The notes under the pieces: generated by a model
What the model was told of the DNA's origin: nothing
Seen by the model: the letters and a program-made list of their open reading frames with translations, nothing else
Databases searched by the model: none
Origin: a virus
Reading direction: 5' to 3' (one strand)
IMG/VR virus record: IMGVR_UViG_3300045988_070370
Coordinates: 1-64,000 of that record
Length of the DNA: 64,000 nucleotides
Translations under genes and position numbers: made by a program
Shown here: piece after piece, positions 1-64,000 of the stretch
How the letters are laid out: every line of letters starts with the position of its first letter
How positions within the stretch are numbered: the stretch's first letter is position 1

Positions 1-1
1 T

Positions 2-1858
2 TTTGTTCAAGGAGTAGATGTTTTCCTAACAAAAGGAACTGATTTTCTTTACTTAGATAAAGGGTATGACGCAACATCAACGGAAACGGTTAATAATTTA
101 AAAAAGAGAAAAGGTACTATTACATTTGAACGTTTAAAAAAGTCTTCATTATACAGGGAATTTGATAACCTTACCTTTTATCATTCCATCTATATAACAA
201 AAGAAGACCTTGGAAAAGACATTGATTTGTTGAATGTGCAGGGAACAGAAGAACCTTTGTCGCTTGCAGACATGGGGCGAACCTCTATTGGCAGTTCTTG
301 TGCTATAGCATACAACAATAGACTTCACTTGGCTAACATACAAAACTACATCAACGACATATTTTCACCAAACCCAATATATAAATTTGAACTCAACTCA
401 TCAGGCACTTCTTTCCCAGTTGAGAAAATAAACACGATACTTGGAAATTATATGGATGTTCCTTTGACAGACGAAGGTTGGTACGACCTTGAAAAACAGA
501 GTTCTGATACAGCGGAGGTTATTGCTATCATTGATAACAAGTATTACTATAAAGCAACTGTGCAATACCCTTTAAATCCTATATTTGTAGTTCCATTTCA
601 AGATGCAAAAAGTGTCAAATTATACATCAAACACAAAGGCAAGCTCATGGACGAGATTGGATTTAGAAACATCAACCTTCACCAATCAGAAACATTTGGT
701 ATGTCGTATTATATATTTAATGCTGAGAATGGGATATTCTCTTTTATGCAAAAATACGAACTCTCAAATAATGGAGGTGTATTAACAAGAAGGCAAGGAG
801 ACACCTTTACTTCAACATCAAGCAATTTTTACGATGAAGCTTCCCAAAAATGCGATTCCGATGGAGCGAAAATAGAACAACTTGCTTCCTTAATAAAAGT
901 CAGCGAAGCTGAAAATCCTTTAGTCTTCCCTGCAAAGAATAGCGTACAAGTAGGTTCATCTGTTATCTCTGCACTTGCAGCTAACACCCGACCAATCAGC
1001 GAAGGTCAGTTTGGTGAAGCTCCACTCTACGCTTTTACAGATGAAGGAGTATGGGTATTGATGTTGAGTGGAGAAGGAACCTATGTGGCTCGCCAACCAG
1101 CCAACCGAGAAATCTGTTCCAATCCTAACGGAATCTTGCAGATAGATGATGCAGTACTCTATCCAACCAACAGAGGTATCATGATGCAGCAAGGAAGAAA
1201 TTCTATCTGTATTACAGACCAACTTGATGGTTATCCTTTCAACTTCATGGAAATGAAGTACGCTAAACAGATTATAGCCACCAACGAAACAGAGTCAGGA
1301 GAGATAAGTTATATCCGTTTCAAGGACTATCTTAAATCGGCTGATATGATTTACGACTACTACAATAATCGTATCATTGTCTTCAACCCGAACCAAGCAT
1401 ACGCTTACGTTTATTCGTTGAAGAGTAAGATGTGGGGAGCAATGAAGAATGTGTTCAACAAACGAGTTAACATATACCCTGAGTCATACGCTACCAATAA
1501 GGAAGGCAAGATTCTTAATGTATATGTAGAAGAACCATATTTCAACACTCCTTATTTCCTTTGCAGCAGACCTCTTACTATAAGCGACAAAGAGGTTTAC
1601 AAGACTATATTTACTTGCATAGCAAGAGGATATTTCCGAAAAGAAATAAATGGCAAGTGTGCCATGGTTTTGTATGGAAGTAATAACCTCTTCGACTGGT
1701 ATCTCATTAAGACATCAATCAACGAGTATCTCAGAGGAATAGCCGGCTCTCCATACAAATATTTCAGGGTTGCACTCATTGGCAATCTTGCCACAAACGA
1801 ATCTATAAGCGGTCTATCTGCTGAGTTCCAGGAAAGATTACAAAACAAACTTAGATAA
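2..1858 (+). CDS. hypothetical virion/tail-associated protein, 5'-truncated by window edge
   Basis: The frame of the listed 227..1858 ORF stays open (no stop) back to nt 2, so the gene starts left of the window. It ends at a hairpin shared with the convergent minus-strand virion block. No motif recognised. Confidence 0.5.
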   Translation, partial: FVQGVDVFLTKGTDFLYLDKGYDATSTETVNNLKKRKGTITFERLKKSSLYREFDNLTFYHSIYITKEDLGKDIDLLNVQGTEEPLSLADMGRTSIGSSCAIAYNNRLHLANIQNYINDIFSPNPIYKFELNSSGTSFPVEKINTILGNYMDVPLTDEGWYDLEKQSSDTAEVIAIIDNKYYYKATVQYPLNPIFVVPFQDAKSVKLYIKHKGKLMDEIGFRNINLHQSETFGMSYYIFNAENGIFSFMQKYELSNNGGVLTRRQGDTFTSTSSNFYDEASQKCDSDGAKIEQLASLIKVSEAENPLVFPAKNSVQVGSSVISALAANTRPISEGQFGEAPLYAFTDEGVWVLMLSGEGTYVARQPANREICSNPNGILQIDDAVLYPTNRGIMMQQGRNSICITDQLDGYPFNFMEMKYAKQIIATNETESGEISYIRFKDYLKSADMIYDYYNNRIIVFNPNQAYAYVYSLKSKMWGAMKNVFNKRVNIYPESYATNKEGKILNVYVEEPYFNTPYFLCSRPLTISDKEVYKTIFTCIARGYFRKEINGKCAMVLYGSNNLFDWYLIKTSINEYLRGIAGSPYKYFRVALIGNLATNESISGLSAEFQERLQNKLR

Positions 1859-1885
1859 TAATTTTCTTTTTCATTATAAAAACTA

Positions 1886-1918
1886 AAGGGTAGCAGTCCG
1901 TGATGGATAGCTACCCTT
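1886..1918. terminator. bidirectional hairpin terminator between convergent genes
   Basis: AAGGGTAGC-(15 nt)-GCTACCCTT forms a 9-bp perfect stem between the stops at 1858 (+) and 1940 (-). The 5' flank is A-rich and the 3' flank is T-containing. Confidence 0.6.
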
Positions 1919-1939
1919 GCTTTATCTTAATCAAAAACC

Positions 1940-2500
1940 TTAAAACGGATGCAAAGCAATTCTTGCTCTGCCAGCCGACCGATTGCTTGCTTCCTTAATC
2001 TTCTGCTTCTTATCCTCAGCGAGTGCCCAGAACCTGTCAGCACCATCAGGATAAACAATCATCAGCCACTCATATAAGCACTGGTTTACAATATAATCGT
2101 GAATATATACCGTCATGGTATGAACACTTGTCTTCGAGAAACCTTGCGGTATTCTCATCGCCAAGTAGTAGGCTTCCTCTTCATTGGTAGGAGAACCTAT
2201 ACACTCTTCCCACTCGTTGGAATCAAAGCCGCCACCAAGCATTTTCATCTTGGTGTACCTGAAAAGCATTTCGTTACAGTCTTCTACTGCTGAGTCAAGA
2301 ATCCTTGCCAGTTTATCCCGATTACCATCCTCGCCCACATCATAGATATTGTGAATAGAATGGGAATCCGCTACAGAACTGGATATGGAATCGGCATAGA
2401 CAGCAGCCGTATTCTTGATGTCAAACACCAGTTCTTTCTTTTGAAGCTCTATCATTACCTTGTACCCAAGGTTACAAACTCTACATTCTTTCATATACAC
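1940..2500 (-). CDS. hypothetical virion protein (186 aa)
   Basis: Long ORF, last gene of the minus-strand virion operon, tightly packed with upstream genes. No motif recognised. Confidence 0.6.
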   Translation of the reverse strand: MYMKECRVCNLGYKVMIELQKKELVFDIKNTAAVYADSISSSVADSHSIHNIYDVGEDGNRDKLARILDSAVEDCNEMLFRYTKMKMLGGGFDSNEWEECIGSPTNEEEAYYLAMRIPQGFSKTSVHTMTVYIHDYIVNQCLYEWLMIVYPDGADRFWALAEDKKQKIKEASNRSAGRARIALHPF

Positions 2501-2508
2501 CTCCTTTC

Positions 2509-3012
2509 TTATGCGTTAGGATCCGTTCTGCTTGGTCTCTCACGTCTGTTGAAGACCTCATGCAGGTTCTTGATAGCCGCAACCGACAATTCTGCATACG
2601 TCTTCGACTCGTTAGGGTTGGTAATAATAAACCAGTCCATCACAGCCTTGTTGATAATGTAGTCATGGATAGAACTTGTAAGAGCATCCTTTAAGGCGAG
2701 CGGATAGTTTGATGGAAGGGACAGGCTGATAACAATATTGGTACTATCATCAATCAACTCGTTGGAAGCAGTAGTACCATTGCCTGTTTGAATTGACTCA
2801 CTCAACTCTACAAGCAGTTGACTATACGCATTCTGAATGCTACGCAATGCCTGATTTTTGTCTTCATCATCATCGCTCGCCTGAATATTACTTGCCACCT
2901 CAGCATCCATATCGGCAGCCCTTCTACTACGTCCTGTCAGGAACGCTTTATTTTGGAAGTCGTAGATGAGTTCACTCATATACAACGTAATCGTTAGACT
3001 TTTTCTTGCCAT
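2509..3012 (-). CDS. hypothetical virion protein (start trimmed to MARKS...)
   Basis: The listed ORF 2509..3099 overlaps the upstream gene. An in-frame ATG at 3012 lies 2 nt after the upstream stop (3014). Acidic, helical-looking sequence. Confidence 0.55.
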   Translation of the reverse strand: MARKSLTITLYMSELIYDFQNKAFLTGRSRRAADMDAEVASNIQASDDDEDKNQALRSIQNAYSQLLVELSESIQTGNGTTASNELIDDSTNIVISLSLPSNYPLALKDALTSSIHDYIINKAVMDWFIITNPNESKTYAELSVAAIKNLHEVFNRRERPSRTDPNA

Positions 3013-3013
3013 A

Positions 3014-3472
3014 CTATGATATTTTAGTTCGTGTCGGTTTCTTTTTGTAGAACGCTTTGTCCTTAATATCGAGCAATAATGCAGCAGCATTATCTGCATA
3101 TTCCTTTACCTTGTCGTTTGCGGTAATCTCGCACCACTTCCCTATAATGCTATTTACCATGAACGAGTTGGCTGACGAATTGATGGAACTGAGTAGATTT
3201 TCATCGAATCTGCTTGGCATTTCGAGTTCCCAAGTGATAGTCCCATCTACTCCTGAGCCACCTGAGATAAACCGTTTCAGAACGTTTCTTAGCGAATCCA
3301 ATGACTCATTAAAGAACCGCTCAATCATCGCCAAGTCAGCATCCGTCACGAATATCTGGTCAAAAGCCGATTTGCCATCCTCTACGGTTGTCATCTTACC
3401 TATGTAGGCAGTAGTCTTCGCTACCTCTTCATAGATGTCATTTTTCCTGATTACCAATGTGAAATCTGCCAT
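3014..3472 (-). CDS. hypothetical virion protein (152 aa)
   Basis: ORF in operon context downstream of the lysis cassette. No motif recognised. Confidence 0.55.
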   Translation of the reverse strand: MADFTLVIRKNDIYEEVAKTTAYIGKMTTVEDGKSAFDQIFVTDADLAMIERFFNESLDSLRNVLKRFISGGSGVDGTITWELEMPSRFDENLLSSINSSANSFMVNSIIGKWCEITANDKVKEYADNAAALLLDIKDKAFYKKKPTRTKIS

Positions 3473-3905
3473 TCTTTATCTTTTTATAGAGTTTATAACC
3501 TAATATGATTAGCAGCATACAAAGTGCGCCAAATGACCATACAGCATACTTCAACTGAAACTGCTCCCACTTGGACAACTCCTTCTCTACAGGATAGGGC
3601 ACTGGGACGGAATCTCTTTTCAGGAAGGAATCTACCTTAACCTTATACACATTCTTGAAGATAGTTTTCTCATGCCATCGGTCAAGGTAGCAGGTATCTC
3701 CCTTTTGTCTGAGATATATAGAATCACGCACAAAAACGCTATCGTAAGTATGCAGCGTATCGTGTTTTATCACATCCTGATATACAATTTTTTCCATCGG
3801 AATGTACTTCGTTTTGCATCCCGACAGAAGAAATGCCACCAGCAAGATACCAATCACGTAGAGTGCTACTTGCCAAAAATAAGTATCATACCACTTTGTT
3901 TTCAT
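3438..3905 (-). CDS. spanin-like lysis protein (N-terminal lipoprotein signal plus C-terminal TM helix)
   Basis: Hydrophobic leader ending in the lipobox-like LLSGC (Cys30). Single C-terminal TM segment YAVWSFGALCMLLIILGYKLY. Lies immediately downstream of the endolysin. The architecture matches unimolecular spanins such as T1 gp11. Confidence 0.5.
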   Translation of the reverse strand: MKTKWYDTYFWQVALYVIGILLVAFLLSGCKTKYIPMEKIVYQDVIKHDTLHTYDSVFVRDSIYLRQKGDTCYLDRWHEKTIFKNVYKVKVDSFLKRDSVPVPYPVEKELSKWEQFQLKYAVWSFGALCMLLIILGYKLYKKIKNGRFHIGNQEK

Positions 3906-3908
3906 AGA

Positions 3909-4457
3909 CTAAACATTGAAAACCTTCTTTGCTCTTGTTAGGAACTTTCGCCTTGATTCCAATCCGTTAGTTCCACCATTGATGGTCTTGGTAATAGCCA
4001 CGAAACAATCACTATCAGCCAGTTTGTTCAGGTCGTGCTTCCACCACCACCACATCGCACTCTTTGTTGCACCCAAAGGCTTCTCCAGCAATTCAGGATG
4101 CTCCATGATGTCACCAGTACAGTGCTTGCTATTCTGATAAGCCTGATAGTTCGCCCTGCCTGTAATCTGTATCAATCCCCTACCACGATACTTATACCCG
4201 TCACCATCTTTCAGGTTTCCGAGCATATTCTTCAATCTACCAACATCATACTTACGGAAGTAGTTCCTGTTGCCGAGTTCCTTGGTATATCTCAGTTCGC
4301 CACTCTCATGAGCAATCTGAGCCAAGAAGTGAGCCATACGTATAGGAGTATCAATATGATACGCCTCAGCATACCCATTAATGTAAGGCAGAAAATCATT
4401 CACCCTATCCTTTGCATTCGGCATGATAGCTAGAATCTGTTCTCTTGTTACCTTCAT
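3909..4457 (-). CDS. endolysin, glycoside hydrolase family 19 / chitinase-like lysozyme
   Basis: Motifs HFLAQIAHESGELRY, LGN..DGDGYKYRGRGLIQITGRANY and INGG.NGLESRR match the GH19-type phage endolysin signature (FLAQ.HES ... GDG.YRGRG.IQ.TGR.NY). Confidence 0.8.
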   Translation of the reverse strand: MKVTREQILAIMPNAKDRVNDFLPYINGYAEAYHIDTPIRMAHFLAQIAHESGELRYTKELGNRNYFRKYDVGRLKNMLGNLKDGDGYKYRGRGLIQITGRANYQAYQNSKHCTGDIMEHPELLEKPLGATKSAMWWWWKHDLNKLADSDCFVAITKTINGGTNGLESRRKFLTRAKKVFNV

Positions 4458-4720
4458 TACTTACCCTCCTTTACTTGTTTCAGCATACTTACGAGTTCGT
4501 CCTTCACCTTGCTCTCAAAGTTGCCTAATTTTGTCTTAAAATAAATGTTCACTCCGAATATTGCTCCAGAGTAAACAAGTGCTTGACTGATGTACCAGAG
4601 CACACCATCCGAAATAATATAGTTGTTCAGAAAGAATGATAGGAAGGCAAGGACGATGCCGCTAACTACCATTCCAATGGCTGTACCATATTGCAATCCT
4701 TCACGTACGTTTGGAGTCAT
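4457..4720 (-). CDS. holin-like membrane protein (87 aa)
   Basis: Two hydrophobic helices (AIGMVVSGIVLAFLSFFL, VLWYISQALVYSGAIFGVNIYF) and a charged C-terminus. Its stop overlaps the endolysin start by 1 nt. Confidence 0.6.
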   Translation of the reverse strand: MTPNVREGLQYGTAIGMVVSGIVLAFLSFFLNNYIISDGVLWYISQALVYSGAIFGVNIYFKTKLGNFESKVKDELVSMLKQVKEGK

Positions 4721-4788
4721 AACTTATCTTTTTATACTATTAATATTAATAATATGCAAAAATAAGTTATGCCTTTCAATTCATCATC

Positions 4789-5274
4789 TTATCCGTTAAT
4801 GTTATGCCATATCTTGCTCGTTGGATGCAAACAGTCTGGGTCTTGAAGGTATTCTATCGCCATCAACACTACCATTTCTTTCAGCTCCCCTGCATCCTCA
4901 CTATATCGCTCCAGCAGAACATGATGGTCACTCCTCAGTAAATTCATAGTTACCGCCAAATCATGGATGGTATAGTCTGATATATCATCCTTATGTTTAT
5001 CGAAAACCTCCTTTATTTCTTCGTCCGTGAAGAAAGGAGCCATGTGCTTGGTTCCATCAGCATCCTCATACCACATCTTACTGATAGCATCATCAGCAAA
5101 GTACTTGTCAAAATGTTCTTCACTCAAAACACCATGCACCATCGCACAAAGATGATGCACCTCTACATCGCTCAACTTGTACGAGAGATACTTACCCATA
5201 GCCTTAGCTATACTCAACATCTGTTCAGGAGTCATATCCTGCTGATACTTTTCGACAAACTCTATGAAATTCAT
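4789..5274 (-). CDS. hypothetical protein (161 aa), paralog of 19807..20235
   Basis: Start trimmed to MNFIEF... (ATG at 5274), which lies 30 nt downstream of a TATCTTTG -7 box. The C-terminal half aligns by eye with the 19807..20235 product. Confidence 0.55.
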   Translation of the reverse strand: MNFIEFVEKYQQDMTPEQMLSIAKAMGKYLSYKLSDVEVHHLCAMVHGVLSEEHFDKYFADDAISKMWYEDADGTKHMAPFFTDEEIKEVFDKHKDDISDYTIHDLAVTMNLLRSDHHVLLERYSEDAGELKEMVVLMAIEYLQDPDCLHPTSKIWHNING

Positions 5275-5304
5275 ACCTATAAAATTTAAAAGTTTATGAT
5301 GCTG

Positions 5305-5312
5305 CAAAGATA
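5305..5312 (-). promoter_or_regulatory. Bacteroidota-type -7 promoter box (TATCTTTG on minus strand)
   Basis: The plus-strand CAAAGATA is the reverse complement of TATCTTTG, which matches the Bacteroides TAnnTTTG consensus. It lies 30 nt upstream of the ATG at 5274. Confidence 0.5.
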
Positions 5313-5407
5313 AGAATATCTTCAACGCAGCACCATAAACTCGCAAATATTCCTGTAGCTATCTGAGTATCAGACAAATACAGTTACGATAAAAACACCT
5401 CCTTTCT

Positions 5408-5668
5408 TTATTCGTCCTTATATTTGGTTCGTTTCTCTTTGCCCCTCGCCCAGATGTCGTTTTTCTTGCGTTTCGACACCTTGCCGAGTACATCATTTTC
5501 GTAAAGTTCGGGCTTATCTTCCCTACCTTTAGTCTCTGTAGCTATACCATTATTGGGATTGCTACCTTGGCTGGCATCGGGTTTTCCGTTGCCATACCAT
5601 TCCTTGTCGCTTGGTTTGTCTGCAATCATACTATTATCTATTAAAAGAATAACTAAATTAAGCAGCAA
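5408..5668 (-). CDS. small head-module protein sharing peptide motifs with capsid and scaffold proteins
   Basis: The 86-aa ORF sits directly after the portal gene. It contains GIATETKGRE...LYENDV (also present in the capsid N-extension) and DIWARGKEKRT (also present at the scaffold C-terminus). An alternative start, MIADK, is at 5629. Confidence 0.55.
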   Translation of the reverse strand: MLLNLVILLIDNSMIADKPSDKEWYGNGKPDASQGSNPNNGIATETKGREDKPELYENDVLGKVSKRKKNDIWARGKEKRTKYKDE

Positions 5669-7694
5669 GCGGTGGGGTCTGTCCGTCAGGACTCACTCCC
5701 TGACCGCTCATCATCTGCTGCAACATCGCCTGAGCCTTCGGATTGCTCTGTGATGCCTGAGCCACTTGCGCTTGCAACTGAGGAGAGAATCCTTGTGGAG
5801 TCTCACCATTCTGTATGGCTTGCTGGTTGGATGCAACCGATTGCAGCAACTCCTCTCCAAATGGGAAATCTCCTACTTGCAGCAACTGCTCCAGCGTGAT
5901 AGCCTGATTCTGCCACAAGGTCATAAGGAACTCATTCGCCATCTGTCTATAAACAGGAGTAGCCGTACTTTCCGTGATATTGATGTCAAACTCAACGTCT
6001 CGTATCTTCTTAGGGTCATAGCGTACAATCTGCCCTGCCCTACCAACGATATTGAAGTTGCGAGCCACATCATAGTACTGCTGCATATTCTTCACGGTCT
6101 TGTAAGCACCATCAATGATAAACTGGCTGAAACTCTCCAATATATCAAGCAGCGACATGGTGGCATTCTGAGTCTGCTGGGCATAGAGCGAACCGCTCGT
6201 TCCTGAAACTCCTGGCTTTCCTTGTAGAGCACCATTTACTCCAGATATATCTTCAAAGAACTTCAACTGATAACTGAGCAAATCACCGATACCGATATTC
6301 GTTGAGTTGTTCGCCACTTGCTGAGGAACCTGACCGCTCTTGTTCGGCTTGTATCTCACCACACCATTGAACCTACTCCACTCATCGCAGAAATCATCCC
6401 AACTCATATCGTCAGGCAGACAATCCTCAGGACAGAGCAGCACACCCTTGGCACTTGCACGCATAATGAAGTCGTACATCGTGATAAGTCGGTTAACATA
6501 TCTCTGCTGGTCAATCACATCTTCCACGAAACTGTGAATCTCACCATCTATAAACGGATAGAACTTAAAGCAGTATGGATGCTCACCATGAGCATAAGGA
6601 GTCTCACCCTCTCTCAGAATATCACCGAAAGGAGAAAGATAATAGAAATGCCAGTAATCATCCATGAACCACTCAGCTTCAATCAGAGGAATATCATCTT
6701 CCACCATACCAGCAGCCAATCCTCTCTGTCTTCTGTCCGCATTCTCGGCATCTACAATATCTGCCTTATCCTCAATATCAATCTTGAAATCATCGCCATT
6801 GTTGTAGTCGTGGCATCGGTATCTCGGTTTACTCTCCTTGCGCCAAACCTCAATCACTCGGCAGAGCGAAGGGTTGGCAGGATTCATGAAGTCGATGGTC
6901 TTAGGGTCGAACTCACCAAATCGCTGAGTGCAGTCAGCAATCACGAAATCTCGGTTAGCCGCCAGTCTGTATATCTCCTTCAACTTACGAGCCTCAGCAG
7001 GAGACTTGGCAAACTCTCGCAGTACGTTGCCGATGGTGATGTCATGCACCTCACCTAAGCAACTCACGTCCCAACCACGGAAATCCCTCATATTGTTGTC
7101 TATGAAGAAATTGTTCGGGTTCACGTAGTCCGTCCAGCAATCCAACCTACCTCTTCGCCATCCATACTTTTTCTTATAGATAGCAGCACCGCTTATCAGG
7201 AACTCTTCCATGGTTCGGGCATCCAGCTCCGCCTCTCGGTTCAGTTGTCGGCTACATTGCAGCACCACGCTCATGGTCTCACCATATCGTTTCTCATCCT
7301 TATCTCTGGCGTTGCAGGTTGGTTCCTTGCTCTGGGAGCGATATACACCAAGCACATTCTTCACCAATCTTCTGATAAGGTTGTTCTTCAATGGCTCGCT
7401 ACCCTGCTCACGGATATAGTCTTCCTCCCTGATACGCTTTTTAAAGCCACACTTACTTTTGAACTCAATGGTATCTCCCCACTGGTCTCCATAGCAGTAT
7501 CGCTTGTTTCGTAATCTTCGCTTTCGGAAGTTATCCATGTTGTCGTAATATCGCTGAGCTTCAAACAGGACAGCATACGCTCGTTCATAGGGCTGGTCGT
7601 AGTTTTTGAAACTCTGCTTGACGGTATCAAGCTCATCTCTATCCACCACCTTGCTCAGCGACATCAACTTAGCCTTATCATTTTTCTTTGCCAT
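5658..7694 (-). CDS. portal protein (678 aa)
   Basis: Size and position in the head module. The N-terminal RYCYGDQWGD resembles the Y.G.QW motif of P22/SPP1-type portals. The C-terminal tail is Q/A-rich and looks disordered. Confidence 0.65.
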   Translation of the reverse strand: MAKKNDKAKLMSLSKVVDRDELDTVKQSFKNYDQPYERAYAVLFEAQRYYDNMDNFRKRRLRNKRYCYGDQWGDTIEFKSKCGFKKRIREEDYIREQGSEPLKNNLIRRLVKNVLGVYRSQSKEPTCNARDKDEKRYGETMSVVLQCSRQLNREAELDARTMEEFLISGAAIYKKKYGWRRGRLDCWTDYVNPNNFFIDNNMRDFRGWDVSCLGEVHDITIGNVLREFAKSPAEARKLKEIYRLAANRDFVIADCTQRFGEFDPKTIDFMNPANPSLCRVIEVWRKESKPRYRCHDYNNGDDFKIDIEDKADIVDAENADRRQRGLAAGMVEDDIPLIEAEWFMDDYWHFYYLSPFGDILREGETPYAHGEHPYCFKFYPFIDGEIHSFVEDVIDQQRYVNRLITMYDFIMRASAKGVLLCPEDCLPDDMSWDDFCDEWSRFNGVVRYKPNKSGQVPQQVANNSTNIGIGDLLSYQLKFFEDISGVNGALQGKPGVSGTSGSLYAQQTQNATMSLLDILESFSQFIIDGAYKTVKNMQQYYDVARNFNIVGRAGQIVRYDPKKIRDVEFDINITESTATPVYRQMANEFLMTLWQNQAITLEQLLQVGDFPFGEELLQSVASNQQAIQNGETPQGFSPQLQAQVAQASQSNPKAQAMLQQMMSGQGVSPDGQTPPLAA

Positions 7695-7696
7695 GA

Positions 7697-8356
7697 TTAT
7701 TGTGTTTTAGAAGGTTCTGTTATGTTGGCAAGTCCAAATGCCGTGGACTTCAAACTTGAAGCTGTATCAGTATCACCAAGTGTCGTACAAACCAAAGATG
7801 CAGCCATATAAAGAATTGACTCCTTCAATTTCTTGCACATGAATATGACACCATTGTCTATATAAGGAATAGGTATGTATGTACAGTTGAGCGTTTCCGT
7901 AGCAGTCTTGCAAGTATATAGCTCCAATTGTAAGTCACCATTGCTTTGAACCACGGCAGCGATTGGACGTTGAGGATTTCCACGGACTCCAAAACGATTA
8001 CTCTGCCAACCATACTCATCGTCCAACTCAGAAATTATCTTAGCAGGTCTCTCCCATCCAGACATCCTGACACTCAATAAGCGCAACAAGTCCTTTGGAA
8101 GCGGAACCTTACCAACATACATGCCGTTGTTAGCCTCCATCCGTAAGCTGCCATTGTCCTTGTAAGAATAGCCTGATAACATCTGCAATGGAGCATTGAA
8201 CTCTATCAGTTTCGTTGCGTCAACCAACTTGCTCTTGATAATCTCACCCTGAGAGAGCGTATCGGAATCCGTTGGTATCAACTCTGCATTTTCTTGGTTA
8301 CGGTCAAGTATATTTTTGATTTCCCTAACCAAACCTTCAACCGCATAACTATCCAT
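7697..8356 (-). CDS. hypothetical head-module protein (219 aa)
   Basis: ORF between the capsid and portal genes, with 2-nt spacing on both sides. No motif recognised. Confidence 0.6.
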   Translation of the reverse strand: MDSYAVEGLVREIKNILDRNQENAELIPTDSDTLSQGEIIKSKLVDATKLIEFNAPLQMLSGYSYKDNGSLRMEANNGMYVGKVPLPKDLLRLLSVRMSGWERPAKIISELDDEYGWQSNRFGVRGNPQRPIAAVVQSNGDLQLELYTCKTATETLNCTYIPIPYIDNGVIFMCKKLKESILYMAASLVCTTLGDTDTASSLKSTAFGLANITEPSKTQ

Positions 8357-8357
8357 A

Positions 8358-8765
8358 TTACTCCAGTCCTTCTAGTTCAACACCCTTTTCCTTAGCAATA
8401 GCCAAGATGTCTTCCTTGGTCTTCATCTTGGAACGGCTCACACCATAGGTCTCAGCCAGATAGTCCTTGGCATCCTCAACGTCTGTCACTACGTGTGTCT
8501 TCTTCTCGTCAGCCACTTTCTTCTTTGCCTTGGCAGCGGCCTTCTTCTTTGCCTCAGCAGCTTCCTTCTTCTCGTCAATACTCTCCGCCAAGAAGAACTT
8601 GTCGTTGAACCAATAATGAGACTCGATAGCCTTCTGTACCTTTGGGTCTCTTGTCATATAGACACTGCTGCCCATCGTTTTACCCTCAAAGACAATACGC
8701 ATTCTCTCATCACCTACCATAACGCTGAATGCTAAATCTGTACCAGCTTGATATTTATTAAACAT
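8358..8765 (-). CDS. hypothetical head-module protein with Lys/Ala-rich linker (135 aa)
   Basis: ORF downstream of the capsid gene. It has a central KKEAAEAKKKAAAKAKKK low-complexity tract. Confidence 0.55.
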   Translation of the reverse strand: MFNKYQAGTDLAFSVMVGDERMRIVFEGKTMGSSVYMTRDPKVQKAIESHYWFNDKFFLAESIDEKKEAAEAKKKAAAKAKKKVADEKKTHVVTDVEDAKDYLAETYGVSRSKMKTKEDILAIAKEKGVELEGLE

Positions 8766-8864
8766 GATTATACCTTATTATATATATGTGTTACTAAAAA
8801 AGGGATGGGGCTAGTGCCCACACCCCTCACTATTTGATGAATAAATTTGCAATTCTACTTGCTG

Positions 8865-10403
8865 TTAGGCAGCAGCCTTGGTCTCTCCCGTCTCAGCCAT
8901 ACCATCTGTTGCAGGAACCGCAGCAAGGCGCATACGAGCGTGTGCCTTAGGGTACTTCAAGTACAGACAAGCAACCTCCTGAATGACTACAGCATCGGTG
9001 TTGCGAATACCAGCCTTCTTCAAATCGAGTACGTTACGAGTCCAAGACAAGTGTACTCGCTTAACCAAGAACTCTGGGTCAAGAGCAAAGCCACAGTCGC
9101 TCATACCGAAGATGTCAAACAACTCAGAGTGAATCATCAGAACCTCACCAAAGTCGGTCTCCCAACTCTTGAACTTCAAGTTCCAAACCTCTACGGTGTC
9201 CTTCAAGCGGAACTTGTCAGAATCAATCTTGCTGAATGCACTCACGAAGTCAGAACCAGCGATAATCACCTTGCGCTTGTTGCCGATACCAGTGCCAACA
9301 AACAAGTCCTTGGAAATGTCAACCAACTCCAAATCTGTGATAACTCGCTCATTCTTGTTGTAACCCTTCTTCATATCATCAGCAGTTGCAACATGACCAA
9401 CTTCAATATCCTTACCAGCCATCCACCAGATACCCTTGGTAAACCACTGAGCAGAGTTGTTCTTGGTAGTATGCTTAATACAAGCCATATCACCGAAGAG
9501 GTAAGTACCCTCCATGGCAAGGCGCATATCGTAAATACTATCCTCTTCTATGTCTGAGAAGTCCCAATCCACTCGCTTAGCCGCAATCTTGTTGAAGGTA
9601 CTCTCCTCAATCTGAATCATAAAGTTCTGACAGAACTGAGTCTCAGAATCAGGAAGGTTGTTGAAACGACCAGTCTGAACATCCAACTCGCCGCAACTCT
9701 TCGCCATACGGATAAGCACCTGACCCTTCTTCAAGGCTGGAATGCCGATAGCCTGCTTGTTGACCAATTCACCATTTACTGCAAACACAATAGGATAACC
9801 CTCATTATCCTTGCCGCAAACACAAAGTTCCAAATCAGGAGTAGGAGCATCTTTAATAGTTGAATAAGCAACACCCTTATAGTTGGTAATTGCCTTCACA
9901 TTTACCACTCGGATAGTATCATCCAGTGTGAACATTTCAGGGTCTTCCACCTTCAACACCATAGATGTACCAGTACTCTTCACGGTGTCCTCCTTGACAG
10001 TTGTCTTGATAGGACGAGTGCCGATACTCCAGTATTCTACCACAAACGAACTTGCAGACTTGGTTGTCGCATAGCGTGAAATCTGGTCAACAGGAGTAGC
10101 CATCGGACGAATCTTGGTAATCTTGTCGTTGATGTCGTTCTCATAGAACTCCGTACCTTTCTCGTTATAAGCTTCACGACCCTTGGTTTCGGTAGCGATA
10201 CCATCATCCTGACGAGCCGCACCACCATTGCCAGCTTCATCGGCAGCGGTAGCACCGCCAGCCTCAGCAGCATGACCACTCTCGGTAGTACCGCCATCAG
10301 GCAGAGCAGCCTCAGCCATGACCACATTACCATTCACTCCAAAAATAACTGCCATAACCATCAGAAAAATGGAAAGCAGCCGATTAAATGTACTTTTCTT
10401 CAT
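8865..10403 (-). CDS. major capsid protein candidate with unusual about-100-aa N-terminal extension
   Basis: The 512-aa ORF lies directly downstream of the scaffold-like gene, and its size and beta-rich body fit an HK97-fold coat protein. The first 30 aa look like a signal or TM segment. An internal ATG (M101, nt 10103) gives MATPVDQISRY.... Confidence 0.6.
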   Translation of the reverse strand: MKKSTFNRLLSIFLMVMAVIFGVNGNVVMAEAALPDGGTTESGHAAEAGGATAADEAGNGGAARQDDGIATETKGREAYNEKGTEFYENDINDKITKIRPMATPVDQISRYATTKSASSFVVEYWSIGTRPIKTTVKEDTVKSTGTSMVLKVEDPEMFTLDDTIRVVNVKAITNYKGVAYSTIKDAPTPDLELCVCGKDNEGYPIVFAVNGELVNKQAIGIPALKKGQVLIRMAKSCGELDVQTGRFNNLPDSETQFCQNFMIQIEESTFNKIAAKRVDWDFSDIEEDSIYDMRLAMEGTYLFGDMACIKHTTKNNSAQWFTKGIWWMAGKDIEVGHVATADDMKKGYNKNERVITDLELVDISKDLFVGTGIGNKRKVIIAGSDFVSAFSKIDSDKFRLKDTVEVWNLKFKSWETDFGEVLMIHSELFDIFGMSDCGFALDPEFLVKRVHLSWTRNVLDLKKAGIRNTDAVVIQEVACLYLKYPKAHARMRLAAVPATDGMAETGETKAAA

Positions 10404-10456
10404 TGTTATTTTGAATATTAATTAAACATTATATATTATCTTTTCACCTTGTCGAA

Positions 10457-11272
10457 TTATCGAATGTGTGTTCTCTTCTCGTTTCCACGTTCCCAAATGT
10501 TACCCCTACGTGAAGCCCTACCAAGCGCACCAAGGTCAGGCTGGTTATCCGTCTGCTTGGTCTCTGCATTGGCAGAATCAAGGTCAGCAGTACCATCACC
10601 CTTCTTTCTCAGTTCAAGGTTCTTGACGTGCTTGCTGTTCTTGCCGCGGACTTCACCCTCATGGGCAGCATCAGCCACATCGGTATCATGATTCTTTGCC
10701 TTGATGAACGCAGTAATCATTTCCTCAGTAAACTTGCCAGTCACCACATTGCGCATAGTCTGAAAGCATTGGTCGATAGCATTGTTCACCGCTTCCTCGC
10801 CATACTTCTCTTCCAATTTGTCGAAGACTTCATAGCTGGAAGGCATGTTCTTGTCATACTCCTCCTGCAACTTCTTGCCGTTGGCAGCATTCTGCAAGAA
10901 CTCCGACTGAGCCGATGCAATCTCATCCGCATTGTCAGGGTCTGAATAGTAGTCAATAGCATCCTCGCCATGCGTGCGAATCAACTCAGCGTAAGGACTC
11001 TTGCCAGCCTTCATCGCTTGAAGGAAGGTAGCCGCCTCAGGGTCACTACCCAGCCAATCGCCCATCGCCTTTTCGTTATCCTTGTAACCCTGCAAAGCCT
11101 TCTGGTCGGCATCATAATCATCATTGATTGCCCCATAGATAGACTCATCATCCGCATACTCCGTATCAGGATGGCGGGTCTTCAAACGCTCCAAAGCCAA
11201 GTCTCTCTTGGTCTTGGTGTCTTGCTGTTTTGCAGCACCAGCATTCTGCTCAATATTTGTATTATCGTCCAT
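10457..11272 (-). CDS. scaffolding protein candidate (271 aa)
   Basis: Highly acidic, helical-looking protein encoded immediately upstream of the capsid gene. Start trimmed to MDDNTN... because a -7 box sits at 11304-11311. Confidence 0.5.
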   Translation of the reverse strand: MDDNTNIEQNAGAAKQQDTKTKRDLALERLKTRHPDTEYADDESIYGAINDDYDADQKALQGYKDNEKAMGDWLGSDPEAATFLQAMKAGKSPYAELIRTHGEDAIDYYSDPDNADEIASAQSEFLQNAANGKKLQEEYDKNMPSSYEVFDKLEEKYGEEAVNNAIDQCFQTMRNVVTGKFTEEMITAFIKAKNHDTDVADAAHEGEVRGKNSKHVKNLELRKKGDGTADLDSANAETKQTDNQPDLGALGRASRRGNIWERGNEKRTHIR

Positions 11273-11303
11273 ATATATATGTGTAAATTTATAAATCAAT
11301 GCC

Positions 11304-11311
11304 CAAAAGTA
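11304..11311 (-). promoter_or_regulatory. -7 promoter box (TACTTTTG on minus strand) for head operon
   Basis: The plus-strand CAAAAGTA is the reverse complement of TACTTTTG. It lies in the divergent intergenic region 11273-11413. Confidence 0.45.
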
Positions 11312-11394
11312 ACACTTTTCAACTTATTATTAATCTTATCCGTTAACTATACTTAATCATATCCGATTAATTTGGTTATTTCAATACATTTTTG

Positions 11395-11402
11395 TATCTT
11401 TG
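11395..11402 (+). promoter_or_regulatory. -7 promoter box TATCTTTG
   Basis: Matches TAnnTTTG and lies 11 nt upstream of the ATG at 11414. Confidence 0.5.
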
Positions 11403-11413
11403 CATCATAGACG

Positions 11414-11869
11414 ATGAAACATAAAGGCTCACGATGTGACTTTACAAAAGAACGTGACGCTGACATATTGAGAGCTTACAAAAAGATTATATCAGTAAGA
11501 GACGATATAGGCATCTTGGAGATTGAGCGAAGACTATTGCAATCTCCAAGCAAACGTTTTTGGGTTTCCTCTGACCGAGCATACAATGTCATTCTCAATA
11601 TGCTCAATGGTAAATCCATCAGCAGCATGAATCCACAGAAAAGAGCAATGTTTCAGGAGATTTTCCGAAGATACAAGATTTATTCCAAGGAGCATCCTTC
11701 TCTCACCAAGATGGATGCCATTTGGCATGTGTGCAATCAGGAAGCACCGAGTTTCTATCTCACTCCAAAATCCATGCACGTCATACTTCATCGGGTGAGG
11801 AAGGAGGAGAAGAAAAGATGCTACGAACTTCGTCAGAGAAGATTGCGCTTTATGCAGGGTACATTATAA
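11414..11869 (+). CDS. small basic DNA-binding-like protein (possible small terminase, unproven)
   Basis: The 151-aa basic ORF leads the terminase operon. No diagnostic motif, so the functional suggestion rests on position only. Confidence 0.5.
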   Translation: MKHKGSRCDFTKERDADILRAYKKIISVRDDIGILEIERRLLQSPSKRFWVSSDRAYNVILNMLNGKSISSMNPQKRAMFQEIFRRYKIYSKEHPSLTKMDAIWHVCNQEAPSFYLTPKSMHVILHRVRKEEKKRCYELRQRRLRFMQGTL

Positions 11870-12297
11870 TAATATGTATCACGCTCATAGGATATGATGG
11901 CATGGGTCTCTATGAAGGTTGCTCTATTCAGAACCGACTAAGTTACCCTTTCTTCCATCAGAACATCTTTCATGCAGCCATCAACCTCTATGTGTTTCAC
12001 CAATGTTACCGAGCAATCCCTTGCGGTATCGGTCACATGGTAGCATTCTATCTCATAGCCGTAAGCTATCCTTTTGCATCATCCGCACCAATCATCGGTC
12101 TCAGCGGATTTATCTATGCTTACATGGGCTTTATTGCCCCATACGTTGAGAATAAGGTAAGATACAATCTCACCATTCTCCTATATATCTGTGTTGGAAT
12201 CTTCTTCCCTTGCATGGCTGCTGGAGTCCACATCTATTGCTATGTACTTGGTCTGTTGTGGGGTTATTTAAATGCACCGCTATGCCAAGACAAGTAA
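11818..12297 (+). CDS. rhomboid-family intramembrane serine protease-like protein (159 aa)
   Basis: About six hydrophobic helices carry the three rhomboid signatures in the correct order: RLSYPFFHQNIFHAAINL (R...F.H....HxxxN), GLSGFIYAYMG (GxSG) and VHIYCYVLGLLWG (catalytic His helix). Start trimmed to the ATG at 11818. Confidence 0.65.
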   Translation: MLRTSSEKIALYAGYIIIICITLIGYDGMGLYEGCSIQNRLSYPFFHQNIFHAAINLYVFHQCYRAIPCGIGHMVAFYLIAVSYPFASSAPIIGLSGFIYAYMGFIAPYVENKVRYNLTILLYICVGIFFPCMAAGVHIYCYVLGLLWGYLNAPLCQDK

Positions 12298-14423
12298 AAC
12301 TGACAGATGCTGTAGACAAACATGTACTGGGCATCCTGAAAGAGAACGAGAAACGCATCAAGGAAATCAACACACCATTCAATCCTATCAAGGGTGAAGG
12401 TTGTGGAGATAAGCGATTCCTGCTCTTCCTTCCCGACTTCCCGATTCAGAGACAGCAGCTTCCAGTTTCGATGAAGAAGATTCCGCTCGTCAAGATGCTC
12501 ATCGAGTTGGGTAGCTGCAAGGCAGTAATCGAGGAACTGCACAAGGATATAGACGAGCCGTACAACCTAGAGGAAGAAATGGAGCAACTGGTGGAGCAGT
12601 TCACTCGCATCAGGATGAAACACGACCCCTTCTTCTTCTTTGCGACATTCATCTATATCAAACCGAAAAGTTGCGGTTTACCATTCTTATTCAAACTCAG
12701 AAGACCGCAGCGAAGGCTGCTCAGATGGTTGGAGGAGCGAAGAAAAAAGAATCGCCCTATCCGTCTCATTCTTCTGAAAGCAAGACAATGGGGAGGTTCT
12801 ACGGTTATCCAGATGTACTTCCTTTGGCTACAACTCATGTGGAAGAAAGGTCTTAACTCGCTTATTATCGCTCAGGTTAAGGACACAGCAGAAACCATCC
12901 GAGGTATGTTCGATGAGGCTTTGAAGATGTTTCCTGTAAAGTTCCTGCACGAAATGGGGGAAGCTTATTCTGAAAACGAACAAAAGTTTGTTGGATTCGG
13001 TACATCAGGTAACGTAAAGAAAGTACCTCAGAGATTCTGCAAAATTAAGGTAGGTTCAATGGAACGTCCTAAATCTCTAAATGGTGAAGATTATACGCTA
13101 ATCCACTGCTCCGAGGTTGGTTTATGGGAAGCAACAGATGGAAAAACACCAGAAGATGTTGTTAACAATGCCACAAATGGTGTACTCTACCGACCATATA
13201 CTATGATTGTATATGAATCAACCGCAAACGGTACAGGAAATTTCTTTCATAAGGAATGGTTGGCAGCAGAATCAGGGGAATCACAATTTGAGCCGTTTTT
13301 TGTCCCATGGTTCGAGATTTACGACCTATACCATCTTGATTTTGAAAGCAAGAAACAGAAAGAAGAATTTGCTAGATGGTTATACGAGAATCGCAACAAC
13401 ACCAACACGATGTCCGACCGTGAAGAGCCATGTACATATCTTTGGAAGTTGTGGCAAATGGGTGCGCCTTTAGAGGCGATTAACTGGTACATTATGGAGC
13501 GAAGGAAGTTTTCTGACCATGGTGACATGGCTAGTGGTTATCCATCAAATCCAGTAGAGGCCTTCAAACACTCAGGAGCCAAGGTATTTGCCGAAGACAA
13601 GGTTGACCAGTTCAAGAAAGGTTGCCGTGCACCTAAGTTCATCGGTGATGTTTATGGCGATGGTTATAAGGGTAAGAAGTGCCTACAGAATGTGCGATTC
13701 TCAGAAGACAAGACTGGTCAGTTGTGGATATGGAGCAAGCCTGAGTACTTTGATGATTGCAAGGTAACCAACCGCTATCTGGTTGTTGTGGATATTGGTG
13801 GTAGAGGTAGTAAGGCAGACTGGTCTGTTATCTGTGTCTTCGACCGCTATTGGATGATGGAAGGCGGCAAACCATACGTGGTAGCCCAATGGTACGGACA
13901 CATAGATATGGACTTGCTGGCATGGAAGGCAGCACAGATAGCCAAGTACTACGACAATGCCCTGCTGGTGATTGAATCCAACACCTTGGAGACGAAAGAC
14001 AAGGAGCACATCTTGGAAGGTGGTGACCAGTCTGAGTTCATCCTGAATCAAATCAAGGATGAGTACGATAATCTCTATGCTCGCAAGCAGAGCGAAGCAG
14101 ACATCAAGGAAGGTCTTCCACGTAAGTACGGATTCCATACCAATGTGGCAACCAAGCCGATGGTTATCTCTGTACTGGTTCAGGTAGTCAGAGAACATCT
14201 ATACGTTGAGCGAGACCAGCGATGCCTGAACGAGTTCCTTACCTACGAGCGTAAGAAGAACGGAGCATACGGAGCCATCGACGGAAAGCACGATGATTTG
14301 CTCATGACCAGAGCCATCGGACTCCACATCTGTTTCAATGAAATGGAAATGCCTAAGATGATAGAGAATAAGACAAGAGTAATGACAAGAAAGGTTTCTG
14401 TTTCGGCAGCAACCATCATATAG
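12282..14423 (+). CDS. terL: terminase large subunit
   Basis: Walker A-like KARQWGGST, Walker B-like TLIHCSE, and nuclease-domain acidic motifs VVVDIGGRGSKADWSV and HDDLLMTRA. Start set to MPRQVK (ATG 12282), which overlaps the upstream gene end by 16 nt. Confidence 0.85.
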   Translation: MPRQVKLTDAVDKHVLGILKENEKRIKEINTPFNPIKGEGCGDKRFLLFLPDFPIQRQQLPVSMKKIPLVKMLIELGSCKAVIEELHKDIDEPYNLEEEMEQLVEQFTRIRMKHDPFFFFATFIYIKPKSCGLPFLFKLRRPQRRLLRWLEERRKKNRPIRLILLKARQWGGSTVIQMYFLWLQLMWKKGLNSLIIAQVKDTAETIRGMFDEALKMFPVKFLHEMGEAYSENEQKFVGFGTSGNVKKVPQRFCKIKVGSMERPKSLNGEDYTLIHCSEVGLWEATDGKTPEDVVNNATNGVLYRPYTMIVYESTANGTGNFFHKEWLAAESGESQFEPFFVPWFEIYDLYHLDFESKKQKEEFARWLYENRNNTNTMSDREEPCTYLWKLWQMGAPLEAINWYIMERRKFSDHGDMASGYPSNPVEAFKHSGAKVFAEDKVDQFKKGCRAPKFIGDVYGDGYKGKKCLQNVRFSEDKTGQLWIWSKPEYFDDCKVTNRYLVVVDIGGRGSKADWSVICVFDRYWMMEGGKPYVVAQWYGHIDMDLLAWKAAQIAKYYDNALLVIESNTLETKDKEHILEGGDQSEFILNQIKDEYDNLYARKQSEADIKEGLPRKYGFHTNVATKPMVISVLVQVVREHLYVERDQRCLNEFLTYERKKNGAYGAIDGKHDDLLMTRAIGLHICFNEMEMPKMIENKTRVMTRKVSVSAATII

Positions 14424-14445
14424 TTCAAACTAAATAATTACGATT

Positions 14446-14751
14446 ATGAAAGTAACAAAGATTTTCAAGCGCATCAAGTGCGAAATCATGTACCGCCAAG
14501 CTACGGCTAAGGCAGACTACGCATCCAAGAAGAACAATGGAGAAATCTTCTATGTTCTTCCTACACAGAAGGGCAACCTGATGATTATGAACCGCTCACT
14601 ATTCGAGACGTTCAAGAGAACAAAACTGGTTGACAACGACATGAAGGTTAGAGACCTGTTCAGGGATTGTGTCTATCATACCAACTGCAAGAGCAAGAAG
14701 GGTAAGGCGAGCCGCAAGCGCAAATTCCTAAGATGGAAAGGACTTATTTAA
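14446..14751 (+). CDS. hypothetical basic protein (101 aa)
   Basis: ORF following terL. Lys/Arg-rich C-terminus. Confidence 0.5.
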   Translation: MKVTKIFKRIKCEIMYRQATAKADYASKKNNGEIFYVLPTQKGNLMIMNRSLFETFKRTKLVDNDMKVRDLFRDCVYHTNCKSKKGKASRKRKFLRWKGLI

Positions 14752-14796
14752 CAGTACTTCATTAACTGATAAGGTTATACAATTAGAATAAAAATA

Positions 14797-14804
14797 TAAC
14801 TTTG
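14797..14804 (+). promoter_or_regulatory. -7 promoter box TAACTTTG
   Basis: Matches TAnnTTTG and lies 14 nt upstream of the ATG at 14819. Confidence 0.5.
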
Positions 14805-14818
14805 CAGAAAAAAAGGAC

Positions 14819-16894
14819 ATGGCAGAAACTATCAATACACAGACTACTGGATATGAATGCGTTGGCATTGAAAAGATAGAGCAGACTTACGAAGGTCTGT
14901 TCGACAACAAGCCAAACATCATAACCATATATCTTACAAACGGAGACACTCATCAGTTTAAGGTGATGAATGGCTCACAAGGAGTAGGTATAGACAGGAT
15001 TGAGCAAAGGCAAACGTCCACCGTTAGTGGTGGAAGAAACGAGTTTGCCATTATTCTCACGAATGGAAAGGAATATACGTTCTCTACATACAACGGAAGC
15101 GGTGGCTCTGGGTCAAGTGGTAGTTTCAACCAAGTCCTACAGCAGCTGAACAACTTGTTGATGCCATCAGGAAAAAGCTACCTGTATTATAACGGAAGTG
15201 GCTTTGAGTGGAAATCTCCAGATGGTTCTACAGGTGGTGGCACGGCAGACCTCTCTGAGTACAGTTGGTGGGGAAGAAAGTTTGACCCTGCGTCTAAGTC
15301 GATTACAGGCGAAATGTCTAGTGTCACCTGTATAGAGTTTCAATCAACCAATGGCGAAACAGTCATCAGAAAGAAACTCCATCTTGACAAGAACGGTGAC
15401 TTGTGCTTTGACGGAAACTTATATGCCACTGGTGGAATAACAGCTTTAGGAGTAGGAACTACAACTGGTGGTGGTAGCTCATCTTCATCCCGCTATCCGT
15501 TCACCATCTACAATGGTTCATCGGATAATGACTATATTACTTATGATGGTAGTTCTTCTGCATATTTAAGGTTCAAAAGCGGTTTTTCTATATCAAAAAC
15601 AGGCTTGGGTTATGAGATTTCAGTTTCTGGTGGTGGAAGTGGTGGTTCTATACAAGTTGCACAAACACCAGAATATGCTGGAGAAAGTGAGAATTGGGTT
15701 AGTACAACTAAATTACGTTTTGTAGGTATTACTGGTACAAAACCAACTATTAGAACAAATTCTGAAAAAAGTTGTGTAGATGTTGGTATTCCTGTTGGTG
15801 GTGGAAGTGGCTCTAGTGGTACTACTGCTGGTAAGTTACGTTTCTACCAAGATAGTTCAGAAGAAACGTGGAATGGTGAATCTGACTTCAAGATAATCTT
15901 TGGCAGTGGAATCAACGTAACTTGGGATAGTCATTCACAGATTACTTTATCTGCTTTAGGCGGAAGTGGTGGTTCTACGTCAACAAGTGTATCTTGGTCA
16001 GACGTAACAAACAAGCCGAGCACGTTTACACCTAGCAGTCATACTCATTCAACAAGTGACATCAATGGTCTCTCTAATTACGTGCGGGGCATCACAGTTA
16101 ATAATGCTGACAAAGCAACGCAGTTGGCAAACCCACGACTCATTTGGGGACAGAGCTTCAATGGAACTGGTGACATCAACGGCAACTTGAAAATGGGTTC
16201 GGCAGGAGGTGGTTCTATTCAGCTTTGGATGAACAATGGCAATATGCTCGATCGTACAAACAATATACTCCATATTGGTTATGGACTGAAAGAATCGTCT
16301 TATGCAGAGATAAATTTGGATGCCTATGCAACGAAGGTTTATACCGACAACATGAGCAAGCACTATGATTTCAAGAGCAATGTCTTCGATGTTAATTCAA
16401 ACCAAATACACTTTGGTTCTGAAACTAATGGTGGTAAAATCTCTTGGGATGCAGCTAATAAAGCTTTCAAAATAGAAGGAAATATTTATGCTACTGGAGG
16501 TATAACTGCACTTGGTGTAAGTAATAATGCTACTACAAGCAATAATGTTGACTTTACTTTTAAAAGTGTTACTGCAAATACTTTTAATGTTATAGATAGT
16601 ATTCAACTATCTGATAGTCTTATCTTAAACAGGATTGACAGTAATGTTTACTTAGCTAGTACAGATGTTACTCAGGCTAGTTATATATATCTTGATGGTA
16701 ATGACCAAAATTATTATTTAAGTTCACAAGGAGACGCTTATTTTAATAGTTTAAATTGTGATATTTTTAATTTTTCTGGAGTTACAAATTTTGAAATTGT
16801 TGATGCAAATGATACAGGTTTTAACATTCAATTTAATTATAATGGTAAAACATATAAATTTTTTCCATCTGATAACAGTGTTACTGTAAGTTAA
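14819..16894 (+). CDS. tail fibre protein (691 aa)
   Basis: Multiple Gly/Ser-rich linkers (GGGSGSSG, GGSGGS). The segment N(L/I)YATGGITALGV is duplicated. Modular beta-rich sequence typical of fibres. Confidence 0.65.
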   Translation: MAETINTQTTGYECVGIEKIEQTYEGLFDNKPNIITIYLTNGDTHQFKVMNGSQGVGIDRIEQRQTSTVSGGRNEFAIILTNGKEYTFSTYNGSGGSGSSGSFNQVLQQLNNLLMPSGKSYLYYNGSGFEWKSPDGSTGGGTADLSEYSWWGRKFDPASKSITGEMSSVTCIEFQSTNGETVIRKKLHLDKNGDLCFDGNLYATGGITALGVGTTTGGGSSSSSRYPFTIYNGSSDNDYITYDGSSSAYLRFKSGFSISKTGLGYEISVSGGGSGGSIQVAQTPEYAGESENWVSTTKLRFVGITGTKPTIRTNSEKSCVDVGIPVGGGSGSSGTTAGKLRFYQDSSEETWNGESDFKIIFGSGINVTWDSHSQITLSALGGSGGSTSTSVSWSDVTNKPSTFTPSSHTHSTSDINGLSNYVRGITVNNADKATQLANPRLIWGQSFNGTGDINGNLKMGSAGGGSIQLWMNNGNMLDRTNNILHIGYGLKESSYAEINLDAYATKVYTDNMSKHYDFKSNVFDVNSNQIHFGSETNGGKISWDAANKAFKIEGNIYATGGITALGVSNNATTSNNVDFTFKSVTANTFNVIDSIQLSDSLILNRIDSNVYLASTDVTQASYIYLDGNDQNYYLSSQGDAYFNSLNCDIFNFSGVTNFEIVDANDTGFNIQFNYNGKTYKFFPSDNSVTVS

Positions 16895-16900
16895 AATATT

Positions 16901-17254
16901 ATGAATAAGAATATAAATACAAATGGAAGAGCTGCTTTATATGCGAGTATATATCCAGCTATAGAAAGAACCTGTGTTGCTAATGGGTGGTGTAGTGCAG
17001 TTCATGGTAGTGTAGTTACTGACTTTGACTTAACACTACAACCTTATACAGATAAAGCAATACAAATTAAGGAACTTCTTTATAAGATAAGAGCAGCTTT
17101 AGAACTTGGTAATATTCCAGTTTTATATGCAGGTAAATCTCATCATAATAGATGTATGTTTGGTATTTGTATAACTGAGAATATGTATCTAGATATATCT
17201 GTTATTGATGATGGTACTATAGGTGTTGAACATTTAAAGAAAGGAATGGTATGA
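16901..17254 (+). CDS. hypothetical protein in fibre module (117 aa)
   Basis: ORF with an ATGA overlap to the next gene, in an AT-rich region. Confidence 0.5.
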   Translation: MNKNINTNGRAALYASIYPAIERTCVANGWCSAVHGSVVTDFDLTLQPYTDKAIQIKELLYKIRAALELGNIPVLYAGKSHHNRCMFGICITENMYLDISVIDDGTIGVEHLKKGMV

Positions 17255-17439
17255 AAAAATTTATTCAGTGGTTGGCAAAGGTATTCAATGCCAACATAAC
17301 AACAGAGAAAGTAGTAACCAAGGAGGTAGTAAAATATGTATCTGCTGGTACTATTAGTGGTGATGTTTATGTAGATGGAAATCTTGTTGTAAATGGCAAG
17401 ATTGAAGCTACTGGTGGTATAACTTGTTTAAAGAATTAA
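17251..17439 (+). CDS. small fibre-associated protein (62 aa)
   Basis: The C-terminus KIEATGGITCL repeats the ATGGITAL motif of the tail fibre. Confidence 0.5.
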   Translation: MKKFIQWLAKVFNANITTEKVVTKEVVKYVSAGTISGDVYVDGNLVVNGKIEATGGITCLKN

Positions 17440-17442
17440 GGC

Positions 17443-18873
17443 ATGAGTATAGTAAATGGAATTATAACTGCTCCAGTTAGTATTGAGGATGTAAAGAAAA
17501 TCCTTAATGAGAGTAGTAATGATATTGCTACTCTATGTAAGAACCACAATATAAATATGTGGTCTAAGTATAAGCCAGTAAACCTTAGAAAGAAGTTTGT
17601 GACTGATACTTTAAATTCTGATGGTAGAAGTTGGACTGCACCTAGTGGAAAATTAGGTTGGTGGTTAGGAAATAATACTGTTAATGATGCAGCTTTGGTT
17701 ATTCCTTTAGTGTCTAGAAAATCAGACTTTGATAGCGATAAAGCAAAATGGATATACAACAGACCTTATGGAGGTAATGAATCTCCTTATCGTCTTTCTG
17801 ATTTTGCAGGCTATTATGATGACGCTCAACCACCAATTTATCCAGCATATCCAAATACTAATGAGTTTTTCATATCAGAGACTGCAACATTTAGTATATA
17901 TGCTACTAATACAAGCGATATAGACTATCCTAATCAATGTGTATCATTAAAAGATATATTCCAAATACTTACGCAAATTACAGATGGTGAAGTATATCCT
18001 GCTATTTATCTATATAATGTAACAAAGAAGAGAGGTAGTTATTATTCTAAACCTGACCCTATCGATACAGGTCTTGATGATGAAGGTTATCAATTTTCTG
18101 TCAAGTTTAGCTCTGGTGCTCCTATATCAGAGGGAGGTTGTGGTTTTAGTTGTAATGTTGGTGATGTTATAAGAGTTTATCTTCTTCTATGCACAACTGG
18201 AGGTGTAGAAGATAACTATTTCTTCAATAGTTTTTCGTTGCAACACAGTGTTTATGTAGGATATAAGGAATACACTTTGAAGTCTGACAAAGATAAACCT
18301 TATGATTATGATACAGCAACAATTAATATAAGAGATAAAACTACTAATCAAAGAAATGATTATGCAGGTAAATATGTGCTTAATGGCGATGGAAATCCTA
18401 TGTTGCTTGCTGGTATTCTAGAAGTGTCGGGCAATTTCAACTACACATTCTCTTCCTCTCATCCACCAAAGGGAATGACATATACAATTCTTGCTCAATA
18501 TCAGGATGCTAATGGTGATGTTTCTACTTGTGCTTCTGAAAGCAAATATGTTCGTGCAGCAAGTACTTTGACTGGTTATGATTTTAGTAACTTAGGTGTT
18601 ACAGTATATCAAACTTTAAAAGATGCAGAGAATCAAGAAGGAGGTGTTAGAGTTGAAGGTATTCCACTTATAGAAAAAGAGGCTGGTAGTAGTTCTTCTA
18701 TTGTTGCAACAGATATTAACTTGCATGTATATTTCGACCCTTATGAAGGAGATACACTTATTACTGCATATAATGTATCATATATTGGAAATCCTTTATA
18801 TTCTTATGGTGATTTTACAAAAGCAAAGCCTGTTGAATTTAAACTTATAAATAGTTCTGATAAGATAGAATAA
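17443..18873 (+). CDS. putative receptor-binding / tail spike-like protein (476 aa)
   Basis: Large beta-rich ORF at the distal end of the fibre module, in an AT-rich region. No motif recognised. Confidence 0.5.
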   Translation: MSIVNGIITAPVSIEDVKKILNESSNDIATLCKNHNINMWSKYKPVNLRKKFVTDTLNSDGRSWTAPSGKLGWWLGNNTVNDAALVIPLVSRKSDFDSDKAKWIYNRPYGGNESPYRLSDFAGYYDDAQPPIYPAYPNTNEFFISETATFSIYATNTSDIDYPNQCVSLKDIFQILTQITDGEVYPAIYLYNVTKKRGSYYSKPDPIDTGLDDEGYQFSVKFSSGAPISEGGCGFSCNVGDVIRVYLLLCTTGGVEDNYFFNSFSLQHSVYVGYKEYTLKSDKDKPYDYDTATINIRDKTTNQRNDYAGKYVLNGDGNPMLLAGILEVSGNFNYTFSSSHPPKGMTYTILAQYQDANGDVSTCASESKYVRAASTLTGYDFSNLGVTVYQTLKDAENQEGGVRVEGIPLIEKEAGSSSSIVATDINLHVYFDPYEGDTLITAYNVSYIGNPLYSYGDFTKAKPVEFKLINSSDKIE

Positions 18874-18911
18874 AATATTGAAATAACAATAACAATTTAA
18901 ATATTATAATT

Positions 18912-19181
18912 ATGAAGAAGATTAATTTCGCTGCGTTGCAGATTGCAACAAACATCAAGAAGGACGAGTATATAACCAAAGACATCCGAGAGGAGTTGGC
19001 AAATGCCATGTACCAGAACGCCAGAGGCATCGGCTATATGGCATTGGCTATGAAGATATACAAGTCGGATGGTGAGGTTGAGCTTGACGATAAGGAGTTC
19101 AAGCTGTTGAAGGACTTCGGACAGGGATTCCCTCTCTTCTACCAAGATGCACTTGGACTGCTCGAAGAGGAGAAAAAGTAA
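18912..19181 (+). CDS. hypothetical protein (89 aa)
   Basis: Last ORF of the plus-strand block. Confidence 0.45.
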   Translation: MKKINFAALQIATNIKKDEYITKDIREELANAMYQNARGIGYMALAMKIYKSDGEVELDDKEFKLLKDFGQGFPLFYQDALGLLEEEKK

Positions 19182-19393
19182 CGAGTATTATAAATAACAA
19201 GGTGTAAGATATGATTTACAAGATAGTACAAGGTAACAGCTTCAAGCTTCACATCTTGGTTCGCAAGCCAGATATATAAGTTAGAAAGGTTTGAATTGGA
19301 GGATATTATCAGATACTCTTTTGTGATAATATTAGGCTCTATTATTTGTATTTTATTATGGCAATAATAAATAGCAAATAGCTTTACAGATAA

Positions 19394-19425
19394 AAAGATA
19401 GGTAGATTAAATTTTACCTATCTTT
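19394..19425. terminator. bidirectional hairpin terminator
   Basis: AAAGATAGGTA-(10 nt)-TACCTATCTTT forms an 11-bp perfect stem followed by TTT. It lies between convergent blocks (stop 19181 + and stop 19427 -). Confidence 0.65.
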
Positions 19426-19426
19426 T

Positions 19427-19810
19427 TTATTGTTGCACTACCTGAAAAAGCTGCTCGCACAAACTACCCATCATATAGCATGGTTCTTCGCTCAGCATAT
19501 CTATTCCGTCCCGATCACAGATATGCGCTACCACATGAAGAAGCTCATGACCGATAGTATTGATGATGCCGCCATCAGATTCACACTCCCCAATGGCAAG
19601 AACACTTCTTCTTTCCGATAGGTTGGAATAGGTAAGACCTCTGTCTGCACTCTCCTTGGTTAGATGTTCGTAGGCCTCTGATAGCGGAGTTCCGTTGCAG
19701 CCTATATCAGAAAGAGCATGGCATATCTTATCGGCATCAGGTGGCTGATAACCTATGAAACATACTATGCTCCATTCGTACTTCGGAAGGTATATTTCTC
19801 TTCTCATCAT
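19427..19810 (-). CDS. small HExxH zinc-metallopeptidase-like protein
   Basis: Contains the GHELLHVVAH motif. The start ATGATGA overlaps the stop of the upstream gene, which suggests translational coupling. Confidence 0.5.
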   Translation of the reverse strand: MMRREIYLPKYEWSIVCFIGYQPPDADKICHALSDIGCNGTPLSEAYEHLTKESADRGLTYSNLSERRSVLAIGECESDGGIINTIGHELLHVVAHICDRDGIDMLSEEPCYMMGSLCEQLFQVVQQ

Positions 19811-20235
19811 AACACATCTTCCCAAGGGATAGGCACACCATTATGGCAGCAGTCGGCATAGAATCGGTTGAAGATAAAACCATCCTTCTGGTCGGCATCA
19901 TCCACCATATCCTTGATGAACTGGGCTAACTGCTCCTCATCCTTTATGGAAGACTTGTAGAAGTCAGCCCTCGCCATATTCGCCACATATACATGGTCGT
20001 AGCCTATCTTATTCTTCACCTCAATTCCCTGACCAAGCAGAAGGGAATCCACCTTCTCCTTATCCCAAAACGAGATACTTACATCACGCTTGGAGGAAGG
20101 GTCATACTTGTACATCAGGCTTACCGCCCACTCACACATCTTCTTGCTGAAATGATAGCCATTGTATCTGAGATAGGCAACCATTGCCTCAGGTTTGAGG
20201 TCATACATATCCAATGACATTCTGCATTTTCCCAT
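19807..20235 (-). CDS. hypothetical protein, paralog of 4789..5274
   Basis: The 142-aa ORF has an ambiguous start (M1, M6 or M10). By-eye alignment with the 4789..5274 product: FWDKEKVDSLL with FFTDEEIKEVF, and ANMARADFY with TMNLLRSDH. Confidence 0.55.
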   Translation of the reverse strand: MGKCRMSLDMYDLKPEAMVAYLRYNGYHFSKKMCEWAVSLMYKYDPSSKRDVSISFWDKEKVDSLLLGQGIEVKNKIGYDHVYVANMARADFYKSSIKDEEQLAQFIKDMVDDADQKDGFIFNRFYADCCHNGVPIPWEDVL

Positions 20236-20302
20236 ATTGCTGAATATTAAAGGGAGTCTGGTCCCGACATAAATGTCACTACCAAAACTCCCAAGTTAAA
20301 CA

Positions 20303-20584
20303 TTAGCGACCGCCACCATTGTAGCCGCCACCACCTCTTTCACCATAGCGGTTCGGGTAGTTCCAATCATCGTTGACGTTGTTGAATCTGCGTCTGTTCT
20401 CACGCTCTTCACGCTCCTCACGTTCTCTTCTCCAATCGTCACGATAATCAGGCATACGTTCACCCATACGCTCCTGCTTCATCTTTTTCAGACAAGACAT
20501 AGCCTTGCTGCCAAAACCAAGCATAGACTCGATGTTGTCATACAAATCATCGAACTTATCTTCTGTAATCTCAATCATTACCAT
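20303..20584 (-). CDS. hypothetical protein with Arg/Glu-rich and Gly-rich tail (93 aa)
   Basis: ORF with low-complexity tracts RREREEREERENRRR and RGGGGYNGGGR. Confidence 0.45.
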   Translation of the reverse strand: MVMIEITEDKFDDLYDNIESMLGFGSKAMSCLKKMKQERMGERMPDYRDDWRREREEREERENRRRFNNVNDDWNYPNRYGERGGGGYNGGGR

Positions 20585-20618
20585 AGCTATAAATTAAAGT
20601 GAATAGATAGGTAGGAGA

Positions 20619-21119
20619 TTACTTGCTCATGGTCTGCTGGAGCCATCCCATCATCTTGTCAATCTTGCCCTCAATGCCTGAAACCTTACCTTCCAGTTTG
20701 TTGATTTTCTCGGTCTGTTCCTTCTCCTTGGCTATCTGGGGGTTGAGTTGCTGTAGCATTCCCTCACAAGATTCTACTACCCTCTTGTTGTAATCTACGC
20801 TCTCCAGTATCGCCTTGGATTGTCTCAGCATGGCATCCACCTCGGCACTCATGGCATCCTTATTGTCGCTAACCACAAGGTTCTTGTCGTTGGCTATCTG
20901 TCCGTTTGCTGGAAGTTGCTTGAAATCCACTTCCTCGTCACCCAGCTTCACCTTCACATCAACCACAGTCTCCATAGGCTGAGGTGTGAAGCCGTTATTA
21001 AAGGTAGGGTATTTCGTCTGAGGATTGCTTACCGAAACCACCTGACCGATTCGCAAATTCGGGTTTTCGCCCTTGTCGAGAACATAAAATAAGGAATTAG
21101 TTCTTAAACCTTGAAACAT
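20619..21119 (-). CDS. hypothetical protein with C-terminal coiled coil (166 aa)
   Basis: ORF whose C-terminal third shows a heptad-like pattern (KINKLEGKVSGIEGKIDKMM). Confidence 0.5.
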   Translation of the reverse strand: MFQGLRTNSLFYVLDKGENPNLRIGQVVSVSNPQTKYPTFNNGFTPQPMETVVDVKVKLGDEEVDFKQLPANGQIANDKNLVVSDNKDAMSAEVDAMLRQSKAILESVDYNKRVVESCEGMLQQLNPQIAKEKEQTEKINKLEGKVSGIEGKIDKMMGWLQQTMSK

Positions 21120-21145
21120 AATGTAATCTCCTATATCTATTCTTG

Positions 21146-21490
21146 TTAAACAATACCCGTCATAAGTTGAAGGGTGTTAGTGTCTCTCTCAAACCAGAGT
21201 TGAACTACTCCAGTACCAGGCACATCTGCAACCGTCAATGGTGCGCCATTGAACTTGCTCACAGCTTGTGTCGCTCCGTTGGTCTCGAAAAGGATAGGCA
21301 GCGTACCAGTCGTTCCAGTCGGAATAGCCTGACGTAGATTCACGAAAATCGTTCCTCTATAGTTGGCATTCACGAAAGCGTGATTCTTGAAGGTGAACAC
21401 CACATTGGCAGTATTCACCGTCACACCAGTAGAAGCGATAGCCGCTGAGCCGTTACGATTCACCCAGGTAAATGGTCTTAACCAAAGCAT
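21146..21490 (-). CDS. hypothetical beta-rich (virion?) protein (114 aa)
   Basis: ORF with T/V/N-rich beta-strand-like composition. Confidence 0.5.
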   Translation of the reverse strand: MLWLRPFTWVNRNGSAAIASTGVTVNTANVVFTFKNHAFVNANYRGTIFVNLRQAIPTGTTGTLPILFETNGATQAVSKFNGAPLTVADVPGTGVVQLWFERDTNTLQLMTGIV

Positions 21491-21508
21491 AGCAGCCTCC
21501 TTTCCTTA

Positions 21509-22447
21509 TTAACCCCAGAATCCTGCATTGTTAGCAGCATTCAAACCATACTGATAAGCCACGCAGTTAGGAACCGCAGTAAATGGACTGTAAGGAGTAG
21601 TCACGGTCTCAGGCAACTTACACTTGATACCAGCCACCTCGTTCTGCAATCCAGCCAATACCGCATTGATAGGAGCCACCGCCTGACCAACAATCTGAGA
21701 GGTCATAGCAGAAGACTTGAAGGTGCTGTTCTCCTCACGGAGTGCATCAATCTTGTTCTGCATTTCCCTGAACTCAGCTTGCTTCTGACCATCAACGATA
21801 GTCTGAGTACTTTCCTTGATAGCATTGTGCAAGTCGCAAGTCTGTCGCTGAGTCTCGTAAGCCACGTTAGAGAAGCCACGTTCCTGACCAGTAGCTACGT
21901 TGTTGATTGCATTCTGCAAGGTTCCAGTCTGCTGGCAGATAGCCAAGCGGTTCTCGCAGCAGCAGTTTGCAATCTGCTGAGCAATCTGCATATTACCCTG
22001 CTGCAAGGCATTGATGGTCTGCATACCACTCATGCCTACCTGATTACCTACACTCTGAACCTGAGAGGTCAGGGCAGAAATTGCATTCTGAATCTGACCT
22101 TCTGTACAGTTCAACTGGGTAGCCAAGTTGCTGAGAGCATTGCGGTTGCCACCGATGGCATCCATCAGGAGACCACGACCATAGTCATTGTTAATCTCGT
22201 TTGCGAGACCACCACGACCATTATTACCGAAACCTCCCCAGCCGTTTCCACCCCAGCCCATGAGGAAGAAAAGGAAGATTACCCACATAAACCATCCACC
22301 TTCACCACCGAAACCATTGTTACCCTTCATGGCAAGGAGGACATTTGGGTCAACACCCTGCTTCTGGAGCAGAGGCGCAAGAAGACCAAGCATCCCATTG
22401 TTAGATGTGGAGCCTTCATTTCCGAATACATACGTTTTACTTTCCAT
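21509..22447 (-). CDS. membrane-anchored Gly/Trp-rich, Gln/Asn-rich protein with Cys cluster (312 aa)
   Basis: Features seen: TM helix WFMWVIFLFFLMGW, flanking GGEGG and GGNGWGGFGNNGRGG tracts, a long Q/N-rich helical region and an ANCCCENRLAIC cluster. Confidence 0.55.
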   Translation of the reverse strand: MESKTYVFGNEGSTSNNGMLGLLAPLLQKQGVDPNVLLAMKGNNGFGGEGGWFMWVIFLFFLMGWGGNGWGGFGNNGRGGLANEINNDYGRGLLMDAIGGNRNALSNLATQLNCTEGQIQNAISALTSQVQSVGNQVGMSGMQTINALQQGNMQIAQQIANCCCENRLAICQQTGTLQNAINNVATGQERGFSNVAYETQRQTCDLHNAIKESTQTIVDGQKQAEFREMQNKIDALREENSTFKSSAMTSQIVGQAVAPINAVLAGLQNEVAGIKCKLPETVTTPYSPFTAVPNCVAYQYGLNAANNAGFWG

Positions 22448-22505
22448 ATTATCCTGAATCTTTTGTTAAACATTAATTGATTAATACTCTGTAACGTTAC
22501 GGACA

Positions 22506-22513
22506 CAAAGATA
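22506..22513 (-). promoter_or_regulatory. -7 promoter box (TATCTTTG on minus strand)
   Basis: Plus-strand CAAAGATA, 59 nt upstream of the start at 22447. A perfect 10-bp palindrome GTAACGTTAC lies adjacent at 22491-22500. Confidence 0.45.
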
Positions 22514-22654
22514 CGAATAATATGGATAGGTATTGATAAACTCGTAAAAGGTTGTTTAAGTGTTTGAATAGCAGCGATTTGTGATTACGGAAAAGGTCAT
22601 AAGAGTATAGGAGAGGCTATTTAGTTTCTCCTATATGTATCAGTTTAGCTATTC

Positions 22655-23032
22655 CTAAATATTTATGCTATACTTCTTTGCTTGCTTACGGAAGAAAGCC
22701 TTCTTATTAGCAAAGAATCGGATAAGGGATTTATTCCACTTTTTCTCATGTCCGAACTGGTCATGGATGCCTTCTGGTATCTTGCCATCGTGAACATACT
22801 TCTCGAATGACGAGATAGACTTACCCATTTCGTGGGCGCACCAACCCTTATTGGCTTGCGTATCATTCATCATGGCGGTAAGGAGTGCTACCAGTTCCAA
22901 GTCCCCTTCTGACAGACCACAAGGTATTGGTTTGCCTTCTTCTTGCGCTACTGCTGATTCATGCGCTTTATCAGCAAGAACACGAAGTCCTGCCTCTATG
23001 ATTCTGTAATTTACTAATTGCGACATAAGCAT
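22655..23032 (-). CDS. HTH DNA-binding protein (125 aa)
   Basis: The segment GWCAHEMGKSISSFEKYVHDGKIP looks like a helix-turn-helix. Basic C-terminus. Confidence 0.5.
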   Translation of the reverse strand: MLMSQLVNYRIIEAGLRVLADKAHESAVAQEEGKPIPCGLSEGDLELVALLTAMMNDTQANKGWCAHEMGKSISSFEKYVHDGKIPEGIHDQFGHEKKWNKSLIRFFANKKAFFRKQAKKYSINI

Positions 23033-23450
23033 ATAAAATTAGAATGAGTGTAATCAGGAACATATCACAATAATACATATCGTTTGTGACAACAATAGAA
23101 CCGAACATGATGTGTATCACATTGACTCCTGCAATATACAAGATAGGTATTCGCCATTCTACACACAATCTGTGTAACACCTGCCCTTTCCAAAGGGAAA
23201 TAGGGTAAAGGATATAAGTGATGAAATAGAAGAACCAGACGGGTTCTTCGTTCTCTTCATACCAAAGGGTAATCTCCATATTGTTGTCATAGAATTGAGA
23301 TATACCATACCATCTGATAAGCATGACCAAGATTGGTGCATACTTAAAGTAAAGTAAATCTGTTTTTATTTTACTGCGTTCAGGGAGAAGTTTAGTTATC
23401 TCTCCTATCAATTTCCTGACCCGTTGGTCTTCATCATCATCTTGTTTCAT
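22971..23450 (-). CDS. multi-pass membrane protein (159 aa)
   Basis: At least four hydrophobic helices. Overlaps the downstream gene by about 60 nt. Confidence 0.5.
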   Translation of the reverse strand: MKQDDDEDQRVRKLIGEITKLLPERSKIKTDLLYFKYAPILVMLIRWYGISQFYDNNMEITLWYEENEEPVWFFYFITYILYPISLWKGQVLHRLCVEWRIPILYIAGVNVIHIMFGSIVVTNDMYYCDMFLITLILILYAYVAISKLQNHRGRTSCSC

Positions 23451-23524
23451 AAGCCTTCATTTTTTAGTTTATTTTCGATTAAGAATTTTAAAATTATAGA
23501 ATTTATGAACATTCTTAGATTTGG

Positions 23525-23532
23525 CAAATCTA
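23525..23532 (-). promoter_or_regulatory. possible -7 promoter box (TAGATTTG on minus strand)
   Basis: Plus-strand CAAATCTA in the AT-rich intergenic region, 75 nt upstream of the start at 23450. Confidence 0.3.
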
Positions 23533-23655
23533 ATAAAAATAAATGGAATATATTGATTTATATAAAACTTTAAATATTAAACTTTGCAAATACTAACAGA
23601 TTGAAAGTTTTATCCAAATTAAAGAAACAAAAAGTTTCAGAATGAAAGTAAATAT

Positions 23656-23682
23656 CCCCCGAAAGCCTTATGCTTTCAGGGG
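23656..23682 (-). terminator. hairpin terminator after the giant gene
   Basis: CCCCCGAAAGC-CTTAT-GCTTTCAGGGG (one bulge) lies 10 nt beyond the stop at 23693. A T-rich run follows on the minus strand. Confidence 0.55.
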
Positions 23683-23692
23683 ATAGCCATAT

Positions 23693-26600
23693 TTATTTTT
23701 TCTTAGCATTCGCTTTCTGGTTAGCCACAACTACCTTGTTAGCCTTCTCCAGCACGGAAATAATCTTCTTTCTCAGTTCACGAATCTGTTTCATGTCCTC
23801 AGCGTTGTAGGCATCCTTGCCATCATCCAGAAAACCTTTCTTCAACTCGGAAATCTCCTGCTTATCAAGGGAAATCTCATCAATGGCATCAATGGCAGCC
23901 TTGTTGGTGTTGTAGTAGCCATCACTCTGACTAGGAGCCGTATCAACCAAGAGGTCATAGGAAGTCTTGAATCCGTTCAGTTTGGTGTAGAGTTGTTTCA
24001 GCTTCAAGTCCTCGAAATCATCCTTTGGGGTAGCATGAGCCTTGTATATATCCTCGGCATTCAACTTGTGAGGTCTATACTCCTCCCCACTCTCCTCAGC
24101 ACGTTCCTTCTTCTTGTCTTCCTCATACTTCTTCACCTTCACATCATCCTGCTTATACTGCTTATACTCCTCTGAGCCGTAGAACCGCTCCAGCATAGAG
24201 TAATCTCCATCCACCTTAGCTTGTTTCTTCAACTTGCTCAGGGTATTGGCTGCACGGTCGTGGTTCTCCTTCATATCCCAGAACTCATCACCTTGTTTCT
24301 TTGTAACCGGTCTATCATCAGGATTGCTGACGAACTTGCTGAATAATGGAATATCAGCCACCTTGATTTCCTTCGGGTCGTTGAGTGACTTGGTAAGAAC
24401 ACCGAGCACCTGACTGCCCATGGTGTAAGCACCACCGAGATAAGAAGACAATACATGGTCAACCACAGCAGGGTTATTCAGATTGTATCTTGGGTCACCG
24501 AAAGCATCTATGCTATTCTGCTGCACATCAGGATAGTCGTTTCCGATTGAGTTAACCATCTTGGACGCACGAACCAACCAATCAGGAGTGCCCACGTATG
24601 CCTTGGTAAAGTTAGGATCATACTTGTTGTACTCTGTGTCCTTGAATAATGGCTTGCCAGTGAAGTCAACATTGAAAGCCAACTCAAAGACTGGACGAAT
24701 AGCATTCGGCATCAGACTGACCGCAATATTGCCATCATATCCAGTAGGGTCGAGCGGAAGCATATCCACCACCTGACCGAGCAAGTCTTCACCATACTGA
24801 CTCCAACTCTCCTCAGCCAACTCGCCACCCATCATCTTGGATGCAATCATATCACCCAAGCCATAGAAAGCACGGAACTCCTGAGCAAGAGGAATCTTCA
24901 CAAACTCATGAGTAAACGGAACCCACATAATCAGGTTGTTTCGTCTATCCCACTTGGTGAACTGCCAGTACTTATCCTTATCATCATCACCACCCAACAT
25001 ACTCATCAAGGCAGCATTAACGATAGGAACCAGTACACCACTCGCCAACCATGATGCAGTAACAGCCGTAAACTTGAAAGGATGATGCTTGACAAGCGCA
25101 CCCAAGGTCTGCAAACTCTGTACCGCTGGATTGATGAAGAGATAGAGGTTTCTAATCATCTGCCAGCCATATTCGCCAGTACCCTTGCGGTTGAAGTTCA
25201 GGGTCACGTCCTTGGCATCATTCACCGCCTCATCAATGGAACGTCCATACTGAATAGAGGTCATGTAAACCGCAAATCGGTTACTATCCTCGATTGCTCT
25301 ATTCAGGAACTCGATACCATCCATGATGGTGTGCCCTACCTTTACTGGGTTCGCCTTCCATCTATCCAAATCCTTCAAGTCGTTCTTGAATTTCTTCTTC
25401 AAGTCTTCCACGTCAAGCGAAGAGACAAAGCCAGTCTCGCCACCATTCATCATAAAGTCATAGAACATCTGTTCCTTTGGAGTAGCGTTTCCGTTGTTTA
25501 CCTTCTCTCTCAACTTGCCGTTCTGATAGTCTCTCAGCATGAAACCGAGATTCCAAGAGGTAGCCAGATTCTTTCTTAGCATATAGTTGTATCTTCCATC
25601 CTCACGAATAGCGGTAGATGCAAGGGTCATGGTCAGGTCTCGGAAGTAGTTGGAAGGGATGAAGAGAGGTGAAAGACTGGTATAGGCAGCAGCCATCTTT
25701 CTGCCCAACCAAGCAGCAGCCCTATCAAGTTTGCCGCTCTGAATCTCTCTTACTCGGTGTGCTCTAGTATTGTTCATCGCCTGAGCCAACTGAGGGTCAC
25801 CATTCACATAGATAACGTACTCCTCGCCATCCTTCATCACTCTTACCTCATGTTCTCTCTCCTCGCTGTGAGTCTGAGGATAGGCTATGTTCAATCCGTC
25901 TCTCTTCTGAGTAGCATCGCCAGTCTGAGCCATCTGCTCCATCTTCTTCTCGAAAGCATCAATGGCAGTCTTCACCTGATTACTATTCATCTGAGAAGTA
26001 ATCTGAGGTGTAGCAGGAATCCACTCTTCGTTTCCGTTGGCATCCGTACTCTTCACGTACCAAGCCTTGCTCAGGGTCAGCAGGGAAGTTGGATGATTCT
26101 GAGCCAAGAGCATCAGGTGTTGCTTCACCCAGTTCTTGTTGTTCAGCAGGATTCCACTCTCTGCCATATTCTCGATGTAGGCGATAGGGTCGTCAGCGAT
26201 AGAGGTTCGTCCGTGTGCCGTTTTCAAGGTTTGATTGAACGCACCCTTGCCACCACCAATATAGTCCCATACTTGGTCGGCAGTAGTGCCATCCCAGCCA
26301 CGGAGAGGAATATAATGGCTATACATATCTCGCACATACTGATAAGTATCTTTGCTCATCATGCCAGCCTTATAGCCATCACGGAGAATCTTCTTGGTAG
26401 CCGCATTCGTTGCGTCCCAGAGGTTGTGAGTCTCGGTTATATACTTACTCTCAATATCCTTTATCAGTTTGTGGGCAGCTTCCTCGAAGTCTGAGCCATC
26501 AAATAGAGCAGACAAGCCTGAGTAATCGTAGGCGATACCCATCTTATCATAACGATAGTTCATATAGGATGGAGAGTATTTCACTCTGAGTGCATTATCT

Positions 26601-29600
26601 CTCTGTCTCCAAGTAGTGAAGTCTATGTAGCCAAGTTCAAAGCCGCTATCATTGCCCATTCGGTTCATGTCGCCCTTGTAAGCCCTGTATGCCGCACTTC
26701 TCTGAGCCACGTCCTCATAGTCAGCTTCCAGAGACTTCTTGAAAGCCATCTGAGCATCACGCTCCAAACCATGCTTAGCCATCATGTAGATACGGACATT
26801 GTCATAACTATCACCCAGCACCTTCTTCATCTGATGATAAGCCTTTCTCAATGGCTGCAAGAACTCATTGTTGTACTCCTCGAACTCGTTCTTACCCTTG
26901 CCATGACTTCTGTTCTCGGCAGTATAGGCATCCTCAGCCATGTTCAGGCGGTCAACACCCACTTCCTTCATAATAGCTTCCTGAGCCTTGCGGATAGCCA
27001 GCATACTATCTTGGAAGGCGATTCTTTTGAGCACAGAACCACGCTGCAACTCTCGGTTGAACTCTCCAAGGGCAGTATCATCACTCAGAAGATGCTGTTC
27101 GTAGGTTGGAGCAGTCTTCCACAGAGCCATCTGTTTGCGGTAGTCGTCCACTCTCCTCAGGAAGTCAACGGCACTCTCGCCAGCGTTGCGTTGTGGGATG
27201 GATGGTCGCTTGGCATCCTTAGGCAGATTATTATCCTTCTTCCACTGGTTCAGGTCGTGCTCAAACTGGTCATAGCGCAAGGAGAATCGGGTATTACCAA
27301 CGATATTGGCATTGTTCTCATCGAATATCACGTAGTTGTAATCGCCTTCCTTAGCACCGCCAAATATATTACCAGCCTTATACTTGATACCAGTGAAACC
27401 AATAGAAGACAGGAACTTACTAACTGCACGACTAGCATCTACATCTTTCCACTTTTTTGTTCTTCTTAAAGCATACATTAGAAAATCATAGGCATTACCG
27501 CCAAATGAACCATCAAAAGAAAAACCACGCTTTTTAAAGTCGTCAAAATCTATTTTTAATCGCCTTAATTCTTTAATGATTGTATTCTTCTGTTTATCTG
27601 TCAAAGGAGCATCCCAATCAAGATAATCTCCATTATCATCAGGAATATCCACATCATAAAGATAAGCAATATTATCAGGAACAGCTATTTCCTCATTCTT
27701 CTTTGCAAGAATATTGCTAAGTTCCTTTAAATCATCATCATCAGGGAACATTTCTAGAGCAGAAGGAAGGTCTTTTCTCATAGCATCCAATCCCTTGTTT
27801 ACATCTTTATATTTATAGATATATTGTCTTACCATATCTTTGTTATTGGCAGACATATCTGTCACAAATTCAAAACCGCCATTATCTTTCCTTATCTTGG
27901 CACGTCTTGTGTAGTCCTCAGCAATATCCTTAGAGTTAGTAACATAACCACCCCAGCCAAACGCTTGTGAACCTTCGCCTTCACCCATGTGGCTGAAATC
28001 GAACTTATCAAAGCTAGCCCCAGTACCATGATAGGTGCGGATGCTAAACTTAGGGTCAGAACCAGTAAGCAGTGGAGCAATCACATGCTCGGTCAACTGG
28101 GTAGGGATTCCGTTGCCGATGATGGTATGGCTCAGATTTTCAGAGAATGGCATCTTGTAATCATCGCTCACTCCTGATACTCTTGCGAGCACTCTGCCCA
28201 TAGCACGATACACCTTGCCATCAGGCATAACAATCACATCACCACTCTTGGTTCGGAGCGTTGGCAGGAGTTCGTCAGCAAAGGCATGAGGAATCTTGCC
28301 ATCAGCATAAGCACTACCCATCACATACAATGGCTTGTCAATGTTTCTCCAGTCAATGCCATCAGCCTTCAAGCGAACGTCCATCCAAGGAGCCACACCA
28401 TTCTTCTTCTCGGTCAGTGTCGGGATAATATCAGCCACAGCTTCATACCATCCGCTCTTGTGTGCCATCTTCTTTGGCTTGTCAGGAAGTTTGCCATCAC
28501 GAACCGCACGGACAATCAATCTCTCTCGGTTGGTGTAGCCGCCATAGTCAGCAGCATTATAGACATCAGCATCCCAAGTATAGCCATTGGCATCCAGCGC
28601 ATCCGTGATAGTCTTCATCGCTTCTGAATCCTTATATCCCTTCACGTTTTCAATGGTCACAACCTTTGGCTTGATAGCATTGATGAACTCGGCAGTACTT
28701 GCAGCAGTCTCCTTGTCAAGTTCCAACTCAGCATGGTTACTCTTCGCCTGAGAGTAGTTCTTGCAGACTGGGCTGGCATGGAAGTACTCTACCTCGCCAT
28801 CTATCTGTTTCACCAACTCCTTAGGGTCAACATCACGAACATCAGCAGTAACGATGTGCTGTCCGAAGTTGTTGCGATATACACCGCTTATCTTCTCATC
28901 ATACTCCACTGCCACTACTGGGTCGATGATACCCTTCAAGCCTTCCTCAACAAGACCGCCACCGCTAAAGTATGTTCCAGCCTTAATGAGAGTGCCATCC
29001 TTCAGGGAGAACTTAGGCTCCTCGCCAGCAATCTCTGCCTTGCGGTTCTCGCCCAGAGCCTGAGCAATATGAATCATCTTCCTGTTAGCCATCTGCCAGC
29101 CGCTCGGCATATCATCAATGGCAGTCTTGATAGCATCATCCACCTCATCAGGAGTGTTCAGACTCTTCAAGTCCTCAGCCATATCAGCCGCCCCACTCTC
29201 CTTTCCGTCAGCCATATCACGGAGAGAGAAGGACACATCGCCAACGCCCAAGAAAATCTGGTCTTTGCGAGCCACGTCCTCAGTAGATTCAGCGAGAGTT
29301 TTTCTTCTCTCCTCAGGAGTCATGTTAATTCGGGCAGACACATTACGAGCTTCCACCTCTCCAGCGAGTGACTTGTAACTGTTGTAATCATCATTCGCCT
29401 GATAAGCATTATAAAGACCTCTGTTCTTCTCAACAATAGCCTTAGCCTCATCTTCCTTGCCTTCTGCACGCAACTGGCGAATCTGCTTAGTAACCTCTGC
29501 TAATCTCTTCTTAATCTCACCTCTAACCAATCTAGGGCTACCTCCTCTATCAAAGCCCTCAATAGACTGGATTGCATGCTGAATCTCGTGATTCAATATA

Positions 29601-32600
29601 CTATTCATATATTTCAGCTCGTCAGCATGGATGGTAATGGTGTTTGTCTTGGCATTATATTCACCATTTGAAGGCATATCGTTCATAATGGCATCCGTTT
29701 CAATACGTACATCTTTCAACTGAGGATAAGCCTTAAATAATTCAGGTGCATCAATCACCTTAGATAGTTTGCCGCCATTCCAGAGCATATCCTCCTCATA
29801 ACGCTTAACGATTTGTCCACCGCCTACGTCCATCGTGTCCTTTATCTTGGCATCAGGCATTTCGTATCTCCACTTGCCATCGGCACCACGCTCCCAGCCA
29901 GTAGCCATCTTGATAGCCTTGGCATCCTTCTTCTCCTCTTCCATCTTGCGAGCCACTGAAAGGAAATCCATACGAGCAGTACGCTCCTCTGCCTTGTCAG
30001 CAGCAGCCGCACCACGCTCACCAGCGAGAGAGAAACGAATATCATTGTTGTCGGCAGAGAAATCGCCATTGTTATTCTCGGCAGACTTGATTTGGTTGGC
30101 ATTAAATGCTACATAAGAAGTCCCACCAAACTCCTCATCATCTATAACAACACCATCATATCCATCCCTTATCTGCTCTTCTCTAAAATTATTTCCCGCC
30201 TCAATTATTGGAGCAACATTTTCATAATCTTCCTCGTAAGAATTGAAATCTTCATCGCTTATATAATTATTCAGATAATCAGCAAGACCTTCCAAAGTGT
30301 AGCCATCGAATGGTTCTACTATATTTAGGAAACACGCCATAGGTTTACCCATATATTCAGGTTGTTTTTTATTTGATGTAAACCAATGACCGATAGTTGT
30401 TGTTGCAGCATAACTCGCATTAGTGGCATTGCCAAATGTATTTTTGCCAACTTCTTTATCTTTCCCAAATATAGTAAAGCTCTCATCCGTATAATGGTAC
30501 ATCACCATAGGCTCGCCATTCTCATCCACCACCTTGGAAGCATTCTCAGGGTCATTCTCCCAATCACCGAACCAGTTCTTGAAGTTGGCAGTACGGACGG
30601 TTGCCCATTGTTCTGCATCCAGTTTGGTCTTCTCACCATTAGGAGCCGTCATATAGGTTCCGTTTGACTTGGCATCAGCCACAATCTTCTCCTTCTCTGC
30701 TTTCAGAGAGAATCGTATATTGTCACTACTATTGATAGCTTCATTGAAGGCACGACTGCGGTCACCTTCCTTATTCGGGTCGTAGTCATACATTGGTAAG
30801 CCAGCATCCTCAATGCCCTTGCGTACATCTTCGCCCAAGTTGTCAGGAACCACGGCAGCAGCAAACTCGTTTAGACGGAGAGGTCTGTTGTATTTAGTCT
30901 CAAAGTACGCACTCTTCAACTCAGTCTGTACTGCATTCTTCAAGGCATCCAGTTTCTTCATGAAGGTAGGAGTAAGGGTAATGCCATATTCTTTCTTGGC
31001 ATACTTCTTAGGGTCAGACTGCAATACAATATCGTGAAGTCTCTGCTCACCATAGAACACATCATTATACAAGAACTTGGCAAGGTCATAATAAACCTCA
31101 CTCCATTTCTCGTAAAAAGCTTCCTTATCCTCATTAGAAGATAACTTATCCTTGTTGGCACGCATTTCGTCTGTAGAATCAACACGACTAGCCAACTTTG
31201 CGATAAAGCTACCAAACGAGGTATATTCGCTTCCATTGGTCTGCCCATCTGCTTCTTCCCTCATAGCCTTTGAAACATTTTCAAGAGTCTCAGGCACATA
31301 CTTTCGGGAACCATCCTTAGTATAGCCACGGAAGATACGGTTCTTCGTTCCGAACTCATCCAGTTTGTTCTCCTGCCATCTGATGTAATCATCATAAAGA
31401 CCATTCTTGTTGACGTAATTACTAGCCTTCACCTTAGACAGATAGAAGTCATACTTCTTGGTATCGTTATGCTCCTTCACAATATCCTCAACAACCTTCT
31501 TCACATCTTTTTTTCTTGGACTTCCGTCCTTGTTAAGCAAGGTTGATTTATAGTCACGCTCAAAGATTTCCTTAGTCTGTTTTCTTACTTGTGGATTGAT
31601 AGGGCTAGCCTTAACGCCAGTCTCCTTATACATCTTTCTTCTTACCTCCAAAGAAACCTTTTCCCAAGTAGGATGGATGATGGCATGCTTAGCCAGACTT
31701 GTAACCTTTTCATTCAGTTCAGGGTCATTCTGCATACTGCTCAGAATATCCTCGGCAGTAGGATGGTCATTGATAATCTCTTTCCAGCGATAATCAATTC
31801 TTGAATCATACGCTTTAATATCAATGCCCTTTTCTTTAAGATACATCAACTCCCAAGCAGGAACACCATTGTCTTCCATTACATCCTTGGTCTGTCTCTT
31901 AATCTCTGCCTTAGCAGCACTAGGGTATTCAAGGCTGTCAACCCAGTCTTCAAACTTCTGACTGCCCTTTTCGCTCATTTGCCGCTCTACGGAAGGATAA
32001 CGCTGAGTATAGGCATCAGTTATCCAAGTACCAGCAGTCTTGCCAGTGCGCTTATCTACAAGGGCAGAAGGAGCAATAAAAGAAATCTCTCCAAAGTTGT
32101 CGTGACCACTCTTGTTGGTATCAATCACAGCCAAAGAAGGATTGGCAAAGCCACCCAGTTTCAAAGCCTTTCTCAGCTTCTCCTCTGTAATGTTATGCAC
32201 TCCTGCAAGAGTTTTTTCATCCTTCAATGAAAACTTTTCTCCATTTTCCTTGGCAGTTTCAGAAGAATTGTCTATCTTTGCAGCAGATAAGTCATCCGTA
32301 AGGTTGGAAAGACCACCAACCTCTTCTGATTGTTCAGAAGGCAGTATGAGGACTTGGTCGCCCTCACGGATGGCTTGTTTCTTTATCAATCCCAAATTTT
32401 TATCATTCACAAAGTGCCAATGAACGATTTCCACATTGTCTTTATTAGGATTTACCTCTAATAATACTGTGCGGTTATTGCCCTTCTCGTCCTTCGTGTT
32501 GATAAGCACCCAATTATATGGTCTAGTTTTCTTTTGATTCTGACCATACAAATCAGGATTGTACAAAGCAGACTTAAAGATTACTTTACTCAATTCAGGA

Positions 32601-35600
32601 GTAACGTCCTTATGTCTCATATAATTACGCTCAAAGATATTCTTCTTGATAACAACTGGCTTGCCTTCTGTTCCGATAGCATCAGCAATTTTCTTTGGTA
32701 AACTAGGCAATTCTACATTTCTGGTAGGATGCAAGAAGTCTTCATCCGTCAATTCATCAACGGACTTAATCTTATCCAGCTTCAAAGTACCATCCTGATT
32801 CAGAGGATTCCCCTGATTATCCTTCAACGAGAACTTTACCTTAGTATAGTCTTTAAATGGCTTTAGCTTACGTTTGCTTGTATCAAGCCACTTGTCGAAC
32901 TCATCCTTACTTACTCCAGTAATATTTCCAAGACCTTTCCATCCCTTGCTATAGTTGGCGAGATAAGCCTTTTCTGCATCATCCATGGAGTCATAGCCGT
33001 ACATCACCTTATGCTCATCAAACGAGCCATCAGGATTCACTTGGTCAACGACAAACACATCACCATCCCAATTATCAAGGTCTGCCTTGTCGTTAATAAA
33101 CATATCCAGATGGTCGCCATCCTTACCGAACTTACCACGGATATAGCCATAGGTATCGTGCATGGTTACTTTCCACTCTTTGCCATTAGCATCCTTGCCT
33201 GAGCGAGTCGAACCCTTTGGATTCTCTATAGTATAATCGTAGCCACCGAACTTGATGTGTCCCTTCTTGTAGTTGCCACTCTCTTTCTGTGCGTCAGACG
33301 GATTGGTTTCTGTTTCTTCAATAGCAGACTTCAAACGGAGAGAGAACTTGGTGTGATTAGTAATTTGAGCATTGTTCTCGTCAAAGATAACATAGTTCAT
33401 CTTGCCTTCCTTGTTACCGCCAGTAGTGCGGTCTGCAATAACCTTAACTCCAACAATACCTTGCTTATTTAAAGCCAAAGATGCTAACTTATCGGAATGC
33501 AGGACTTTGGAAAGTTCGCTGTAAAGCCCATTACCTTTTTGTCTATTCCACAACTGCCAATACTGATACTTTCCATTCTCTGTCTTCTCAAAGTAATCGT
33601 AGTTCCCATCAGAATCATACATAGTATAGCCATCTTCCTCCATAACACGTCTCTTTGCTTCGAGCATTTTAGGAGTGATAGGCTCATCCCATCCGATGTA
33701 GTTATCACCAGTATCATCAGGAATATCAACAGAGTAAAGGTTTCGTGGTTTTCCTATGGAATCCAACTTCTTCTGCAAAGCGTCAATCTTAGTCTTTACA
33801 TCTTTGATGTCACTTTCCTTAGTTTTTACATTCTGCTTATATTTTTCAACCTGTTCGCTATAATACATAACATCAGATTCGTACATGTCAACACCAAGAC
33901 CTGTGCCACTTTCCTTTGCCTTTGAAAGTTCTCCCTTAGCCTCATCAAGTCTTGATTGGTACAAATCTACATAGGATTTTGCATCTTTCAACTCATCCTC
34001 CAATAAATCAAGACCAGACTTGGTATCTGCCAAATTCTGTGCGACAGTATCATAGTCTTCATTAATCTTAAAGTCAGAAGGATTCAAACCTTTCAAAACA
34101 TTCAGCTCATCTTGAACTTGCTTGGCTTTCATCTTCGCAAACGGGGTGTCGTCAACGGATGCAAGTTTCTTCTCACCAGCATCTATCATCTGTGATATAG
34201 CCTCTTTAGCGGAAATGTTAAACTTATCCATATTAAAGGCAACTTGATAGATAATTGATGGAGTTTTATACGTCATAGGTTTATCTTGATACATCAGTCT
34301 TGAAGGTGCATTCTTCTTTGCATTCTGCTTAGCATAAGCCTTGGCAATACCTTCCACCTCGCTTACATAGGTTCCCCAGCCATAAGCCTGAGCACCCTCA
34401 CCACTACCCATGAAGGAGTGGTCGAACTTGTCAAACGATGCTTGGGAGCCGTGATAAGTCTTGATGGAGAACTTAGGAGCATCAGCTATCTCCTGATTAA
34501 TGCTGTTCACAACATCATCAGTAACAATATCGCCCTCCTGAATCTGCTGAGGTTCACGACCAGCCTTGCTTACCAAGTCAGCTTGCTCTGCTCTGGTCAA
34601 GATACGGTTCACCTTCATCGCACCAGTAATCACCCAAGGGTCAGTCTCAGGGTTCGGATTGGTACGATACATATAATAGCCATCAGTAGGCAGATGTTTC
34701 AGACCAGCCAATGAATGCTGATACTTACCAGATGGATTGATACCCTCTTGGCGAGCTTCCTCCTGATAATCAACATCAGCAGCATATTCCACCTCAGCGA
34801 AGACGAAGTTCTTAGGAAAAAGAGTCTTGTTTCCCTCAGCATCCTTGCGGTTGAACTGGATAGCGTAAGGCACTACACCAAGATGCCAGCCTGGTCTATA
34901 GGCTAGCTTACCGCTACCGCCTTGTGTTCCCTTGCCGCCCTGCTTAACCTGAGGTCTGCCAGTCTTGCTTTCTCCTGCTATAGGAGCCGCATCGGCATCG
35001 AGCCATACACCAACTGGAGTAGCAGCACCATCAGGGTTCGCTACCATTGGTGGATAGAGTTTGCCATCCTTTAGCACGAACACCTTGTAGCCGACACCCT
35101 TCTTCTTAGGTTCAGGCTTTTGACGGAGAGAGAACGAAACATCTTCGCCAGTCTCAGAGTTTGTCACCTCACCTTTGGCAGTCTTCACGTAGGCTTGTTC
35201 GATAGAGCGGATGATGTTCTTGGTCACATCGCTATACTCAGTACCAAAGAATGCCAACTTAATCTTCTGCAATATCTCATGGATAGCAGCGAGCAGAGGA
35301 TGAGACATCTTCATAGCGAGAGTATGAGCCAAGTTGAGGTCACGAATCATTTCACCTACCGCATCAGCAACAACCTCCTCAGCATAGTAATCTCTAGCAC
35401 GTCCAGAGAATCCAGCATCGGAATATCTCAGCATGGTCTCATCTACCGCCTTGTCGAAGGCATCAGAGCCATAGGTATCAAGCACAAGCTGAGTCAACTC
35501 ATTGTATGCAGCAGGGTTCAGGCTCTTGATTTGGTGAGTCATTTCGTGACCGAAGATGAACTGGGCACCTTCCGTGATGGAAGAGTCTAGAGTGATGAAG

Positions 35601-38600
35601 ATTGTACGATGAACGTTGCCATCAGCATCCTTGGTCTCCTGAATCCAGCCGTTGCCCAACTTGTCGGAGTACTGCCACTGAATGTTGGCACCCATCATCT
35701 TAGCCAGTCTCTCGAAAGCCTTGCGAGTTTTCTGCCCCACGATGTTGTCAACGACCTTCATATCATCCACCTTATTCTTCTCTACGTCGGCTGCACGCTC
35801 GGCAGTTGTCTGCTGCTTGCCATTCTCCTTAGCAGAGAAAGGAAGGTCAGATTCATCAAGTTGTTCACCCAAAGGCTTCTCATCCGTTGCATCCTCGGGA
35901 GCCTCAATAGCATTGCTACCCTCTCTTAGTGTGTCAGGGAACTTTGTCTGCTCATTTACAAAATCTCTAAACTCTTTAGCGGTAGCAGCATCATAGAACG
36001 TTGCACCTTCTGTGATTTCGCTATCTATATTAGAAGAATGATTGAGGTCACGTCCTGCATTGAACTCCTCTTGCAGTTTTCCGAGTTGCTCAACGACTTC
36101 CGCATTGTCTGGGAAATAAATCACTTGGTTTATATTCTTGCCCTCATCAGGAACAAGAGTACTAACACCAAAGCCATCTTTGCACATCAAGAACAAATCA
36201 GCGTAGCTATTTAACTTAGATGTAGGGTCTATCTCTAAGCCTTGCTTCTTTGCCCATTTTGCAAGTTCTATAATATTGTTATTAATAGGTTCTCCTTGTT
36301 TATCAATAGCTGGTAAATCTATATTCTCCTCAGCCTTTTTCTTTTCCTCTTCTGCTTTCTTCTCCAGTTCAGCCTTTTTCTTTTCTTCCTCCTCCTTAGC
36401 TTTCTGTTGCTCGTAATATGCAGCATTCTCAGCAGCAGTCCTTTCTTCTTCAATGAGTTTTTCTGCCTGAGCGATACGAATATTCTCAATAAAACTTCTT
36501 GCTTCCGAAGCCTTGAAACCGCTTGTGAGCACATCAATAAGAGCATTACGAATATCTTGTGTATCGAGAGATTCAAGGTTGGATGGACGATTATCCCACA
36601 GACTATGTACGAGTGCATCTATAGTCGTTCCTTTGCCATCAGCAGCGAGCAACTGGGTCTTGGCAAAGTCTTCTCTGCTCAATCCAGTCTCTTGCTTAAC
36701 ACCCTTGCTTGTTTCTGTTCCCTCATAGTTGAGAGAGTGAGCACCGAGGTTGCTAGCCACATACTCCTCAGCAGTAAGCGGAATGGTATCTGTCACATCA
36801 ATGCCTGTACCATCATACAGACGATGCAGCAGAGTTCCAACCGTCTCCTTATAGATTTGAGCAACAGCCTCTGCATCATCCTTCACCGCACTCTTCAAGC
36901 GAGCAAACTTTCTTCTTGCCTTCTCAATAAGATTCTTTCTGCCCTCAGCAGTATCTTCCACCTTGGCAAGTTGTCGCTCATTATAGGCATCACGGATAGC
37001 GATAGCAGAGTCATAAGCCGCCTGAGCATCAGCAATAGCCTTCTCCTTAGCATCCTTGGAAGCCTTCTGTTCTAAGAAAGTCTTACCCTTCACGGTCATG
37101 TTGTTAGCCTTGTCGAGTGCCTTCTTTGCATCAGACACATATCCAGATACGATACTATCTGCATCCTCACCAAACTGATTATCATATAGCTCAGCAGTCT
37201 GTGCGGCAGTCAGCTTCGAGAAGTCAGGATTGCCATCCTCCAGCATAGGTACGATGGTTCCATCTTCAAGGGTAATGGTAGGAGCAGCAGGAGTCTGTTC
37301 TGTTGCAGGAGTCTCAGTAGTCTCATCAGAAGGAGCAGTAGTCTCTGTATTCTCTGCTACCTCAGGAGTTGTTTCATCCTCTATTGTAGGAGATTCCACC
37401 TCTATCTCACCTCTATTCTCTCCACTATTATCCTCTATCATTGAGGAGGCAGCAAATGCTTGCTTATACTCATCGAGCGACATAGAAGAGATTGTAGCCA
37501 CATCTTCTTTGTTCACAGCATGAGGAACAATAGTACCATCACTCTTCAACTCAACTACCTTAGCCTTAGCACCAGTATCACGAATAAGGAACAACTTGGA
37601 GTCAGGGTATTTAGTGTTACCATCCTCATCAAGTACATCAACGAGCACCACGTTTCCATTATCATTAAGTATTTGATTGAAATCAAATGAAGGTTGAGTC
37701 TCTTCTGTCTCCTGAGTCTGTTGGTCTGCACGTTCCTTCTCCAACTGCTCACGCTGAGCCTTAGCAGCTTCCAGTCTCTTCTGGTCTTCCAAGTCTTTCA
37801 TCTGCTGCAAGTCTGCAAGCGAATAAGGATTCTCCACCACGTTACCATCTATAGAGACAGCAGCAGTACCATCACCATAATCAGCCAACACCTCATAGGT
37901 ATGTTCAATACCATCAGTATCAGTCACATTGAACTGAGAGCCAACCTCTACAGTTCCGTCAATGATGCCAGCAATCTCTTTGATAGCATTCTCTTTTGCA
38001 TCAGCTACCGCCTGAGCCTTCACATCATCAGCAGGAAGTTCTTCACCCAGTTCAGCAAACATCAACGCATCAGCATGTTCTACACTATTCGTTGTCGGGT
38101 CGTAGTAGAGAATCATATCATCACTATTGCTTACATCAATAGAACCATCTTCATGAGTAGCAATATTACCGCTGATAATATACACACCATAATCTTCCAA
38201 ACCGCCTGATGCTTTGATGGTAGCGTTACGAACGGAGCCACGACTTCGGTCTGTGTACATATCCACTTTCTGTGCCGCCTGATGAGCAGCTATATCAACC
38301 TTGTCTTGTGCATCATCAATCACACCTTGGTATCGGGCAGAAGACAACTGATAATCATAGATAGCTTGGTCAAGTTTATCATCCTGTCCTGTCAGGGATT
38401 CCAGTTCCTCATCACTCATGGCAGATAGCTGCTGCTCAGAGATGCCAAATGCTGCTGCAAGAGTCTTCATCTGGTCTTCCTGCTGAATCTGAATATCATG
38501 CTTGTCTGCATCATCTGCATTATGACCTTCCGTATAAGCATCATCAAGGTCGTTTGATAATGTTGGAGCAGTATCACCTTCTTCAACCTTATCTTTTGTC

Positions 38601-40747
38601 TTTGCATCTGATGCCTGATTGAATCCACGAAGTTTGCTAAGGAACATAGCATAATTGATAACTGCACCTTTTTGCTTAGCAGTCATGGAGTCTGAGCGAG
38701 TAGCATCCAAGACAGTCTTAGTCAAGTCTGCATTGGTTGACACATCAATTTTGCTTTTTATTTCGTCCCAATTATCATTAAACAACCATTGACCGAACTT
38801 GTCTGCTTTGTTGACCTGATGCTTAATCTTGAAATATTGAACTGCATTTATAGCGCCAACAGCAGTTCGAGGAGCCTGCATGAAACCAACAGAATAGAAC
38901 ATTCCAAGGCAAGTATCAATCTGCTTTTCTCTCGCATCAGGATTTGTGAAAACATTGAAGTCACTCCAGCTTCCGTCTCCATCACCCCATGCAGCATGAA
39001 GGGCAGTACCAAATTCCTCTTCGGAAATCTCAGCCATCACACCTTGTATTCCAGACTTGTTGGTTGCATTGCTCAACCATTTATAGTAAGCATTATTGCC
39101 TATCTTTTCAAAGAAGGAAGATACTTTTGAAAGACCCAACTTAGACAACAACTTAGACGCACCAGGCAGATACTCACCGAACATTTCCGAGAAGTTCTCT
39201 ATTGTAGCTGAGCCAAAGCCATCCTTGATAGCCTTACCAAGACTGACACCTTCATTGAACTTCAAATCGCCATTCTTGTCTTGGGTCACACCTCCATTCT
39301 CGTTGTTCATTCCAACATAACGTTCTATCACATTATTATATGTAGAACCAAGTTGGTTGGTAGCTGCCAATGCTGCACTACCAGTCATATCACCGAGCAT
39401 ACGACCAGTATTTTTAGTAAACCATTTGCCAAGAGCACCGAGAGCCATTTTCTCTCCAACCTTTTCTCCTGTCTTGGTGAAACCAGTGGTCATAACATTT
39501 CTCCAGCCGCTTAACGCAAAGTCTCCCATGAACTTTAAGGAGCGACCGCTCACATCTCCATACTGATAAGCCTTTGTGCCATACTGCTGCTGTTTAGCAG
39601 CTTCTCCTTGTTGCTGCTGAATAGCACCAAGCATAGCTTGTGCTGCATTTCCTGCATTGGAACCTTTCTTGATTGTTCCATCTTCCATGCCCTTCTTTAC
39701 TTGGAGCAAATTGTTTGATATAGCTGCATCCATAACACCCTGAGAATATAACTTCGGGTCAAGCATGGTATTAAACATCGCACCAAAATAATTGGAAACG
39801 TCATTCCACTTATCTTTCCACCAACCAGCATTTTCATTTCTCTGCTTTTGTTCCTTCAACTCCTGAAGCAGAGTTGTACGCAACATCTGATTGTAAGCCT
39901 TGGCGGTATTATAAGCACCATACTCTACATCAGACAAGCGGTTTGCCTCATTGCTTATAGCTGTATTAAATGAAGAAGGAGCAACTGCTCCACCAGATGC
40001 AACAAAAGGAGAACCCTGCAAGTGCATAGACTCATTCAATTCCTTAGAACGTCTGTCCTGATTCTCGTTAAGCCACTCTTGTCTTCTCTCCATTTGTCGC
40101 ATAGCAACATCTGTGTCGGACAAATCTGGGTCAGCCTTATCCAATTCAGAAGGAACAATGCCCATATCAACTGCATTGTTCCACTCTTCCCCATATTTAT
40201 CCAACTGGTTCTGATACTGGGAAGCATCATACTCGTTGTCGAACTCTACACCATCTGTTGTAGTATAGGTTCCAGTCTTGCCTGTTGTCGAATTGTAGTT
40301 GAACTCATTCTTCTGTACATTCTTATTCTGTAAAGGATTCTTGAAACCGATAGTCACCTTACCACCATTTGCATTAAACTTCTTTGCTCGCTCAACCGTC
40401 TTACGGATATTGCCAGATGCACGCTTAACTTGTCTAGCAGTATTCAGGACAGATTGTGTCACAGACAAGTAACGAGCACGGTCAGCAGCACTCATAGGTA
40501 CACTACCACCCTTCGCCCTTGATGATGTCCTACTACGAGGTACAAAGAGTGCAGAATAGAAACGCTCATAAGTAGATGGAACATCAAAGTTCTGAGCCTT
40601 CAAGTTCTCATAAATAGCGTGTCTGTTATCTGCACCGCTCTTTCCGTCTCTGGTCAGGGCACTTTCAAACTTATTGTAATCATCAGGCACATCATAGTTC
40701 TGTGCTTTCAGATTCTTGTATAAAGTGTATAATGGTCTTTCTGCCAT
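23693..40747 (-). CDS. giant polyvalent (multi-enzyme) virion cargo/ejection protein, 5,684 aa
   Basis: A single uninterrupted 17,055-nt ORF. It contains two HExxH modules, a complete C5-MTase motif set, a PPase-like module, three ART-like modules, acidic and coiled-coil linkers, and a C-terminal region with hydrophobic helices. This architecture matches the polyvalent proteins described for phages and conjugative elements (Iyer, Burroughs, Aravind and co-workers). Confidence 0.9.
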   Translation of the reverse strand: MAERPLYTLYKNLKAQNYDVPDDYNKFESALTRDGKSGADNRHAIYENLKAQNFDVPSTYERFYSALFVPRSRTSSRAKGGSVPMSAADRARYLSVTQSVLNTARQVKRASGNIRKTVERAKKFNANGGKVTIGFKNPLQNKNVQKNEFNYNSTTGKTGTYTTTDGVEFDNEYDASQYQNQLDKYGEEWNNAVDMGIVPSELDKADPDLSDTDVAMRQMERRQEWLNENQDRRSKELNESMHLQGSPFVASGGAVAPSSFNTAISNEANRLSDVEYGAYNTAKAYNQMLRTTLLQELKEQKQRNENAGWWKDKWNDVSNYFGAMFNTMLDPKLYSQGVMDAAISNNLLQVKKGMEDGTIKKGSNAGNAAQAMLGAIQQQQGEAAKQQQYGTKAYQYGDVSGRSLKFMGDFALSGWRNVMTTGFTKTGEKVGEKMALGALGKWFTKNTGRMLGDMTGSAALAATNQLGSTYNNVIERYVGMNNENGGVTQDKNGDLKFNEGVSLGKAIKDGFGSATIENFSEMFGEYLPGASKLLSKLGLSKVSSFFEKIGNNAYYKWLSNATNKSGIQGVMAEISEEEFGTALHAAWGDGDGSWSDFNVFTNPDAREKQIDTCLGMFYSVGFMQAPRTAVGAINAVQYFKIKHQVNKADKFGQWLFNDNWDEIKSKIDVSTNADLTKTVLDATRSDSMTAKQKGAVINYAMFLSKLRGFNQASDAKTKDKVEEGDTAPTLSNDLDDAYTEGHNADDADKHDIQIQQEDQMKTLAAAFGISEQQLSAMSDEELESLTGQDDKLDQAIYDYQLSSARYQGVIDDAQDKVDIAAHQAAQKVDMYTDRSRGSVRNATIKASGGLEDYGVYIISGNIATHEDGSIDVSNSDDMILYYDPTTNSVEHADALMFAELGEELPADDVKAQAVADAKENAIKEIAGIIDGTVEVGSQFNVTDTDGIEHTYEVLADYGDGTAAVSIDGNVVENPYSLADLQQMKDLEDQKRLEAAKAQREQLEKERADQQTQETEETQPSFDFNQILNDNGNVVLVDVLDEDGNTKYPDSKLFLIRDTGAKAKVVELKSDGTIVPHAVNKEDVATISSMSLDEYKQAFAASSMIEDNSGENRGEIEVESPTIEDETTPEVAENTETTAPSDETTETPATEQTPAAPTITLEDGTIVPMLEDGNPDFSKLTAAQTAELYDNQFGEDADSIVSGYVSDAKKALDKANNMTVKGKTFLEQKASKDAKEKAIADAQAAYDSAIAIRDAYNERQLAKVEDTAEGRKNLIEKARRKFARLKSAVKDDAEAVAQIYKETVGTLLHRLYDGTGIDVTDTIPLTAEEYVASNLGAHSLNYEGTETSKGVKQETGLSREDFAKTQLLAADGKGTTIDALVHSLWDNRPSNLESLDTQDIRNALIDVLTSGFKASEARSFIENIRIAQAEKLIEEERTAAENAAYYEQQKAKEEEEKKKAELEKKAEEEKKKAEENIDLPAIDKQGEPINNNIIELAKWAKKQGLEIDPTSKLNSYADLFLMCKDGFGVSTLVPDEGKNINQVIYFPDNAEVVEQLGKLQEEFNAGRDLNHSSNIDSEITEGATFYDAATAKEFRDFVNEQTKFPDTLREGSNAIEAPEDATDEKPLGEQLDESDLPFSAKENGKQQTTAERAADVEKNKVDDMKVVDNIVGQKTRKAFERLAKMMGANIQWQYSDKLGNGWIQETKDADGNVHRTIFITLDSSITEGAQFIFGHEMTHQIKSLNPAAYNELTQLVLDTYGSDAFDKAVDETMLRYSDAGFSGRARDYYAEEVVADAVGEMIRDLNLAHTLAMKMSHPLLAAIHEILQKIKLAFFGTEYSDVTKNIIRSIEQAYVKTAKGEVTNSETGEDVSFSLRQKPEPKKKGVGYKVFVLKDGKLYPPMVANPDGAATPVGVWLDADAAPIAGESKTGRPQVKQGGKGTQGGSGKLAYRPGWHLGVVPYAIQFNRKDAEGNKTLFPKNFVFAEVEYAADVDYQEEARQEGINPSGKYQHSLAGLKHLPTDGYYMYRTNPNPETDPWVITGAMKVNRILTRAEQADLVSKAGREPQQIQEGDIVTDDVVNSINQEIADAPKFSIKTYHGSQASFDKFDHSFMGSGEGAQAYGWGTYVSEVEGIAKAYAKQNAKKNAPSRLMYQDKPMTYKTPSIIYQVAFNMDKFNISAKEAISQMIDAGEKKLASVDDTPFAKMKAKQVQDELNVLKGLNPSDFKINEDYDTVAQNLADTKSGLDLLEDELKDAKSYVDLYQSRLDEAKGELSKAKESGTGLGVDMYESDVMYYSEQVEKYKQNVKTKESDIKDVKTKIDALQKKLDSIGKPRNLYSVDIPDDTGDNYIGWDEPITPKMLEAKRRVMEEDGYTMYDSDGNYDYFEKTENGKYQYWQLWNRQKGNGLYSELSKVLHSDKLASLALNKQGIVGVKVIADRTTGGNKEGKMNYVIFDENNAQITNHTKFSLRLKSAIEETETNPSDAQKESGNYKKGHIKFGGYDYTIENPKGSTRSGKDANGKEWKVTMHDTYGYIRGKFGKDGDHLDMFINDKADLDNWDGDVFVVDQVNPDGSFDEHKVMYGYDSMDDAEKAYLANYSKGWKGLGNITGVSKDEFDKWLDTSKRKLKPFKDYTKVKFSLKDNQGNPLNQDGTLKLDKIKSVDELTDEDFLHPTRNVELPSLPKKIADAIGTEGKPVVIKKNIFERNYMRHKDVTPELSKVIFKSALYNPDLYGQNQKKTRPYNWVLINTKDEKGNNRTVLLEVNPNKDNVEIVHWHFVNDKNLGLIKKQAIREGDQVLILPSEQSEEVGGLSNLTDDLSAAKIDNSSETAKENGEKFSLKDEKTLAGVHNITEEKLRKALKLGGFANPSLAVIDTNKSGHDNFGEISFIAPSALVDKRTGKTAGTWITDAYTQRYPSVERQMSEKGSQKFEDWVDSLEYPSAAKAEIKRQTKDVMEDNGVPAWELMYLKEKGIDIKAYDSRIDYRWKEIINDHPTAEDILSSMQNDPELNEKVTSLAKHAIIHPTWEKVSLEVRRKMYKETGVKASPINPQVRKQTKEIFERDYKSTLLNKDGSPRKKDVKKVVEDIVKEHNDTKKYDFYLSKVKASNYVNKNGLYDDYIRWQENKLDEFGTKNRIFRGYTKDGSRKYVPETLENVSKAMREEADGQTNGSEYTSFGSFIAKLASRVDSTDEMRANKDKLSSNEDKEAFYEKWSEVYYDLAKFLYNDVFYGEQRLHDIVLQSDPKKYAKKEYGITLTPTFMKKLDALKNAVQTELKSAYFETKYNRPLRLNEFAAAVVPDNLGEDVRKGIEDAGLPMYDYDPNKEGDRSRAFNEAINSSDNIRFSLKAEKEKIVADAKSNGTYMTAPNGEKTKLDAEQWATVRTANFKNWFGDWENDPENASKVVDENGEPMVMYHYTDESFTIFGKDKEVGKNTFGNATNASYAATTTIGHWFTSNKKQPEYMGKPMACFLNIVEPFDGYTLEGLADYLNNYISDEDFNSYEEDYENVAPIIEAGNNFREEQIRDGYDGVVIDDEEFGGTSYVAFNANQIKSAENNNGDFSADNNDIRFSLAGERGAAAADKAEERTARMDFLSVARKMEEEKKDAKAIKMATGWERGADGKWRYEMPDAKIKDTMDVGGGQIVKRYEEDMLWNGGKLSKVIDAPELFKAYPQLKDVRIETDAIMNDMPSNGEYNAKTNTITIHADELKYMNSILNHEIQHAIQSIEGFDRGGSPRLVRGEIKKRLAEVTKQIRQLRAEGKEDEAKAIVEKNRGLYNAYQANDDYNSYKSLAGEVEARNVSARINMTPEERRKTLAESTEDVARKDQIFLGVGDVSFSLRDMADGKESGAADMAEDLKSLNTPDEVDDAIKTAIDDMPSGWQMANRKMIHIAQALGENRKAEIAGEEPKFSLKDGTLIKAGTYFSGGGLVEEGLKGIIDPVVAVEYDEKISGVYRNNFGQHIVTADVRDVDPKELVKQIDGEVEYFHASPVCKNYSQAKSNHAELELDKETAASTAEFINAIKPKVVTIENVKGYKDSEAMKTITDALDANGYTWDADVYNAADYGGYTNRERLIVRAVRDGKLPDKPKKMAHKSGWYEAVADIIPTLTEKKNGVAPWMDVRLKADGIDWRNIDKPLYVMGSAYADGKIPHAFADELLPTLRTKSGDVIVMPDGKVYRAMGRVLARVSGVSDDYKMPFSENLSHTIIGNGIPTQLTEHVIAPLLTGSDPKFSIRTYHGTGASFDKFDFSHMGEGEGSQAFGWGGYVTNSKDIAEDYTRRAKIRKDNGGFEFVTDMSANNKDMVRQYIYKYKDVNKGLDAMRKDLPSALEMFPDDDDLKELSNILAKKNEEIAVPDNIAYLYDVDIPDDNGDYLDWDAPLTDKQKNTIIKELRRLKIDFDDFKKRGFSFDGSFGGNAYDFLMYALRRTKKWKDVDASRAVSKFLSSIGFTGIKYKAGNIFGGAKEGDYNYVIFDENNANIVGNTRFSLRYDQFEHDLNQWKKDNNLPKDAKRPSIPQRNAGESAVDFLRRVDDYRKQMALWKTAPTYEQHLLSDDTALGEFNRELQRGSVLKRIAFQDSMLAIRKAQEAIMKEVGVDRLNMAEDAYTAENRSHGKGKNEFEEYNNEFLQPLRKAYHQMKKVLGDSYDNVRIYMMAKHGLERDAQMAFKKSLEADYEDVAQRSAAYRAYKGDMNRMGNDSGFELGYIDFTTWRQRDNALRVKYSPSYMNYRYDKMGIAYDYSGLSALFDGSDFEEAAHKLIKDIESKYITETHNLWDATNAATKKILRDGYKAGMMSKDTYQYVRDMYSHYIPLRGWDGTTADQVWDYIGGGKGAFNQTLKTAHGRTSIADDPIAYIENMAESGILLNNKNWVKQHLMLLAQNHPTSLLTLSKAWYVKSTDANGNEEWIPATPQITSQMNSNQVKTAIDAFEKKMEQMAQTGDATQKRDGLNIAYPQTHSEEREHEVRVMKDGEEYVIYVNGDPQLAQAMNNTRAHRVREIQSGKLDRAAAWLGRKMAAAYTSLSPLFIPSNYFRDLTMTLASTAIREDGRYNYMLRKNLATSWNLGFMLRDYQNGKLREKVNNGNATPKEQMFYDFMMNGGETGFVSSLDVEDLKKKFKNDLKDLDRWKANPVKVGHTIMDGIEFLNRAIEDSNRFAVYMTSIQYGRSIDEAVNDAKDVTLNFNRKGTGEYGWQMIRNLYLFINPAVQSLQTLGALVKHHPFKFTAVTASWLASGVLVPIVNAALMSMLGGDDDKDKYWQFTKWDRRNNLIMWVPFTHEFVKIPLAQEFRAFYGLGDMIASKMMGGELAEESWSQYGEDLLGQVVDMLPLDPTGYDGNIAVSLMPNAIRPVFELAFNVDFTGKPLFKDTEYNKYDPNFTKAYVGTPDWLVRASKMVNSIGNDYPDVQQNSIDAFGDPRYNLNNPAVVDHVLSSYLGGAYTMGSQVLGVLTKSLNDPKEIKVADIPLFSKFVSNPDDRPVTKKQGDEFWDMKENHDRAANTLSKLKKQAKVDGDYSMLERFYGSEEYKQYKQDDVKVKKYEEDKKKERAEESGEEYRPHKLNAEDIYKAHATPKDDFEDLKLKQLYTKLNGFKTSYDLLVDTAPSQSDGYYNTNKAAIDAIDEISLDKQEISELKKGFLDDGKDAYNAEDMKQIRELRKKIISVLEKANKVVVANQKANAKKK
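23696..27274 (-). other. giant protein aa 4492-5684: C-terminal helical region with hydrophobic (membrane-insertion?) helices
   Basis: Contains DSNRFAVYM...AKDVTLNFNRKG and the hydrophobic stretch HHPFKFTAVTASWLASGVLVPIVNAALMSML (about nt 24985-25090). Ends in a Lys/Glu-rich coiled coil. Confidence 0.4.
27275..28048 (-). other. giant protein aa 4234-4491: ART-like module copy 3
   Basis: KFSIRTYHGTGASFDKFDFSHMGEGEGSQAFGWGGY ... YDVDIPDDNGDYLDWDAP ... DYNYVIFDENNANIVGNTRFSLR is collinear with copy 1. Confidence 0.35.
28058..28999 (-). other. giant protein aa 3917-4230: embedded DNA (cytosine-5) methyltransferase domain
   Basis: Motif I is YFSGGGL (nt 28955-28969). Motif IV variant is ASPVCKNYS (Cys3995). 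Motif VI is TIENVKGY (nt 28643-28651). Motif VIII variant is YTNRERL. Motif X is GNGIP (nt 28103-28117). Confidence 0.8.
29219..30022 (-). other. giant protein aa 3576-3843: zincin-like HExxH module 2
   Basis: GWERGADGKWRYE...AYPQLKDV...SILNHEIQHAIQSIEGF (HEIQH at nt 29576-29590, aa 3720-3724) ... SLAGEVEARNVSAR. This is a signature common in polyvalent proteins. Confidence 0.5.
30023..30712 (-). other. giant protein aa 3346-3575: ART-like module copy 2
   Basis: NFKNWFGDWEND...VVDENGEPMVMYHYTDESFTIFG ... DGYDGVVID ... TSYVAFNANQIKSAENNNGDFS...DIRFSL. The pattern matches what I recall of the ART-PolyVal family (WFGDS.VVDE.G.P.VVYHGT ... QIKSA.N.G.F). Confidence 0.4.
30713..32221 (-). other. 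giant protein aa 2843-3345: conserved-looking module of unknown function (LAGVHNITEEKLRKALKLGGFANPSLAVID...)
   Basis: About 500 aa between two KFSLK/RFSLK boundaries. No catalytic motif recognised. Confidence 0.35.
32222..32821 (-). other. giant protein aa 2643-2842: possible PBECR-type (Barnase/EndoU/RelE-fold) nuclease module
   Basis: The pattern VVIKKNIFERNYMRHKDVTPE...RTVLLEVN...NVEIVHWHF resembles phage PBECR domains. Assignment is from memory only. Confidence 0.25.
32822..33334 (-). other. giant protein aa 2472-2642: inorganic-pyrophosphatase-like module
   Basis: IENPKGSTRSGKDANGKEW...YGYIRGKFGKDGDHLDMFI...DEHKVMYGY...AEKAYLANYSK parallels the family I PPase signature (EIP.G...KYE.D...G ... 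YG(F/Y)I..T...DGDP.DVLV). Confidence 0.45.
33335..34471 (-). other. giant protein aa 2093-2471: ART-like module copy 1
   Basis: Begins KFSIKTYHGSQASFDKFD and ends MNYVIFDENNAQITNHTKFSLR. This is a paralog of aa 4234-4491. The HG[ST]...F..F start and YV.F end recall PARP/ART-PolyVal-type ADP-ribosyltransferase folds, an assignment made from motif memory only. Confidence 0.35.
34472..35122 (-). other. giant protein aa 1876-2092: module of unknown function (GYKVF..DGKLYPP ... AYRPGWH)
   Basis: Delimited by FSLR (aa 1872) and FSIK (aa 2093). No enzymatic motif recognised. Confidence 0.4.
35135..35839 (-). other. giant protein aa 1637-1871: zincin-like HExxH module 1
   Basis: FIFGHEMTHQIK (HEMTH at nt 35534-35548, aa 1734-1738), bounded by the FSAK and FSLR boundary motifs. 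Confidence 0.5.
40544..40732 (-). other. giant protein aa 6-68: tandem peptide repeat
   Basis: LYKNLKAQNYDVPDDYNKFESAL and IYENLKAQNFDVPSTYERFYSAL are two copies of a roughly 23-aa unit separated by about 14 aa. Confidence 0.7.
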
Positions 40748-40766
40748 GATATATGTATATTATTAA

Positions 40767-41903
40767 TTAACACAACCAGTTCACACCAGTCTTCTTCTTA
40801 CCACCTTTGTTGGATGATGGCTTATGGTTCAGTTTACCCTTACCATGCTTACGCTGATAAGCAATCTTCTGAGCCTTCTTTCCAGCAGCAGTCTTCGGTG
40901 AGTAACCCATCTTCTTCACTTCCCTTGCAGCCTCAGCCATGCCCTCAGGGTCTTTTTCCATCAAATCCATGTACTCATCTACCTCTCCTGAGTATGAGCC
41001 AGTTCTCGAACTGCCACCGCCCGACGACTTGTTAGCACGAATACGACCAGTCTCAGCATTCATACGCTGGATAGCCTCCTGCGCTTGCCAATGAGAAATC
41101 TGCCCATCAGCCAGAGCCTTCTTGATAGCTAAGACAGACTTCTTATAATCAGCATCAGTATCATACTTCATCTTCGATAAGTCAAGTCTTCTGTTACCTT
41201 GGTCAATTCTCTGTTGACTCTGGTCTAGCTTTGTTTTAGCGATACCCTCATTCTCCACGTTATGTCTAATCTGCTCACCGAGAGTCAGGTTATTCTTTCG
41301 AGCTTCCTCATCAAGAGCCATCGCCCTCTGATAACCAGCCAGCCATGCCGCCCGATTCCTTTCTCTCTGAGCATCCATGTACTCCTTGCGCTTATTCACT
41401 ACCTTAGTCATATCCGACTCAGGATTGTGTACCACCTTGGCACCTTTGGTAGAGAAGTAGATATTAGAGAGCGCACGGAGACCATCACCCAGTGCAGCGA
41501 TACGAGCCTTGGTACGTTCCTTCTTCTCTCTATTCGCCTTCTGTTCGGCAGTCTCTTCACGCTCAGGATTCAGTATCTTATACATATCTGCATAAGATAA
41601 CTGCTTAGGCTGAGGTTTCTGCTCATCCTTCTTCACGATAGGAACGGAAGGCTTGTCTGTAGGAATAGAGCCATTGAGCATACCCTCAGCAGTCTGCTGG
41701 TTCATCCTTGCAGCCTGTTCGTGTGCATTCTTGGGAGGAGTAAGTTGTTCTCCTTTCCCTTGCAACATAGCTTGTGCAGTATTCATATTCATCTGCTCAG
41801 GACTCGCCTTTTGTGCAGCATCTACACCGCTCTGCTGCTTGTTGAGTACACTCTGTGTAGTCTTCAAGCCATTGTTGTTACGTAACATATCTGATGCTTT
41901 CAT
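40767..41903 (-). CDS. hypothetical Lys/Gln-rich internal virion protein (378 aa)
   Basis: Start trimmed to MKASDML (ATG 41903), 4 nt after the upstream stop. Charged, coiled-coil-like, with a basic tail. Lies directly upstream of the giant gene. Confidence 0.55.
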   Translation of the reverse strand: MKASDMLRNNNGLKTTQSVLNKQQSGVDAAQKASPEQMNMNTAQAMLQGKGEQLTPPKNAHEQAARMNQQTAEGMLNGSIPTDKPSVPIVKKDEQKPQPKQLSYADMYKILNPEREETAEQKANREKKERTKARIAALGDGLRALSNIYFSTKGAKVVHNPESDMTKVVNKRKEYMDAQRERNRAAWLAGYQRAMALDEEARKNNLTLGEQIRHNVENEGIAKTKLDQSQQRIDQGNRRLDLSKMKYDTDADYKKSVLAIKKALADGQISHWQAQEAIQRMNAETGRIRANKSSGGGSSRTGSYSGEVDEYMDLMEKDPEGMAEAAREVKKMGYSPKTAAGKKAQKIAYQRKHGKGKLNHKPSSNKGGKKKTGVNWLC

Positions 41904-41907
41904 AAGG

Positions 41908-42567
41908 CTATGCATTAATCTTCTTTGGCGCATTATCGCCAACCATATCATTCAATTCACTCGCTACCTGCTGCTGGGAAGGAGCCGCACCAACCTTGGC
42001 ATCCAACTTAGCCATGTCTGAATCAGTAGGCGATGTCACGTCAGGACGCTTAGGAGTCTTGCTACTACCACCACTATCAAGCGTAGCAGCGATGTTGGCA
42101 GCAGTACCAGCCACACCAGCTGCAACGTTAGCAGTATCAGCAGACTTCTCGGCTTCCATCTGCATCTGTTGCCCCTGAATAGAACGCTTATTCTGCTGAT
42201 ACTGCTGCTCGATAGCATCCTTACGAGATTCGTTTGCAGCTACAATCTGAGAGGTCGTATCAGCAAGAGTCTTGTTGTTCGCCTCCTTCACCGCAGTAGT
42301 AGAATCTTCCGTACCGCCCATTACGGCTTGTCTGCCCTTAGCTGCTCTGTTTCTGTTCTTAATCTGCTCCTGCATCTGAGTGAGCAACCTGACTGTATCG
42401 GCACGTTTGGTAGGGTCTTCGTTATACTTTCTATCATACCATGCCTGATTATCTCTCTGCTGCTGGGCAAGCATCTGCTCCTGCTTTTTTCTCGCCTTGC
42501 GGTTAGCTATACCGCCAGCGATACTGCTTGCAAGCCCAAGCCCAGCACCTATTAATGTACCAATCAT
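41908..42567 (-). CDS. pilot/ejection-like protein with Gly-rich N-terminal helix (219 aa)
   Basis: The N-terminus MIGTLIGAGLGLASSIAGGIANRKARKKQEQ is followed by a Q/N-rich helical region. This resembles small-phage DNA pilot proteins by composition only. Confidence 0.4.
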   Translation of the reverse strand: MIGTLIGAGLGLASSIAGGIANRKARKKQEQMLAQQQRDNQAWYDRKYNEDPTKRADTVRLLTQMQEQIKNRNRAAKGRQAVMGGTEDSTTAVKEANNKTLADTTSQIVAANESRKDAIEQQYQQNKRSIQGQQMQMEAEKSADTANVAAGVAGTAANIAATLDSGGSSKTPKRPDVTSPTDSDMAKLDAKVGAAPSQQQVASELNDMVGDNAPKKINA

Positions 42568-42598
42568 ATATATGAAATTAAAATTATTAATAATGATA

Positions 42599-42606
42599 CA
42601 AAGATA
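42599..42606 (-). promoter_or_regulatory. -7 promoter box (TATCTTTG on minus strand) for the giant-gene operon
   Basis: Plus-strand CAAAGATA, 32 nt upstream of the start at 42567. A second candidate, TAACTTTG, is at 42662-42669. Confidence 0.5.
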
Positions 42607-42701
42607 ATCATACCTTATATTATAGTAACCTTATCTATTAATTAAGGTGTCTGCAATTCCACAAAGTTAATGGATAAGGTTTACACATATCAGGATATAG
42701 C

Positions 42702-42709
42702 TAACTTTG
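42702..42709 (+). promoter_or_regulatory. -7 promoter box TAACTTTG
   Basis: Lies 19 nt upstream of the ATG at 42729. Confidence 0.5.
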
Positions 42710-42728
42710 CAGCAAAATAGTTTTGATA

Positions 42729-43037
42729 ATGGCAGCAGACAGAAACACTAAAGGTCAGTTCGAGAAAGGTAGAGCAAAAACTGGCGGCAAACAAAAAGGT
42801 TACGAGTCTCCTATCACAAAGGAGTTTCGTGAACTGTGTGCTGACTTTTCTAGAGAGGCTTGGGAAGATTTCATGGCTGCTTGGTATAAGTGTGAGCCTA
42901 AGGATAAGGTGGCAACATTTATCAAGATATTGGAGTTCAACTGTCCTAAGCTACAGACTGTCACTCTTGACGATAAGCGTGAGGTTCACAACGCTCTCAC
43001 CGAGAAGTTAAAACAGATGTCAGAAGAAGAAGGTTAG
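42729..43037 (+). CDS. hypothetical protein with basic Gly-rich N-terminus (102 aa)
   Basis: ATG at 42729 (the listed 42723 start is TTG). The N-terminus is RNTKGQFEKGRAKTGGKQKG. A solitary plus-strand gene flanked by a promoter and a terminator. Confidence 0.5.
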   Translation: MAADRNTKGQFEKGRAKTGGKQKGYESPITKEFRELCADFSREAWEDFMAAWYKCEPKDKVATFIKILEFNCPKLQTVTLDDKREVHNALTEKLKQMSEEEG

Positions 43038-43105
43038 TGTTGTTTTCAAACATAAGTTTTTGAGTTATAGGTTTTTGATTAAGGTTAAAAGATTATTAGG
43101 ACGAC

Positions 43106-43133
43106 AATGGGGAATGCGTGAGCACTCCCCATT
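43106..43133. terminator. hairpin terminator with GTGA tetraloop
   Basis: AATGGGGAATGC-GTGA-GCACTCCCCATT (one mismatch) followed by TTATTTAT. It lies between convergent genes. Confidence 0.6.
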
Positions 43134-43168
43134 TTATTTATCACTATCAGCGACCACCTCTTGCCCTT

Positions 43169-43549
43169 CTATCTCCAATAAAGTTCACGATGTTCCTTCT
43201 TTAACAAATTCCCAGTTCTACACCACCAGTCATTCGGACTCATTTTAAGATACTCCTCAAACTCAGGGCAGTACTCTTCGTGAGTAAGATCAGGATGAGA
43301 GGTTGGTTTGAACTGATGCACACACAGAAAGTCTGCATGATTGCCGCCATAAATACTTGGCGGCATAACATCTTTCGCCTGATGCCAAACCTTGTTGAGG
43401 TCAATGAGGTCAACCCCATCCAGTTCTTTCAGGACATTATCAATCTTATCTAGCACACGATTCAGGACTTCTGCCCTATCCGTGCCACCCTTGGCAATTA
43501 ACCACTGAGCATCACTCAGGGCATCTCTAATCAACATATCAAGTTCCAT
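43169..43549 (-). CDS. hypothetical protein (126 aa)
   Basis: ORF downstream of the RNase H gene. No motif recognised. Confidence 0.5.
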   Translation of the reverse strand: MELDMLIRDALSDAQWLIAKGGTDRAEVLNRVLDKIDNVLKELDGVDLIDLNKVWHQAKDVMPPSIYGGNHADFLCVHQFKPTSHPDLTHEEYCPEFEEYLKMSPNDWWCRTGNLLKKEHRELYWR

Positions 43550-43560
43550 AAGCCAAAATT

Positions 43561-44265
43561 TTAATGTCTTTTCGATTTCTCGATGTTATATTGGTCGCAA
43601 ATGTCGCAGTATGCGCCATAAGCCAAGCTATCAACCATTTCATTGTACTTGTCACCATTGTGACCTTTCACCCAGTGGAAACGGACTCCTGCCAAATGAG
43701 CAGAACATTTCTTGTATAACTCGTAGAGGTCAGGATTCTTCTTTGGCGGAGTACTCTTCCCCAACACAAGTATGCAGTACTGACTATCCGTATAAATATC
43801 AAGATAAGCACCATCAGGACAAGACTTAGCTGCACTAATGATAGCAAGCAACTCCATACGGTTGTTGGTTGTCTGCAATCTGCCGTGATTCTTCATCTTG
43901 ACAATATCGCCATCCTTCAACACGATGTAAGCCGAACCTCCAGCCTTATACTTAGAGTTATTATCACAACTTCCATCCGTATAGGCAACATAGTTCATGC
44001 CATTATCTGGAAAAGGCTCTACTGGGTCAAAATCATCCGACTTTTCTGCCATTTTTTCTCTGATAGTCTTAGAAAATTTCCCTTTAGCGTTGAACACTCC
44101 ATAATTGGCATCCGTGAGAATCATCCAATTTACAGGTTCTTCTCCATTTGCCTTCTTCCATTTTCTATCATCAAGATAATCATAAAGACTTTTGATGAAT
44201 TTATCAGTTCCATAGTTCTTAGATACACAATATCTTTTGAACTTTTCATAAGTTGGTTTATCCAT
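43561..44265 (-). CDS. ribonuclease HI with about-90-aa N-terminal extension
   Basis: The DEDD signature appears in order: AYTDGSC, NNRMELLAI, IYTDSQY, and WVKGHNGDKYNEMVDSLA. Confidence 0.85.
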   Translation of the reverse strand: MDKPTYEKFKRYCVSKNYGTDKFIKSLYDYLDDRKWKKANGEEPVNWMILTDANYGVFNAKGKFSKTIREKMAEKSDDFDPVEPFPDNGMNYVAYTDGSCDNNSKYKAGGSAYIVLKDGDIVKMKNHGRLQTTNNRMELLAIISAAKSCPDGAYLDIYTDSQYCILVLGKSTPPKKNPDLYELYKKCSAHLAGVRFHWVKGHNGDKYNEMVDSLAYGAYCDICDQYNIEKSKRH

Positions 44266-44331
44266 AACTAATAATTTACTTAATATATTTTCTTTCTTTC
44301 AATGTAGGTTACCAGAATAAACACATAAGAA

Positions 44332-45135
44332 TTAACAGAAAAATCCGTCAGGGATTCCTCCAATATTCATGCCTCTCTGGATAACCTTTTCACTCTGCTT
44401 GCCATAGATAAGATGTCTGAATCCATCCGACACCGCTCTATCAGCGATAGAATAGGAACAGGCAAGAACTACAAAACCAAGAGTACCAATAATGAAATCA
44501 GCTTTTGTTTTTCTCGTTCTCAGCAAAGTTCTCTTTGTTTCTTCGTTATTCCTTATGTCAAAGGAATGTTTCTCTGAAAGAGTAGAATTAATTCTTCCAC
44601 TGGCAATGAGCCTTTTCTTGACTCTTGAAACAGAACTAATACTTGTATTGAGAGCCTTATGAAATTGCTTTAATGTGATTGCTTTACCTTTGGCACCGAC
44701 TTTTTCACCCTCAGGTGCTTTCATGCAACAGTCCTTATGCTCGGCAGCACAAATCTGAAACTCAAAAAGCTTCTCATTAATAAGATTGAATAATTCCTTC
44801 AATGTATATTCTTTCACCTCAAACTTACAGACCATAGCACCACGATACTCATGCCCCTTACGAGTCCACTTTATCGTGTTGTCACGGAATGAATGAACAA
44901 TAACCTTGTTTCCGTCAACGGTAAACAAGTCATCATCCTTCATATCTTGAATAAGTCTTTCTGCTTTTGGCTTTCCAATATGTAACTCCTTTCTTAATCT
45001 ATATTCCGTAACATTCCACATTACAGAATTACTATGCTGCATCTTTATCCAAATAGCAACTGCAAGAAGTTCTTTCATGCTCTTGCTTGAAGAGTATGCT
45101 TTCAAAAGTTCTATAGTTATATTTATATACTGCAT
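44332..45135 (-). CDS. hypothetical DNA-binding protein (winged-helix-like segments)
   Basis: Start trimmed to MQYINIT (ATG 45135). The listed longer start would run through an upstream 8-bp inverted repeat (GGAATCCC...GGGATTCC, 45150-45188). The function call is weak. Confidence 0.45.
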   Translation of the reverse strand: MQYINITIELLKAYSSSKSMKELLAVAIWIKMQHSNSVMWNVTEYRLRKELHIGKPKAERLIQDMKDDDLFTVDGNKVIVHSFRDNTIKWTRKGHEYRGAMVCKFEVKEYTLKELFNLINEKLFEFQICAAEHKDCCMKAPEGEKVGAKGKAITLKQFHKALNTSISSVSRVKKRLIASGRINSTLSEKHSFDIRNNEETKRTLLRTRKTKADFIIGTLGFVVLACSYSIADRAVSDGFRHLIYGKQSEKVIQRGMNIGGIPDGFFC

Positions 45136-45329
45136 AGCATAAAAAAAGAGGAATCCCAAGGTCATGTTGCGCTAACCAAGGGATTCCATATCTAAAAAGG
45201 CATAAAGCCTGAAAGGAGGACAAATCTGTATGTGTCAATCGCAACTTTGACGATGCAAATATAGAGGCTTTTTCCGAAACTACCAAATGTGAAAAATCAC
45301 TAAATTGTAAAACATTGAGATTTTAGCAT

Positions 45330-45356
45330 TAGTGGATATGTAGTGGATATATAGTA
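45330..45356. repeat. repeat family R1, proximal copies (TAGTGGATAT x2, then TAGTGGATATATAGTA)
   Basis: TAGTGGATAT occurs at 45330 and 45341. The 16-mer at 45341-45356 recurs with one mismatch at 45680-45695. Confidence 0.7.
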
Positions 45357-45467
45357 CAACATATTTTTAGAATGGTTAATCTTGGTTAAAGTAGTTGTCG
45401 GTATAAAATATAATCACTACTTTTGCAATGATACAAATGTGTTACTTTTCAAAATTTAACATTTGAA

Positions 45468-45486
45468 TGTTACTATTTTGTTACTC
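45468..45486. repeat. repeat family R2 copy 1 (TGTTACTATTTTGTTACTC)
   Basis: A 19-bp perfect direct repeat of 45711-45729. Additional GTTACT and TTAACATTT units lie nearby. Confidence 0.8.
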
Positions 45487-45679
45487 ACGCAAAGCTAATG
45501 AACACATAAGTGTCTGATTATTAGTACTTTACAATAGAAATACAAATTGATGGAATTTACCGCTCAGCAATCAAAGAAAAATAGCTTACTAATACCTATT
45601 ACATAGCTAATAACACCTAAAATACTTATTATCAACCACTTACAAATAGCAATCTGATAAATATCTCCGTTTTAGATAT

Positions 45680-45695
45680 TAGTAGATATATAGTA
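45680..45695. repeat. repeat family R1, distal copy (TAGTAGATATATAGTA)
   Basis: Matches 45341-45356 at 15 of 16 positions. Confidence 0.7.
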
Positions 45696-45710
45696 GGTAT
45701 TAGCATATCT

Positions 45711-45729
45711 TGTTACTATTTTGTTACTC
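45711..45729. repeat. repeat family R2 copy 2 (TGTTACTATTTTGTTACTC)
   Basis: Perfect copy of 45468-45486, 50 nt upstream of the integrase -7 box. Confidence 0.8.
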
Positions 45730-45778
45730 GTTCTTAACATTTATCTCCCATTTTCTTGCAAGTAACAAAAAATATAAT

Positions 45779-45786
45779 TATCTTTG
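45779..45786 (+). promoter_or_regulatory. -7 promoter box TATCTTTG for integrase
   Basis: Lies 26 nt upstream of the ATG at 45813. It falls inside the longer listed ORF (45756), which argues for the downstream start. Confidence 0.5.
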
Positions 45787-45812
45787 CAGCGAAAACCATA
45801 ATAAGGAGGCTT

Positions 45813-46973
45813 ATGAAAGAAAAGAACAATTCAAAAGAACCAGTCACTATCAGATACAAGGAGTTAGCCAATGGCAACCTCAGTATCTACCTTGACATCT
45901 ACAAGGATGGCAAGAGGGCATACGAATTTCTCAAACTTTATCTCCTGCCCGAAACAGGTAAGGATAGAATGGAGCACAAGAGGAAGAACAAGGAGACCAG
46001 GGAAGTAGCCAATCTCATCAAATCACAACGCATCCTTGACATCAAGAACGGAATGGCAGGGATAGAGAGCAAAAACAAAGGAAAAATGAAACTCTCTGAC
46101 TACATAGACAAATTCATAAAATACAAGAAGGGAGTAAACCCTACCTATAATGACTCCTTCCTTAATCGAACGAAATCGCTTGTTGTAGAATACAAAGGCG
46201 ATAATGTACTTATGAAGGATATAAACAAAGAATGGTGCTTAGGCTACATTAGATTCCTGAATACAACAACCTCTCACAGAGGTAAACCGCTCGGTAAGAA
46301 CTCAATAAAGACATACTACAGATACTTTGGTTCTGTTATCATCAAGGCTGCAAAGGATGAAATCATACAGAAGAATCCTTTGGATCAGATTGAAACAGAA
46401 GAAAAGCCAAAGGCAAATGATGATGCAGGAAGGGTGTACCTGACCATAGACGAGATAAGAAAGATGGCAGAGACTGAATGCGAGAAAGAGGTCATTAAAC
46501 GTGCATTCATGTTTTCCTGTTTTTGCGGATTGCGAATATCAGACATCAGGAAGCTGAAATGGACAGATATAGAGCAGACAACAGATGGCGATGGAAATAC
46601 TCACTACCGCCTTTCAACGACCATGCAGAAGACTCAGAAGACCATCACCTACCAGTTATCCAATGAAGCTGTCAAATGGCTACCTGAAAGAAGTGAAGGC
46701 GAACTTGTGTTCGACCATCTTACCAAGAAGTCCAAGTTGAGTATGGTAGTGAAAGACTGGGCAAAGGCAGCAGGAATAGATAAGTATGTTACATTCCATA
46801 CCGCCAGACATTCTTTTGCCACAATGATGCTGACACTTGGAGCAGACATCTACACTACCAGCAAGTTACTTGGGCACTCCAAGATACAGACAACCGAGAT
46901 ATATGCTAAGATAATTGATAAGAAGAAGGATGAAGCCATGGGACTCATTGATAAGTTCTTTGATAAAGGTTAA
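45813..46973 (+). CDS. int: tyrosine recombinase / phage integrase
   Basis: Catalytic residues appear in order: GLRISDI (Arg), HTARHSFAT (His-x-x-Arg) and LGHSKIQTTEIYAKI (His...Tyr). The N-terminal arm-binding-type segment VTIRYKELANGNLSIYLDIYKDGKR is typical of Bacteroidota integrases. Confidence 0.9.
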   Translation: MKEKNNSKEPVTIRYKELANGNLSIYLDIYKDGKRAYEFLKLYLLPETGKDRMEHKRKNKETREVANLIKSQRILDIKNGMAGIESKNKGKMKLSDYIDKFIKYKKGVNPTYNDSFLNRTKSLVVEYKGDNVLMKDINKEWCLGYIRFLNTTTSHRGKPLGKNSIKTYYRYFGSVIIKAAKDEIIQKNPLDQIETEEKPKANDDAGRVYLTIDEIRKMAETECEKEVIKRAFMFSCFCGLRISDIRKLKWTDIEQTTDGDGNTHYRLSTTMQKTQKTITYQLSNEAVKWLPERSEGELVFDHLTKKSKLSMVVKDWAKAAGIDKYVTFHTARHSFATMMLTLGADIYTTSKLLGHSKIQTTEIYAKIIDKKKDEAMGLIDKFFDKG

Positions 46974-47017
46974 TAGTTAAACTATGTAATTTGCTTCTGA
47001 TTCTCAGGAGAAAACCG

Positions 47018-47025
47018 TAATTTTG
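47018..47025 (+). promoter_or_regulatory. -7 promoter box TAATTTTG
   Basis: Lies 28 nt upstream of the ATG at 47054. Confidence 0.45.
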
Positions 47026-47053
47026 CCTCATAAACTTTATAAACTCATTGCTT

Positions 47054-47458
47054 ATGAATGCTTTAGATGTAGATTTATATGTGCTTCTTGATTTTCAGTA
47101 CCAAAAAAGCGAAAAAGAAATCAGGGCATACCGTTACTTGCACGAAAGTCAGCGTGTATTTAGCGACCTTCTTTACAAAGACAGAGTAAAATGTCTAACA
47201 AAGCTTGGCTACCTTGCTCATGGTATCGGAATGAGCGATGATGGTGTCAGAGACCATTGGTGGGTTACCGAAGAAGGAAAAGAAAAAATCAAGGAGTGTA
47301 TGGAACGCTCTTCAATATACAAAATAAGAAGACTCTCCAAAAAGTATGGAGTTGTAAGAGACCAGCTACATATCTTTTGGGAAAGCCTTCCTTATGCGTT
47401 CATTATATACTTCATCGGTCTAATTATATTTAGCTTCATCAGAAAATGGATATTCTAA
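47054..47458 (+). CDS. TM-anchored small protein, paralog of 47501..47926
   Basis: Soluble N-domain (LYVLLD...) plus a C-terminal TM helix LPYAFIIYFIGLIIFSFI. Same layout as the convergent neighbour. Confidence 0.55.
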   Translation: MNALDVDLYVLLDFQYQKSEKEIRAYRYLHESQRVFSDLLYKDRVKCLTKLGYLAHGIGMSDDGVRDHWWVTEEGKEKIKECMERSSIYKIRRLSKKYGVVRDQLHIFWESLPYAFIIYFIGLIIFSFIRKWIF

Positions 47459-47500
47459 ATGATAAGATAGCATTAGGCGCAATAATTGGGATTTCTTTAG

Positions 47501-47926
47501 CTATCGTTGTTTCAGTACTATATATGTAACTACAGAACCGACAATAGCCCCAATGAAAGCGTCTGCAACCATCCACATAATCTTGTAGATTACACCATGT
47601 TGTTCCTTAAATGAAGACTCCTTCTTTAGAGCCTTCACTTCCTCCTCATGCTCCTTTTTTAACATACTGCCATTCCAAAGGATTGGTATCTGGCTCCTGC
47701 CCTGCTTGGTAACACTATACACCACCCTGGATTCTTGGTTACTATAGGCATACCCTCGGTTGAGGTATTCGCTCTTCACCAATAGTTCTGCAACACCCTC
47801 TTTCCAAGCACCATCAGGAGATACGTTATCATAAATGATACTCCATATCTCCTGCTCATACTCAGACTTGTCTCGGATGCTATCCAGCAGCACGTAAAGC
47901 TTCTGTTCATTTGTTATCTCAGCCAT
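47501..47926 (-). CDS. TM-anchored small protein, last gene of repressor operon
   Basis: Soluble N-domain (KLYVLLDSIRDKSEYE...) plus a C-terminal TM helix IMWMVADAFIGAIVGSVVTYIVL. Its start overlaps the upstream stop (TAATG). Confidence 0.6.
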   Translation of the reverse strand: MAEITNEQKLYVLLDSIRDKSEYEQEIWSIIYDNVSPDGAWKEGVAELLVKSEYLNRGYAYSNQESRVVYSVTKQGRSQIPILWNGSMLKKEHEEEVKALKKESSFKEQHGVIYKIMWMVADAFIGAIVGSVVTYIVLKQR

Positions 47927-49116
47927 TATTTTATCCCCAAACTTTGTATTTGATTTTTTAAGATTTTTGATTTTGTTATATAATCAATGTTATTTAAACG
48001 GCAATGATTTATGGTTACATCATTGCCAGACATTGCGCCAAAAACCAAACTACAAATATACCCATTATAATCACCTCGTTTCTGAGAAATAGTTGCCATC
48101 ATAAGAAAACAACTTCCTATTGTATCGTTAACTCGACCTTTTCCATCAAGTACATCTATTTTGGATAAGCCATATCTATCTTGTAATACAGACAAACTTT
48201 TCTCGAAACAAGAATTTGCTAACGTGTACGCATTTTTGTCGTAATATGCAAAGCCTTGCATATAATATGCATCTCCCAAAAGTTCATTCAACAAATTAGA
48301 GGAAAGAGATAAGTATTGTCTCTTGTGCTCAATACAATCTATCAGTTTTTCCGAATATAATATCGTGTTATCTCTATCCTTTAAACCGTCATAGGCTATC
48401 ATTCGATAATAATATGAATAGAAATAAGAATCGTCTGACAAATATATATAAGGGTCATCAATCCATTCGTTACATACATCAATACACTCTCTATCTTTAT
48501 GTGTACTAAGATAACATCTTGCTAAGTATCTGTAGCCTTTATCCGTTAAAAGGTTTTTATATTTAAAATCTTCCATTTGATGAATAATCATACTATAACT
48601 TCCAGAAGAAAAATTAGATTCTAAACCTTCATATACTTTATCTATATACTCAGGGCTATAATTTGCCGTTGATTTATTTATAATAAGCTTGTTCCCATCT
48701 ATACCAACCTTACCAATTTTCTGAATTGCAGACAAACCTAACAATAAAGGTGCTCTTTGACTATCCAATATAACAGCCTCGACATCATCAATTTTAATAC
48801 CACCTATCTCTAATCTTTTTATTTTAACAACAATATGGTCTATACTTTCACCAGACGCAATAGTAGAAGACCCCTCGCCAATAACGTCTGTTTCACGCAA
48901 CAATCCATTACGGAACATATAAGACGCAACCTTAGAAGACAGACTAACATCGGATGCTCCTGTGTCAAATATCATACTAACTTTATAGCCATTAACTGTA
49001 CACGGAACCGTAAAAACACCACCATCTTTTGTCATTTCTATAACTGTTTGTGAAAAAACACATAAGCTAATTAACATAAAAGACAAAACAAACATTACTC
49101 TTTTCATACCTACCAC
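47926..49116 (-). CDS. secreted/lipoprotein retropepsin-like aspartic protease fused to TPR-like repeats (396 aa)
   Basis: Signal peptide MKRVMFVLSFMLISLCVFSQ. Clan AA signature VNGYKVSMIFDTGASDVSLS ... IGGIKIDDVEAVILD...APLLLGLSAI. The C-terminal about 230 aa are Tyr/Leu-rich and helical-repeat-like. Confidence 0.65.
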   Translation of the reverse strand: MVGMKRVMFVLSFMLISLCVFSQTVIEMTKDGGVFTVPCTVNGYKVSMIFDTGASDVSLSSKVASYMFRNGLLRETDVIGEGSSTIASGESIDHIVVKIKRLEIGGIKIDDVEAVILDSQRAPLLLGLSAIQKIGKVGIDGNKLIINKSTANYSPEYIDKVYEGLESNFSSGSYSMIIHQMEDFKYKNLLTDKGYRYLARCYLSTHKDRECIDVCNEWIDDPYIYLSDDSYFYSYYYRMIAYDGLKDRDNTILYSEKLIDCIEHKRQYLSLSSNLLNELLGDAYYMQGFAYYDKNAYTLANSCFEKSLSVLQDRYGLSKIDVLDGKGRVNDTIGSCFLMMATISQKRGDYNGYICSLVFGAMSGNDVTINHCRLNNIDYITKSKILKNQIQSLGIK

Positions 49117-49123
49117 ACATTAA

Positions 49124-49507
49124 TTATCCTACACTTCTCTTACCCATAACACCGCCAAGATTAGACACCAACATATCGTAGCAATCCTTAATAGCTTCGT
49201 ACTTCGCCTTCCAGACAGAATCATGTTCTACTACATCAGATTCTCTTCCTTTAGTATCTTGCATTTTTGCAAGAGTCATTTGTTCACTAATAAGCATTTC
49301 GCCTTTTCCACGCAATAACCATTCGGCAGAAACGTCAGGAAAGACAGAAAGGACTCCCTCTATCACCTTAGATGACAAAGCTTGGTCTCCTTTTAATTGT
49401 CTATTAACCGTACTCGGAATCATTTCAAGCATATTTGCAAGACCATTTGGAGTTTTACAAAAATGCTTTAAAACAACGTTAATACGTTCAATTACAGATA
49501 CTTCCAT
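49124..49507 (-). CDS. CI-like phage repressor (HTH)
   Basis: The N-terminal pattern ERINVVLKHF...PNGLANMLEMIPSTVNRQLKG...VLSVFPDVSAEWLLRGKGEM is typical of Bacteroidota CI-repressor-type HTH domains. It is divergent from a Cro-like gene. Confidence 0.6.
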   Translation of the reverse strand: MEVSVIERINVVLKHFCKTPNGLANMLEMIPSTVNRQLKGDQALSSKVIEGVLSVFPDVSAEWLLRGKGEMLISEQMTLAKMQDTKGRESDVVEHDSVWKAKYEAIKDCYDMLVSNLGGVMGKRSVG

Positions 49508-49569
49508 ACATTTTACATTTTTATACCATAATTAAATATTGTTAATTTGCGCAACTTTTTCGACAAAAG

Positions 49570-49586
49570 CTTGCATTTTTTGCAAG
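49570..49586. promoter_or_regulatory. operator-like inverted repeat in the switch region
   Basis: CTTGCA-TTTTT-TGCAAG is a perfect 6-bp-arm palindrome, 9 nt upstream of the Cro-side -7 box. Confidence 0.45.
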
Positions 49587-49594
49587 ATATTATA

Positions 49595-49602
49595 TACCTT
49601 TG
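49595..49602 (+). promoter_or_regulatory. -7 promoter box TACCTTTG (lytic/early rightward promoter candidate)
   Basis: Lies 59 nt upstream of the ATG at 49662. Confidence 0.45.
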
Positions 49603-49661
49603 CACTCGTAATCAATAAGTGCTTAATTATTAAAAGCAAAAATACAACAAAAAATTAAGTT

Positions 49662-49859
49662 ATGCAAGCAAAAAAGATAAAAATTATCAAAGTTCCGCTT
49701 GAAGGACGAAAAAAACTTGCAGAGCGATATGGTTGTTGCAGAGAGACAATCTTCAACGCTCTTGCATTTAGGAGTCAGAGCAAGCAGTCCGAGGACATCA
49801 GGCAAGATGCTCTGAATGACTTCGGAGGAGTGGAGACTGACAAGGTTGTGTTCTATTAA
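49662..49859 (+). CDS. Cro-like small HTH regulator (65 aa)
   Basis: Small basic ORF divergent from the CI-like gene. The segment LAERYGCCRETIFNAL is HTH-like. Confidence 0.5.
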   Translation: MQAKKIKIIKVPLEGRKKLAERYGCCRETIFNALAFRSQSKQSEDIRQDALNDFGGVETDKVVFY

Positions 49860-49873
49860 AAAAGGAGGTGAGC

Positions 49874-50113
49874 ATGATTAAAAGATTATTCAGAACATGG
49901 CTGAGGTATAAACTCGTAAGAATGATTGGCGAACGTGAAACCAACTTTGAAGAAGTTTTTGAATGGATTTACAATTCGCCAATCACGGATTGGAAGATAA
50001 TGCTCTACTTGGCAAACAAATTCGATGGGTGTATAGATTCACAATCGCATCCGAACAAATTTAAAGTTGATTTGGATAGAGCAAAGGAAGTTTTAAATTT
50101 TATCAAGAACTAA
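49874..50113 (+). CDS. hypothetical protein (79 aa)
   Basis: ATG at 49874 (the listed start at 49868 is GTG). Confidence 0.45.
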   Translation: MIKRLFRTWLRYKLVRMIGERETNFEEVFEWIYNSPITDWKIMLYLANKFDGCIDSQSHPNKFKVDLDRAKEVLNFIKN

Positions 50114-50293
50114 CAATATTGTTATTCTGGTATTTTCACTTCCACCTCGTGTAACTTGCGTACTATTACAAGTTGATACGCTTGATACTTTCCAACCATC
50201 AAGATTGGATTGACTGACAATAGAGTTAAGATAACTCTCCAAATCATTTAGCTCATCTATTGAGCGTGTGATTGCAACGATTTTCTGTTTCAT
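50093..50293 (-). CDS. hypothetical small protein (66 aa)
   Basis: Start trimmed to MKQKIVAITR (ATG 50293), 40 nt downstream of a TACCTTTG box. Convergent with 49874..50113, overlapping it by 21 nt. Confidence 0.4.
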   Translation of the reverse strand: MKQKIVAITRSIDELNDLESYLNSIVSQSNLDGWKVSSVSTCNSTQVTRGGSENTRITILLVLDKI

Positions 50294-50332
50294 ACGAAAT
50301 TGAATTAAGTTAAAATAAAAATTTGTCAACCG

Positions 50333-50340
50333 CAAAGGTA
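50333..50340 (-). promoter_or_regulatory. -7 promoter box (TACCTTTG on minus strand)
   Basis: Plus-strand CAAAGGTA upstream of the start at 50293. Confidence 0.4.
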
Positions 50341-50449
50341 CAAAATAAAAACTACAATCGGGCAACGGTAGATATAATAATGTATAAAATGAAAATTTGT
50401 CACTTTCTGTTTCATACACTACCGCCCGATTTTAAAACTGGAGGAAAAT

Positions 50450-51325
50450 ATGAATGAAATTGTTTACAGAGGTGAAAGCAACCAACCTCTAACAAATAGC
50501 AAACTGGTTGCTGAGGTCTTCGGCAAAGAGCACCGCAATGTTGTAAGAGACATTAAAAACCTCATCGAAGGGGGTGTGCTCAAAAATGAGCAGACCCCGA
50601 TGTTTGAAGAAACTACCTACATCAACGAGCAGAACAAACAGAGTTATCCTATGTTCATCATGAACCAAGATGGTTTCACCTTGCTGGCGATGGGATTCAA
50701 TGGCAAGAAAGCGATGGAGTTCAAACTTAAATACATTGAAGCCTTCAACGCTATGAAGAGACAGATTGAGCAATCCAAGCCATCAGTCCCTCAGAACTAT
50801 CTCGAAGCTCTCAAATCTCTGGTCAAGGCAGAAGAGGAGAAACAGCAGTTAGCCTTGGAGAACAAGCAGCAGCAAGCAACCATCCTCACTATCAGCAAGG
50901 AGAACATGGAACTTGGGAACAAGATTACCGAAATGCTGCCTAAGGTAAGCTACTACGACCAAATCCTGCAAAGCAATGCCACCATGACCATCACCCAGAT
51001 AGCGCAGGACTACGGAATGAGTGCGGTGAGAATGAACAAAGAGTTGGAATCTATGAGAATCCAGCATAAGGTTCGAGGTCAGTGGATATTGTACGGACAG
51101 TTCCTTACTGGCGGCTACGTTCATAGCAGAGCAGTTGACATCATCCGTTCAGACGGAAGGCATGACGTGAAGTATAACACCGAGTGGACAACCAAGGGAA
51201 GAATCTTCCTTTATGATGCACTCAAAGCGAAGGGCATTCTCCCCTTAATAGAGCAGGAATGTACTCCCAGTAGTAAAGGCACTGGTAGAACAGAGTCGTC
51301 AAAGACAACTGGTGCCTGTCAGTAA
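50450..51325 (+). CDS. antirepressor: Rha-family N-domain plus KilAC/ANT C-domain
   Basis: The N-terminal LTNSKLVAEVFGKEHRNVVRDIKNL...FTLLAMGFNGKKAMEFKLKYIEAFN fits the Rha pattern. The C-terminal YDQILQSN..MTITQIAQDYGMSAVRMNKEL fits the KilAC pattern. Confidence 0.75.
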   Translation: MNEIVYRGESNQPLTNSKLVAEVFGKEHRNVVRDIKNLIEGGVLKNEQTPMFEETTYINEQNKQSYPMFIMNQDGFTLLAMGFNGKKAMEFKLKYIEAFNAMKRQIEQSKPSVPQNYLEALKSLVKAEEEKQQLALENKQQQATILTISKENMELGNKITEMLPKVSYYDQILQSNATMTITQIAQDYGMSAVRMNKELESMRIQHKVRGQWILYGQFLTGGYVHSRAVDIIRSDGRHDVKYNTEWTTKGRIFLYDALKAKGILPLIEQECTPSSKGTGRTESSKTTGACQ

Positions 51326-51626
51326 ACCATCAAATTCAACTGATATGATAGACCCACAGATTAAGGAGCAGTTAGACCGCATCGAGCAGTATTCGATGAT
51401 AGCTGCAAAGAATGTGCTCAACATTCAGGAAGCTGCAATCATCCTTGGCATGACGGTAGAAGGTGTGAGGTATAATGTTAGAAACAACAAACTTCCCTGC
51501 TACAAACCGAACGTCAACCGACTCTACTTCAAGAAGAGTGAGCTGGAAGACTGGATGATGCAGAACCGCTCGAAGAGTATGGCAGAGATAGAATCAGAGG
51601 CAGCAGCCTATTGTACAACCCATTAA
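51312..51626 (+). CDS. excisionase-like / MerR-type HTH protein
   Basis: LNIQEAAIILGMTVEGVRYNVRNNKLPCYK...LYFKKSELEDWM fits the excisionase-family HTH pattern. An alternative start, MIDPQ, is at 51345. Confidence 0.55.
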   Translation: MPVSKPSNSTDMIDPQIKEQLDRIEQYSMIAAKNVLNIQEAAIILGMTVEGVRYNVRNNKLPCYKPNVNRLYFKKSELEDWMMQNRSKSMAEIESEAAAYCTTH

Positions 51627-51871
51627 AAATATAGAATATGTTCTCAACAGTTATGTTATTATTGTCAATTATCACTTTTTGCGTGATGACAAACGAGATT
51701 TACCGCTCATTCAAGGAATGGGGCAAATAAGAGACATGGTGAGTGAACCTCAAATAAAGTTCATATAGATAAAAATTTAGTTAGCGTTATTGATATTGTT
51801 TAAGTGGAGGTTTTTGAAGTTCACTACTTCCACTCACCACAAGCCAGAAATGTTTTATGTTGATGCGTAAG

Positions 51872-51949
51872 ACGCAAGTAGTTCAGTTGGTAGAACAGAA
51901 GGTTCCCCATCCTTCGATGTCGTGGGTTCGAGTCCCACCTTGCGTCCCA
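51872..51949 (+). tRNA. tRNA with 8-nt anticodon loop UUCCCCAU (isotype undetermined; CCC/Gly-like or CCCC quadruplet); CCA encoded
   Basis: Hand-folded cloverleaf. Acceptor ACGCAAG/CTTGCGT. D-arm GTTC-AGTTGGTA-GAAC. Anticodon stem GAAGG/CCTTC around TTCCCCAT (51903-51910). Variable region GATGTC. T-arm GTGGG-TTCGAGT-CCCAC. Discriminator C, then CCA. Confidence 0.8.
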
Positions 51950-52525
51950 ATAGCCTGATTCCAAGGCTTCATATCGGATAGGATAAACCTTCCTGAAGAG
52001 GTACTCGCAGCCAAGAGCAGCGTATGCAACCACAACATACGATTAGACGAGGAAGTGGCAAGACTATTACCTGCACCGCAACAGGTGGAATTGGGAACGT
52101 CTTGGAGTTCACTTGTGAAGATGCAGACCTGATGCCGTGACCATTATTATATAAGGTAGCATTAAGAGGTAGGAGCGCACAACTACAATTCGGTTCTAAT
52201 GCAGCCAGCATGAAACAGAATAGATGAAATATTGTAACTACATATTTTAATTTTGCTCTTTAATCATTTATAATGTATGCGGAAATAGTGCTGGGAGTCC
52301 TAAGCCTCCATGAATGCAGAAGGGAACTTGAAGACACATGTCCTTAGGCGAAAGCGTGGCTCGGCTTGTGTCTTTGGGCGCACGGATTGGATCAAAGGCC
52401 TCGGACGTGCGCCCTTTTCAATAGAAGTTTTTTCATTAGATTCCATACATTTTGCGGTAGCGACCGCTCAGGTGATAAAGAAAACACTCGCCCCACCATT
52501 CGTGAGAATCGTGGGGTTTTATTTT
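51950..52525 (+). ncRNA. candidate structured non-coding RNA(s), unclassified
   Basis: About 580 nt with no convincing ORF, and visibly GC-richer than its flanks. Hairpins: 52021-52041, 52069-52086, 52331-52374 (8 bp), 52376-52414 (9-bp GGGCGCACG/CGTGCGCCC, then TTTT) and 52454-52467. The region ends in a strong intrinsic terminator. Orientation is inferred from the terminators. Confidence 0.4.
52491..52525 (+). terminator. intrinsic terminator (GNRA-capped hairpin plus U-tract)
   Basis: CCCCACCATTC-GTGA-GAATCGTGGGG (one C.C mismatch) followed by TTTTATTTT. Confidence 0.75.
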
Positions 52526-52554
52526 GAAAGTCAAACAATTAAATATTATAGCTT

Positions 52555-52893
52555 ATGAACAACTCAGCAAGTGGAAACTATCCACCAGGCGCAGCCAACG
52601 ACCCTTCTGCACCTTACAATCAGCCAGAATATCCTGAGTATCAGGACTACGATGTTACGGCATCATTCGTACTTGACAAGTCGTTTACAGTTACCTCTTC
52701 TTCTGATGATGAGGAAGGCATCAAGCAAGACCTCATTGAAGACTACATGACACCTTTAGACCTCATCAAAGAGTTGAAAAAAAGGCTGCAAGGCGAGTTG
52801 AAATTAGACCCGACAAACAAAGTAACCAAGAGTCTTATCAAGGAGTGTGATGGATGGACGTGTGACTGTGACATCTGTGTTGACAACATTTAA
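52555..52893 (+). CDS. acidic hypothetical protein (112 aa)
   Basis: First ORF after the terminator. Asp/Glu-rich, with a Cys-rich C-terminus CDGWTCDCDIC. Confidence 0.5.
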   Translation: MNNSASGNYPPGAANDPSAPYNQPEYPEYQDYDVTASFVLDKSFTVTSSSDDEEGIKQDLIEDYMTPLDLIKELKKRLQGELKLDPTNKVTKSLIKECDGWTCDCDICVDNI

Positions 52894-52904
52894 ATAATAT
52901 AGGT

Positions 52905-53570
52905 ATGGGCAACTTAGACTTATACAACAAACTCAAAGTCGTACCAGCGGAAGCAATAAAACCAATCCAGAATGGGCGACTTAAAGGCAAGAGTGACATC
53001 AATCCGATGTGGCGCATCAAGACGATAACAGAACATTTTGGTGTTTGCGGAATTGGTTGGAAGTATGTTATTACAAAGCAATGGACTGAAACGTATGGCA
53101 CGGAGACTAAAGCGTACTGCAATATAGACCTTTTCGTCAAGGTTGATGGTCAATGGTCAGATGCTATTCAGGGAACTGGAGGTTCATCTGAGGTTACGAT
53201 GGAACGTAATGGTTCATACGTATCTGACGAATGCTACAAAATGGCACTCACAGACGCACTCTCTGTAGCAATGAAGGCACTTGGTGTTGGAGCAGACATT
53301 TACTTTGAGAAAGGAAAGCAAATGGACTATTCATCAAAGTACGATATGCAAGAGGATTTAGCAAAAACTCAGCAGCAAGAAGCCAAGACGCAGCAGCAGA
53401 CCGCTACACAGTATCACCCTAACGAACTGAATGAAGGATTGTGTTATCTGAGCAGATGTGTCAACAAGGACAATCTGATATGGGTAGTTCAGACATACAA
53501 GCCGCTTACCGCCAACCCTCAGTTTATGCAAGCAGTATCGGCTAAGAAGAAACAATTAGGAATACAATAA
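52905..53570 (+). CDS. Rad52/Sak-like single-strand annealing protein
   Basis: NGRLKGKSDINPMWRIKTITEHFGVCGIGW and KMALTDALSVAMKALGVGADIYF resemble the Rad52-family signatures (FG..G.GW ... K.A.TDA.KRA...LG.G..LY). Confidence 0.6.
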   Translation: MGNLDLYNKLKVVPAEAIKPIQNGRLKGKSDINPMWRIKTITEHFGVCGIGWKYVITKQWTETYGTETKAYCNIDLFVKVDGQWSDAIQGTGGSSEVTMERNGSYVSDECYKMALTDALSVAMKALGVGADIYFEKGKQMDYSSKYDMQEDLAKTQQQEAKTQQQTATQYHPNELNEGLCYLSRCVNKDNLIWVVQTYKPLTANPQFMQAVSAKKKQLGIQ

Positions 53571-54490
53571 TGACAGAAGTAAAGAAAATTACATTGAATG
53601 AACCAAAGGTTACATTCATTGAAGAATCTCATCAGTACTTCCTCGGAAAGAAGGAACTGAAAGGTGTAACAGGAACGCTCATCAAGAAAGCCTTCCCTGA
53701 CACATACAAGAATATTCCAGAGTCTGTACTGATGAAGGCAGCAGAGCGTGGAGGTCTCATCCACAACACGTTTGAAACCTTCTGTTCCATCTTCGATGCA
53801 GACATCAAACAGTACCCGAACCCTACCGAAGAGATTCAAGCCTTCCATAGTATGTTAGTCGCATACGATTTACACTATGTAGCATCCGAGTATCTTGTTA
53901 CAGATGGAGAGAACTTTGCATCTGCTATAGATGGTATCTTCTCTGATAATGAAGGCAACATCTATCTGGTAGATTACAAGACCACCTCCACTCTCCATTA
54001 CGACAATGTATCTCTCCAGTTATCCATCTATGCAAAATGGTTCGAGGAGCAGAATCCCGACTTGAAAGTGAAGGAGATTGTTTGTATGTGGTTTAAGAAC
54101 GGACAGAGCAAGTTCCAGCCTCTCCCAAGGGTAGCGGATGAGCAGATAGACGAGTTAATTAACGCTTATCTCACAGACGATGCAGACTATCAGTATAAGG
54201 TAGAAGTACCTGAACAGTTCTCGGCACTGGAGCAAGAGTATCGCCTGATAACTGCCCGTATTGATGCGATGAAAATTGTGCAGGACGGATTGAAGGAGAA
54301 GATAATGAAAATGATGGAGGCTAACAAGCAGAAATCCATCAAGACTAATATCGGTTCCTACTCTTATGTGGCAGCTACCACCAAGAAGGTCTTCGACACG
54401 AAGCTGTTCAAAGATACGGAGCCAGACCATTACGAGTATTATCTGAAGGAAACGGCTACCAAGCCATCGTTAAGAATCAAACTTAATTAA
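53570..54490 (+). CDS. PD-(D/E)XK exonuclease (recombination partner)
   Basis: SAIDGIF...IYLVDYKTT supplies the D...(D/E)xK motif. Lies adjacent to the annealase, with an ATGA-type overlap at 53570. Confidence 0.6.
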   Translation: MTEVKKITLNEPKVTFIEESHQYFLGKKELKGVTGTLIKKAFPDTYKNIPESVLMKAAERGGLIHNTFETFCSIFDADIKQYPNPTEEIQAFHSMLVAYDLHYVASEYLVTDGENFASAIDGIFSDNEGNIYLVDYKTTSTLHYDNVSLQLSIYAKWFEEQNPDLKVKEIVCMWFKNGQSKFQPLPRVADEQIDELINAYLTDDADYQYKVEVPEQFSALEQEYRLITARIDAMKIVQDGLKEKIMKMMEANKQKSIKTNIGSYSYVAATTKKVFDTKLFKDTEPDHYEYYLKETATKPSLRIKLN

Positions 54491-54494
54491 GAAT

Positions 54495-54914
54495 ATGAAC
54501 GTAAAGTTTACAGGCAAGATTATTGCAGCAGGGCAAGTTCAAATGGGAACTTCCCAAAACGGAACTCCATGGAGTTCTTGTGAGTATGTTATCGAAGAAT
54601 TGAACGAGCAGTACCCTTCAAGAGCCGTTATCCAAGTGTATGGCTCTGACAAGTTGCAGCAGTTCAATATCCAGTTAGGAGAAATCATCACCGCTCACAT
54701 CGGACTGAAAGCACGTCAGTCTAAGGAAGGACGCTGGTTCAATCAGTTAGACTGCTGGAAAGTTGAACGACCTAATGTTCAGCAGCAAGGTCAGGTTGCT
54801 CAGAACCCTCAGCAACAATTTCCCCCACAGGTTAATGCGAGCGGTCAAGCTACTCAGCAGGGTGTTCAATATTCAGGAGGTCAGCAACAAAATATCCCAT
54901 TCCCTCAACGTTAA
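54495..54914 (+). CDS. OB-fold SSB-like protein (DUF3127-like) with C-terminal IPF tail
   Basis: The N-terminal about 95 aa resemble the Bacteroidota DUF3127 family. A Q/G-rich linker ends in QQQNIPFPQR, which echoes the SSB acidic-tip IPF motif. Confidence 0.5.
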   Translation: MNVKFTGKIIAAGQVQMGTSQNGTPWSSCEYVIEELNEQYPSRAVIQVYGSDKLQQFNIQLGEIITAHIGLKARQSKEGRWFNQLDCWKVERPNVQQQGQVAQNPQQQFPPQVNASGQATQQGVQYSGGQQQNIPFPQR

Positions 54915-54924
54915 TATATAAGGT

Positions 54925-55362
54925 ATGGAAATCCATCTTGTACGAACATCAACAGGTCTTCGTCCATACTCGGATGATGATTACGAGGAAATGAAAAAGA
55001 TAAAGGTTGGTTCCATCGTCAAGGCAAACATAGTTCGACCAAGGAACATCAAGTTTCATCGCAAATTCTTCTCCCTTATCCGTGCGGCATGGGATTGTCT
55101 TACAGAGCAGCAGCGCACCAACCTACGCTCAGTAGATACATTTCGTGAGCAACTTCTGATAACATCAGGATTCAGCGAACCGCTCTACGACCTGAACGGA
55201 CAGAAGTTCTTAGAGAGAGCAAAATCTATCTCCTTCGCCAAGATGGATGAGCCAGCCTTTAATGAAGTATATTCCAAGGTCTTAGACACCATTCTTACCA
55301 TCATGGTAGCCAATGGTGTTACAGAAGACGAGTTTAATAACATATTACAAAATTATAGTTGA
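54925..55362 (+). CDS. DUF1367-like phage protein
   Basis: RNIKFHRKFFSLIRAAW resembles the DUF1367 pattern. Assignment is from memory. Confidence 0.4.
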   Translation: MEIHLVRTSTGLRPYSDDDYEEMKKIKVGSIVKANIVRPRNIKFHRKFFSLIRAAWDCLTEQQRTNLRSVDTFREQLLITSGFSEPLYDLNGQKFLERAKSISFAKMDEPAFNEVYSKVLDTILTIMVANGVTEDEFNNILQNYS

Positions 55363-55363
55363 T

Positions 55364-56116
55364 ATGACACGTAGAAACGACAAGCGCAACAACAGACATA
55401 ATCGTCAGCGCAACAACAAAACAGAGTTATCACCATTTGCATCAATGCTTTTCGGAGCACTACTTGGCAAGGGTACGGAAATGATTGCTAAAAAAATGGC
55501 AGAAGAAGCAAAAAAGACTCCTGATATTCATGCAGAAGGCATCAACAATGAGGACATCAACAACATCAACAATGGAAATGCAACCTTATCTAAGTTGCGC
55601 ATTCCTGCTGATGGTTCGGCAGTTGAGTACCCTATCCCTGATGGTCTTTCTTTCTTCTTCAACGAAGAAGGCAAGTTGATGGTGCACAAGAAGCAGGAAC
55701 AAGAATCCGCTCCTGATACTAAGAATGGCGACCCTATTACTTACGATGATATTTGCAAGGAACTCTTCTTTGGAAAGAACGCATACTGGGTTCATTATAA
55801 CAAAATCAAGAAAGGTGTTATAAGATATTCTTATAGCGATATAGACAACTACACCAGTCTCGCTCAGGCGAAACGCACGCTTGCTTTTAACAAGTTGCAG
55901 AACATCGCCAAGTATCTCAACAAGGGATGGAAACCTGACTTTCGCAGCCCCGAAAAAAAATGGTATATCGTTAAGGGTGGAAAAAGTTACTCTCCTGTAT
56001 ATGTTCTGGCAATAAACGACGCAAACGTTTACTTCAAGAGTAAAGACCTTGCACTCGAAGCCATCCGTCTGATGGGCGAAGAATCTCTCAACGACCTTTT
56101 CTCAACTGACTGGTAA
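55364..56116 (+). CDS. hypothetical protein with basic N-terminus (250 aa)
   Basis: Start trimmed to MTRRNDKRNN (ATG 55364), directly after the upstream stop. Confidence 0.5.
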   Translation: MTRRNDKRNNRHNRQRNNKTELSPFASMLFGALLGKGTEMIAKKMAEEAKKTPDIHAEGINNEDINNINNGNATLSKLRIPADGSAVEYPIPDGLSFFFNEEGKLMVHKKQEQESAPDTKNGDPITYDDICKELFFGKNAYWVHYNKIKKGVIRYSYSDIDNYTSLAQAKRTLAFNKLQNIAKYLNKGWKPDFRSPEKKWYIVKGGKSYSPVYVLAINDANVYFKSKDLALEAIRLMGEESLNDLFSTDW

Positions 56117-56535
56117 TGACAAGTTACGCTGAAATAAAAGCAAAGTTAGAACAGGAAGGCAAGAAGATACGCAAGCGTTCATCCTATGATGAGCACAACT
56201 TGCAAGCCGCAGAGGTCAGGTATATCCGTGGGGTATATCCTGACCTTGAAGGTGTCTTCTTTGCCGTTCCGAATGGCGGCAAGCGAACCTCACGACAAGC
56301 CGCATGGCTGAAAGAAGAAGGTATGAAGGCAGGAGTTTCTGATATGCTACTCCTGAAGCGCACCTCCCAATATGGATTCCTATGTATAGAGAACAAGACT
56401 CCCAAGGGCAGGCAGGAACCAGCGCAGAGAGTATTTCAGTTTGAAGTAGAACGGCATGGTGGCAAGTATATCATCGTCCGCTCTATAGATGAATTTATGG
56501 AAGCTATCGACAATTATCTAAATGGTGAACTATGA
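56116..56535 (+). CDS. VRR-NUC family nuclease
   Basis: GVSDMLLL ... GFLCIENKT gives D...ExK. The downstream Q..F......G.. pattern is typical of VRR-NUC. Confidence 0.6.
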   Translation: MTSYAEIKAKLEQEGKKIRKRSSYDEHNLQAAEVRYIRGVYPDLEGVFFAVPNGGKRTSRQAAWLKEEGMKAGVSDMLLLKRTSQYGFLCIENKTPKGRQEPAQRVFQFEVERHGGKYIIVRSIDEFMEAIDNYLNGEL

Positions 56536-57074
56536 CAGAAGAAATCAGACAAGCCATCCAACTTCTTGAAGAAAACGGCTACAAGGTTACTGCTCCTCCC
56601 AAGGAAGTCAAAGACGAATATACCTTTGAGCGAGCATGGAACTTGTACGACAAAAAGGTAGGCTGCAAAGCCAAACTCGAAAAGAAGTGGAACTCCATGA
56701 GCCAAAAAGACCGCAAGGCAGCTATAGAGTATATTCCATTATATGTGATTGCAACCGAGGATAAAAAGTATCGCAAGAACTTCCAAACTTTCCTCAATCA
56801 GCGAGGATGGGAAGACGAACTTATCGGAGCGACACCACCGCCAGCAGTTATCAACGAGCAACCATCTGAGATAAGCCAACTTATCGCCAAAACAAGGGCA
56901 GAACAGGAGCGTAATACGGACGATGCAAAGAATCATGCCCTTCGACAACGCATCTTTGGCATGATAGAGGTTCTTGAAAAGAATCCAAAGAGCTTCTGTA
57001 AATCTCTGTTGGAGATATATCGTGAAAATGGTACGTTAGAGCGTTTGGGTATAGAATGGAATCCACAGACATAA
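56532..57074 (+). CDS. hypothetical conserved phage protein (180 aa)
   Basis: ORF with an ATGA overlap to the upstream gene. No enzymatic motif. Confidence 0.5.
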   Translation: MTEEIRQAIQLLEENGYKVTAPPKEVKDEYTFERAWNLYDKKVGCKAKLEKKWNSMSQKDRKAAIEYIPLYVIATEDKKYRKNFQTFLNQRGWEDELIGATPPPAVINEQPSEISQLIAKTRAEQERNTDDAKNHALRQRIFGMIEVLEKNPKSFCKSLLEIYRENGTLERLGIEWNPQT

Positions 57075-57079
57075 ATAAA

Positions 57080-57838
57080 ATGATAGCAATCAACAAATAC
57101 AACAAGCAGCATCCTCTAAGAGTATTCGAGGCATTCGCTGGTTATGGCAGCCAGAGTCTCGCCTTCAAGTACCTTCAAGAGAACCATCCTGAGTTTGACT
57201 TCAAGGTAGTAGGATATTCGGAGATAGAACCTTCTGCCATTCAAGCCTACAGGCTCCTGCATGGGTGGAATATTCCTAATTTCGGAGACGTGACAAGAAT
57301 TGACTGGAACGAGGTTCCCGACTTCGACTTCATCAGTTGGTCTTCTCCATGCCAAGACTTCTCAAATGCTGGTCTCAGGCAAGGTGGCGAGGAAGGGAGC
57401 GGTACACGTTCATCCCTTATCTTTCAGGAGAAGAGGATGCTGACAGTCAAGAAACCGAAATATGTAATGCTGGAGAACGTGAAAGGTCTCCTATCCGAGA
57501 AAATGAGAAAGTACTTCTTCCAATATCTCAGAGACCTCGACTCTTTCGGCTACACGTCATTTTACAAGGTTCTTAATTCTAAGGACTATGGAATACCACA
57601 GAATCGTGAACGTATCTTCGTAATCTCTATCCTAAGAACAGAAGACGAGCCGAACCCTGAGTATCATTTCCCTTCTCCTATCAAGTTAGAGACTACGGTT
57701 GAGGATATGTTAGAAGACAATGTTTCTCCCGAATATTTCATGTCCCAACAACTCCTCGAAAAGTATCTATCCAAAGCAGACATCAATGAAGCAATCCAAA
57801 AACTATACCCAGAAGATAGCGATACCGAAAACGGCTGA
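57080..57838 (+). CDS. DNA (cytosine-5) methyltransferase, N-terminal catalytic part (motifs I-VIII)
   Basis: Motif I VFEAFAGYGSQ, motif IV SSPCQDFSNAG, motif VI LENVKGL, motif VIII QNRERIF. The ORF stops at TGA 57836-57838 before any target-recognition domain. An alternative start is at 57056. Confidence 0.85.
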   Translation: MIAINKYNKQHPLRVFEAFAGYGSQSLAFKYLQENHPEFDFKVVGYSEIEPSAIQAYRLLHGWNIPNFGDVTRIDWNEVPDFDFISWSSPCQDFSNAGLRQGGEEGSGTRSSLIFQEKRMLTVKKPKYVMLENVKGLLSEKMRKYFFQYLRDLDSFGYTSFYKVLNSKDYGIPQNRERIFVISILRTEDEPNPEYHFPSPIKLETTVEDMLEDNVSPEYFMSQQLLEKYLSKADINEAIQKLYPEDSDTENG

Positions 57839-57947
57839 TGGATGCTCTGTTGCAGTTACAGCCAGTATAGGTATGTCAAGTGTAATGAACTTCATTGATA
57901 CGGCTCATTATCCGAAAGGTGGAGTTTTAATCATCAAACCAGTATGA
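57837..57947 (+). other. TRD-like segment in +1 frame, no ATG (MTase piece 2)
   Basis: The +1 frame reads DGCSVAVTASIGMSSVMNFID...GGVLIIKPV*, which is TRD-like (DG.S..(L/V)TAS). It could only join piece 1 by a +1 shift at GGC-TGA-T. Confidence 0.4.
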
Positions 57948-58081
57948 TAATATACAGAAATAAACACGGAAGTTTTAAAGGTGGTTTGTTTGAAACAAAA
58001 ATATCACCAACCATAACAATAGCATCCTTTGAACATAACACATTTATCTTAAAAATAAAAGAATGTGCGACAAAATTATAA
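57944..58081 (+). CDS. mini-ORF encoding a TRD-like unit (MTase piece 3, 45 aa)
   Basis: MIIYRNKHGSFKGGLFETKISPTITIA.... The ATG overlaps the previous TGA (GTATGA). Contains the SPT(L/I)T-type TRD hallmark. Confidence 0.45.
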   Translation: MIIYRNKHGSFKGGLFETKISPTITIASFEHNTFILKIKECATKL

Positions 58082-58224
58082 AGCTGGCAAACCTCCAAAT
58101 CAAAGGCAGAATAGAGCAGCAGACCAGAGTCTATTCCACCAAGGGAATCTCTCCTACTCTCAATTCTGCTATGGGTCACGGAGGTAACTGCATTCCACTA
58201 TTCTTAATTGTCAAAGAGATATGA
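58063..58224 (+). CDS. mini-ORF encoding a TRD-like unit (MTase piece 4, 53 aa)
   Basis: MCDKII...QTRVYSTKGISPTLNSAMGHGGNCIPLF...VKEI*. Contains the classic RVY...G.SPTL...GG motif of C5-MTase TRDs. Confidence 0.5.
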   Translation: MCDKIIKLANLQIKGRIEQQTRVYSTKGISPTLNSAMGHGGNCIPLFLIVKEI

Positions 58225-58406
58225 GAAAAGCCATCCTCTACAAGGAACGAACAGCCGATGGAAGGATGCTACGCAAAGCATACGACACTCATAAGTGCAG
58301 CTTCCACGCAAAGATGAAACATAGAACACCACGTACAGACGGACTCAGTAATACCATCACAAGTTTCTTCACTGACAACTTAGTATTAATCGTAAGCGAG
58401 ATATGA
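58221..58406 (+). CDS. mini-ORF encoding a TRD-like unit (MTase piece 5, 61 aa)
   Basis: MRKAILYKERTADGRMLRKAY...PRTDGLSNTITSF...VSEI*. It starts within GAGATATGA, and the same 9-mer forms the next junction. Confidence 0.5.
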   Translation: MRKAILYKERTADGRMLRKAYDTHKCSFHAKMKHRTPRTDGLSNTITSFFTDNLVLIVSEI

Positions 58407-58855
58407 TAACTGGAGGAAAACGTATGAAATCCCTACTCCTATCAGGGAAGGTCAAGCCTGATATGGGGGGGCAAGTCTTAGACCTCTATAACCAGCAAGT
58501 CTATGACAATATTGCTCCAACAATGCTAACAACCATTGATTCTTCATCAATGACATTCGTAACCATCATGAACAAAGAAATCATTCACACCGCTCCCAAC
58601 GGCAAGAAATACTCCATCCAAATCAGGAAGTACACTCCAAGAGATTGTTTCCGCCTGATGGGAGTGCATGAAGCTGACATAGATAAACTCCTGAGCAAGG
58701 AGAAGTCTGGTCAACTCATTATCTGTAAGAGCAAACTCTACGCACTTGCAGGAAACTCAATAGTCACCAACTGCCTGACTGCCATGTTCGAGGAACTGAT
58801 ATTTCCATCAGGGAATCACTATCACGACAAGAGCGGTCAGCTTTCACTCTTTTAG
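58403..58855 (+). CDS. DNA (cytosine-5) methyltransferase, C-terminal part (TRD plus motifs IX-X)
   Basis: A fifth TRD hallmark is NIAPTMLTT. RKYTPRDCFRLMGV corresponds to motif IX and YALAGNSIVTNC to motif X. Contains a G7 tract at 58465-58471. Confidence 0.8.
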   Translation: MITGGKRMKSLLLSGKVKPDMGGQVLDLYNQQVYDNIAPTMLTTIDSSSMTFVTIMNKEIIHTAPNGKKYSIQIRKYTPRDCFRLMGVHEADIDKLLSKEKSGQLIICKSKLYALAGNSIVTNCLTAMFEELIFPSGNHYHDKSGQLSLF

Positions 58856-58858
58856 CTT

Positions 58859-59116
58859 ATGAATAATTTCGGATATATCAAGATAGGCAAGCGCATCAGC
58901 AAAGCGCACAAAGCCCTCTTTACCCACAAGACCATGGTACTATGGTACAAAGGCAACCCAATCATCGGGACAATGCACGATGATTTGTGGTACCAACAAG
59001 ACATGAACGGAAAATTGGAGCAATTAATGTTCCAGCAACAAGTAACTCACGTATCATTCTTACCATCCCCACCAAATGAAGACAGAAAAAGAACAAATCT
59101 TAGCCATCATCGCTGA
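58859..59116 (+). CDS. hypothetical protein (85 aa)
   Basis: ORF in the early-gene array. Confidence 0.45.
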   Translation: MNNFGYIKIGKRISKAHKALFTHKTMVLWYKGNPIIGTMHDDLWYQQDMNGKLEQLMFQQQVTHVSFLPSPPNEDRKRTNLSHHR

Positions 59117-59288
59117 GATTCAGGAAGAGCGTAAGGCAGCGCATATCGTGCCAAATCATGTTCTTGCCAAAGAAATCATCAACCGAGGATTCCATCAGCC
59201 GCAGCAAGCCCTCAACGAATTATGCGCAGAAGGCAAGATAGACTGGTGCAGAACCCTCAACGATATAGCATTCACTATCAGGTCATAG
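59076..59288 (+). CDS. hypothetical protein (70 aa)
   Basis: ORF that overlaps the previous one by 41 nt. Confidence 0.4.
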   Translation: MKTEKEQILAIIAEIQEERKAAHIVPNHVLAKEIINRGFHQPQQALNELCAEGKIDWCRTLNDIAFTIRS

Positions 59289-59343
59289 CAAAGCTATGTG
59301 GATTGAAACAAATACTATCAGAAATTTATAAATCAAAAACAAT

Positions 59344-59949
59344 ATGGAAGAAAAGTTAGAAATAATCACAAAGGAAGACTTGGAGGTATTATCTAAGCAA
59401 GCCTACGAGTCAGCAAAGGATAAGGGCTTCTACCCTGGTATTAGTACTACATTTCACCTGATGTTCATTATCGTAGAAATGGGTGAAGTGCTGCAAGCGG
59501 ACAGAAAAGATAGACATGGCTCCATCGAAGACTACGAAAGCGAAATTGAAATTGGCAGGGATATTCCTACCGCCTACAAAAACACGCTTGAAGGTACAGT
59601 AGAGTCTGAGTTTGCCGACATCGCTATTCGTATTCTCTCGCTCTTGGGTAGCATCATATCAAGCGAGAAAATCGAACTAACAGAAGACGAAGACCTGACA
59701 GACGAATACAAATTGGCTAAATTTATCTTTGGGTTTGATTTAGTCGAAGACCTATACAGACTCATCGAAAAGATAGGAGTCTGTGACTTGGATGATTCTC
59801 CAAACTGGTATCTCGTCAAGCATTTACAAGAAATACTGATGGATATTTTTGCGATTGCCCATAGTAACAATATCAACCTGATGGAGCACATCAAACTGAA
59901 AATGAAGTACAACGAAACTCGTCCGTATCTACACGGATATAAATATTAG
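59344..59949 (+). CDS. MazG-like all-alpha nucleoside triphosphate pyrophosphohydrolase
   Basis: The paired acidic helices IIVEMGEVLQADRK and ESEFADIAIRILSL match the MazG E..E / E..D pattern. Confidence 0.55.
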   Translation: MEEKLEIITKEDLEVLSKQAYESAKDKGFYPGISTTFHLMFIIVEMGEVLQADRKDRHGSIEDYESEIEIGRDIPTAYKNTLEGTVESEFADIAIRILSLLGSIISSEKIELTEDEDLTDEYKLAKFIFGFDLVEDLYRLIEKIGVCDLDDSPNWYLVKHLQEILMDIFAIAHSNNINLMEHIKLKMKYNETRPYLHGYKY

Positions 59950-59960
59950 GAGGACAAAAT

Positions 59961-60161
59961 ATGTTTGGAATAGAACAGATTTCAAGAAGATGCTTAATGA
60001 CTTTGAGTGATTGTAGCAAGATTCAAGCTACCATCACCATCCCAAAGCCGACCAAACCCATCTTTCCTGAGCAGATGGAAAGAGAGTTTATCAAGAACAT
60101 AAACAACTCACAACCTCTTGCAAAAAACAAGGTTGTAAAGTTACATATAATGAGGAATTAA
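59961..60161 (+). CDS. hypothetical protein (66 aa)
   Basis: ORF in the array. Confidence 0.4.
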   Translation: MFGIEQISRRCLMTLSDCSKIQATITIPKPTKPIFPEQMEREFIKNINNSQPLAKNKVVKLHIMRN

Positions 60162-60165
60162 GCTT

Positions 60166-60342
60166 ATGGAAGATTTACCTATTGGTTCTGAGATTACACT
60201 GAAAGTGGTTGAAAGTAATAGTTGTGATGGTTGCTTTTTCGCTGAGTTAGCTACCGATATTTATGAAAATGTTTGCAAGCGCATTAAATGTACGGCTAAC
60301 GAGCGTAAGGACGGTAAAAATGTTCAATTCAAAAAGAGTTAA
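60166..60342 (+). CDS. hypothetical small Cys-containing protein (58 aa, below ORF-track cutoff)
   Basis: Hand-translated as MEDLPIGSEITLKVVESNSCDGCFFAEL...KCTANERKDGKNVQFKKS*. It fills the gap between neighbouring ORFs. Confidence 0.4.
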   Translation: MEDLPIGSEITLKVVESNSCDGCFFAELATDIYENVCKRIKCTANERKDGKNVQFKKS

Positions 60343-60347
60343 ATGAT

Positions 60348-61343
60348 ATGGAAGAAAAGATTAATATAGCAGAGATACTAAAGGATAAGCCGCAAGGAAC
60401 GAAGTTATATGACTTATTACGGAATATTGACGTAGAGTTAGATAAAGTTCATATAACAGATGTTGGGTCTTACATTGTATGTACAGCAACCAATGAAGCG
60501 GGCAGCACTCGTTCGTTTGGTTATTCAAAATTAGGTACAGAAGAATGTTGGCTTGATGGTTTACAGATTCTCTTTCCTTCAAAATCAATGCAAGATTGGT
60601 CTAAGTTCGTTTGGAAGAAAGGCGATGTCTTGATTTGTAAAGATAACACACACATTATCTTTGAAAAGTTTGAGGATAATACCTACACAAGATTTAAAGG
60701 CAAGTATTATCTTTCTAAATTATATGCTAAAGAAGATTTTTATGAATCTTGTAAAGAGATACCCAAAATGTTTACTTCTTCGTTTGAGAAAGCCAACGAT
60801 TATGATGCTCAGACCTACATCAAAACCGTCGAGGAACGCTTGGGTGGCAAGCTCAATCTTGAATCTTTAGAGATTGAAAAGCAGCCAGAGTTCAAGGATG
60901 GGGATATTCTCTATGCAGAAAAAGATGAATCACATACAGATACGATATTTATTTTAAGAATAGTTGAAGGAGAAAGAAAAGATTACGCTTGTCTAATTCT
61001 TAATCGATGTCCGACGTGTGACTATAGTGGCTTTGGTTTTATAGGCAATGAAACACTTCGCTATGCTACAGAAGAAGAGAAGCGTCAGCTCTTTGATGCT
61101 TTAGCAAAGAAAGGCAAGGCTTGGGATGCTGAGCATAAAATGATTGTGGACTTGAAGCCAAAGGTCGAGCTGAAACCATTCGATAAGGTACTTGTCAAAG
61201 ATAATCCTTATGGAAGTTGGGAGCCTGCTCTCTTTTGGAAAAGAGTGGACGTAAAAGACATTCACACCTACAAGATTATAGGAGGTAAAAGATATAGATA
61301 TTGTGAACCTTACGAAGGTAATGAGCACTTGTTGGACAATTAA
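60348..61343 (+). CDS. hypothetical protein (331 aa)
   Basis: Long ORF. No motif recognised. Confidence 0.55.
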   Translation: MEEKINIAEILKDKPQGTKLYDLLRNIDVELDKVHITDVGSYIVCTATNEAGSTRSFGYSKLGTEECWLDGLQILFPSKSMQDWSKFVWKKGDVLICKDNTHIIFEKFEDNTYTRFKGKYYLSKLYAKEDFYESCKEIPKMFTSSFEKANDYDAQTYIKTVEERLGGKLNLESLEIEKQPEFKDGDILYAEKDESHTDTIFILRIVEGERKDYACLILNRCPTCDYSGFGFIGNETLRYATEEEKRQLFDALAKKGKAWDAEHKMIVDLKPKVELKPFDKVLVKDNPYGSWEPALFWKRVDVKDIHTYKIIGGKRYRYCEPYEGNEHLLDN

Positions 61344-61495
61344 AGATGTGGAGGGCTAATTATGGGCAATGAAGATTTAACGAATTGCATACCTTGGTAT
61401 TGTAAACCACACTTTAAATGTGAAGATATACAAGATGGTAAGACGCAGAGAAGAATGCATAGAAAGAATCAACTTAGAAAAAGAAAGGGTAGATT

Positions 61496-61834
61496 ATGAT
61501 TGACGAAAATAAAATAAAAAATGCAGCACGAAGATATTGTAAAGCTACTTATGGCACTGTCGATGACAATCCTTTCATAGCAGAATCTTTTAGGAAAGGT
61601 GCTAAGTGGGCTATCAACAAGTTCTTGAAAGACTTGTGGCATCCTGCTGAGGAAGAGCCTAATCACGAAGCGATAAGAACCTATATCTTGGGGGAAACAG
61701 AAGCAAGTGAGTCAGGTACACTTCCTATGCTATTAAGACCAAACACAAATTGGAAAGAGTTTGTTGTATCTCATAGTGTTACTCACTGGCTTTACGTTGA
61801 CGATTTGCTTCCAAAGGAAGGAGGAAAACTATGA
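61496..61834 (+). CDS. hypothetical protein (112 aa)
   Basis: ORF with an ATGA overlap to the next gene. Confidence 0.5.
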   Translation: MIDENKIKNAARRYCKATYGTVDDNPFIAESFRKGAKWAINKFLKDLWHPAEEEPNHEAIRTYILGETEASESGTLPMLLRPNTNWKEFVVSHSVTHWLYVDDLLPKEGGKL

Positions 61835-62046
61835 TTAAGCCAGTAACAATGTACTCTGTCGTATGTGACAGATGTGGAAAGACCTTCACTGATGAGTTTA
61901 ATGGCATTGTGGCTTGGGTGGACGAAGGAACTGCAAAAGAACAAGCAATGGAAAGCGAATGGGCAGAGATAGGCGATAAGCACTACTGCCCAGACTGCTA
62001 TGAATTTGACGATAAGTTAGATGAGTATATTCCTAAAAAGAAATGA
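61831..62046 (+). CDS. zinc-ribbon protein (71 aa)
   Basis: The CDRCGK ... CPDC pair of CxxC motifs. Confidence 0.5.
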   Translation: MIKPVTMYSVVCDRCGKTFTDEFNGIVAWVDEGTAKEQAMESEWAEIGDKHYCPDCYEFDDKLDEYIPKKK

Positions 62047-62339
62047 GTAAGAAAATGAAACAGAAATTATTAAATATCAGGCACAAGTTAATCGCTTTGT
62101 GGTGGTTCTTGACAAGAAAAAACTACTATCTTTTGTCTTACAATGGAAGAAAAAGTGAATTCTTGGAAAGCGGTAATGTTGTAATTCCAGAGTTCATCGA
62201 ATGGGTAAGAAAGAAGCATGGTGTTCCTACCAATCACGAGATAATCATGGAGTTGAAGAATATTGGAAACCTCTGTAGAAGCACAGATATTCTTGCATAT
62301 AATGAGATTAAGGCATTGATCAAGAAACTTGAAAAGTAA
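62043..62339 (+). CDS. hypothetical protein (98 aa)
   Basis: ORF with an ATGA overlap to the upstream gene. Confidence 0.45.
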   Translation: MSKKMKQKLLNIRHKLIALWWFLTRKNYYLLSYNGRKSEFLESGNVVIPEFIEWVRKKHGVPTNHEIIMELKNIGNLCRSTDILAYNEIKALIKKLEK

Positions 62340-62343
62340 GCGT

Positions 62344-62613
62344 ATGGATAAGTTAGAATACATTCCAGGAGATTTGGTAAATTATATATCTTTGTATAAA
62401 GAACCAGTGGCAGAAATCTGTGAGGTTTGTGAGACATCTTATCTTATAAGATTTATGAAAGGGAATTTTTCGAGAGTAGCAAAAGAAGAACTCAAACCAA
62501 TTCCTTTAACTCCAGAGATTTTAGAAAAGAATGGATGGGAATATGATGATGCAACATGGATTTTTAAAAAAGGAAATATTAGTATATTTATACTTCTTGA
62601 TGATAAAACTTAA
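62344..62613 (+). CDS. hypothetical protein (89 aa)
   Basis: Start trimmed to MDKLEY (ATG 62344), just after the upstream stop. Confidence 0.45.
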   Translation: MDKLEYIPGDLVNYISLYKEPVAEICEVCETSYLIRFMKGNFSRVAKEELKPIPLTPEILEKNGWEYDDATWIFKKGNISIFILLDDKT

Positions 62614-62717
62614 GCCGCATATCTATTAGGAGTGCGAGTTTTAGAATTTCATTTTGTGCATCAGCTTCAACATCTTCTCTTCGGTCTTGGTATTAATAAC
62701 GAAATGGAGGTGTAGGT

Positions 62718-62879
62718 ATGGCAAGATTATATACAAACCATGACCATTATTGCAATATCTGTGGTAAGCGCATAGATGATGGTGAGGATTATTACAGATG
62801 TTCAAGAAACATTGAAGTATGTCTTCCATGCAACGAAAAATACGGAATATGTAATAGTTGCACATTATGTAATAGATAA
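62718..62879 (+). CDS. Cys-rich zinc-finger mini-protein (53 aa, below ORF-track cutoff)
   Basis: Hand-translated as MARLYTNHDHYCNICGKRIDDGEDYYRCSRNIEVCLPCNEKYGICNSCTLCNR*, with several CxxC pairs. The listed minus-strand ORF 62641..62865 is the less plausible reading. Confidence 0.45.
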   Translation: MARLYTNHDHYCNICGKRIDDGEDYYRCSRNIEVCLPCNEKYGICNSCTLCNR

Positions 62880-62913
62880 TTGTTTAACGCCTTCGGGCAT
62901 AAATAGATAGAAT

Positions 62914-63954
62914 ATGAATGAAAAAGTAATCACCTCGTACAAGGCTTTCAACAAGAATATGCAATGCCGTAATTTCCAGTACGAAGTTGGAAAAGAGTAT
63001 GAAATGGACGGAGAAATTAAGTGTTGTAACCGAGGTTTCCACGCTTGCAAGTCTCCAATGGAAGTGTGGGACCACTACGATATGCTTAACTCTCGCTATG
63101 CAGAGGTAGAACAGTCTGGTAAAATTGATGAAGAAGGAGATTCGACAAAGGTTTGTTCTTCGCATATCAAGATTAAGGCTGAGTTGAAGCTGGCAGACAT
63201 CATTAAGGTTGGTGTCGAGTGGCTGAAAGATATTACCTCACCATCAAAGTTTAAGACAGATGGTGCGTTGTATGATAACGGAGACAGAAACAAACAGATT
63301 GGTTCAAGCGGTGACTATGCTCAGATTGGTTCAAGCGGTTACTCTGCTAAGATTGGTTCAAGCGGTGACTCTGCTCAGATTGGTTCAAGCGGTGACTCTG
63401 CTCAGATTGGTTCAAGCGGTTACTCTGCTAAGATTGGTTCAAGCGGTGACTATGCTAAGATTGGTTCAAGCGGTGACTATGCTCAGATTGGTTCAAGCGG
63501 TGACTCTGCTCAGAATGGTTCAAGCGGTGACTCTGCTCAGATTGGTTCAAGCGGTGACAATGCTCAGATTGGTTCAAGCGGTGACTCTGCTCAGATTGGT
63601 TCAAGCGGTGACTCTGCTCAGATTGGTTCAAGCGGTGACTCTGCTCAGATTGGTTCAAGCGGTTACTCTGCTAAGATTGGTTCAAGCGGTGACTATGCTA
63701 AGATTGGTTCAAGCGGTGACTATGCTAAGATTGATAGCACTGGAGAAGATTCTGTTATTATGTGTGCTGGAAACAAATCCAAAGTCAAAGCAAAGGTAGG
63801 CTCATGGATAACGCTGGCAGAGTGGAAATGGAGCGATGAGAAAAATCATAATGTTCCAGTATGCGTTAAGACAGAGTACGTTGACGGAGAAAACATCAAG
63901 GCTGATACTTGGTATCAACTTAAAAACGGAAAATTTGTTGAAGTTCAGAAGTAA
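62914..63954 (+). CDS. nonapeptide-repeat (IGSSGD[SY]A[QK]) beta-helix-like protein
   Basis: The N-domain is YKAFNKNMQCRNFQYEVGKEYEM...CNRGFHAC. It is followed by 16 consecutive 9-aa repeats and a C-terminal domain. Confidence 0.7.
   Translation: MNEKVITSYKAFNKNMQCRNFQYEVGKEYEMDGEIKCCNRGFHACKSPMEVWDHYDMLNSRYAEVEQSGKIDEEGDSTKVCSSHIKIKAELKLADIIKVGVEWLKDITSPSKFKTDGALYDNGDRNKQIGSSGDYAQIGSSGYSAKIGSSGDSAQIGSSGDSAQIGSSGYSAKIGSSGDYAKIGSSGDYAQIGSSGDSAQNGSSGDSAQIGSSGDNAQIGSSGDSAQIGSSGDSAQIGSSGDSAQIGSSGYSAKIGSSGDYAKIGSSGDYAKIDSTGEDSVIMCAGNKSKVKAKVGSWITLAEWKWSDEKNHNVPVCVKTEYVDGENIKADTWYQLKNGKFVEVQK
63298..63729 (+). repeat. 16 x 27-bp in-frame tandem repeat (ATTGGTTCAAGCGGTGACTCTGCTCAG consensus)
   Basis: Directly visible head-to-tail units differ only at 2-4 positions (GAC/TAC, TCT/TAT/AAT, CAG/AAG). 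A degenerate 17th unit follows. Confidence 0.95.
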
Positions 63955-64000
63955 CTAACCATCCTCTCCTTGGCAACAGGGAGAGGGTAAAAAGAAGAGA

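Follow-up and report, generated by a model that had tools for sequence, protein, structure and literature searches.

A phage tRNA-family gene with a conserved 8-nucleotide anticodon loop precedes a structured RNA and a predicted twister ribozyme in Segatella/Prevotella phages

Introduction

To our knowledge, natural tRNAs with an anticodon loop of 8 nucleotides (nt) have so far been organellar curiosities, and other such tRNAs are laboratory suppressors. The classical +1 suppressors (sufD, a tRNA-Gly with a CCCC anticodon; SufB2/SufA6, tRNA-Pro; and SufJ, tRNA-Thr) arose in the laboratory as mutants of defined host tRNAs and retain the parental identity elements. The tRNA shape also has uses outside decoding. 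In the MALAT1 mascRNA, the tRNA-miRNA units of MHV68, and the stable RNAs of the T4 tRNA cluster, recognition of this shape by RNase P and RNase Z defines RNA ends, and the anticodon arms of these tRNA-like modules are usually degenerate. The C4 RNAs of phages P1 and P7 and the CI RNA of P4 are processed by RNase P from a tRNA-like precursor, and their loop nucleotides set specificity.

Three further systems bear on the locus described here. The yeast mitochondrial tRNAThr(UAG), which reads triplets, has an 8-nt loop that is natural and conserved and goes back to an insertion in a pre-existing tRNA; its anticodon is fixed, it has a dedicated, co-evolved synthetase, and its codon reassignment is proven (PMC3113583). 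Theta (HDV-like) ribozymes adjoin tRNAs in gut Bacteroidota and Bacillota phages, and few of these tRNA genes rely on an encoded CCA (PMC10879173). Phage tRNAs with substitutions in the anticodon loop evade host tRNA nucleases (PMC10264068, PMC11555353); a change of loop length is apparently outside the subject of PMC10264068, because a search of that paper for insertion, loop size, eight, or frameshift gave no matches.

Here, we describe a tRNA-family gene in a viral DNA stretch of 64,000 nt (positions 1 to 64,000 of IMG/VR record IMGVR_UViG_3300045988_070370; the whole stretch is called the window below). A sequence-only reading had seen in it the architecture of a naturally encoded, sufD-type quadruplet decoder. 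Descriptions of natural phage tRNAs with 8-nt anticodon loops were not found in our literature searches.

Results

ARAGORN finds only one tRNA in the window (Table 1) and calls it "tRNA-??? anticodon (cccc)." The Rfam tRNA model RF00005 matches it over its full length (positions 51872 to 51946; 52.2 bits, E = 1.6e-9), requires one additional base in the anticodon loop, and scores 48 to 55 bits across the other clades. Direct reading gives the acceptor stem ACGCAAG/CTTGCGT followed by U8 and A9, the D arm GTTC-AGTTGGTA-GAAC followed by A26, and the T arm GTGGG-TTCGAGT-CCCAC. The 7-bp acceptor stem, the D and T arms, U8, A14, G18G19, C48, and T54-T55-C56 are all in place, and the canonical cloverleaf proposed by the sequence-only reading is borne out by ARAGORN, RF00005, and direct reading alike. 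Its account of an 8-nt loop with the layout U33-CCCC-A agrees with the 4-base anticodon given by ARAGORN and with the independent assemblies described below, the tRNA finders offer no 7-nt alternative to it, and the variable region (GATGTC, 6 nt) is 1 nt longer, as had been noted. The encoded CCA is present in the window as claimed but is not conserved across orthologues.

TABLE 1 Features of the tRNA locus and its surroundings in the window
Feature	Coordinates	Strand	Basis or details
Rha/Ant antirepressor (50450-51325) and HTH_17 excisionase-like gene (51312-51626)	50450..51626	+	Pfam, PHROG; upstream context
T-rich, C-free segment with motif TGTTTT[ATG][AT][AG]	51845..51870	+	Motif in all clades
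Position -1, G, able to pair with C73	51871..51871	+	Invariant in the window's clade
tRNA-family gene with 8-nt anticodon loop; C73 at 51946, CCA at 51947-51949	51872..51949	+	ARAGORN, Rfam RF00005, orthologues
Anticodon arm, stem GAAGG/CCTTC (51898-51902/51911-51915), loop TTCCCCAT (51903-51910)	51898..51915	+	Read from sequence
~245-nt structured noncoding RNA, directly 3' of the tRNA	51950..52192	+	Conservation, RNAalifold; without Rfam family
Predicted type-P1 twister ribozyme, P3 loop with ~78-nt insertion (5' half 52193-52210, insertion 52211-52288, 3' half 52289-52327)	52193..52327	+	RF03160 matches of insertion-free orthologues
Exonuclease and PD-(D/E)XK recombination genes	52905..54490	+	PHROG, Pfam; downstream context

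Comparison with annotated tRNAs of E. coli and of phages was uninformative as to isotype, with matches scattered over Asp, Phe, Asn, Gln, Met, and His. The identity set of tRNA-Gly, known from work on E. coli and Thermus thermophilus, consists of U73, G1:C72, C2:G71, and G3:C70. Only C2:G71 and G3:C70 occur here; the window has C73, A1:U72, and a G at position -1 that can form a pair with C73. The acceptor end is indeed not Gly-like, as the sequence-only reading had stated. G-1:C73 is the hallmark of bacterial tRNA-His. The pair that had been proposed stands for the window and its clade, where G-1 pairs with N73 in 19 of 19 alleles despite variable bases further upstream, but it does not extend to the whole family: about half of the family, including the large tatg/cttc clade, has A at position -1. 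A GUG anticodon occurs in none of the family members, and C73 is unchanged in 54 of 56 alleles irrespective of the anticodon. Position -1 is a purine in all 22 nonredundant upstream regions (12 G, 10 A). The T-rich segment upstream is a possible Bacteroidota-type promoter; since its motif sits at a variable distance (-13 to -33 from tRNA position +1, in all clades), the -1 purine is unlikely to be the transcription start.

The window gene with its 8-nt loop was recovered in more than 50 independent assemblies (IMG/VR, ENA, and Logan), none of which has CCC or CCCCC in the loop run. Its single-base loop variants (ccct, ctcc, cctc, tccc, ccca, and acca) all stay at 8 nt. The C-run at the 3' end of the tRNA does vary (CC, CCC, or CCCC), and because the loop run is constant in length while this shorter run varies, loop size seems to matter. 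A homopolymer or assembly error, for which related genomes were expected to have three Cs, is ruled out by the agreement of the assemblies, the 8-nt substitution variants, and the confinement of length variation to the 3' C-run; related genomes retain the 8-nt loop, and none has three Cs. A few low-coverage contigs (L041 and L046, ∼5×) carry several damaging changes, as would be expected of an assembly artefact or of a decaying, functionless tRNA pseudogene. The probability of that explanation for the locus is next to nil, and it is effectively refuted by more than 100 independent loci that have compensatory substitutions in every stem, invariant tertiary nucleotides, conserved position and synteny, and comparable Rfam scores in all clades.

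At least 119 orthologous loci make up the family; they belong to temperate Segatella/Prevotella phages of the human gut, with the host assigned by inference from the names of the flanking pyrF and prfA genes. In each of the 119 loci, the tRNA is followed by a structured RNA of ∼245 nt and then by a predicted type-P1 twister ribozyme, and each locus is placed between the Rha/Ant-HTH genes and the recombination module. The synteny is the same in all clades, and the downstream recombination genes have 58 to 94% amino acid identity across them.

Compensatory double changes were found at acceptor pairs 1, 3, and 6, D pair 2, anticodon-stem pair 5, and T pair 3, and such changes in all four stems indicate that the tRNA fold is under strong purifying selection. 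The elbow nucleotides and U33 are invariant in the family, and the anticodon-stem sequence and U32-U33 are conserved across all of it. On the strength of this conservation, the window feature is a genuine, selection-maintained tRNA-family gene and one allele of an orthologous locus shared by a large group of these phages. It departs from a canonical tRNA in its anticodon loop, which is 8 nt long in the window, as it is in 107 of the 119 loci, and 7 nt long in the remaining 12. All 7-nt loops, found in three body clades, carry CAU at positions 34 to 36, and all non-CAU loops have 8 nt; the comparative data indicate that the 8-nt length is maintained across the family. The assignment of position 37, a purine in canonical tRNAs, is ambiguous in an 8-nt loop, and in several alleles it is a pyrimidine whatever the register. 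Other irregularities also gather in the anticodon half, namely, 6-bp stems and indels at the junction and in the variable loop.

The letters of the loop do not follow this conservation. Between clades, loop positions 3 to 8 differ at 91 of 131 comparisons (69%), versus 15 of 340 (4%) at other unpaired tRNA positions, and the sister-clade orthologues carry UAUG, CUUC, CCAU, CACC, and other loops instead of the conserved anticodon of a canonical tRNA. The loop letters after U33 are essentially random between clades. Within the window's clade, the four anticodon positions took 1.5 steps per column, the flank 0.99, the tRNA body 0.46, and U32/U33/A/U 0, a contrast between anticodon and body that is not significant (P = 0.11). 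"Anticodon hypermutation" within this clade was rejected, as the phylogeny-aware count is near the flank rate, with no excess; the strong contrast exists only between clades. Most alleles in each of the two deep sub-lineages of the window's clade have CCC, which is retained in the divergent locus L056, and the two central Cs are the least variable, leaving an NCC-like core.

The ∼245-nt RNA is as conserved as the tRNA, and a coding role is ruled out by two indels in it, one of 2 nt and one of 3 nt. RNAalifold predicted 66 pairs within the clade, 5 of them compensated, and 51 pairs across clades, 11 of them compensated. It has no match in Rfam even at E ≤ 10, and T-box, RNase P, HDV, and group I identities found no Rfam support. 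By eye, there is some resemblance to RNase P and T-box motifs. A ribozyme of the HDV family likewise had no Rfam match even at E ≤ 10, and the hairpin next to the tRNA 3' end is, on direct reading, too small for P2 and P3 of an HDV-like nested double pseudoknot.

The predicted ribozyme at the end of the locus was assigned from orthologues in which it is uninterrupted. These match the twister model RF03160 over its full length, including P1, the U-A-A cleavage site, P2, GCC, P4, and the GUCC.AAGCC core, yet they score below the curated cut-off of 67.2 bits (L002, 51.4 bits, E = 2e-9; L007, 44.4 bits). Most family members, the window included, have an insertion of 40 to 100 nt in the P3 loop. 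The window copy, split by this insertion, gives a partial match of 28.3 bits (positions 52267 to 52327), and both of its halves are near-identical to the insertion-free orthologues. From the twister consensus, cleavage would be expected between U52197 and A52198.

The sequence-only reading had suggested a scan for ORF pairs joined at GGGG in the +1 frame. There are none in the 64-kb window at GGGG or AGGG, and among pairs joined at GGGG, AGGG, or GGGN (including GGGA), none has a convincing gene structure. The +1 frame closes after 1 to 64 codons at each of the 16 in-frame GGG-G sites, and gene callers find the genes intact in eight independent assemblies. The phage has 67 GGG codons, 16 of them as GGG-G, and avoidance of GGG-G is not significant (P = 0.17). 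Because GGG exchanges with GGA, GGT, and GGC in orthologues, GGG is glycine in the phage, and a Gly-to-His sense-codon reassignment, an idea raised by G-1:C73, was rejected on these exchanges. A 112-amino-acid ORF after the twister was also rejected as a partner of the CCCC allele, since it tracks the backbone rather than the allele.

These results weigh heavily against the idea that the phage uses the gene as a sufD-type quadruplet decoder to recode one of its own genes by a programmed +1 shift at GGGG, an explanation that we now regard as highly improbable. It would account for the 8-nt loop UUCCCCAU in the sufD layout, for the conserved loop length, and for the Gly-like pairs C2:G71 and G3:C70. 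The CCCC anticodon is nevertheless unconserved: phages of the same backbone carry CAU in a 7-nt loop in its place, and where a single anticodon base has changed, nothing nearby has changed to compensate. With no GGGG-joined ORFs in the window, no significant avoidance of GGG-G, GGG read as glycine, and U73 and G1:C72 missing, the claim of programmed recoding finds no support.

An active triplet decoder that tolerates the 8-nt loop is an unlikely, though still realistic, alternative. The window allele would read GGG, and other alleles AUA, AUG, AAG, or further codons; a single body would carry changing anticodons in the phage lineage, and the loop might protect the tRNA from host anticodon nucleases. 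The conserved U33, anticodon stem, and full set of tertiary interactions and the NCC-like core of the clade fit a decoder, and there are precedents both for a triplet-reading tRNA with an 8-nt loop (PMC3113583) and for phage tRNAs that evade nucleases (PMC10264068, PMC11555353). GGG is read as glycine in the phage, and GGG, AGG, and AUA are more common there than in the host flank (3.5, 4.4, and 16.7 versus 0, 0, and 3.1 per 1,000 codons), although the host sample is a flank of just 1,291 codons. GGG is also used slightly more in loci of the cccc clade (5.5 versus 3.3 to 4.4 per 1,000), but the loci are not independent, and codon usage barely follows the allele. Also against a decoder are the constant C73 and the clade's G-1, which are poor determinants for GlyRS and most synthetases, the randomness of the loop letters between clades, and the pyrimidine at position 37 in several alleles.

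The position of the locus directly 3' of ant and the HTH gene, together with a variable loop on an invariant stem and its conserved Y-U start, would suit a tRNA-shaped antisense or immunity RNA of the P1/P7 C4 or P4 CI kind, released by RNase P and pairing through its U-turn loop with the initiation region of the antirepressor or other genes so as to set specificity. Some loops do find complements at ant: UUCAUAG is complementary to CUAUGAA at its start codon, UUCUUCCC to its Shine-Dalgarno sequence GGAGGAA, and CUCCAUUA to AAUGGAG in its initiation region, and many loops are pyrimidine-rich and anti-Shine-Dalgarno-like. The complementarity, however, spans 6 to 7 nt, includes G·U pairs, and falls on generic Shine-Dalgarno/AUG elements; the complementary site never recurs at a homologous position across clades, and the CCCC loop of the window pairs worst (4 to 5 nt). 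The ant initiation region is nearly invariant whereas the loops vary, and because an identical loop occurs with different variants of this region, loop and target do not co-vary. No local pairing partners were found for the variant loops and no private compensating changes nearby, and we consider an antisense role improbable.

A very improbable alternative is a ribosome-directed saboteur, i.e., an uncharged or mischarged tRNA (charged with His via G-1:C73 in the window's clade) that would enter the A site at chosen codons and cause stalling, missense, or +1 frameshifting in messages of the host or of rival phages, with a retargetable loop. G-1:C73 is the main HisRS determinant, effective even on a tRNA with an 8-nt loop (PMC3113583), and it is invariant in the window's clade; the loop layout is that of the classical +1 suppressors, the host housekeeping genes in the flank are without GGG codons, and the hypervariable loop is compatible with retargeting. 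Set against this, the phage uses GGG and GGG-G itself without avoiding them, and the half of the family with A at position -1 therefore lacks the His determinant. The quadruplets of several other alleles would start with, and so strike, very common codons (e.g., CAU-A and GAA-G), and the phage that carries the element is temperate and so has to live alongside its host.

Discussion

The reading that we favor, tentatively and from comparative sequence data, is that loop expansion freed the anticodon of an ancestral tRNA(CAU), whose fold stayed on as a module for processing or structure within a tRNA-RNA-ribozyme transcript. The ancestor would have been an ordinary tRNA(CAU), and growth of the loop to 8 nt would have lifted selection from the anticodon, so that 8-nt alleles such as CCCC would no longer be dedicated single-codon decoders. 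What selection would have preserved in the tRNA body is its shape, which would itself be the function. RNase P and 3'-processing enzymes would recognize the fold and cut the early transcript there, detaching the upstream mRNA and fixing the 5' end of the adjoining structured RNA, the 3' end of which would be fixed by self-cleavage of the twister at the expected site. The freed tRNA-sized RNA may still gain CCA and bind tRNA-binding proteins, but selection would not be acting on its loop sequence. This tentative reading draws on the conserved tRNA, the compensated pairs of the middle RNA, the twister match of insertion-free orthologues, the shared tRNA-RNA-twister order, the random loop letters, the coupling of CAU to 7-nt loops, the constancy of C73, the irregularities in the anticodon half, codon usage that does not clearly follow the allele, and the lack of a recoding target in the window; as in a processing module, the tRNA fold is conserved, its anticodon is unconstrained, and another conserved RNA lies directly next to it.

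Several findings run counter to a processing module. A pure handle for RNase P/Z could do without the conservation seen in the anticodon stem, U33, and the 8-nt length, and the loop C-run never varies in length. CCC prevails in both deep sub-lineages and persists in L056, the phage uses GGG, AGG, and AUA, codons that are scarce in the host flank, which fits a decoder, and the within-clade contrast between anticodon and body falls short of significance. A rather improbable interpretation would be a natural, retargetable family of expanded-loop tRNAs that mature from the joint transcript with the structured RNA and the ribozyme and whose loops specify where they act on the ribosome, through quadruplet/+1 decoding or codon-specific interference, and that have been diversified by an arms race with hosts or rival phages.

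In more than 100 human gut phage loci, selection keeps an 8-nt loop, and compensatory evolution has conserved the tRNA body that bears it. Should these RNAs decode, the handling of expanded loops by ribosomes could for the first time be studied in a natural bacterial-virus system, and quadruplet-codon engineering in Bacteroidota would have a ready scaffold. Should they not, as in the processing-module reading, they would show a tRNA gene turning into an RNA-processing or structural module and point to a new class of ∼245-nt structured RNA and to a phage twister variant positioned to cut an early operon transcript. The locus lies in the lysis-lysogeny control region of very common prophages of Segatella (the Prevotella copri complex), hosts for which there are few genetic tools and whose phage biology is almost uncharacterized.

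Like the classical +1 suppressors, the phage gene combines a normal cloverleaf with one extra anticodon-loop nucleotide, and the window allele, UUCCCCAx, is sufD-like. Unlike sufD, it is natural, its acceptor end is not Gly-like (A1:U72, C73, and G-1), its "anticodon" is unconserved among orthologues, and the window holds no frameshifted target gene. The 8-nt loop of the yeast mitochondrial tRNAThr(UAG) is likewise natural and conserved; G-1 and C73 bear on the identity of that tRNA, which shows that such a loop need not cause frameshifting (PMC3113583). In contrast to it, the phage loop letters vary freely and GGG stays glycine. Nuclease-evading phage tRNAs also have anticodon loops that differ from those of host tRNAs (PMC10264068, PMC11555353), but they have a normal anticodon and an isotype-specific body. 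The resemblance to C4 and CI RNA lies in a tRNA-like phage RNA beside antirepressor or immunity genes; here, the cloverleaf is full and canonical, and the short complementarity to the ant Shine-Dalgarno/AUG elements in some alleles comes without a co-varying target.

Other likenesses are in RNA processing. As in the mascRNA, MHV68, and T4 modules, a tRNA-shaped element adjoins another RNA and the anticodon region is unconstrained; unlike in those modules, conservation extends to the anticodon arm, U33, and the length of the loop, and a predicted self-cleaving ribozyme forms the end of the partner RNA. That ribozyme resembles RF03160 twisters over their full length in insertion-free orthologues, yet at 51 bits against a cut-off of 67 bits, and differs from them by the P3 insertion in most members. 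The theta systems likewise couple a gut-phage tRNA to a ribozyme in Bacteroidota hosts (PMC10879173). There, the ribozyme is HDV-like and lies within 5 nt of the tRNA end, whereas in the present family it is a predicted twister, ∼245 nt downstream and past a structured RNA.

Conservation of an eight-nucleotide anticodon loop

The only tRNA gene in the window matches the Rfam tRNA covariance model over its full length (52.2 bits, E=1.6e-9) with an additional anticodon-loop base that the alignment requires. Reading of the sequence gives acceptor strands ACGCAAG/CTTGCGT, U8 and A9, a D arm GTTC-AGTTGGTA-GAAC, A26, a variable region of 6 nucleotides (nt), a T arm GTGGG-TTCGAGT-CCCAC, and a 3' end of C73 plus CCA; a G at position -1 could pair with C73. 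The cloverleaf and 8-nt loop described in the sequence-only reading agree with ARAGORN, Rfam, and our own reading of the sequence, and that structural description is accurate.

Features of the window and of two orthologous loci from other assemblies (L002 and L007)
Feature	Position	Strand	Basis or remarks
tRNA gene	51872-51949	+	ARAGORN "tRNA-???", four-base anticodon cccc
Anticodon stem GAAGG/CCTTC and loop TTCCCCAT	51903-51910 (loop)	+	Sequence reading
Structured noncoding middle RNA, ~245 nt	51950-52192	+	Conservation, compensated helices; directly 3' of the tRNA
Predicted type-P1 twister	52193-52327	+	RF03160; 5' half 52193-52210, insertion 52211-52288, 3' half 52289-52327
Spacer-free twister orthologues	L002 3067-3133; L007 1683-1751		RF03160, full length
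5,684-aa polyvalent ORF	23693-40747	-	Single ORF; precomputed Pfam matches on identical copies
396-aa protein, retropepsin-like aspartyl protease domain	47926-49116	-	gag-asp_proteas / Asp_protease_2; weak TPR match
112-aa acidic ORF after the twister	52555-52893		C-terminal CxC/CxxC cluster

Dozens of human-gut assemblies, produced by unrelated studies, encode exact copies of the Rha/Ant protein, the product of the antirepressor gene ant upstream of the tRNA; some of the contigs bearing them are free genomes of ~64 to 67 kb and others are integrated beside Segatella/Prevotella pyrF and prfA. The 8-nt-loop tRNA is present in all Rha/Ant-matched contigs and in all contigs from pattern scans of IMG/VR and metagenomes. 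Loops with three Cs, the mark of a homopolymer error that had been proposed for checking, or with five Cs were absent from these copies, and all cccc-type copies have 8-nt loops; the variants ccct, ctcc, cctc, tccc, ccca, and acca likewise retain eight bases. The C-run at the 3' end, shorter than that of the loop, varies in length (CC, CCC, and CCCC), which implies that the encoded CCA is dispensable and, since the loop always has eight bases, that loop length is maintained. Recurrence across independent assemblies, with substitutions but no change of length, rules out the artefact reading, and we give next to no credence to an assembly artefact or a pseudogene.

The tRNA fold is conserved and the loop letters are not

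A scan of IMG/VR with the twister core yielded at least 120 loci, including at least about 70 additional phage loci in which the exact middle-RNA 19-mer is missing and the layout is unchanged. The 119 loci analysed are these additional loci, as listed, together with those found earlier. All share the gene order Rha/Ant, HTH, tRNA, structured RNA, twister, exonucleases, DUF3127, and DUF1367, with neighbouring proteins mostly 60 to 97% identical and tRNAs scoring 48 to 55 bits each with the Rfam model. A four-base "anticodon" was found at 107 loci (cccc and variants, tatg, cttc, ccat, tcat, caat, cacc, catg, and accc; clades are named accordingly, and the window belongs to the cccc clade), and an ordinary 7-nt loop at 12. 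All 7-nt loops have CAU at positions 34 to 36 (UUCAUAG, UUCAUCC, and UUCAUCG) and come from three different clades of the tRNA body (the tRNA outside the anticodon loop), and non-CAU loops are 8 nt without exception among the 119 loci. A 6-bp anticodon stem together with a variable loop of the normal 5 nt is found in many alleles. All alleles have U at the second loop position (U33), the anticodon-stem sequence is near-invariant, and C73 occurs in 54 of 56 alleles independently of the loop. Clades cccc and ccat have G-1; in the large tatg/cttc clade, position -1 is an A and the first acceptor pair is G1:C72.

Two-sided compensatory changes among the 19 alleles of the window's clade affect acceptor pairs 1, 3, and 6, D-stem pair 2, anticodon-stem pair 5, and T-stem pair 3, and every one of these alleles has G-1 paired with position 73. 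Between clades, loop positions 3 to 8 differ in 91 of 131 comparisons (69%, near random) and other unpaired tRNA positions in 15 of 340 (4%). Parsimony on a flank-based tree gave, within the window's clade, 1.5 steps per column for the anticodon, 0.99 for flanking DNA, and 0.46 for the tRNA body; U32, U33, and the last two bases of the loop took no steps. The anticodon letters in this clade drift at about the neutral rate, roughly that of the flanks, and a mutation hotspot in the anticodon is an overstatement. Fold and 8-nt length are conserved, the loop letters are not, and C73 is constant. CAU (7-nt) and CCCC (8-nt) alleles occur on identical flanks (orthologous loci L016, L051, and L030-L036 versus L009 and L019), and L016 and L051 join a CAU-allele D arm to a CCCC or UCCC loop and 3' half; the sequences suggest cassette-like exchange inside the tRNA gene.

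Possible roles in decoding and antisense regulation

The sequence-only reading had taken the tRNA for a sufD-type suppressor serving programmed quadruplet recoding. No ORF pair is joined at GGGG in the +1 frame within the 64-kb window, relaxed scans at AGGG, GGGA, and GGGN gave nothing convincing there, and the +1 frame closes 1 to 64 codons after each of 16 in-frame GGG-G sites. GGG-G is not significantly avoided relative to GGH-G (26% versus 35%, p=0.17). One phage sub-backbone carries either the CCCC (8-nt) or the CAU (7-nt) allele, so no essential phage gene depends on GGGG decoding. With no joined ORF pair, closing +1 frames, and CAU on the same sub-backbone, programmed recoding finds no support and is highly improbable. 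The quadruplets implied by other alleles (CAU-A and GAA-G) start with very common codons, and reading quadruplets in general would cause severe disruption. A saboteur directed at the ribosome is, in our estimate, very improbable. The His-like acceptor end prompted a test for Gly-to-His reassignment through codon exchanges in orthologous genes: GGG exchanged with GGA, GGT, or GGC in 26 cases and with His codons in 2 (background), which excludes reassignment and indicates that GGG means glycine. Three overlapping ORFs in three frames (11414-12297 and 12210-14423, + strand) precede or overlap the large terminase (737 aa if counted from a TTG start, which is a tentative one), and the small-terminase assignment here is tentative too; +1 candidates at GGGT in this region are spurious.

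The tRNA could instead read triplets, tolerating the 8-nt loop and switching anticodons. A natural 8-nt-loop tRNA of yeast mitochondria reads ordinary triplets, and G-1 there serves HisRS as the key determinant and acts as an antideterminant against another synthetase (PMC3113583). Codon use is in keeping with such a role: GGG, AGG, and AUA occur at 0, 0, and 3.1 per 1,000 in the host flank (four genes beside an integrated copy, 1,291 codons) and at 3.5 (67 codons, the rarest glycine codon), 4.4, and 16.7 per 1,000 in the phage; GGG is also slightly commoner in cccc-clade loci, but there is redundancy among these loci, and phylogeny confounds the comparison. Cases are documented in which phage tRNAs evade host nucleases through changes in the anticodon loop (PMC10264068 and PMC11555353); the text of PMC10264068 covered by a term search does not mention loop-length changes. 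Overall, we consider triplet decoding unlikely, though a serious candidate.

Some loops are complementary to the Shine-Dalgarno/AUG region of ant (UUCAUAG/CUAUGAA, UUCUUCCC/GGAGGAA, and CUCCAUUA/AAUGGAG), resembling P1/P7 C4 RNA. However, the ant initiation region is near-invariant whereas the loops vary, identical loops lie beside different initiation-region variants, and the CCCC loop of the window pairs most poorly. No private compensating change was found near the variant loops at their loci, and the clades share no complementary 7-mer at homologous positions. A C4-like antisense RNA is therefore rather improbable. The Shine-Dalgarno sequence of ant, GGAGGAA, is strong, which is unusual in Bacteroidota.

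A structured RNA and a predicted twister ribozyme

Gene callers leave a gap of ~930 nt around the tRNA. The middle RNA is as conserved as the tRNA and tolerates 2- and 3-nt indels, so it is not coding; its consensus fold across divergent clades has 51 pairs, 11 with two-sided compensation. No Rfam family matched it, even at E<=10, and it looks like a new motif, which could be a ribozyme itself or a protein-binding RNA. Among its conserved motifs are GGAUAGGAUAAACCUUCCU, an AACCACA loop, GGAGUUCACUUGUGAAGA, and AGCGCACAACUACAAU. Another motif, CGCCCGATT, which reads GCCTGATT in the window, is found both upstream of the ant RBS (~50420-50450) and at the middle RNA's 5' end (51950-51975).

The predicted twister lies ~245 nt downstream of the tRNA. 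Its match in the window is partial (28.3 bits) because an insertion of ~78 nt in the P3 loop separates the two halves; most family members have insertions of 40 to 100 nt there. Spacer-free orthologues match RF03160 over its full length with 51.4 bits (E=2e-9) and 44.4 bits (E=2e-7), both below the curated cutoff of 67.2 bits. Judged by the twister consensus, the RNA would be cut between U52197 and A52198, at the 3' edge of the middle RNA. A degenerate duplicate of the twister 5' strand lies at 52267-52285. The ~230 nt between twister and next gene (52328-52554) are conserved too, with a very weak RAGATH-21 match at 52333-52372 (16 bits, E=5). An 82-aa ORF (52310-52558) starts within the twister; in some orthologues an indel of 2 nt breaks its frame, and it is therefore unlikely to be coding.

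The phage genome

The window is a temperate phage genome unlike any phage in GenBank. Its genes include those for a portal, a large terminase, and a C5 methylase, besides tail genes, exonucleases, Rha/Ant, an HTH excisionase-like gene, and a tyrosine integrase of Bacteroidota type. In integrated copies (positions 1-5400 of orthologous contigs L024 and L026; window ~45200-45760), the integrase end of the prophage lies directly downstream of a Segatella/Prevotella gene run (ubiE-like methyltransferase, aroE, purM, prfA [RF1], and pyrF), so the attachment site is not a tRNA gene. Pfam matches of the 5,684-aa ORF include ART-PolyVal, InPase, PBECR5, several LPD domains, and a DNA methylase, and the product is a giant polyvalent protein, likely anti-restriction or injected. 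The 396-aa protein lies within the lysogeny-control region, an unusual location for such a protein. The 112-aa ORF, with no Pfam or PHROG match, occurs in only one sub-backbone of the phage group and tracks backbone, not allele; its co-occurrence with most cccc alleles is due to linkage, not function.

A possible processing module

The tRNA is strictly linked to the new structured RNA and the twister, and a recoding target is absent from the window. In the most economical role, tRNA and twister would form a processing or punctuation module that excises the middle RNA from an early transcript. The family ancestor may have been a tRNA(CAU) whose loop expansion freed the anticodon from selection, the body being kept because the tRNA shape itself would be the selected property. 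A T-rich motif lies at variable distance upstream of the tRNA, which suggests that a leader is made and RNase P needed. We favour this processing role tentatively, at somewhat under an even chance; it leaves the retention of the anticodon stem, U33, and loop length unexplained. Our searches of the open literature turned up neither phage tRNAs with an 8-nt loop nor the middle RNA nor a tRNA-RNA-twister unit; theta ribozymes paired with gut-phage tRNAs (PMC10879173) come closest.

Follow-up and report, generated by a model that had tools for sequence, protein, structure and literature searches.

The window (that is, the entire 64,000-nt stretch of DNA analysed) contains its longest gap without an open reading frame (ORF) of at least 90 aa from position 51627 to 52554, in keeping with an earlier note on this DNA, which had placed here, next to a tRNA gene, its longest non-coding stretch apart from the int-upstream region. 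This neighbour is a tRNA-like gene, which is followed by a conserved core of ~245 nt (named RNA-A), a twister ribozyme that carries a variable insert, and exchangeable modules consisting of hairpins and terminators, as delimited by conservation (Table 1). The interval is a composite cassette of these modules, all on the + strand, and not a giant RNA of the GOLLD or ROOL type. It is situated in the early region of temperate Prevotella/Segatella phages, between Ant/Xis-like regulators and recombination genes, and lies inside a co-directional early operon. The early genes of the window are of ordinary types, one of them coding for a protein with an RNase H domain, and no partner enzyme (reverse transcriptase, RNA ligase, RtcB, CCA-adding enzyme or Ro60) was found within the window. 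An HTH_17 protein is encoded upstream of the cassette in 152/155 carriers; since Ant and a cro-like gene also track the cassette, this association represents lineage synteny and does not constitute evidence of a partnership.

Table 1. Features of the interval and its upstream flank (positions are those of the window).
Feature	Position	Strand	Remarks
Conserved motif 5' of tRNA-like element	51806-51840	+	GGAGGTTTTTGAAGTTCACTACTTCCACTCACCAC in the window
tRNA-like element	51872-51949	+	Rfam tRNA 52.2 bits; ARAGORN 'tRNA-???', anticodon cccc
tRNA-like acceptor stem	51872-78 with 51939-45	+	discriminator C51946, CCA 51947-49
RNA-A, conserved ~245-nt structured RNA	51950-52197	+	covariation; no known family
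RNA-A H2	51957-65 with 52101-09	+	
RNA-A invariant unpaired stretch	51974-51994	+	UCGGAUAGGAUAAACCUUCCU
RNA-A H4	51987-91 with 51998-52002	+	
RNA-A H5	52004-07 with 52048-51	+	
RNA-A H6	52010-11 with 52017-18	+	
RNA-A H7	52021-26 with 52036-41	+	best-covarying helix
RNA-A H8	52055-57 with 52068-70	+	
RNA-A H9	52074-77 with 52084-87	+	
RNA-A H10	52114-17 with 52178-81	+	
RNA-A H11	52127-30 with 52167-70	+	
RNA-A H12	52131-35 with 52159-63	+	
RNA-A H13	52142-46 with 52152-56	+	
Type-P1 twister ribozyme	52192-52328	+	Rfam RF03160, clan CL00120; covariation
Twister P1	52192-96 with 52324-28	+	
Twister predicted cleavage	U52197^A52198	+	U-A dinucleotide in P1/P2 internal loop
Twister P2	52200-03 with 52315-18	+	
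Twister T2	G52204, C52205 with G52304, C52305	+	
Twister P3	52206-11 with 52288-93	+	closes variable AT-rich insert 52212-52287
Twister P4	52294-96 with 52307-09	+	
Twister L4 loop	52297-52306	+	GUCCUAAGCC
Twister T1	52299-301 with 52321-23	+	
Hairpin c1, directly 3' of twister P1	52331-52374	+	AAGACACA/TGTGTCTT; fold z -2.65
Hairpin c2, then UUUU	52376-52418	+	GGGCGCACG...CGUGCGCCC; fold z -3.2
AT-rich stretch with Bacteroidetes -7-like box	52440-52469	+	TACATTTT in the window
Small hairpin GCGGU-AGCG-ACCGC	52454-67	+	z -2.6
Terminator-like hairpin CCCCAC.AUUC / GAAU.GUGGGG	52489-52525	+	GUGA loop; then UUUUAUUUU

The cassette was detected in at least 150 loci from IMG/VR viral contigs, and also in Prevotella/Segatella genomes. 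RNA-A is present in 119/119 loci fetched from the IMG/VR scan (among the matches listed), in ~37 loci found via the recombinase, and in genomes of Prevotella and of Segatella copri (HDE04 being one carrier), where two of the seven genome matches (L202 and L203) were discarded as chance matches. Phages with a more distant SSAP (L038-L058) carry no analogous cassette. When IMG/VR was scanned with exact patterns for divergent members, one scan was empty and the others recovered the L162 clade only, while a distant-mode search of GenBank phages (INPHARED) returned no relative of the region, but only unrelated tRNA similarity.

The interval does not read as protein coding. The 82-aa ORF at 52310-52558, whose composition had already been deemed implausible, is spurious on sequence grounds: its ATG is ATA in relatives, its length varies from 6 to 107 aa and its sequence is fully divergent. 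A protein-coding reading of the interval as a whole was rejected owing to the inconsistency of ORFs among relatives, and the variable columns of the conserved RNA lack codon periodicity (43/46/46). The proposed GC enrichment relative to the flanks applies to 51900-52200 (0.47-0.52), but not to 52100-52300 (0.37), the upstream gene being at 0.45-0.485.

Conservation and structure of the modules

Among ~37 relatives, positions 51873-52327 are common at 77-79% identity; similarity stops precisely where the twister ends and restarts at 52446, from where a block extending to 52546 is conserved at ~80% identity. The expectation of a large structured RNA beside the tRNA is thereby borne out in that a conserved, covarying structured RNA exists in this phage, but not as a single ~580-nt molecule: the helices of RNA-A and the twister covary across homologues, whereas other clades lack 52327-52446 or have it exchanged. 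Additionally, the description of the region as stem-rich fails as a statistic of the whole (minimum free energy z = -1.65 on the + strand), the conserved 248-nt core alone folding at the level of shuffled sequences (z = 0.01), and its structure is thus supported by covariation and not by folding energy.

A search of the whole window against Rfam at gathering threshold identified tRNA as the sole family. When 51600-52700 was searched on both strands at E up to 10, no family apart from tRNA and twister matched significantly; a RAGATH-21 match to hairpin c1 (16 bits, E 9.3) and a YrlA match on the T arm (20 bits) were discarded as not significant. Neither GOLLD nor ROOL, the classes evoked by the earlier note, was matched in this search, and nor were HDV, hammerhead, group I/II intron, RNase P, tmRNA, riboswitch or HEARO families. 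A theta/HDV-like ribozyme, with its nested double pseudoknot, was furthermore rejected by eye, as no P1/P3/P1.1 arrangement could be discerned in 51950-52010. A simple scan for sigma-70 promoters and terminators was uninformative in the interval.

The tRNA-like element scores 50-54 bits against the Rfam tRNA model in the window and most relatives, and presents a cloverleaf with a D-loop/T-loop elbow, in which the pairing of the acceptor, D and T stems is kept via compensatory changes. The 'anticodon' loop of the window is 8 nt in length (UUCCCCAU), and across relatives this loop is usually 8 nt and hypervariable, unlike the 7-nt loop with a conserved anticodon of a decoding tRNA. ARAGORN analysis of 40 relatives returned Met(CAT) in eight cases, 4-nt 'anticodons' of twelve kinds in 24, Ser(GGA) in one (L204) and no call in seven. 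The anticodon arm is deleted altogether in L030, L110, L144 and L151, while in the L162 clade both Rfam and ARAGORN fail to call a tRNA, the acceptor and T arm still being present. The acceptor, T arm and elbow are kept in all ~155 carriers, including those with a decayed cloverleaf. Most copies encode C-CCA, which in some is replaced by CCAA, CCUA or CUUA; the CCA may also be added post-transcriptionally. The element is probably derived from tRNA-Met(CAU), and probably no longer decodes, serving instead as a handle for structure or processing. The top half of the tRNA-like fold, which is never lost, would fit a part of the functional RNA as well as a disposable handle.

RNA-A exhibits a mean column identity of 91% in 35 relatives, as compared to ~73% for the flanking SSAP (recombinase) protein, and as judged from these alignments it is an unclassified RNA that is conserved more strongly in sequence than the surrounding proteins; no Rfam family matched it even with the E-value limit relaxed to 10. 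RNAalifold yielded 56 pairs, of which 11 carry compensatory changes. In a set of 71 distinct sequences, twelve helices (52 pairs) are paired in 98.0% of cells and 16 pairs are changed on both sides, many such counts being attributable to a few deep clade splits. None of 500 shuffles attained these values, and slid controls were 31-44% paired. The stem CGTATG/CATACG, which had been picked out by eye, coincides with H7, whereas ACCTG/CAGGT, also proposed by eye, is present in the clade of the window only, the conserved helix at that location being CACC/GGTG (H9). Two alternative pairings were rejected: a terminal helix between the 5' GCC of RNA-A and the twister P1 strand, which is not kept in the L007 clade, and CUUCC/GGAAG in place of H4, which suffers uncompensated changes in L111, L121, L002 and L145. 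Inspection for T-box-like or RNase-P-like features revealed nothing convincing. Complementarity of RNA-A to possible antisense targets inside the window was no better than chance (at most 13-14 nt, and involving the terminator only).

RNA-A is joined to the tRNA-like element by a linker of 3-5 nt, with no covariation between the two above clade-level correlation, and it shares no helix with the twister, from which it is separated by a linker that varies in sequence and length. These short variable linkers indicate that the tRNA-like element, RNA-A and the twister are separate modules.

The twister was overlooked in the earlier note, in which CCTAAG, part of its L4 loop, had been assigned to a pseudoknot with CTTAGG; this pairing does not hold, as the L111 clade has CACAAG while CUUAGG is unchanged. 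Against the Rfam twister-P1 model, the window reaches 28.3 bits (E 0.0011), the alignment being displaced to 52267-52327. For L007, a relative whose P3 is short, the score is 58.2 bits (E 1.8e-12) over the full length of the model (positions 1-68) in the register assigned here to the window, and a relative without P3 (L207) scores 45.2 bits (E 9.6e-9). No twister of these loci attains the RF03160 gathering threshold of 67.2 bits, and the window copy is under-scored and mis-registered because of the ~75-nt variable insert in P3. Over a set of 37 distinct sequences, pairing amounts to 98.8% of cells (slid controls, 30-45%) and seven pairs carry compensatory changes; P1, P2 and P4 are 100% paired and P3 95.5%, and the helices follow the type-P1 order. 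Both pseudoknots are present: all three pairs of T1 are changed on both sides and are 100% paired, in four variants (CCU/AGG, UCU/AGA, CAC/GUG and, in the L162 clade, CCC/GGG), while T2 shows no variation, with 100% pairing. Among the core nucleotides, UAA, GCC and GUCCNAAGCC are retained, and the full core of UAA, GCC, GUCCCAAGCC, UAAA and GAGGG is found save for an L4 C-to-U change that is compensated by G-to-A in GAGGG, and UGAA or CAAA for UAAA in some copies. P3 is missing, 6 bp long, or extended by an insert of 40-79 nt, as expected of an optional stem. One relative (L204, a short contig that may be chimeric) retains the tRNA-like element and RNA-A while lacking the twister, suggesting that the ribozyme is not strictly required.

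The elements surrounding these three modules are more variable. Upstream, the conserved motif at 51806-51840 folds into a small hairpin whose stem, GAAG/CUUC, is replaced by GGAG/CUCC in the majority of relatives (a compensatory change observed in ~20 aligned upstream flanks); the fold z-score of the motif is only -0.99, and it may serve as a promoter or operator, or belong to an RNA leader. At ~45 nt from the 5' end of the tRNA-like element, 24/110 relatives possess an exact Bacteroidetes -7 box (TAnnTTTG), of which none was seen in the window itself. Downstream, alignments identified at least three unrelated hairpin types in the c1 slot, depending on the clade, the slot being empty in some. 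Hairpin c2 resembles an intrinsic terminator at the end of the ncRNA unit, and was not called by a simple terminator scan. Some clades retain it, most have a different GC-rich hairpin and U run in its place, and it is missing from the L162 clade, which has no terminator separating the twister from the next block. The stems AAGACACA/TGTGTCTT and GGGCGCACG/CGTGCGCCC (52376-52414) of the earlier note thus fold significantly better than shuffled sequences, but are replaced or absent in other clades. Its remaining two hairpins fared better, both being conserved in most relatives. The small hairpin GCGGT-AGCG-ACCGC lies within the stretch 52440-52469, which is a candidate for the promoter and leader of the genes that follow, and in which an exact TAnnTTTG occupies the box position in 23/110 relatives. 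The GTGA-capped terminator (z -4.57; 0/200 shuffles fold equally well) is conserved across clades, including the L162 clade, and would serve either to terminate the ncRNA unit or to attenuate transcription ahead of the gene that starts at 52555.

A proposed route of RNA maturation and its alternatives

We propose, with slightly better than even confidence, that the interval constitutes an RNA-maturation cassette, in which the tRNA-like element, RNA-A and the twister would be produced as a single + strand transcript and the twister would trim RNA-A. The tRNA-like element would have retained the acceptor, T arm and elbow that are recognised by RNase P and tRNA 3'-end nucleases, and as this shape is kept while the anticodon constraint is lost, it is proposed that host tRNA-processing enzymes cut on both sides of the handle, so that RNA-A would begin near 51950. 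Cutting on the 3' side of the handle is uncertain, because an encoded CCA, as found in most copies, is an anti-determinant of RNase Z in many bacteria; alternatively, the tRNA-like element may remain attached as a protective 5' cap. At the other end, self-cleavage of the twister would give RNA-A a precise 3' terminus, predicted to be U52197 with a 2',3'-cyclic phosphate, and free it from the downstream variable hairpins and terminators. The released, end-protected RNA-A would be the functional product, and would most likely work in trans at an early stage of infection or induction, in the form of a folded RNA or an RNP. A bolder suggestion, which we offer tentatively and consider unlikely, is that RNA-A, from phages that are abundant in the human gut, represents a new class of large functional RNA (a ribozyme, or the core of an RNP or RNA-only assembly), whose activity needs the exact ends supplied by the tRNA-shaped module and the twister, and which might act on tRNAs or on tRNA-directed host defence.

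The main alternative, to which we assign a minor share of the probability, is that the tRNA-like element and RNA-A form one RNA of ~325 nt, in which a functional tRNA mimic is combined with RNA-A as effector or scaffold and the twister is only a 3' trimmer; candidate factors for such a mimic include an anticodon nuclease or other tRNA-targeting defence, the CCA-adding enzyme, EF-Tu and the ribosome. The retention of the acceptor, T arm and elbow in every carrier despite decay of the cloverleaf, the covariation of the tRNA-like stems and the very short linker to RNA-A are consistent with this arrangement, and the fast change of the anticodon loop could reflect an arms race rather than neutrality. 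However, outright deletions of the anticodon arm argue against a decoy directed at the anticodon, the CCA is not universal, and covariation between the two modules does not exceed clade-level correlation.

It is improbable, to a greater degree, that the cassette acts in cis, with twister cleavage tuning the flanking mRNAs (ant and the xis-like gene upstream, recombination genes downstream) and RNA-A serving as the aptamer of an allosteric ribozyme. The location within a co-directional early operon would suit such a role, as would the proximity of RNA-A to the ribozyme, its many invariant unpaired nucleotides (as in ligand- or protein-binding RNAs) and the lack of a terminator downstream of the twister in the L162 clade. 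Conversely, RNA-A and the twister have no helix in common and are joined by a variable linker, RNA-A occurs without the twister in L204, no riboswitch family was matched in Rfam, and most clades possess a terminator-like hairpin and an apparent fresh promoter ahead of the downstream genes.

A working decoder tRNA, for example a quadruplet (+1 frameshift) or suppressor tRNA, of which the remainder of the interval would be a long 3' trailer removed with the aid of the twister in the manner of theta ribozymes, seems very improbable. Classical frameshift-suppressor tRNAs possess 8-nt loops with U at position 33, which loops such as UU-CCCC-AU resemble, and tRNA-adjacent ribozymes are known in gut phages. 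Nevertheless, more than 12 loop sequences among close relatives, the arm deletions and the unrecognisable tRNA of the L162 clade stand against a near-invariant RNA-A, the twister cut lies 248 nt past the tRNA end, and a trailer would not be expected to display 91% conservation with covarying helices. Finally, the reading of 51950-52525 as one large ornate RNA of the GOLLD/ROOL kind, which the phage locus beside a tRNA-like gene and the conserved structure had suggested, is already contradicted by the failure to match either family at E up to 10, the modular conservation (52327-52446) and the twister in the middle of the region, and has a negligible likelihood.

Biological roles have largely yet to be assigned to twisters, as to most bacterial and phage ribozymes of the small self-cleaving kind, and the cassette provides a rare natural context for one of them. 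As the twister is fixed immediately after a strongly conserved structured RNA, its role becomes a testable hypothesis, namely 3'-end maturation; if true, this would be the first clear biological task for a bacterial or phage twister. RNA-A is carried between lysis-lysogeny regulators and recombination genes by a widespread lineage of temperate Prevotella/Segatella phages, whose hosts are dominant in the human gut. Furthermore, given that a large insert in an optional stem misled the Rfam model, similar ribozymes have probably been missed elsewhere.

Comparison with known systems

GOLLD and ROOL RNAs are borne by phages and prophages, often beside tRNA genes, and possess a complex conserved structure of unknown function (PMC5737381). 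The cassette resembles them in that it directly follows a tRNA-like gene, within the early region of a temperate phage, a likeness of context that does not define a family. RNA-A differs in size (~245 nt versus roughly 580-800 nt), in host phylum, in its flanking ribozyme, and in having no sequence or structure match to either class.

Processing handles of tRNA-like shape occur in MALAT1-mascRNA, the tRNA-miRNA units of gammaherpesviruses, engineered tRNA scaffolds and ribozyme-flanked RNAs, in which tRNA-shaped modules recruit RNase P or RNase Z and thereby set the end of a neighbouring ncRNA, while in engineered cassettes ribozymes set the other end. These examples are eukaryotic, viral or synthetic, whereas the present cassette belongs to a bacterial phage; to our knowledge, a natural bacterial-phage cassette joining a tRNA-like handle to a twister has not been described in the literature.

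The ribozyme itself conforms to the type-P1 twister in its succession of P1, U^A site, P2, GCC, optional P3, P4 with the GUCCNAAGCC loop, P2', GAGGG-like loop and P1', and in possessing both pseudoknots and the core nucleotides. It departs from the Rfam type in that T1 is mostly CCU/AGG rather than CCC/GGG, P3 usually carries an AT-rich insert of 40-79 nt (the last ~20 nt of which are conserved), and its scores lie below the gathering threshold (58, 45 and 28 versus 67.2 bits). It furthermore differs in residing in temperate phages of Prevotella/Segatella, directly 3' of a conserved ncRNA.

The closest parallel in genomic setting is offered by the HDV-like theta ribozymes, which are located at tRNA 3' ends in phages of gut Bacteroidota (Kienbeck et al. 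2024, PMC10879173). In both systems a small self-cleaving ribozyme is co-transcribed with a tRNA-type gene in Caudoviricetes of gut Bacteroidota, and is proposed to define the 3' end of an RNA (PMC10879173). The present ribozyme is of a different class (twister), and its predicted cut lies 248 nt beyond the tRNA end, as opposed to within 5 nt for theta ribozymes. The tRNA here appears to be non-decoding, and the matured product would be a structured ncRNA rather than a tRNA.

Phage setting and distribution of the RNA locus

The RNA locus is situated in the early region of a temperate phage, where approximately 600 nt without a credible ORF lie between the tRNA-type gene and the ATG at 52555. 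Genes are ordered as repressor (minus strand), cro-like, Ant, HTH_17/Xis-like protein, RNA locus, small protein, SSAP, exonuclease, SSB and NinB, with a tyrosine integrase 6 kb upstream. The gene directly adjoining the repressor encodes a retroviral-type (gag-like) aspartyl protease domain, which is unusual next to a phage immunity region; its product also gave a weak, sub-threshold match to a TPR repeat (19.7 bits versus a cut-off of 27). Among the scanned proteins of the window, the RNase H-domain protein was the only one with an RNA-directed enzyme domain. Additionally, the window carries a single giant ORF, unusually large for a phage of ~60 kb, and a protein joining DUF7666 with collagen-like triple-helix repeats.

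Using the neighbouring SSAP/ERF-like protein (52905-53567) as a query, 80 related IMG/VR loci were gathered. In approximately 37 of these, blastn aligned 51873-52327 at 77-79% identity; similarity ended at 52327 and returned at 52446-52546. Scanning for exact matches to a 20-nt island within the conserved block yielded at least 119 further viral contig stretches, and the element was present in all of those listed. A genome scan located it in Segatella copri HDE04 (complete chromosome), Candidatus Segatella albertsiae, two Prevotella assemblies and one short contig binned as Oscillospiraceae, while two further matches were rejected as chance matches; no similar sequence was found in GenBank phages. 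The 30-aa hydrophobic ORF upstream was detected by tblastn in 30 of 155 carriers, so that in the window clade it may encode a genuine small membrane peptide.

Features of the RNA locus and other window features (window coordinates, except for L204)
Feature	Position	Strand	Remarks
Giant ORF	23693-40747	-	5,684 aa; virion-gene side
RNase H-domain protein	43561-44262	-	233 aa
Aspartyl protease-domain protein	47926-49113	-	
Hydrophobic ORF	51638-51730	+	MFSTVMLLLSIITFCVMTNEIYRSFKEWGK; between HTH_17 gene and cassette
Upstream motif	51806-51840		GGTTTTTTGGAGTTTGCTACTCCCAGTCTCCAC; ~30-70 nt upstream of tRNA-like element; in flanks of L008, L009, L018, L034 and others
tRNA-type gene	51872-51949	+	ARAGORN 'tRNA-???', anticodon cccc; Rfam tRNA 52.2 bits
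RNA-A	51950-52197	+	
Twister	52192-52328	+	
Conserved 3' end (last ~20 nt) of P3 insert	52267-52290		Same position in L008, L009, L034, L124, L143, L111; consensus RAURURUGCGR-N4-5-AGUGCUGG
Hairpin directly after twister	52331-52374		z -2.65
GC-rich hairpin with U run	52376-52418		z -3.2
DUF7666/collagen-like protein	62914-63951	+	
Divergent copy	L204:131-460	-	Contig CAVKAH010000154.1, 4.7 kb, binned as Oscillospiraceae

RNA-A and the twister ribozyme

An earlier note had proposed, from sequence alone, a candidate large structured RNA, perhaps of the GOLLD/ROOL kind, at 51950-52525. Both the observation and its interpretation were borne out in part. Rfam at gathering thresholds returned nothing besides the tRNA in the whole 64 kb, and at E up to 10 on 51600-52700 GOLLD and ROOL were absent, like all other large-RNA families, with twister-P1 (RF03160; 28.3 bits, E 0.0011, at 52267-52327) as the sole notable extra match. 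On the plus strand the whole region folded only marginally better than shuffles (z -1.65), and on the minus strand it showed no advantage over them (z -0.23).

RNA-A, the conserved block between the CCA of the tRNA-like element and P1 of the twister, displays a mean identity of 91% across 35 relatives, compared with ~73% for their SSAP protein, and is not thermodynamically unusual (z 0.01). Of the 56 pairs predicted by RNAalifold, 11 show compensatory changes. In alignment A3 (74 sequences, 71 distinct), a curated 12-helix structure was 98.0% paired, against 31-44% for slid controls, and 16 pairs were altered on both sides, although many co-changes in a covariation scan track the split between two main clades and such counts thus overstate the number of independent events. 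None of 500 shuffles matched any main measure. Support was best for helices H5 (three pair combinations), H7 (up to five pair types per position), H11 and H13; H7 is the CGTATG/CATACG stem of the earlier note, which is real. The scan also suggests an extension of H9 by 52071-73 with 52091-93. Long single-stranded stretches are invariant (e.g. UCGGAUAGGAUAAACCUUCCU at 51974-94), a usual feature of RNAs that adopt a tertiary structure or bind partners. Protein coding was ruled out, as ORFs vary in strand, frame and presence among relatives and variable columns lack 3-nt periodicity. The linkers on both sides of RNA-A are short and variable, and one relative, L204, lacks the twister but has both RNA-A and the tRNA-like element, indicating that RNA-A is a module in its own right. 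Homology of L204 stops at ...AAGUUC, one base short of the ribozyme cut position, and this copy may represent a chimeric assembly or a recombination breakpoint, given its short, Oscillospiraceae-binned contig.

Alignments of relatives revealed that the Rfam twister match in the window sits in the wrong register. The true 5' half is the invariant GUUC-UAA-UGCA-GCC-AGCA(C/U) at 52193-52211, with a variable AT-rich P3-loop insert (~75 nt) between it and an invariant 3' half, GUGCUG-GGA-GUCCUAAGCC-UCC-AUGAA-UGCA-GAAGG-GAAC (52288-52327). In the L007 clade, which naturally lacks the insert, the full Rfam model (positions 1-68) aligned in the corrected register at 58.2 bits (E 1.8e-12), and the L162/L207 clade, in which P3 is wholly absent, scored 45.2 bits (E 9.6e-9); these scores fall below Rfam's gathering threshold of 67.2 bits, the only respect, among the sequence and structure features compared, in which the element departs from the family. 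Across 37 distinct twisters (alignment A2, insert masked), the structure including both pseudoknots was 98.8% paired versus 30-45% with slid partners. Compensatory changes occurred in seven pairs, among them all three T1 pairs (CCU/AGG, UCU/AGA and CAC/GUG, with CCC/GGG added by the L162 clade). Cleavage is predicted at the U52197-A52198 bond.

The CCTAAG that the earlier note had paired with CTTAGG as a pseudoknot is instead the L4 loop of the twister; in the L111 clade it reads CACAAG, and its T1 partner has changed to match but CUUAGG has not, leaving that pseudoknot unsupported. The P3 insert is unalignable between clades except for its 3' end, which is similar to the genuine 5' half of the twister (UAAUGUAUGCGG compared with UAAUGCAGCC), explaining why Rfam aligned there. 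This stretch could be a decoy strand for an alternative inactive fold, or a duplication remnant.

The tRNA-like element and the 3' modules

Compensatory changes maintain the acceptor, D and T stems of the tRNA-like element and the elbow nucleotides are present, whereas nowhere in the locus is variation greater than in its anticodon loop. Among 40 relatives analysed with ARAGORN, 24 have 8-nt loops with twelve different four-base 'anticodons', eight were called tRNA-Met(CAT), one tRNA-Ser(GGA) (L204) and seven received no call. Several relatives have lost the entire anticodon arm, Rfam recognised no tRNA in the L162 clade, and CCA is encoded in most, but not all, relatives. Read most simply, the element was once a tRNA-Met(CAU) gene and is now retained for its shape. 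In the conserved upstream motif, a small hairpin stays paired through GGAG/CUCC to GAAG/CUUC changes; the motif may serve the cassette as a promoter, an operator or a leader RNA element.

Downstream of the twister, other clades carry unrelated hairpins, or none, at the positions of the two hairpins. The inner parts of both (52331-52374 and 52376-52414) are conserved between clades (UGUCCUUAGGCGAAAGCGUGGCUCGGC; GAUGG.U.AAAG.CCUCGGA, versus L111, L166, L110 and L028), while compensatory changes affect the outer stems, or the modules themselves are shuffled. Their behaviour is that of small mobile RNA modules rather than that of plain terminators. The block 52446-52546, conserved again, contains a -7 box of the Bacteroidetes type (23 of 110 relatives have an exact TAnnTTTG), together with a GCGGU-AGCG-ACCGC hairpin and a strong terminator-like hairpin capped by GUGA (z -4.6). 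The 82-aa ORF (52310-52558) spans these 3' modules and is not conserved; the earlier note had already found its composition implausible.

A putative maturation cassette and its alternatives

In order, the architecture runs from a tRNA-shaped module through a short linker to a conserved folded RNA, and through a second short linker to a ribozyme predicted to cleave itself, followed by interchangeable terminators. It is best explained as a putative maturation cassette delivering RNA-A with defined, protected ends, in which tRNA-type processing would occur at the tRNA-shaped module, the twister would cut, and RNA-A would act in trans. In the main competing explanation, the tRNA-like domain is not removed and has a function of its own, e.g. 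as a tRNA mimic directed against a host factor that binds tRNA. A cis-regulatory role as an 'allosteric ribozyme' is less likely, since the twister and RNA-A can be separated and have no helix in common. The loop diversity, the anticodon arm deletions and the conservation of the 'trailer' itself make a functional quadruplet-decoding tRNA followed by a trailer unlikely.

Judged by comparative sequence analysis, the locus joins a novel form of the twister ribozyme to a highly conserved phage RNA that had not been classified before, and the logic of this putative cassette can be read from its layout. Full-text literature searches found no description of the cassette or of RNA-A. The closest published concept is that of the theta (HDV-like) ribozymes, which abut tRNAs in gut phages of Bacteroidota (PMC10879173), and from which the cassette differs in ribozyme class, position and cargo.

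What the first reader, a model, noticed from the sequence alone, without database searches (positions are those of the whole stretch)
57056..58855. C5-cytosine methyltransferase split into six pieces: catalytic N-half, four TRD-like mini-units, and a C-half, joined by repeated ATGA junctions
Motifs I-VIII (57080-57838) and motifs IX-X (58403-58855) are separated by about 560 nt. That spacer is not junk. In successive frames it encodes TRD-like units, each carrying the SPT(L/I)T-type hallmark:
- SVAVTAS at 57837-57947
- ISPTITIA at 57944-58081
- RVYSTKGISPTLNSA at 58063-58224
- RTDGLSNTITSF at 58221-58406
- a fifth, IAPTMLTT, inside the C-terminal piece

Three junctions are ATG/TGA overlaps: GTATGA at 57942-57947, and the identical 9-mer GAGATATGA at 58216-58224 and 58398-58406. 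Two units end in ...(K/S)EI*. This looks like duplication of a unit together with its junction rather than random decay. The first junction alone needs a +1 shift at GGC-TGA-T and has no ATG.

Multispecific phage MTases (SPR, phi3T) carry tandem TRDs in one chain, and split MTases (M.AquI) have two chains. A catalytic core plus a string of separately translated TRD cassettes is, to my knowledge, not a described arrangement.
Basis: partly seen in the sequence, partly recalled or inferred. Interest (0 to 1): 0.8.

Follow-up and report, generated by a model that had tools for sequence, protein, structure and literature searches.

The report
Cytosine methyltransferase split into swappable pieces
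A Segatella (Prevotella) copri phage encodes a DNA cytosine methyltransferase as six small genes: a catalytic half, four stand-alone DNA-recognition modules, and a tail half carrying a fifth. The layout is conserved and under selection in about 90 related phage and prophage loci, which suggests recognition modules that work as separate, individually switchable subunits.

Summary
Window 57056-58855 holds six consecutive ORFs:
- N-half, motifs I-VIII
- four 45-61 aa TRD mini-ORFs (u1-u4)
- C-half, a fifth TRD plus motifs IX-X

The ORFs are joined by overlapping start/stop codons.

About 90 related loci keep the same frame breaks. They include a prophage in the complete Segatella copri HDE04 genome and lineages whose N-half is only 47-70% identical. 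Each piece is intact in nearly all of them and under purifying selection in its own frame (pN/pS 0.09-0.25, against 0.07-0.08 for the cores).

Each unit matches a TRD module of continuous multi-TRD relatives (418-777 aa), and the stops fall at the module boundaries. N+u3+C-core is colinear with M.HhaI.

In 23 loci no TRD is joined to either core, yet all three parts remain constrained. This implies at least three cooperating polypeptides.

- The array is a cassette mosaic with at least 35 architectures, sometimes with an HNH homing endonuclease inserted.
- Poly-G/C tracts of 7 or more bases are about 330-fold denser in the arrays than in the flanks, and their lengths vary. This points to phase-variable TRDs.

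Function in trans is inferred, not shown.

The parts
57056..57838 (+). N subunit: C5-MTase motifs I (57125-57154), IV PCQ (57341-57364), VI ENV (57470-57490), VIII QNRER (57599-57619) and the hinge. Most relatives start at the second ATG (57080, MIAI..). The last 18 codons are an unconstrained tail that overlaps u1.
   Evidence: PF00145 E=3.7e-53. Motif coordinates. 81/83 intact, pN/pS 0.08. Homologs of about 250 aa that stop at the same place span 98% down to 47% identity.
57786..57947 (+). u1: TRD mini-cistron 1, 53 aa from ATG 57786 (the ORF is open from 57720). Starts 53 nt inside the N ORF, in the +1 frame.
   Evidence: Intact from this ATG in 41/44 loci. pN/pS 0.25 in its own frame. The overlap region is selected in the u1 frame. 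Matches the last TRD of P0161 and P0192.
57944..58081 (+). u2: TRD mini-cistron 2, 45 aa. Its ATG overlaps the u1 stop (GTATGA).
   Evidence: 16/17 intact, pN/pS 0.14. Matches 'SPTITTSSFEHNNF'-type TRDs of P0124, P0123 and P0206. Present in only 17 loci (cassette).
58063..58224 (+). u3: TRD mini-cistron 3, 53 aa, M.HhaI-type TRD. Its ATG lies 19 nt upstream of the u2 stop.
   Evidence: 79/79 intact, pN/pS 0.09. Aligns to M.HhaI recognition loops and the T-L dipeptide. The exact 53-aa sequence occurs on at least 1000 public contigs, always named 'hypothetical protein'.
58221..58406 (+). u4: TRD mini-cistron 4, 61 aa, '..PRTDGxSNTITs..DNL' type. Its ATG overlaps the u3 stop (GAGATATGA).
   Evidence: 10/11 intact, pN/pS 0.13. 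Matches P0139 433-485 (E=1e-7), P0124, P0159 and P0234. The exact sequence occurs on 218 contigs.
58403..58855 (+). C subunit, 150 aa: fifth TRD (u5, 58403-58549, IAPTMLTT at 58511-58534), then C-core with motif IX (58622-58666) and motif X (58745-58765). Its ATG overlaps the u4 stop (GAGATATGA).
   Evidence: PF00145 profile 253-322. C-core 79/81 intact, pN/pS 0.07. u5 pN/pS 0.19. 23 relatives have a C-short of about 95 aa that lacks u5.
58465..58471 (+). G7 homopolymer in codons 21-23 of the C subunit. In frame here. Candidate slipped-strand ON/OFF switch.
   Evidence: It is the only G or C run of 6 or more in the 64-kb window. The same site is G6, G7 or G8 in relatives (12 in frame, 8 out of frame). 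All five u5 frameshifts found map to it.
57922..57950 (+). Junction repeat copy 1 (end of u1, start of u2): ..VLIIKPV* overlapping ATG.
   Evidence: the repeat finder family D1, 3 copies, 66-76% identity.
58199..58227 (+). Junction repeat copy 2 (end of u3, start of u4).
58381..58409 (+). Junction repeat copy 3 (end of u4, start of C).

Best explanation
This is a multispecific C5-cytosine DNA methyltransferase of a temperate Segatella copri phage, encoded as an operon of separate cistrons. There is one catalytic N subunit (motifs I-VIII), a string of 45-61 aa TRD subunits, and one C subunit (motifs IX-X, here carrying a fifth TRD).

Shown:
- The pieces add up to a complete M.HhaI-like enzyme.
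- The cuts fall at the TRD module boundaries of continuous multi-TRD relatives.
- Each piece has its own ATG overlapping the upstream stop.
- The frame breaks are conserved across deep divergence.
- Every piece is under purifying selection in its own frame.
- The cassette content varies between phages.
- G/C homopolymers of variable length are concentrated in the array.

Inferred:
- The cistrons are translated one after another by termination-reinitiation coupling.
- A TRD subunit docks non-covalently with the C piece (motif IX) to form the small domain, and with the N piece to form an active enzyme. This is fragment complementation, as in M.AquI.
- Alternative TRDs compete for the same core, so one core methylates several sequences and protects phage DNA from several host restriction systems.
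- Splitting lets each specificity be gained, lost or exchanged at the repeated junction. It also lets a specificity be switched on or off by homopolymer slippage without destroying motifs IX-X.
For: - Anatomy.
- Completeness: a synthetic N(1-234)+u3+C-core sequence aligns colinearly to M.HhaI residues 12-287, E=2.5e-30, with u3 on the recognition loops. AF2 with a 104-sequence alignment gives pLDDT 87.6 and pTM 0.88. The best PDB matches are M.HhaI, TM 0.77-0.80 normalised to the target.
- TRD identity: every unit matches a variable-region segment of continuous relatives of at least 380 aa.
- Conservation of the split: 80 IMG/VR loci, 3 GTDB genomes including the complete S. copri HDE04 chromosome, and lineages at 47-70% N-half identity all show N | TRDs | C in different frames. 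L083 has about 14 units.
- Selection: pN/pS in own frame is N 0.08, u1 0.25, u2 0.14, u3 0.09, u4 0.13, u5 0.19, C 0.07. Other frames give 0.57-8.5.
- Intactness: 41/44, 16/17, 79/79, 10/11.
- Own start codons: the ATG overlaps the upstream ORF in 258 junctions (-4: 110; -53: 74; -1: 58; -19: 16), the great majority of those measured.
- Three-piece requirement: in 23 loci with a TRD-less C-short, N, u3 and C are 22/23, 23/23 and 22/23 intact, with pN/pS 0.10, 0.15 and 0.09.
- Precedent: M.AquI, M.EcoHK31I and fragment complementation of M.HhaI, M.BspRI, M.BsuRI and M.SssI when cut in the variable region (PMC3404938).
- Homopolymers: 52 G/C runs of 7 or more in 53.8 kb of arrays against 2 in 679 kb of flanks. 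A/T runs show little enrichment (about 1.7-fold by density). Lengths differ between loci with identical flanks.
Against: - There are no expression, proteomic or methylation data. Translation and assembly in trans are inferred only.
- No C5-MTase is known to use a free TRD without motif IX. A 45-61 aa peptide may not fold or dock alone.
- pN/pS values are pooled pairwise figures over related, recombining sequences, not tree-based tests.
- Part of the constraint could come from exchange with continuous genes elsewhere.
- In some relatives units are fused (u1b-uX, u1-u3, N-u3) or broken, so the separate state is not absolute.
- Many loci come from one IMG dataset (3300045988).
- Homopolymer length differences could partly be assembly error. 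No reads were available to show within-population switching.
- The AF2 model is a single artificial chain and says nothing about non-covalent assembly. The u3 segment is only pLDDT 50-90.
Confidence: 0.6

Rival explanations
1. Two-piece enzyme plus silent cassettes. Only N and u5-C assemble (M.AquI style). u1-u4 are untranslated reserve TRDs that become active only after an indel or recombination fuses them to N or C. They are kept intact because they are periodically used.
For: - u5-C is the only TRD in frame with motifs IX-X.
- Rare variants fuse N to u3 or u1 through indels at different positions.
- uX lacks its own ATG in 27 loci and is reached only through a poly-G frame change.
- Cassette mosaicism and lower pS in the array suggest exchange.
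Against: - It does not explain why nearly every unit keeps an ATG overlapping the upstream stop.
- The u3|u4|C junctions have no homopolymer that could toggle them.
- u3 is never fused to C in 79 loci, yet it is the best conserved piece.
- 23 loci have no TRD on C or N, but keep N, u3 and C under selection.
- All cassettes are direct repeats, so recombination only deletes them.
Confidence: 0.2
2. Translational recoding. Ribosomes shift frame at the junctions or at the G runs to make one long multi-TRD polypeptide like the SPR or phi3T enzymes. The phage's own tRNA with an 8-nt anticodon loop (CCCC) might help.
For: - Continuous relatives show that a single chain works.
- The window's only tRNA (51872-51949) has anticodon loop UUCCCCAU and could read GGGG as a quadruplet.
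- A G8 allele of the u5 tract needs exactly a +1 shift. L002 and L004 are G8 and carry this tRNA.
Against: - ATGA junctions need a -1 shift, not +1. No slippery heptamer is present at any junction.
- There is no Rfam element in 56900-59000.
- Stop codon identity varies between loci at the same junction: TGA, TAG and TAA for u1.
- Conserved ATGs would be unnecessary.
- No GGGG site in the window bridges two long ORFs.
- L082/L236 has G8 but a tRNA-like gene with a different, 10-nt loop.
- Poly-G arrays also occur in phages whose tRNA loop is UAUG, CUUC or a normal CAU.
Confidence: 0.08
3. Decaying pseudogene or sequencing/assembly artefact of an ordinary multispecific MTase.
For: - There are several frame breaks in 1.8 kb.
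- Some relatives have extra internal frameshifts or an in-frame stop (L088 u5, L005 u4, L055 u2).
- One variant has lost all TRDs (L009).
Against: - The same breaks recur in about 90 loci from IMG/VR, ENA, Logan, NCBI and a complete isolate genome.
- They persist down to 47% N-half identity.
- There is strong own-frame purifying selection and near-universal intactness.
Confidence: 0.03
4. The mini-ORF peptides are made but do something other than target recognition. For example, they could act as regulators or inhibitors of the N+C enzyme, or of host enzymes.
For: Small conserved peptides, all annotated as hypothetical. Nothing here shows DNA binding.
Against: - They retain the full TRD sequence signatures, including the T-L dipeptide and the HhaI-type recognition loops.
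- C-short loci would lack any TRD for the conserved core.
Confidence: 0.05

Closest known systems
Multispecific C5-MTases of temperate Bacillus phages (M.SPRI, M.phi3TI, M.rho11sI, M.H2I)
   Same: Phage-borne orphan C5-MTase with one catalytic core and several tandem TRD modules of about 40-60 aa between motifs VIII and IX, presumably to evade several host restriction systems. [quoted passage not shown] Continuous multi-TRD relatives of this very family exist (P0123-P0159).
   Different: Here each TRD is its own cistron with its own start and stop, in a different frame from its neighbours. Arrays reach about 14 units. Poly-G/C tracts sit inside the units.
M.AquI (naturally two-subunit C5-MTase)
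   Same: The split lies in the variable region. The alpha subunit carries motifs I-VIII and the beta subunit carries distal variable region plus IX-X. The ORFs overlap (PMC3404938). The window's N-half (260 aa) and C-half (150 aa) match this layout.
   Different: M.AquI has two pieces and one specificity. This locus has six pieces. In 23 relatives the beta-like piece has no TRD at all, so a third polypeptide is required.
M.EcoHK31I (alpha plus small beta polypeptide)
   Same: A small separate peptide is an essential part of a C5-MTase (PMC3404938). That it is encoded in an overlapping frame is from my own recollection of the original description (Lee et al. 1995), not from a text read here.
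   Different: There the small peptide carries motif IX, not a TRD. There is one specificity and no array.
Type I R-M HsdS specificity subunits and phase-variable Mod/HsdS systems (phasevarions)
   Same: Works like these: target recognition is delegated to a separate, exchangeable subunit, the genes are translationally coupled (PMC3510504), and specificity is varied by simple-sequence tracts or cassette exchange.
   Different: These are an unrelated enzyme class (N6-adenine, gamma/beta MTases). Here the enzyme is a C5-MTase, and the switching is only inferred from tract-length polymorphism.
Genes-in-pieces created by homing-endonuclease insertion (phage Aeh1 nrdA, T4 gene 39/60; own knowledge)
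   Same: In 8 relatives a NUMOD4/HNH endonuclease ORF sits in the array as one more 'cassette' bounded by the same ..VLIIKxx* junction.
   Different: The window has no endonuclease in the array. The splits exist without it and lie at every module boundary.

Membership tests
C5-cytosine DNA methyltransferase (PF00145, motifs I-X) | Motifs I, IV (PCQ catalytic Cys), VI (ENV) and VIII | tested here: met
   PF00145 E=3.7e-53 on the N-half. FAGYGS, SSPCQDFS, ENVKGL and QNRERIF are located.
C5-cytosine DNA methyltransferase (PF00145, motifs I-X) | Motifs IX and X | tested here: met
   IRKYTPRDCFRLMG and AGNSIV are in the C-half. The Pfam hit is only E=0.0046, below the gathering score. However, the sequence is colinear with M.HhaI and the fold match has TM 0.77-0.80.
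C5-cytosine DNA methyltransferase (PF00145, motifs I-X) | Catalytic activity (5mC formation) | not testable with these tools
   No methylation data.
Multispecific phage C5-MTase (SPR/phi3T type) | Two or more tandem TRDs between motifs VIII and IX | tested here: met
   Five units, each matching TRD segments of continuous relatives or M.HhaI.
Multispecific phage C5-MTase (SPR/phi3T type) | Core and all TRDs in one polypeptide | tested here: not met
   Six ORFs in frames 2,0,2,1,0,2. The breaks are conserved in nearly all of the 88 complete loci.
Multispecific phage C5-MTase (SPR/phi3T type) | Several methylation specificities from one enzyme | not testable with these tools
   Needs bisulfite, EM-seq or nanopore methylation data.
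Two-subunit split C5-MTase (M.AquI type) | Split within the variable region; alpha = I-VIII, beta = distal variable region + IX-X; overlapping ORFs | tested here: met
   The N-half ends about 55 aa after motif VIII. The C-half carries TRD5 + IX-X.
Two-subunit split C5-MTase (M.AquI type) | Exactly two polypeptides suffice | tested here: inconclusive
   This is possible for the window (N + u5-C). But four extra constrained cistrons lie between them, and 23 relatives have a TRD-less C piece.
Phase-variable methyltransferase (simple-sequence contingency locus) | Homopolymer or short repeat inside the coding region | tested here: met
   G7 at 58465-58471 is the only G/C run of 6 or more in 64 kb. 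Density is 328-fold higher in arrays than in flanks.
Phase-variable methyltransferase (simple-sequence contingency locus) | Tract length differs between strains and sets the reading frame | tested here: met
   G6/G7/G8 in u5. Varying tract lengths at the u1b end give three outcomes: normal stop, truncation, or u1b-uX fusion.
Phase-variable methyltransferase (simple-sequence contingency locus) | Reversible switching within a population | not testable with these tools
   No read-level data.
Gene split by a homing endonuclease | Endonuclease ORF between the pieces | tested here: not met
   None in the window array. Present in 8 relatives only (NUMOD4 E=1e-11, HNH_3 weak).

The most novel reading that the evidence does not exclude
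C5-cytosine methyltransferases can work as holoenzymes with free, exchangeable TRD 'specificity subunits', a C5 analogue of Type I HsdS. In these gut phages the subunits are arrayed as up to about 14 translationally coupled mini-genes. Each can be gained, lost or swapped at a conserved junction, and each can be toggled by its own poly-G/C tract. This would give a combinatorial, phase-variable anti-restriction methylome.

A further, weaker extension: the phage's tRNA with an expanded anticodon loop (CCCC in this window) reads the G tracts as quadruplets.
Probability: 0.5. Interest if true: 0.9.

Novelty: new variant of a known kind. Interest (0 to 1): 0.8.

Why it matters
If the TRD mini-proteins act in trans, target recognition in C5-MTases can be fully separated from catalysis. 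Until now that has been seen only for Type I and some Type II/III adenine enzymes.

It would help explain how phages of Segatella copri could cope with varied host restriction systems. It would add a new kind of contingency locus, carried by a phage. It would also offer a natural design for programmable 5mC writers: one core plus interchangeable peptides of about 50 aa.

It also matters for annotation. The exact u3 peptide occurs on at least 1000 public contigs and is always called 'hypothetical protein'. The N-halves look like truncated methylases, so pipelines and indel-correction tools will misread these loci as broken genes.

Tried and rejected
- Near-identity search of 56500-59500 against GenBank phages: no match.
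- tblastn of u4 and u1 against the same collection: no match. The queries are too short and the phage group is absent.
- Pfam on the mini-ORFs alone: nothing. TRDs are not modelled by Pfam.
- AF2 of the synthetic N+u3+C chain without an alignment: pLDDT 34.5, unusable. It was redone with an alignment.
- Rfam on 56900-59000: no RNA element.
- Promoter and terminator scan of 56400-59400: counts no higher than in shuffles, so no internal signals.
- Stop-codon reassignment: rejected, because frames differ between units and the stop codon varies between loci at the same junction.
- T4 gene-60-type ribosome hopping between the two GAGATATGA copies: rejected, because landing on ATA is again followed by TGA.
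- Link between the tRNA(CCCC) and the G tracts: no GGGG site in the window bridges two long ORFs. G8 alleles also occur with a non-CCCC tRNA-like gene. This is left as unexplained.
- The 'intact' counts of 0 printed were a script bug and were corrected.
- The paper PMC450048 (Trautner 1996) could not be read.
Full report
**1. What is in the window**

Reading 56800-59100 and listing ORFs confirms six consecutive + strand ORFs:

| Piece | Coordinates | Length | Frame |
|---|---|---|---|
| N-half | 57056-57838 | 260 aa | 2 |
| u1 | ends 57947 | 53 aa from ATG 57786 | 0 |
| u2 | 57944-58081 | 45 aa | 2 |
| u3 | 58063-58224 | 53 aa | 1 |
| u4 | 58221-58406 | 61 aa | 0 |
| C-half | 58403-58855 | 150 aa | 2 |

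Pfam places motifs I-VIII in the N-half (PF00145 E=3.7e-53, profile positions 2-227 of 324). It places motifs IX-X in the C-half (profile 253-322, E=0.0046). It sees nothing in the mini-ORFs.

The quoted junction strings are exact. They are part of a 29-nt repeat with three copies at the u1|u2, u3|u4 and u4|C junctions.

u1 has its own in-frame ATG at 57786, 53 nt inside the N ORF, so no frameshift is needed.

**2. The pieces add up to one enzyme, and the units are true TRDs**

A synthetic concatenation of N(1-234)+u3+C-core aligns colinearly with M.HhaI residues 12-287 (E=2.5e-30). u3 lies on the HhaI recognition loops and the T-L dipeptide: 'GKGGQGERIYSTRGIAITLSAYGGG' against 'KGRIEQQTRVYSTKGISPTLNSAMGHGG'.

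With a 104-sequence alignment, AF2 models this chain at pLDDT 87.6 and pTM 0.88, with the u3 part at 50-90. Foldseek returns M.HhaI first, at TM 0.77-0.80 normalised to the target.

A search of 1.84 billion representative proteins shows that at 52% identity or less the relatives are mostly continuous proteins of 330-865 aa. Several of them (P0123, P0129, P0146, P0155, P0159, P0139, P0124) are visibly single-chain multi-TRD enzymes.

Each of u1, u1b, uX, u2, u3, u4 and u5 matches a segment of their variable regions by blastp. In those proteins the modules end in '..L(V/I)xEP'. The stops of the split form fall at exactly those boundaries.

**3. The split is conserved, not decay or error**

- Most homologs of the N-half are 244-260 aa and stop at the same place, from 98% down to about 51% identity. 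Clusters reach 945 and 2181 member sequences.
- I collected 80 IMG/VR loci, 3 GTDB genomes and further ENA/Logan contigs.
- One of the GTDB genomes is a prophage in the complete chromosome of the cultured Segatella copri strain HDE04. It reads N 252 aa | u1 53 aa | u3b 53 aa | C. This also identifies the host.
- Lineages whose N-half is 70%, 60%, 57%, 55% and 47% identical (L085, L082, L083, L091, L090) have the same plan. L083 carries about 14 TRD mini-ORFs over 2.1 kb.
- Intactness in own frame: N core 81/83, u1 41/44, u2 16/17, u3 79/79, u4 10/11, C core 79/81.
- The exact u3 peptide occurs on at least 1000 public contigs, u4 on 218 and the C-half on 93. All mini-peptides are named 'hypothetical protein'.

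**4. Selection**

Pooled Nei-Gojobori estimates over the loci give these pN/pS values in each unit's own frame:

| Piece | pN/pS, own frame |
|---|---|
| N core | 0.08 |
| u1 | 0.25 |
| u2 | 0.14 |
| u3 | 0.09 |
| u4 | 0.13 |
| u5 | 0.19 |
| C core | 0.07 |

The alternative frames give 0.57-8.5. Variable sites concentrate at third codon positions.

In the 54 nt before the N stop, the N frame looks unconstrained (0.77) but the u1 frame is constrained (0.22). So u1's N-terminus, not the N-half's tail, is the selected product.

The sharpest test uses 23 loci whose C piece is a 'C-short' of about 95 aa with no TRD, and whose N piece is also TRD-less. There the N core, u3 and C core remain 22/23, 23/23 and 22/23 intact, with pN/pS 0.10, 0.15 and 0.09. 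If that enzyme works, at least three separate polypeptides must cooperate.

**5. Signs of separate translation rather than recoding**

- Among the junctions measured across all loci, the downstream ATG overlaps the upstream ORF in 258: by 4 nt (ATGA) in 110, by 53 nt in 74, by 1 nt in 58 and by 19 nt in 16.
- Units typically begin M-(K/R)-x-(K/R).
- In L083 the junction is TATGAAnnnTAA, with the next ATG inside the Tyr-Glu codons.
- A continuous protein has no reason to keep a Met at every module start.
- ATGA junctions would need a -1 shift, yet no slippery heptamer is present.
- Rfam finds nothing in the region.
- The stop codon at a given junction varies between loci.
- Unit ends are homogenised within a genome but differ between lineages: ..LI(I/V)Kxx* here, ..EIREL* in L085, ..VYET* in L083. 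This fits a shared docking partner, or gene conversion at the junction.

**6. Additional findings on the array**

(a) Cassette mosaic. There are at least 35 architectures among 88 complete loci. The order is always N | u1/u1b | (uX) | (HNH) | (u2) | u3/u3b | (u4) | (u5-)C. The window's full set is unique in this sample.

(b) Homing endonuclease. In 8 loci a NUMOD4/HNH homing endonuclease ORF sits after u1 and ends in the same '..VLIIKRVS*' junction.

(c) Homopolymers.
- The G7 at 58465-58471 is the only G or C run of 6 or more in the 64-kb window.
- Over all loci there are 52 G/C runs of 7 or more in 53.8 kb of arrays, against 2 in 679 kb of flanks. That is a 328-fold difference in density. 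A/T runs show little enrichment (about 1.7-fold by density).
- The u5 tract is G6, G7 or G8 in different loci, 12 in frame and 8 out of frame. It accounts for all five u5 frameshifts.
- A second tract at the end of u1b varies in length and gives three outcomes: a normal '..GGVLIIKKL*' end, a truncation 'GGY*', or a u1b-uX fusion. Loci with identical flanks differ in length.
- L085, L083 and L091 have G or C runs of 7-10 a few codons into several units.
- This is the signature of slipped-strand contingency loci. It also suggests a rationale for splitting: a frameshift silences one specificity without losing motifs IX-X.

**7. Context**

The element is a temperate tailed phage with integrase 45756-46973, a portal and a large terminase subunit. 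The methylase operon lies in the recombination/replication module, after a PD-(D/E)XK nuclease, DUF3127, DUF1367 and a VRR-NUC nuclease. No restriction gene was seen among the neighbouring ORFs I scanned, so it looks like an orphan, presumably anti-restriction, enzyme.

**8. Comparison with what is known**

- It works like the multispecific Bacillus phage enzymes. But those, as the 2025 review puts it, array TRDs 'in a single polypeptide' (PMC12707154). That defining feature is tested here and not met.
- It resembles M.AquI in where the N and C pieces are cut (PMC3404938), but it has four more pieces.
- In logic it resembles Type I HsdS subunits and phasevarions, although the enzyme class is unrelated.
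- Eight literature searches found no description of TRD mini-cistrons.

**9. Verdict**

The arrangement is a new variant of a known kind.

What remains inference is that the mini-proteins are made and dock in trans. I put that at about 0.6. The main rival is a two-piece enzyme with silent reserve cassettes (0.2). Recoding, another function, and decay are minor alternatives.

Noticed in passing
window 51872-51949 (+); related loci L092-L130, L174-L234, L236 5191-5270: The window's only tRNA gene (Rfam tRNA 52 bits, E=3e-10) has an 8-nt anticodon loop UUCCCCAU. That is a four-base anticodon CCCC, the design of the classical sufD +1 frameshift-suppressor tRNA-Gly (own knowledge).

In 63 related phage contigs the same tRNA body carries 8-nt loops of differing sequence: UUUAUGAG x33, UUCCCCAU x16, UUCUUCCC x9, UUCAUGAG x3, UUCCCUAU x1, UUUCUCCC x1. 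Other relatives have a 7-nt CAU loop or a 10-nt loop.

So the body is conserved and the anticodon loop is hypervariable and expanded. No paper describing such phage tRNAs was found. A link to the poly-G tracts of the methylase array is possible but not supported: no GGGG-bridged ORF pair exists in the window, and G8 alleles also occur with non-CCCC loops.
   Followed up: partly
window 23693-40747 (-): A 5684-aa ORF is a 'polyvalent protein': ART-PolyVal x2, LPD13, LPD23, LPD38, InPase and a PBECR5 nuclease domain. It contains its own complete, continuous C5 DNA_methylase domain (PF00145 E=1.5e-28). The phage therefore carries a second cytosine methyltransferase.
   Followed up: partly
L023, L034, L052, L054, L057, L058, L063, L087 (about 370 nt after u1): A 124-aa NUMOD4/HNH homing-endonuclease ORF is inserted in the TRD array and bounded by the same '..VLIIKxx*' junction as the TRD units. 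It may drive cassette exchange by cutting at the junction repeat.
   Followed up: partly
L009 (= protein P0005, 329 aa, 12 contigs): A deletion variant joins the N-half (..INEAIQK) directly to motif IX (SIQIRKYTPRDC..) with no TRD at all. It recurs in several samples. It could be a dead enzyme or a relaxed-specificity form.
   Followed up: no
L091 3733-4277: A different phage type (Sipho_Gp157, SSB, dUTPase neighbours; N-half 55% identical) has five G7-G9 tracts within about 550 nt of its TRD array. Each lies at a Gly-Gly-Gly loop inside a TRD and each coincides with a frame change. A sixth run (G9) lies upstream at 2448.
   Followed up: partly
window 58063-58224 versus 57080-57781 in relatives: u3 is 94-99% identical at the DNA level in phages whose N-half is only 82-86% identical. 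Synonymous divergence is lower across the array (pS 0.13-0.23) than in the N core (0.37). This suggests recent spread of cassettes between phages by recombination.
   Followed up: no
window 55953-55960: An A8 run, the longest homopolymer in the window, lies inside ORF 55313-56116 (267 aa, no family match). I did not examine whether its length varies in relatives.
   Followed up: no
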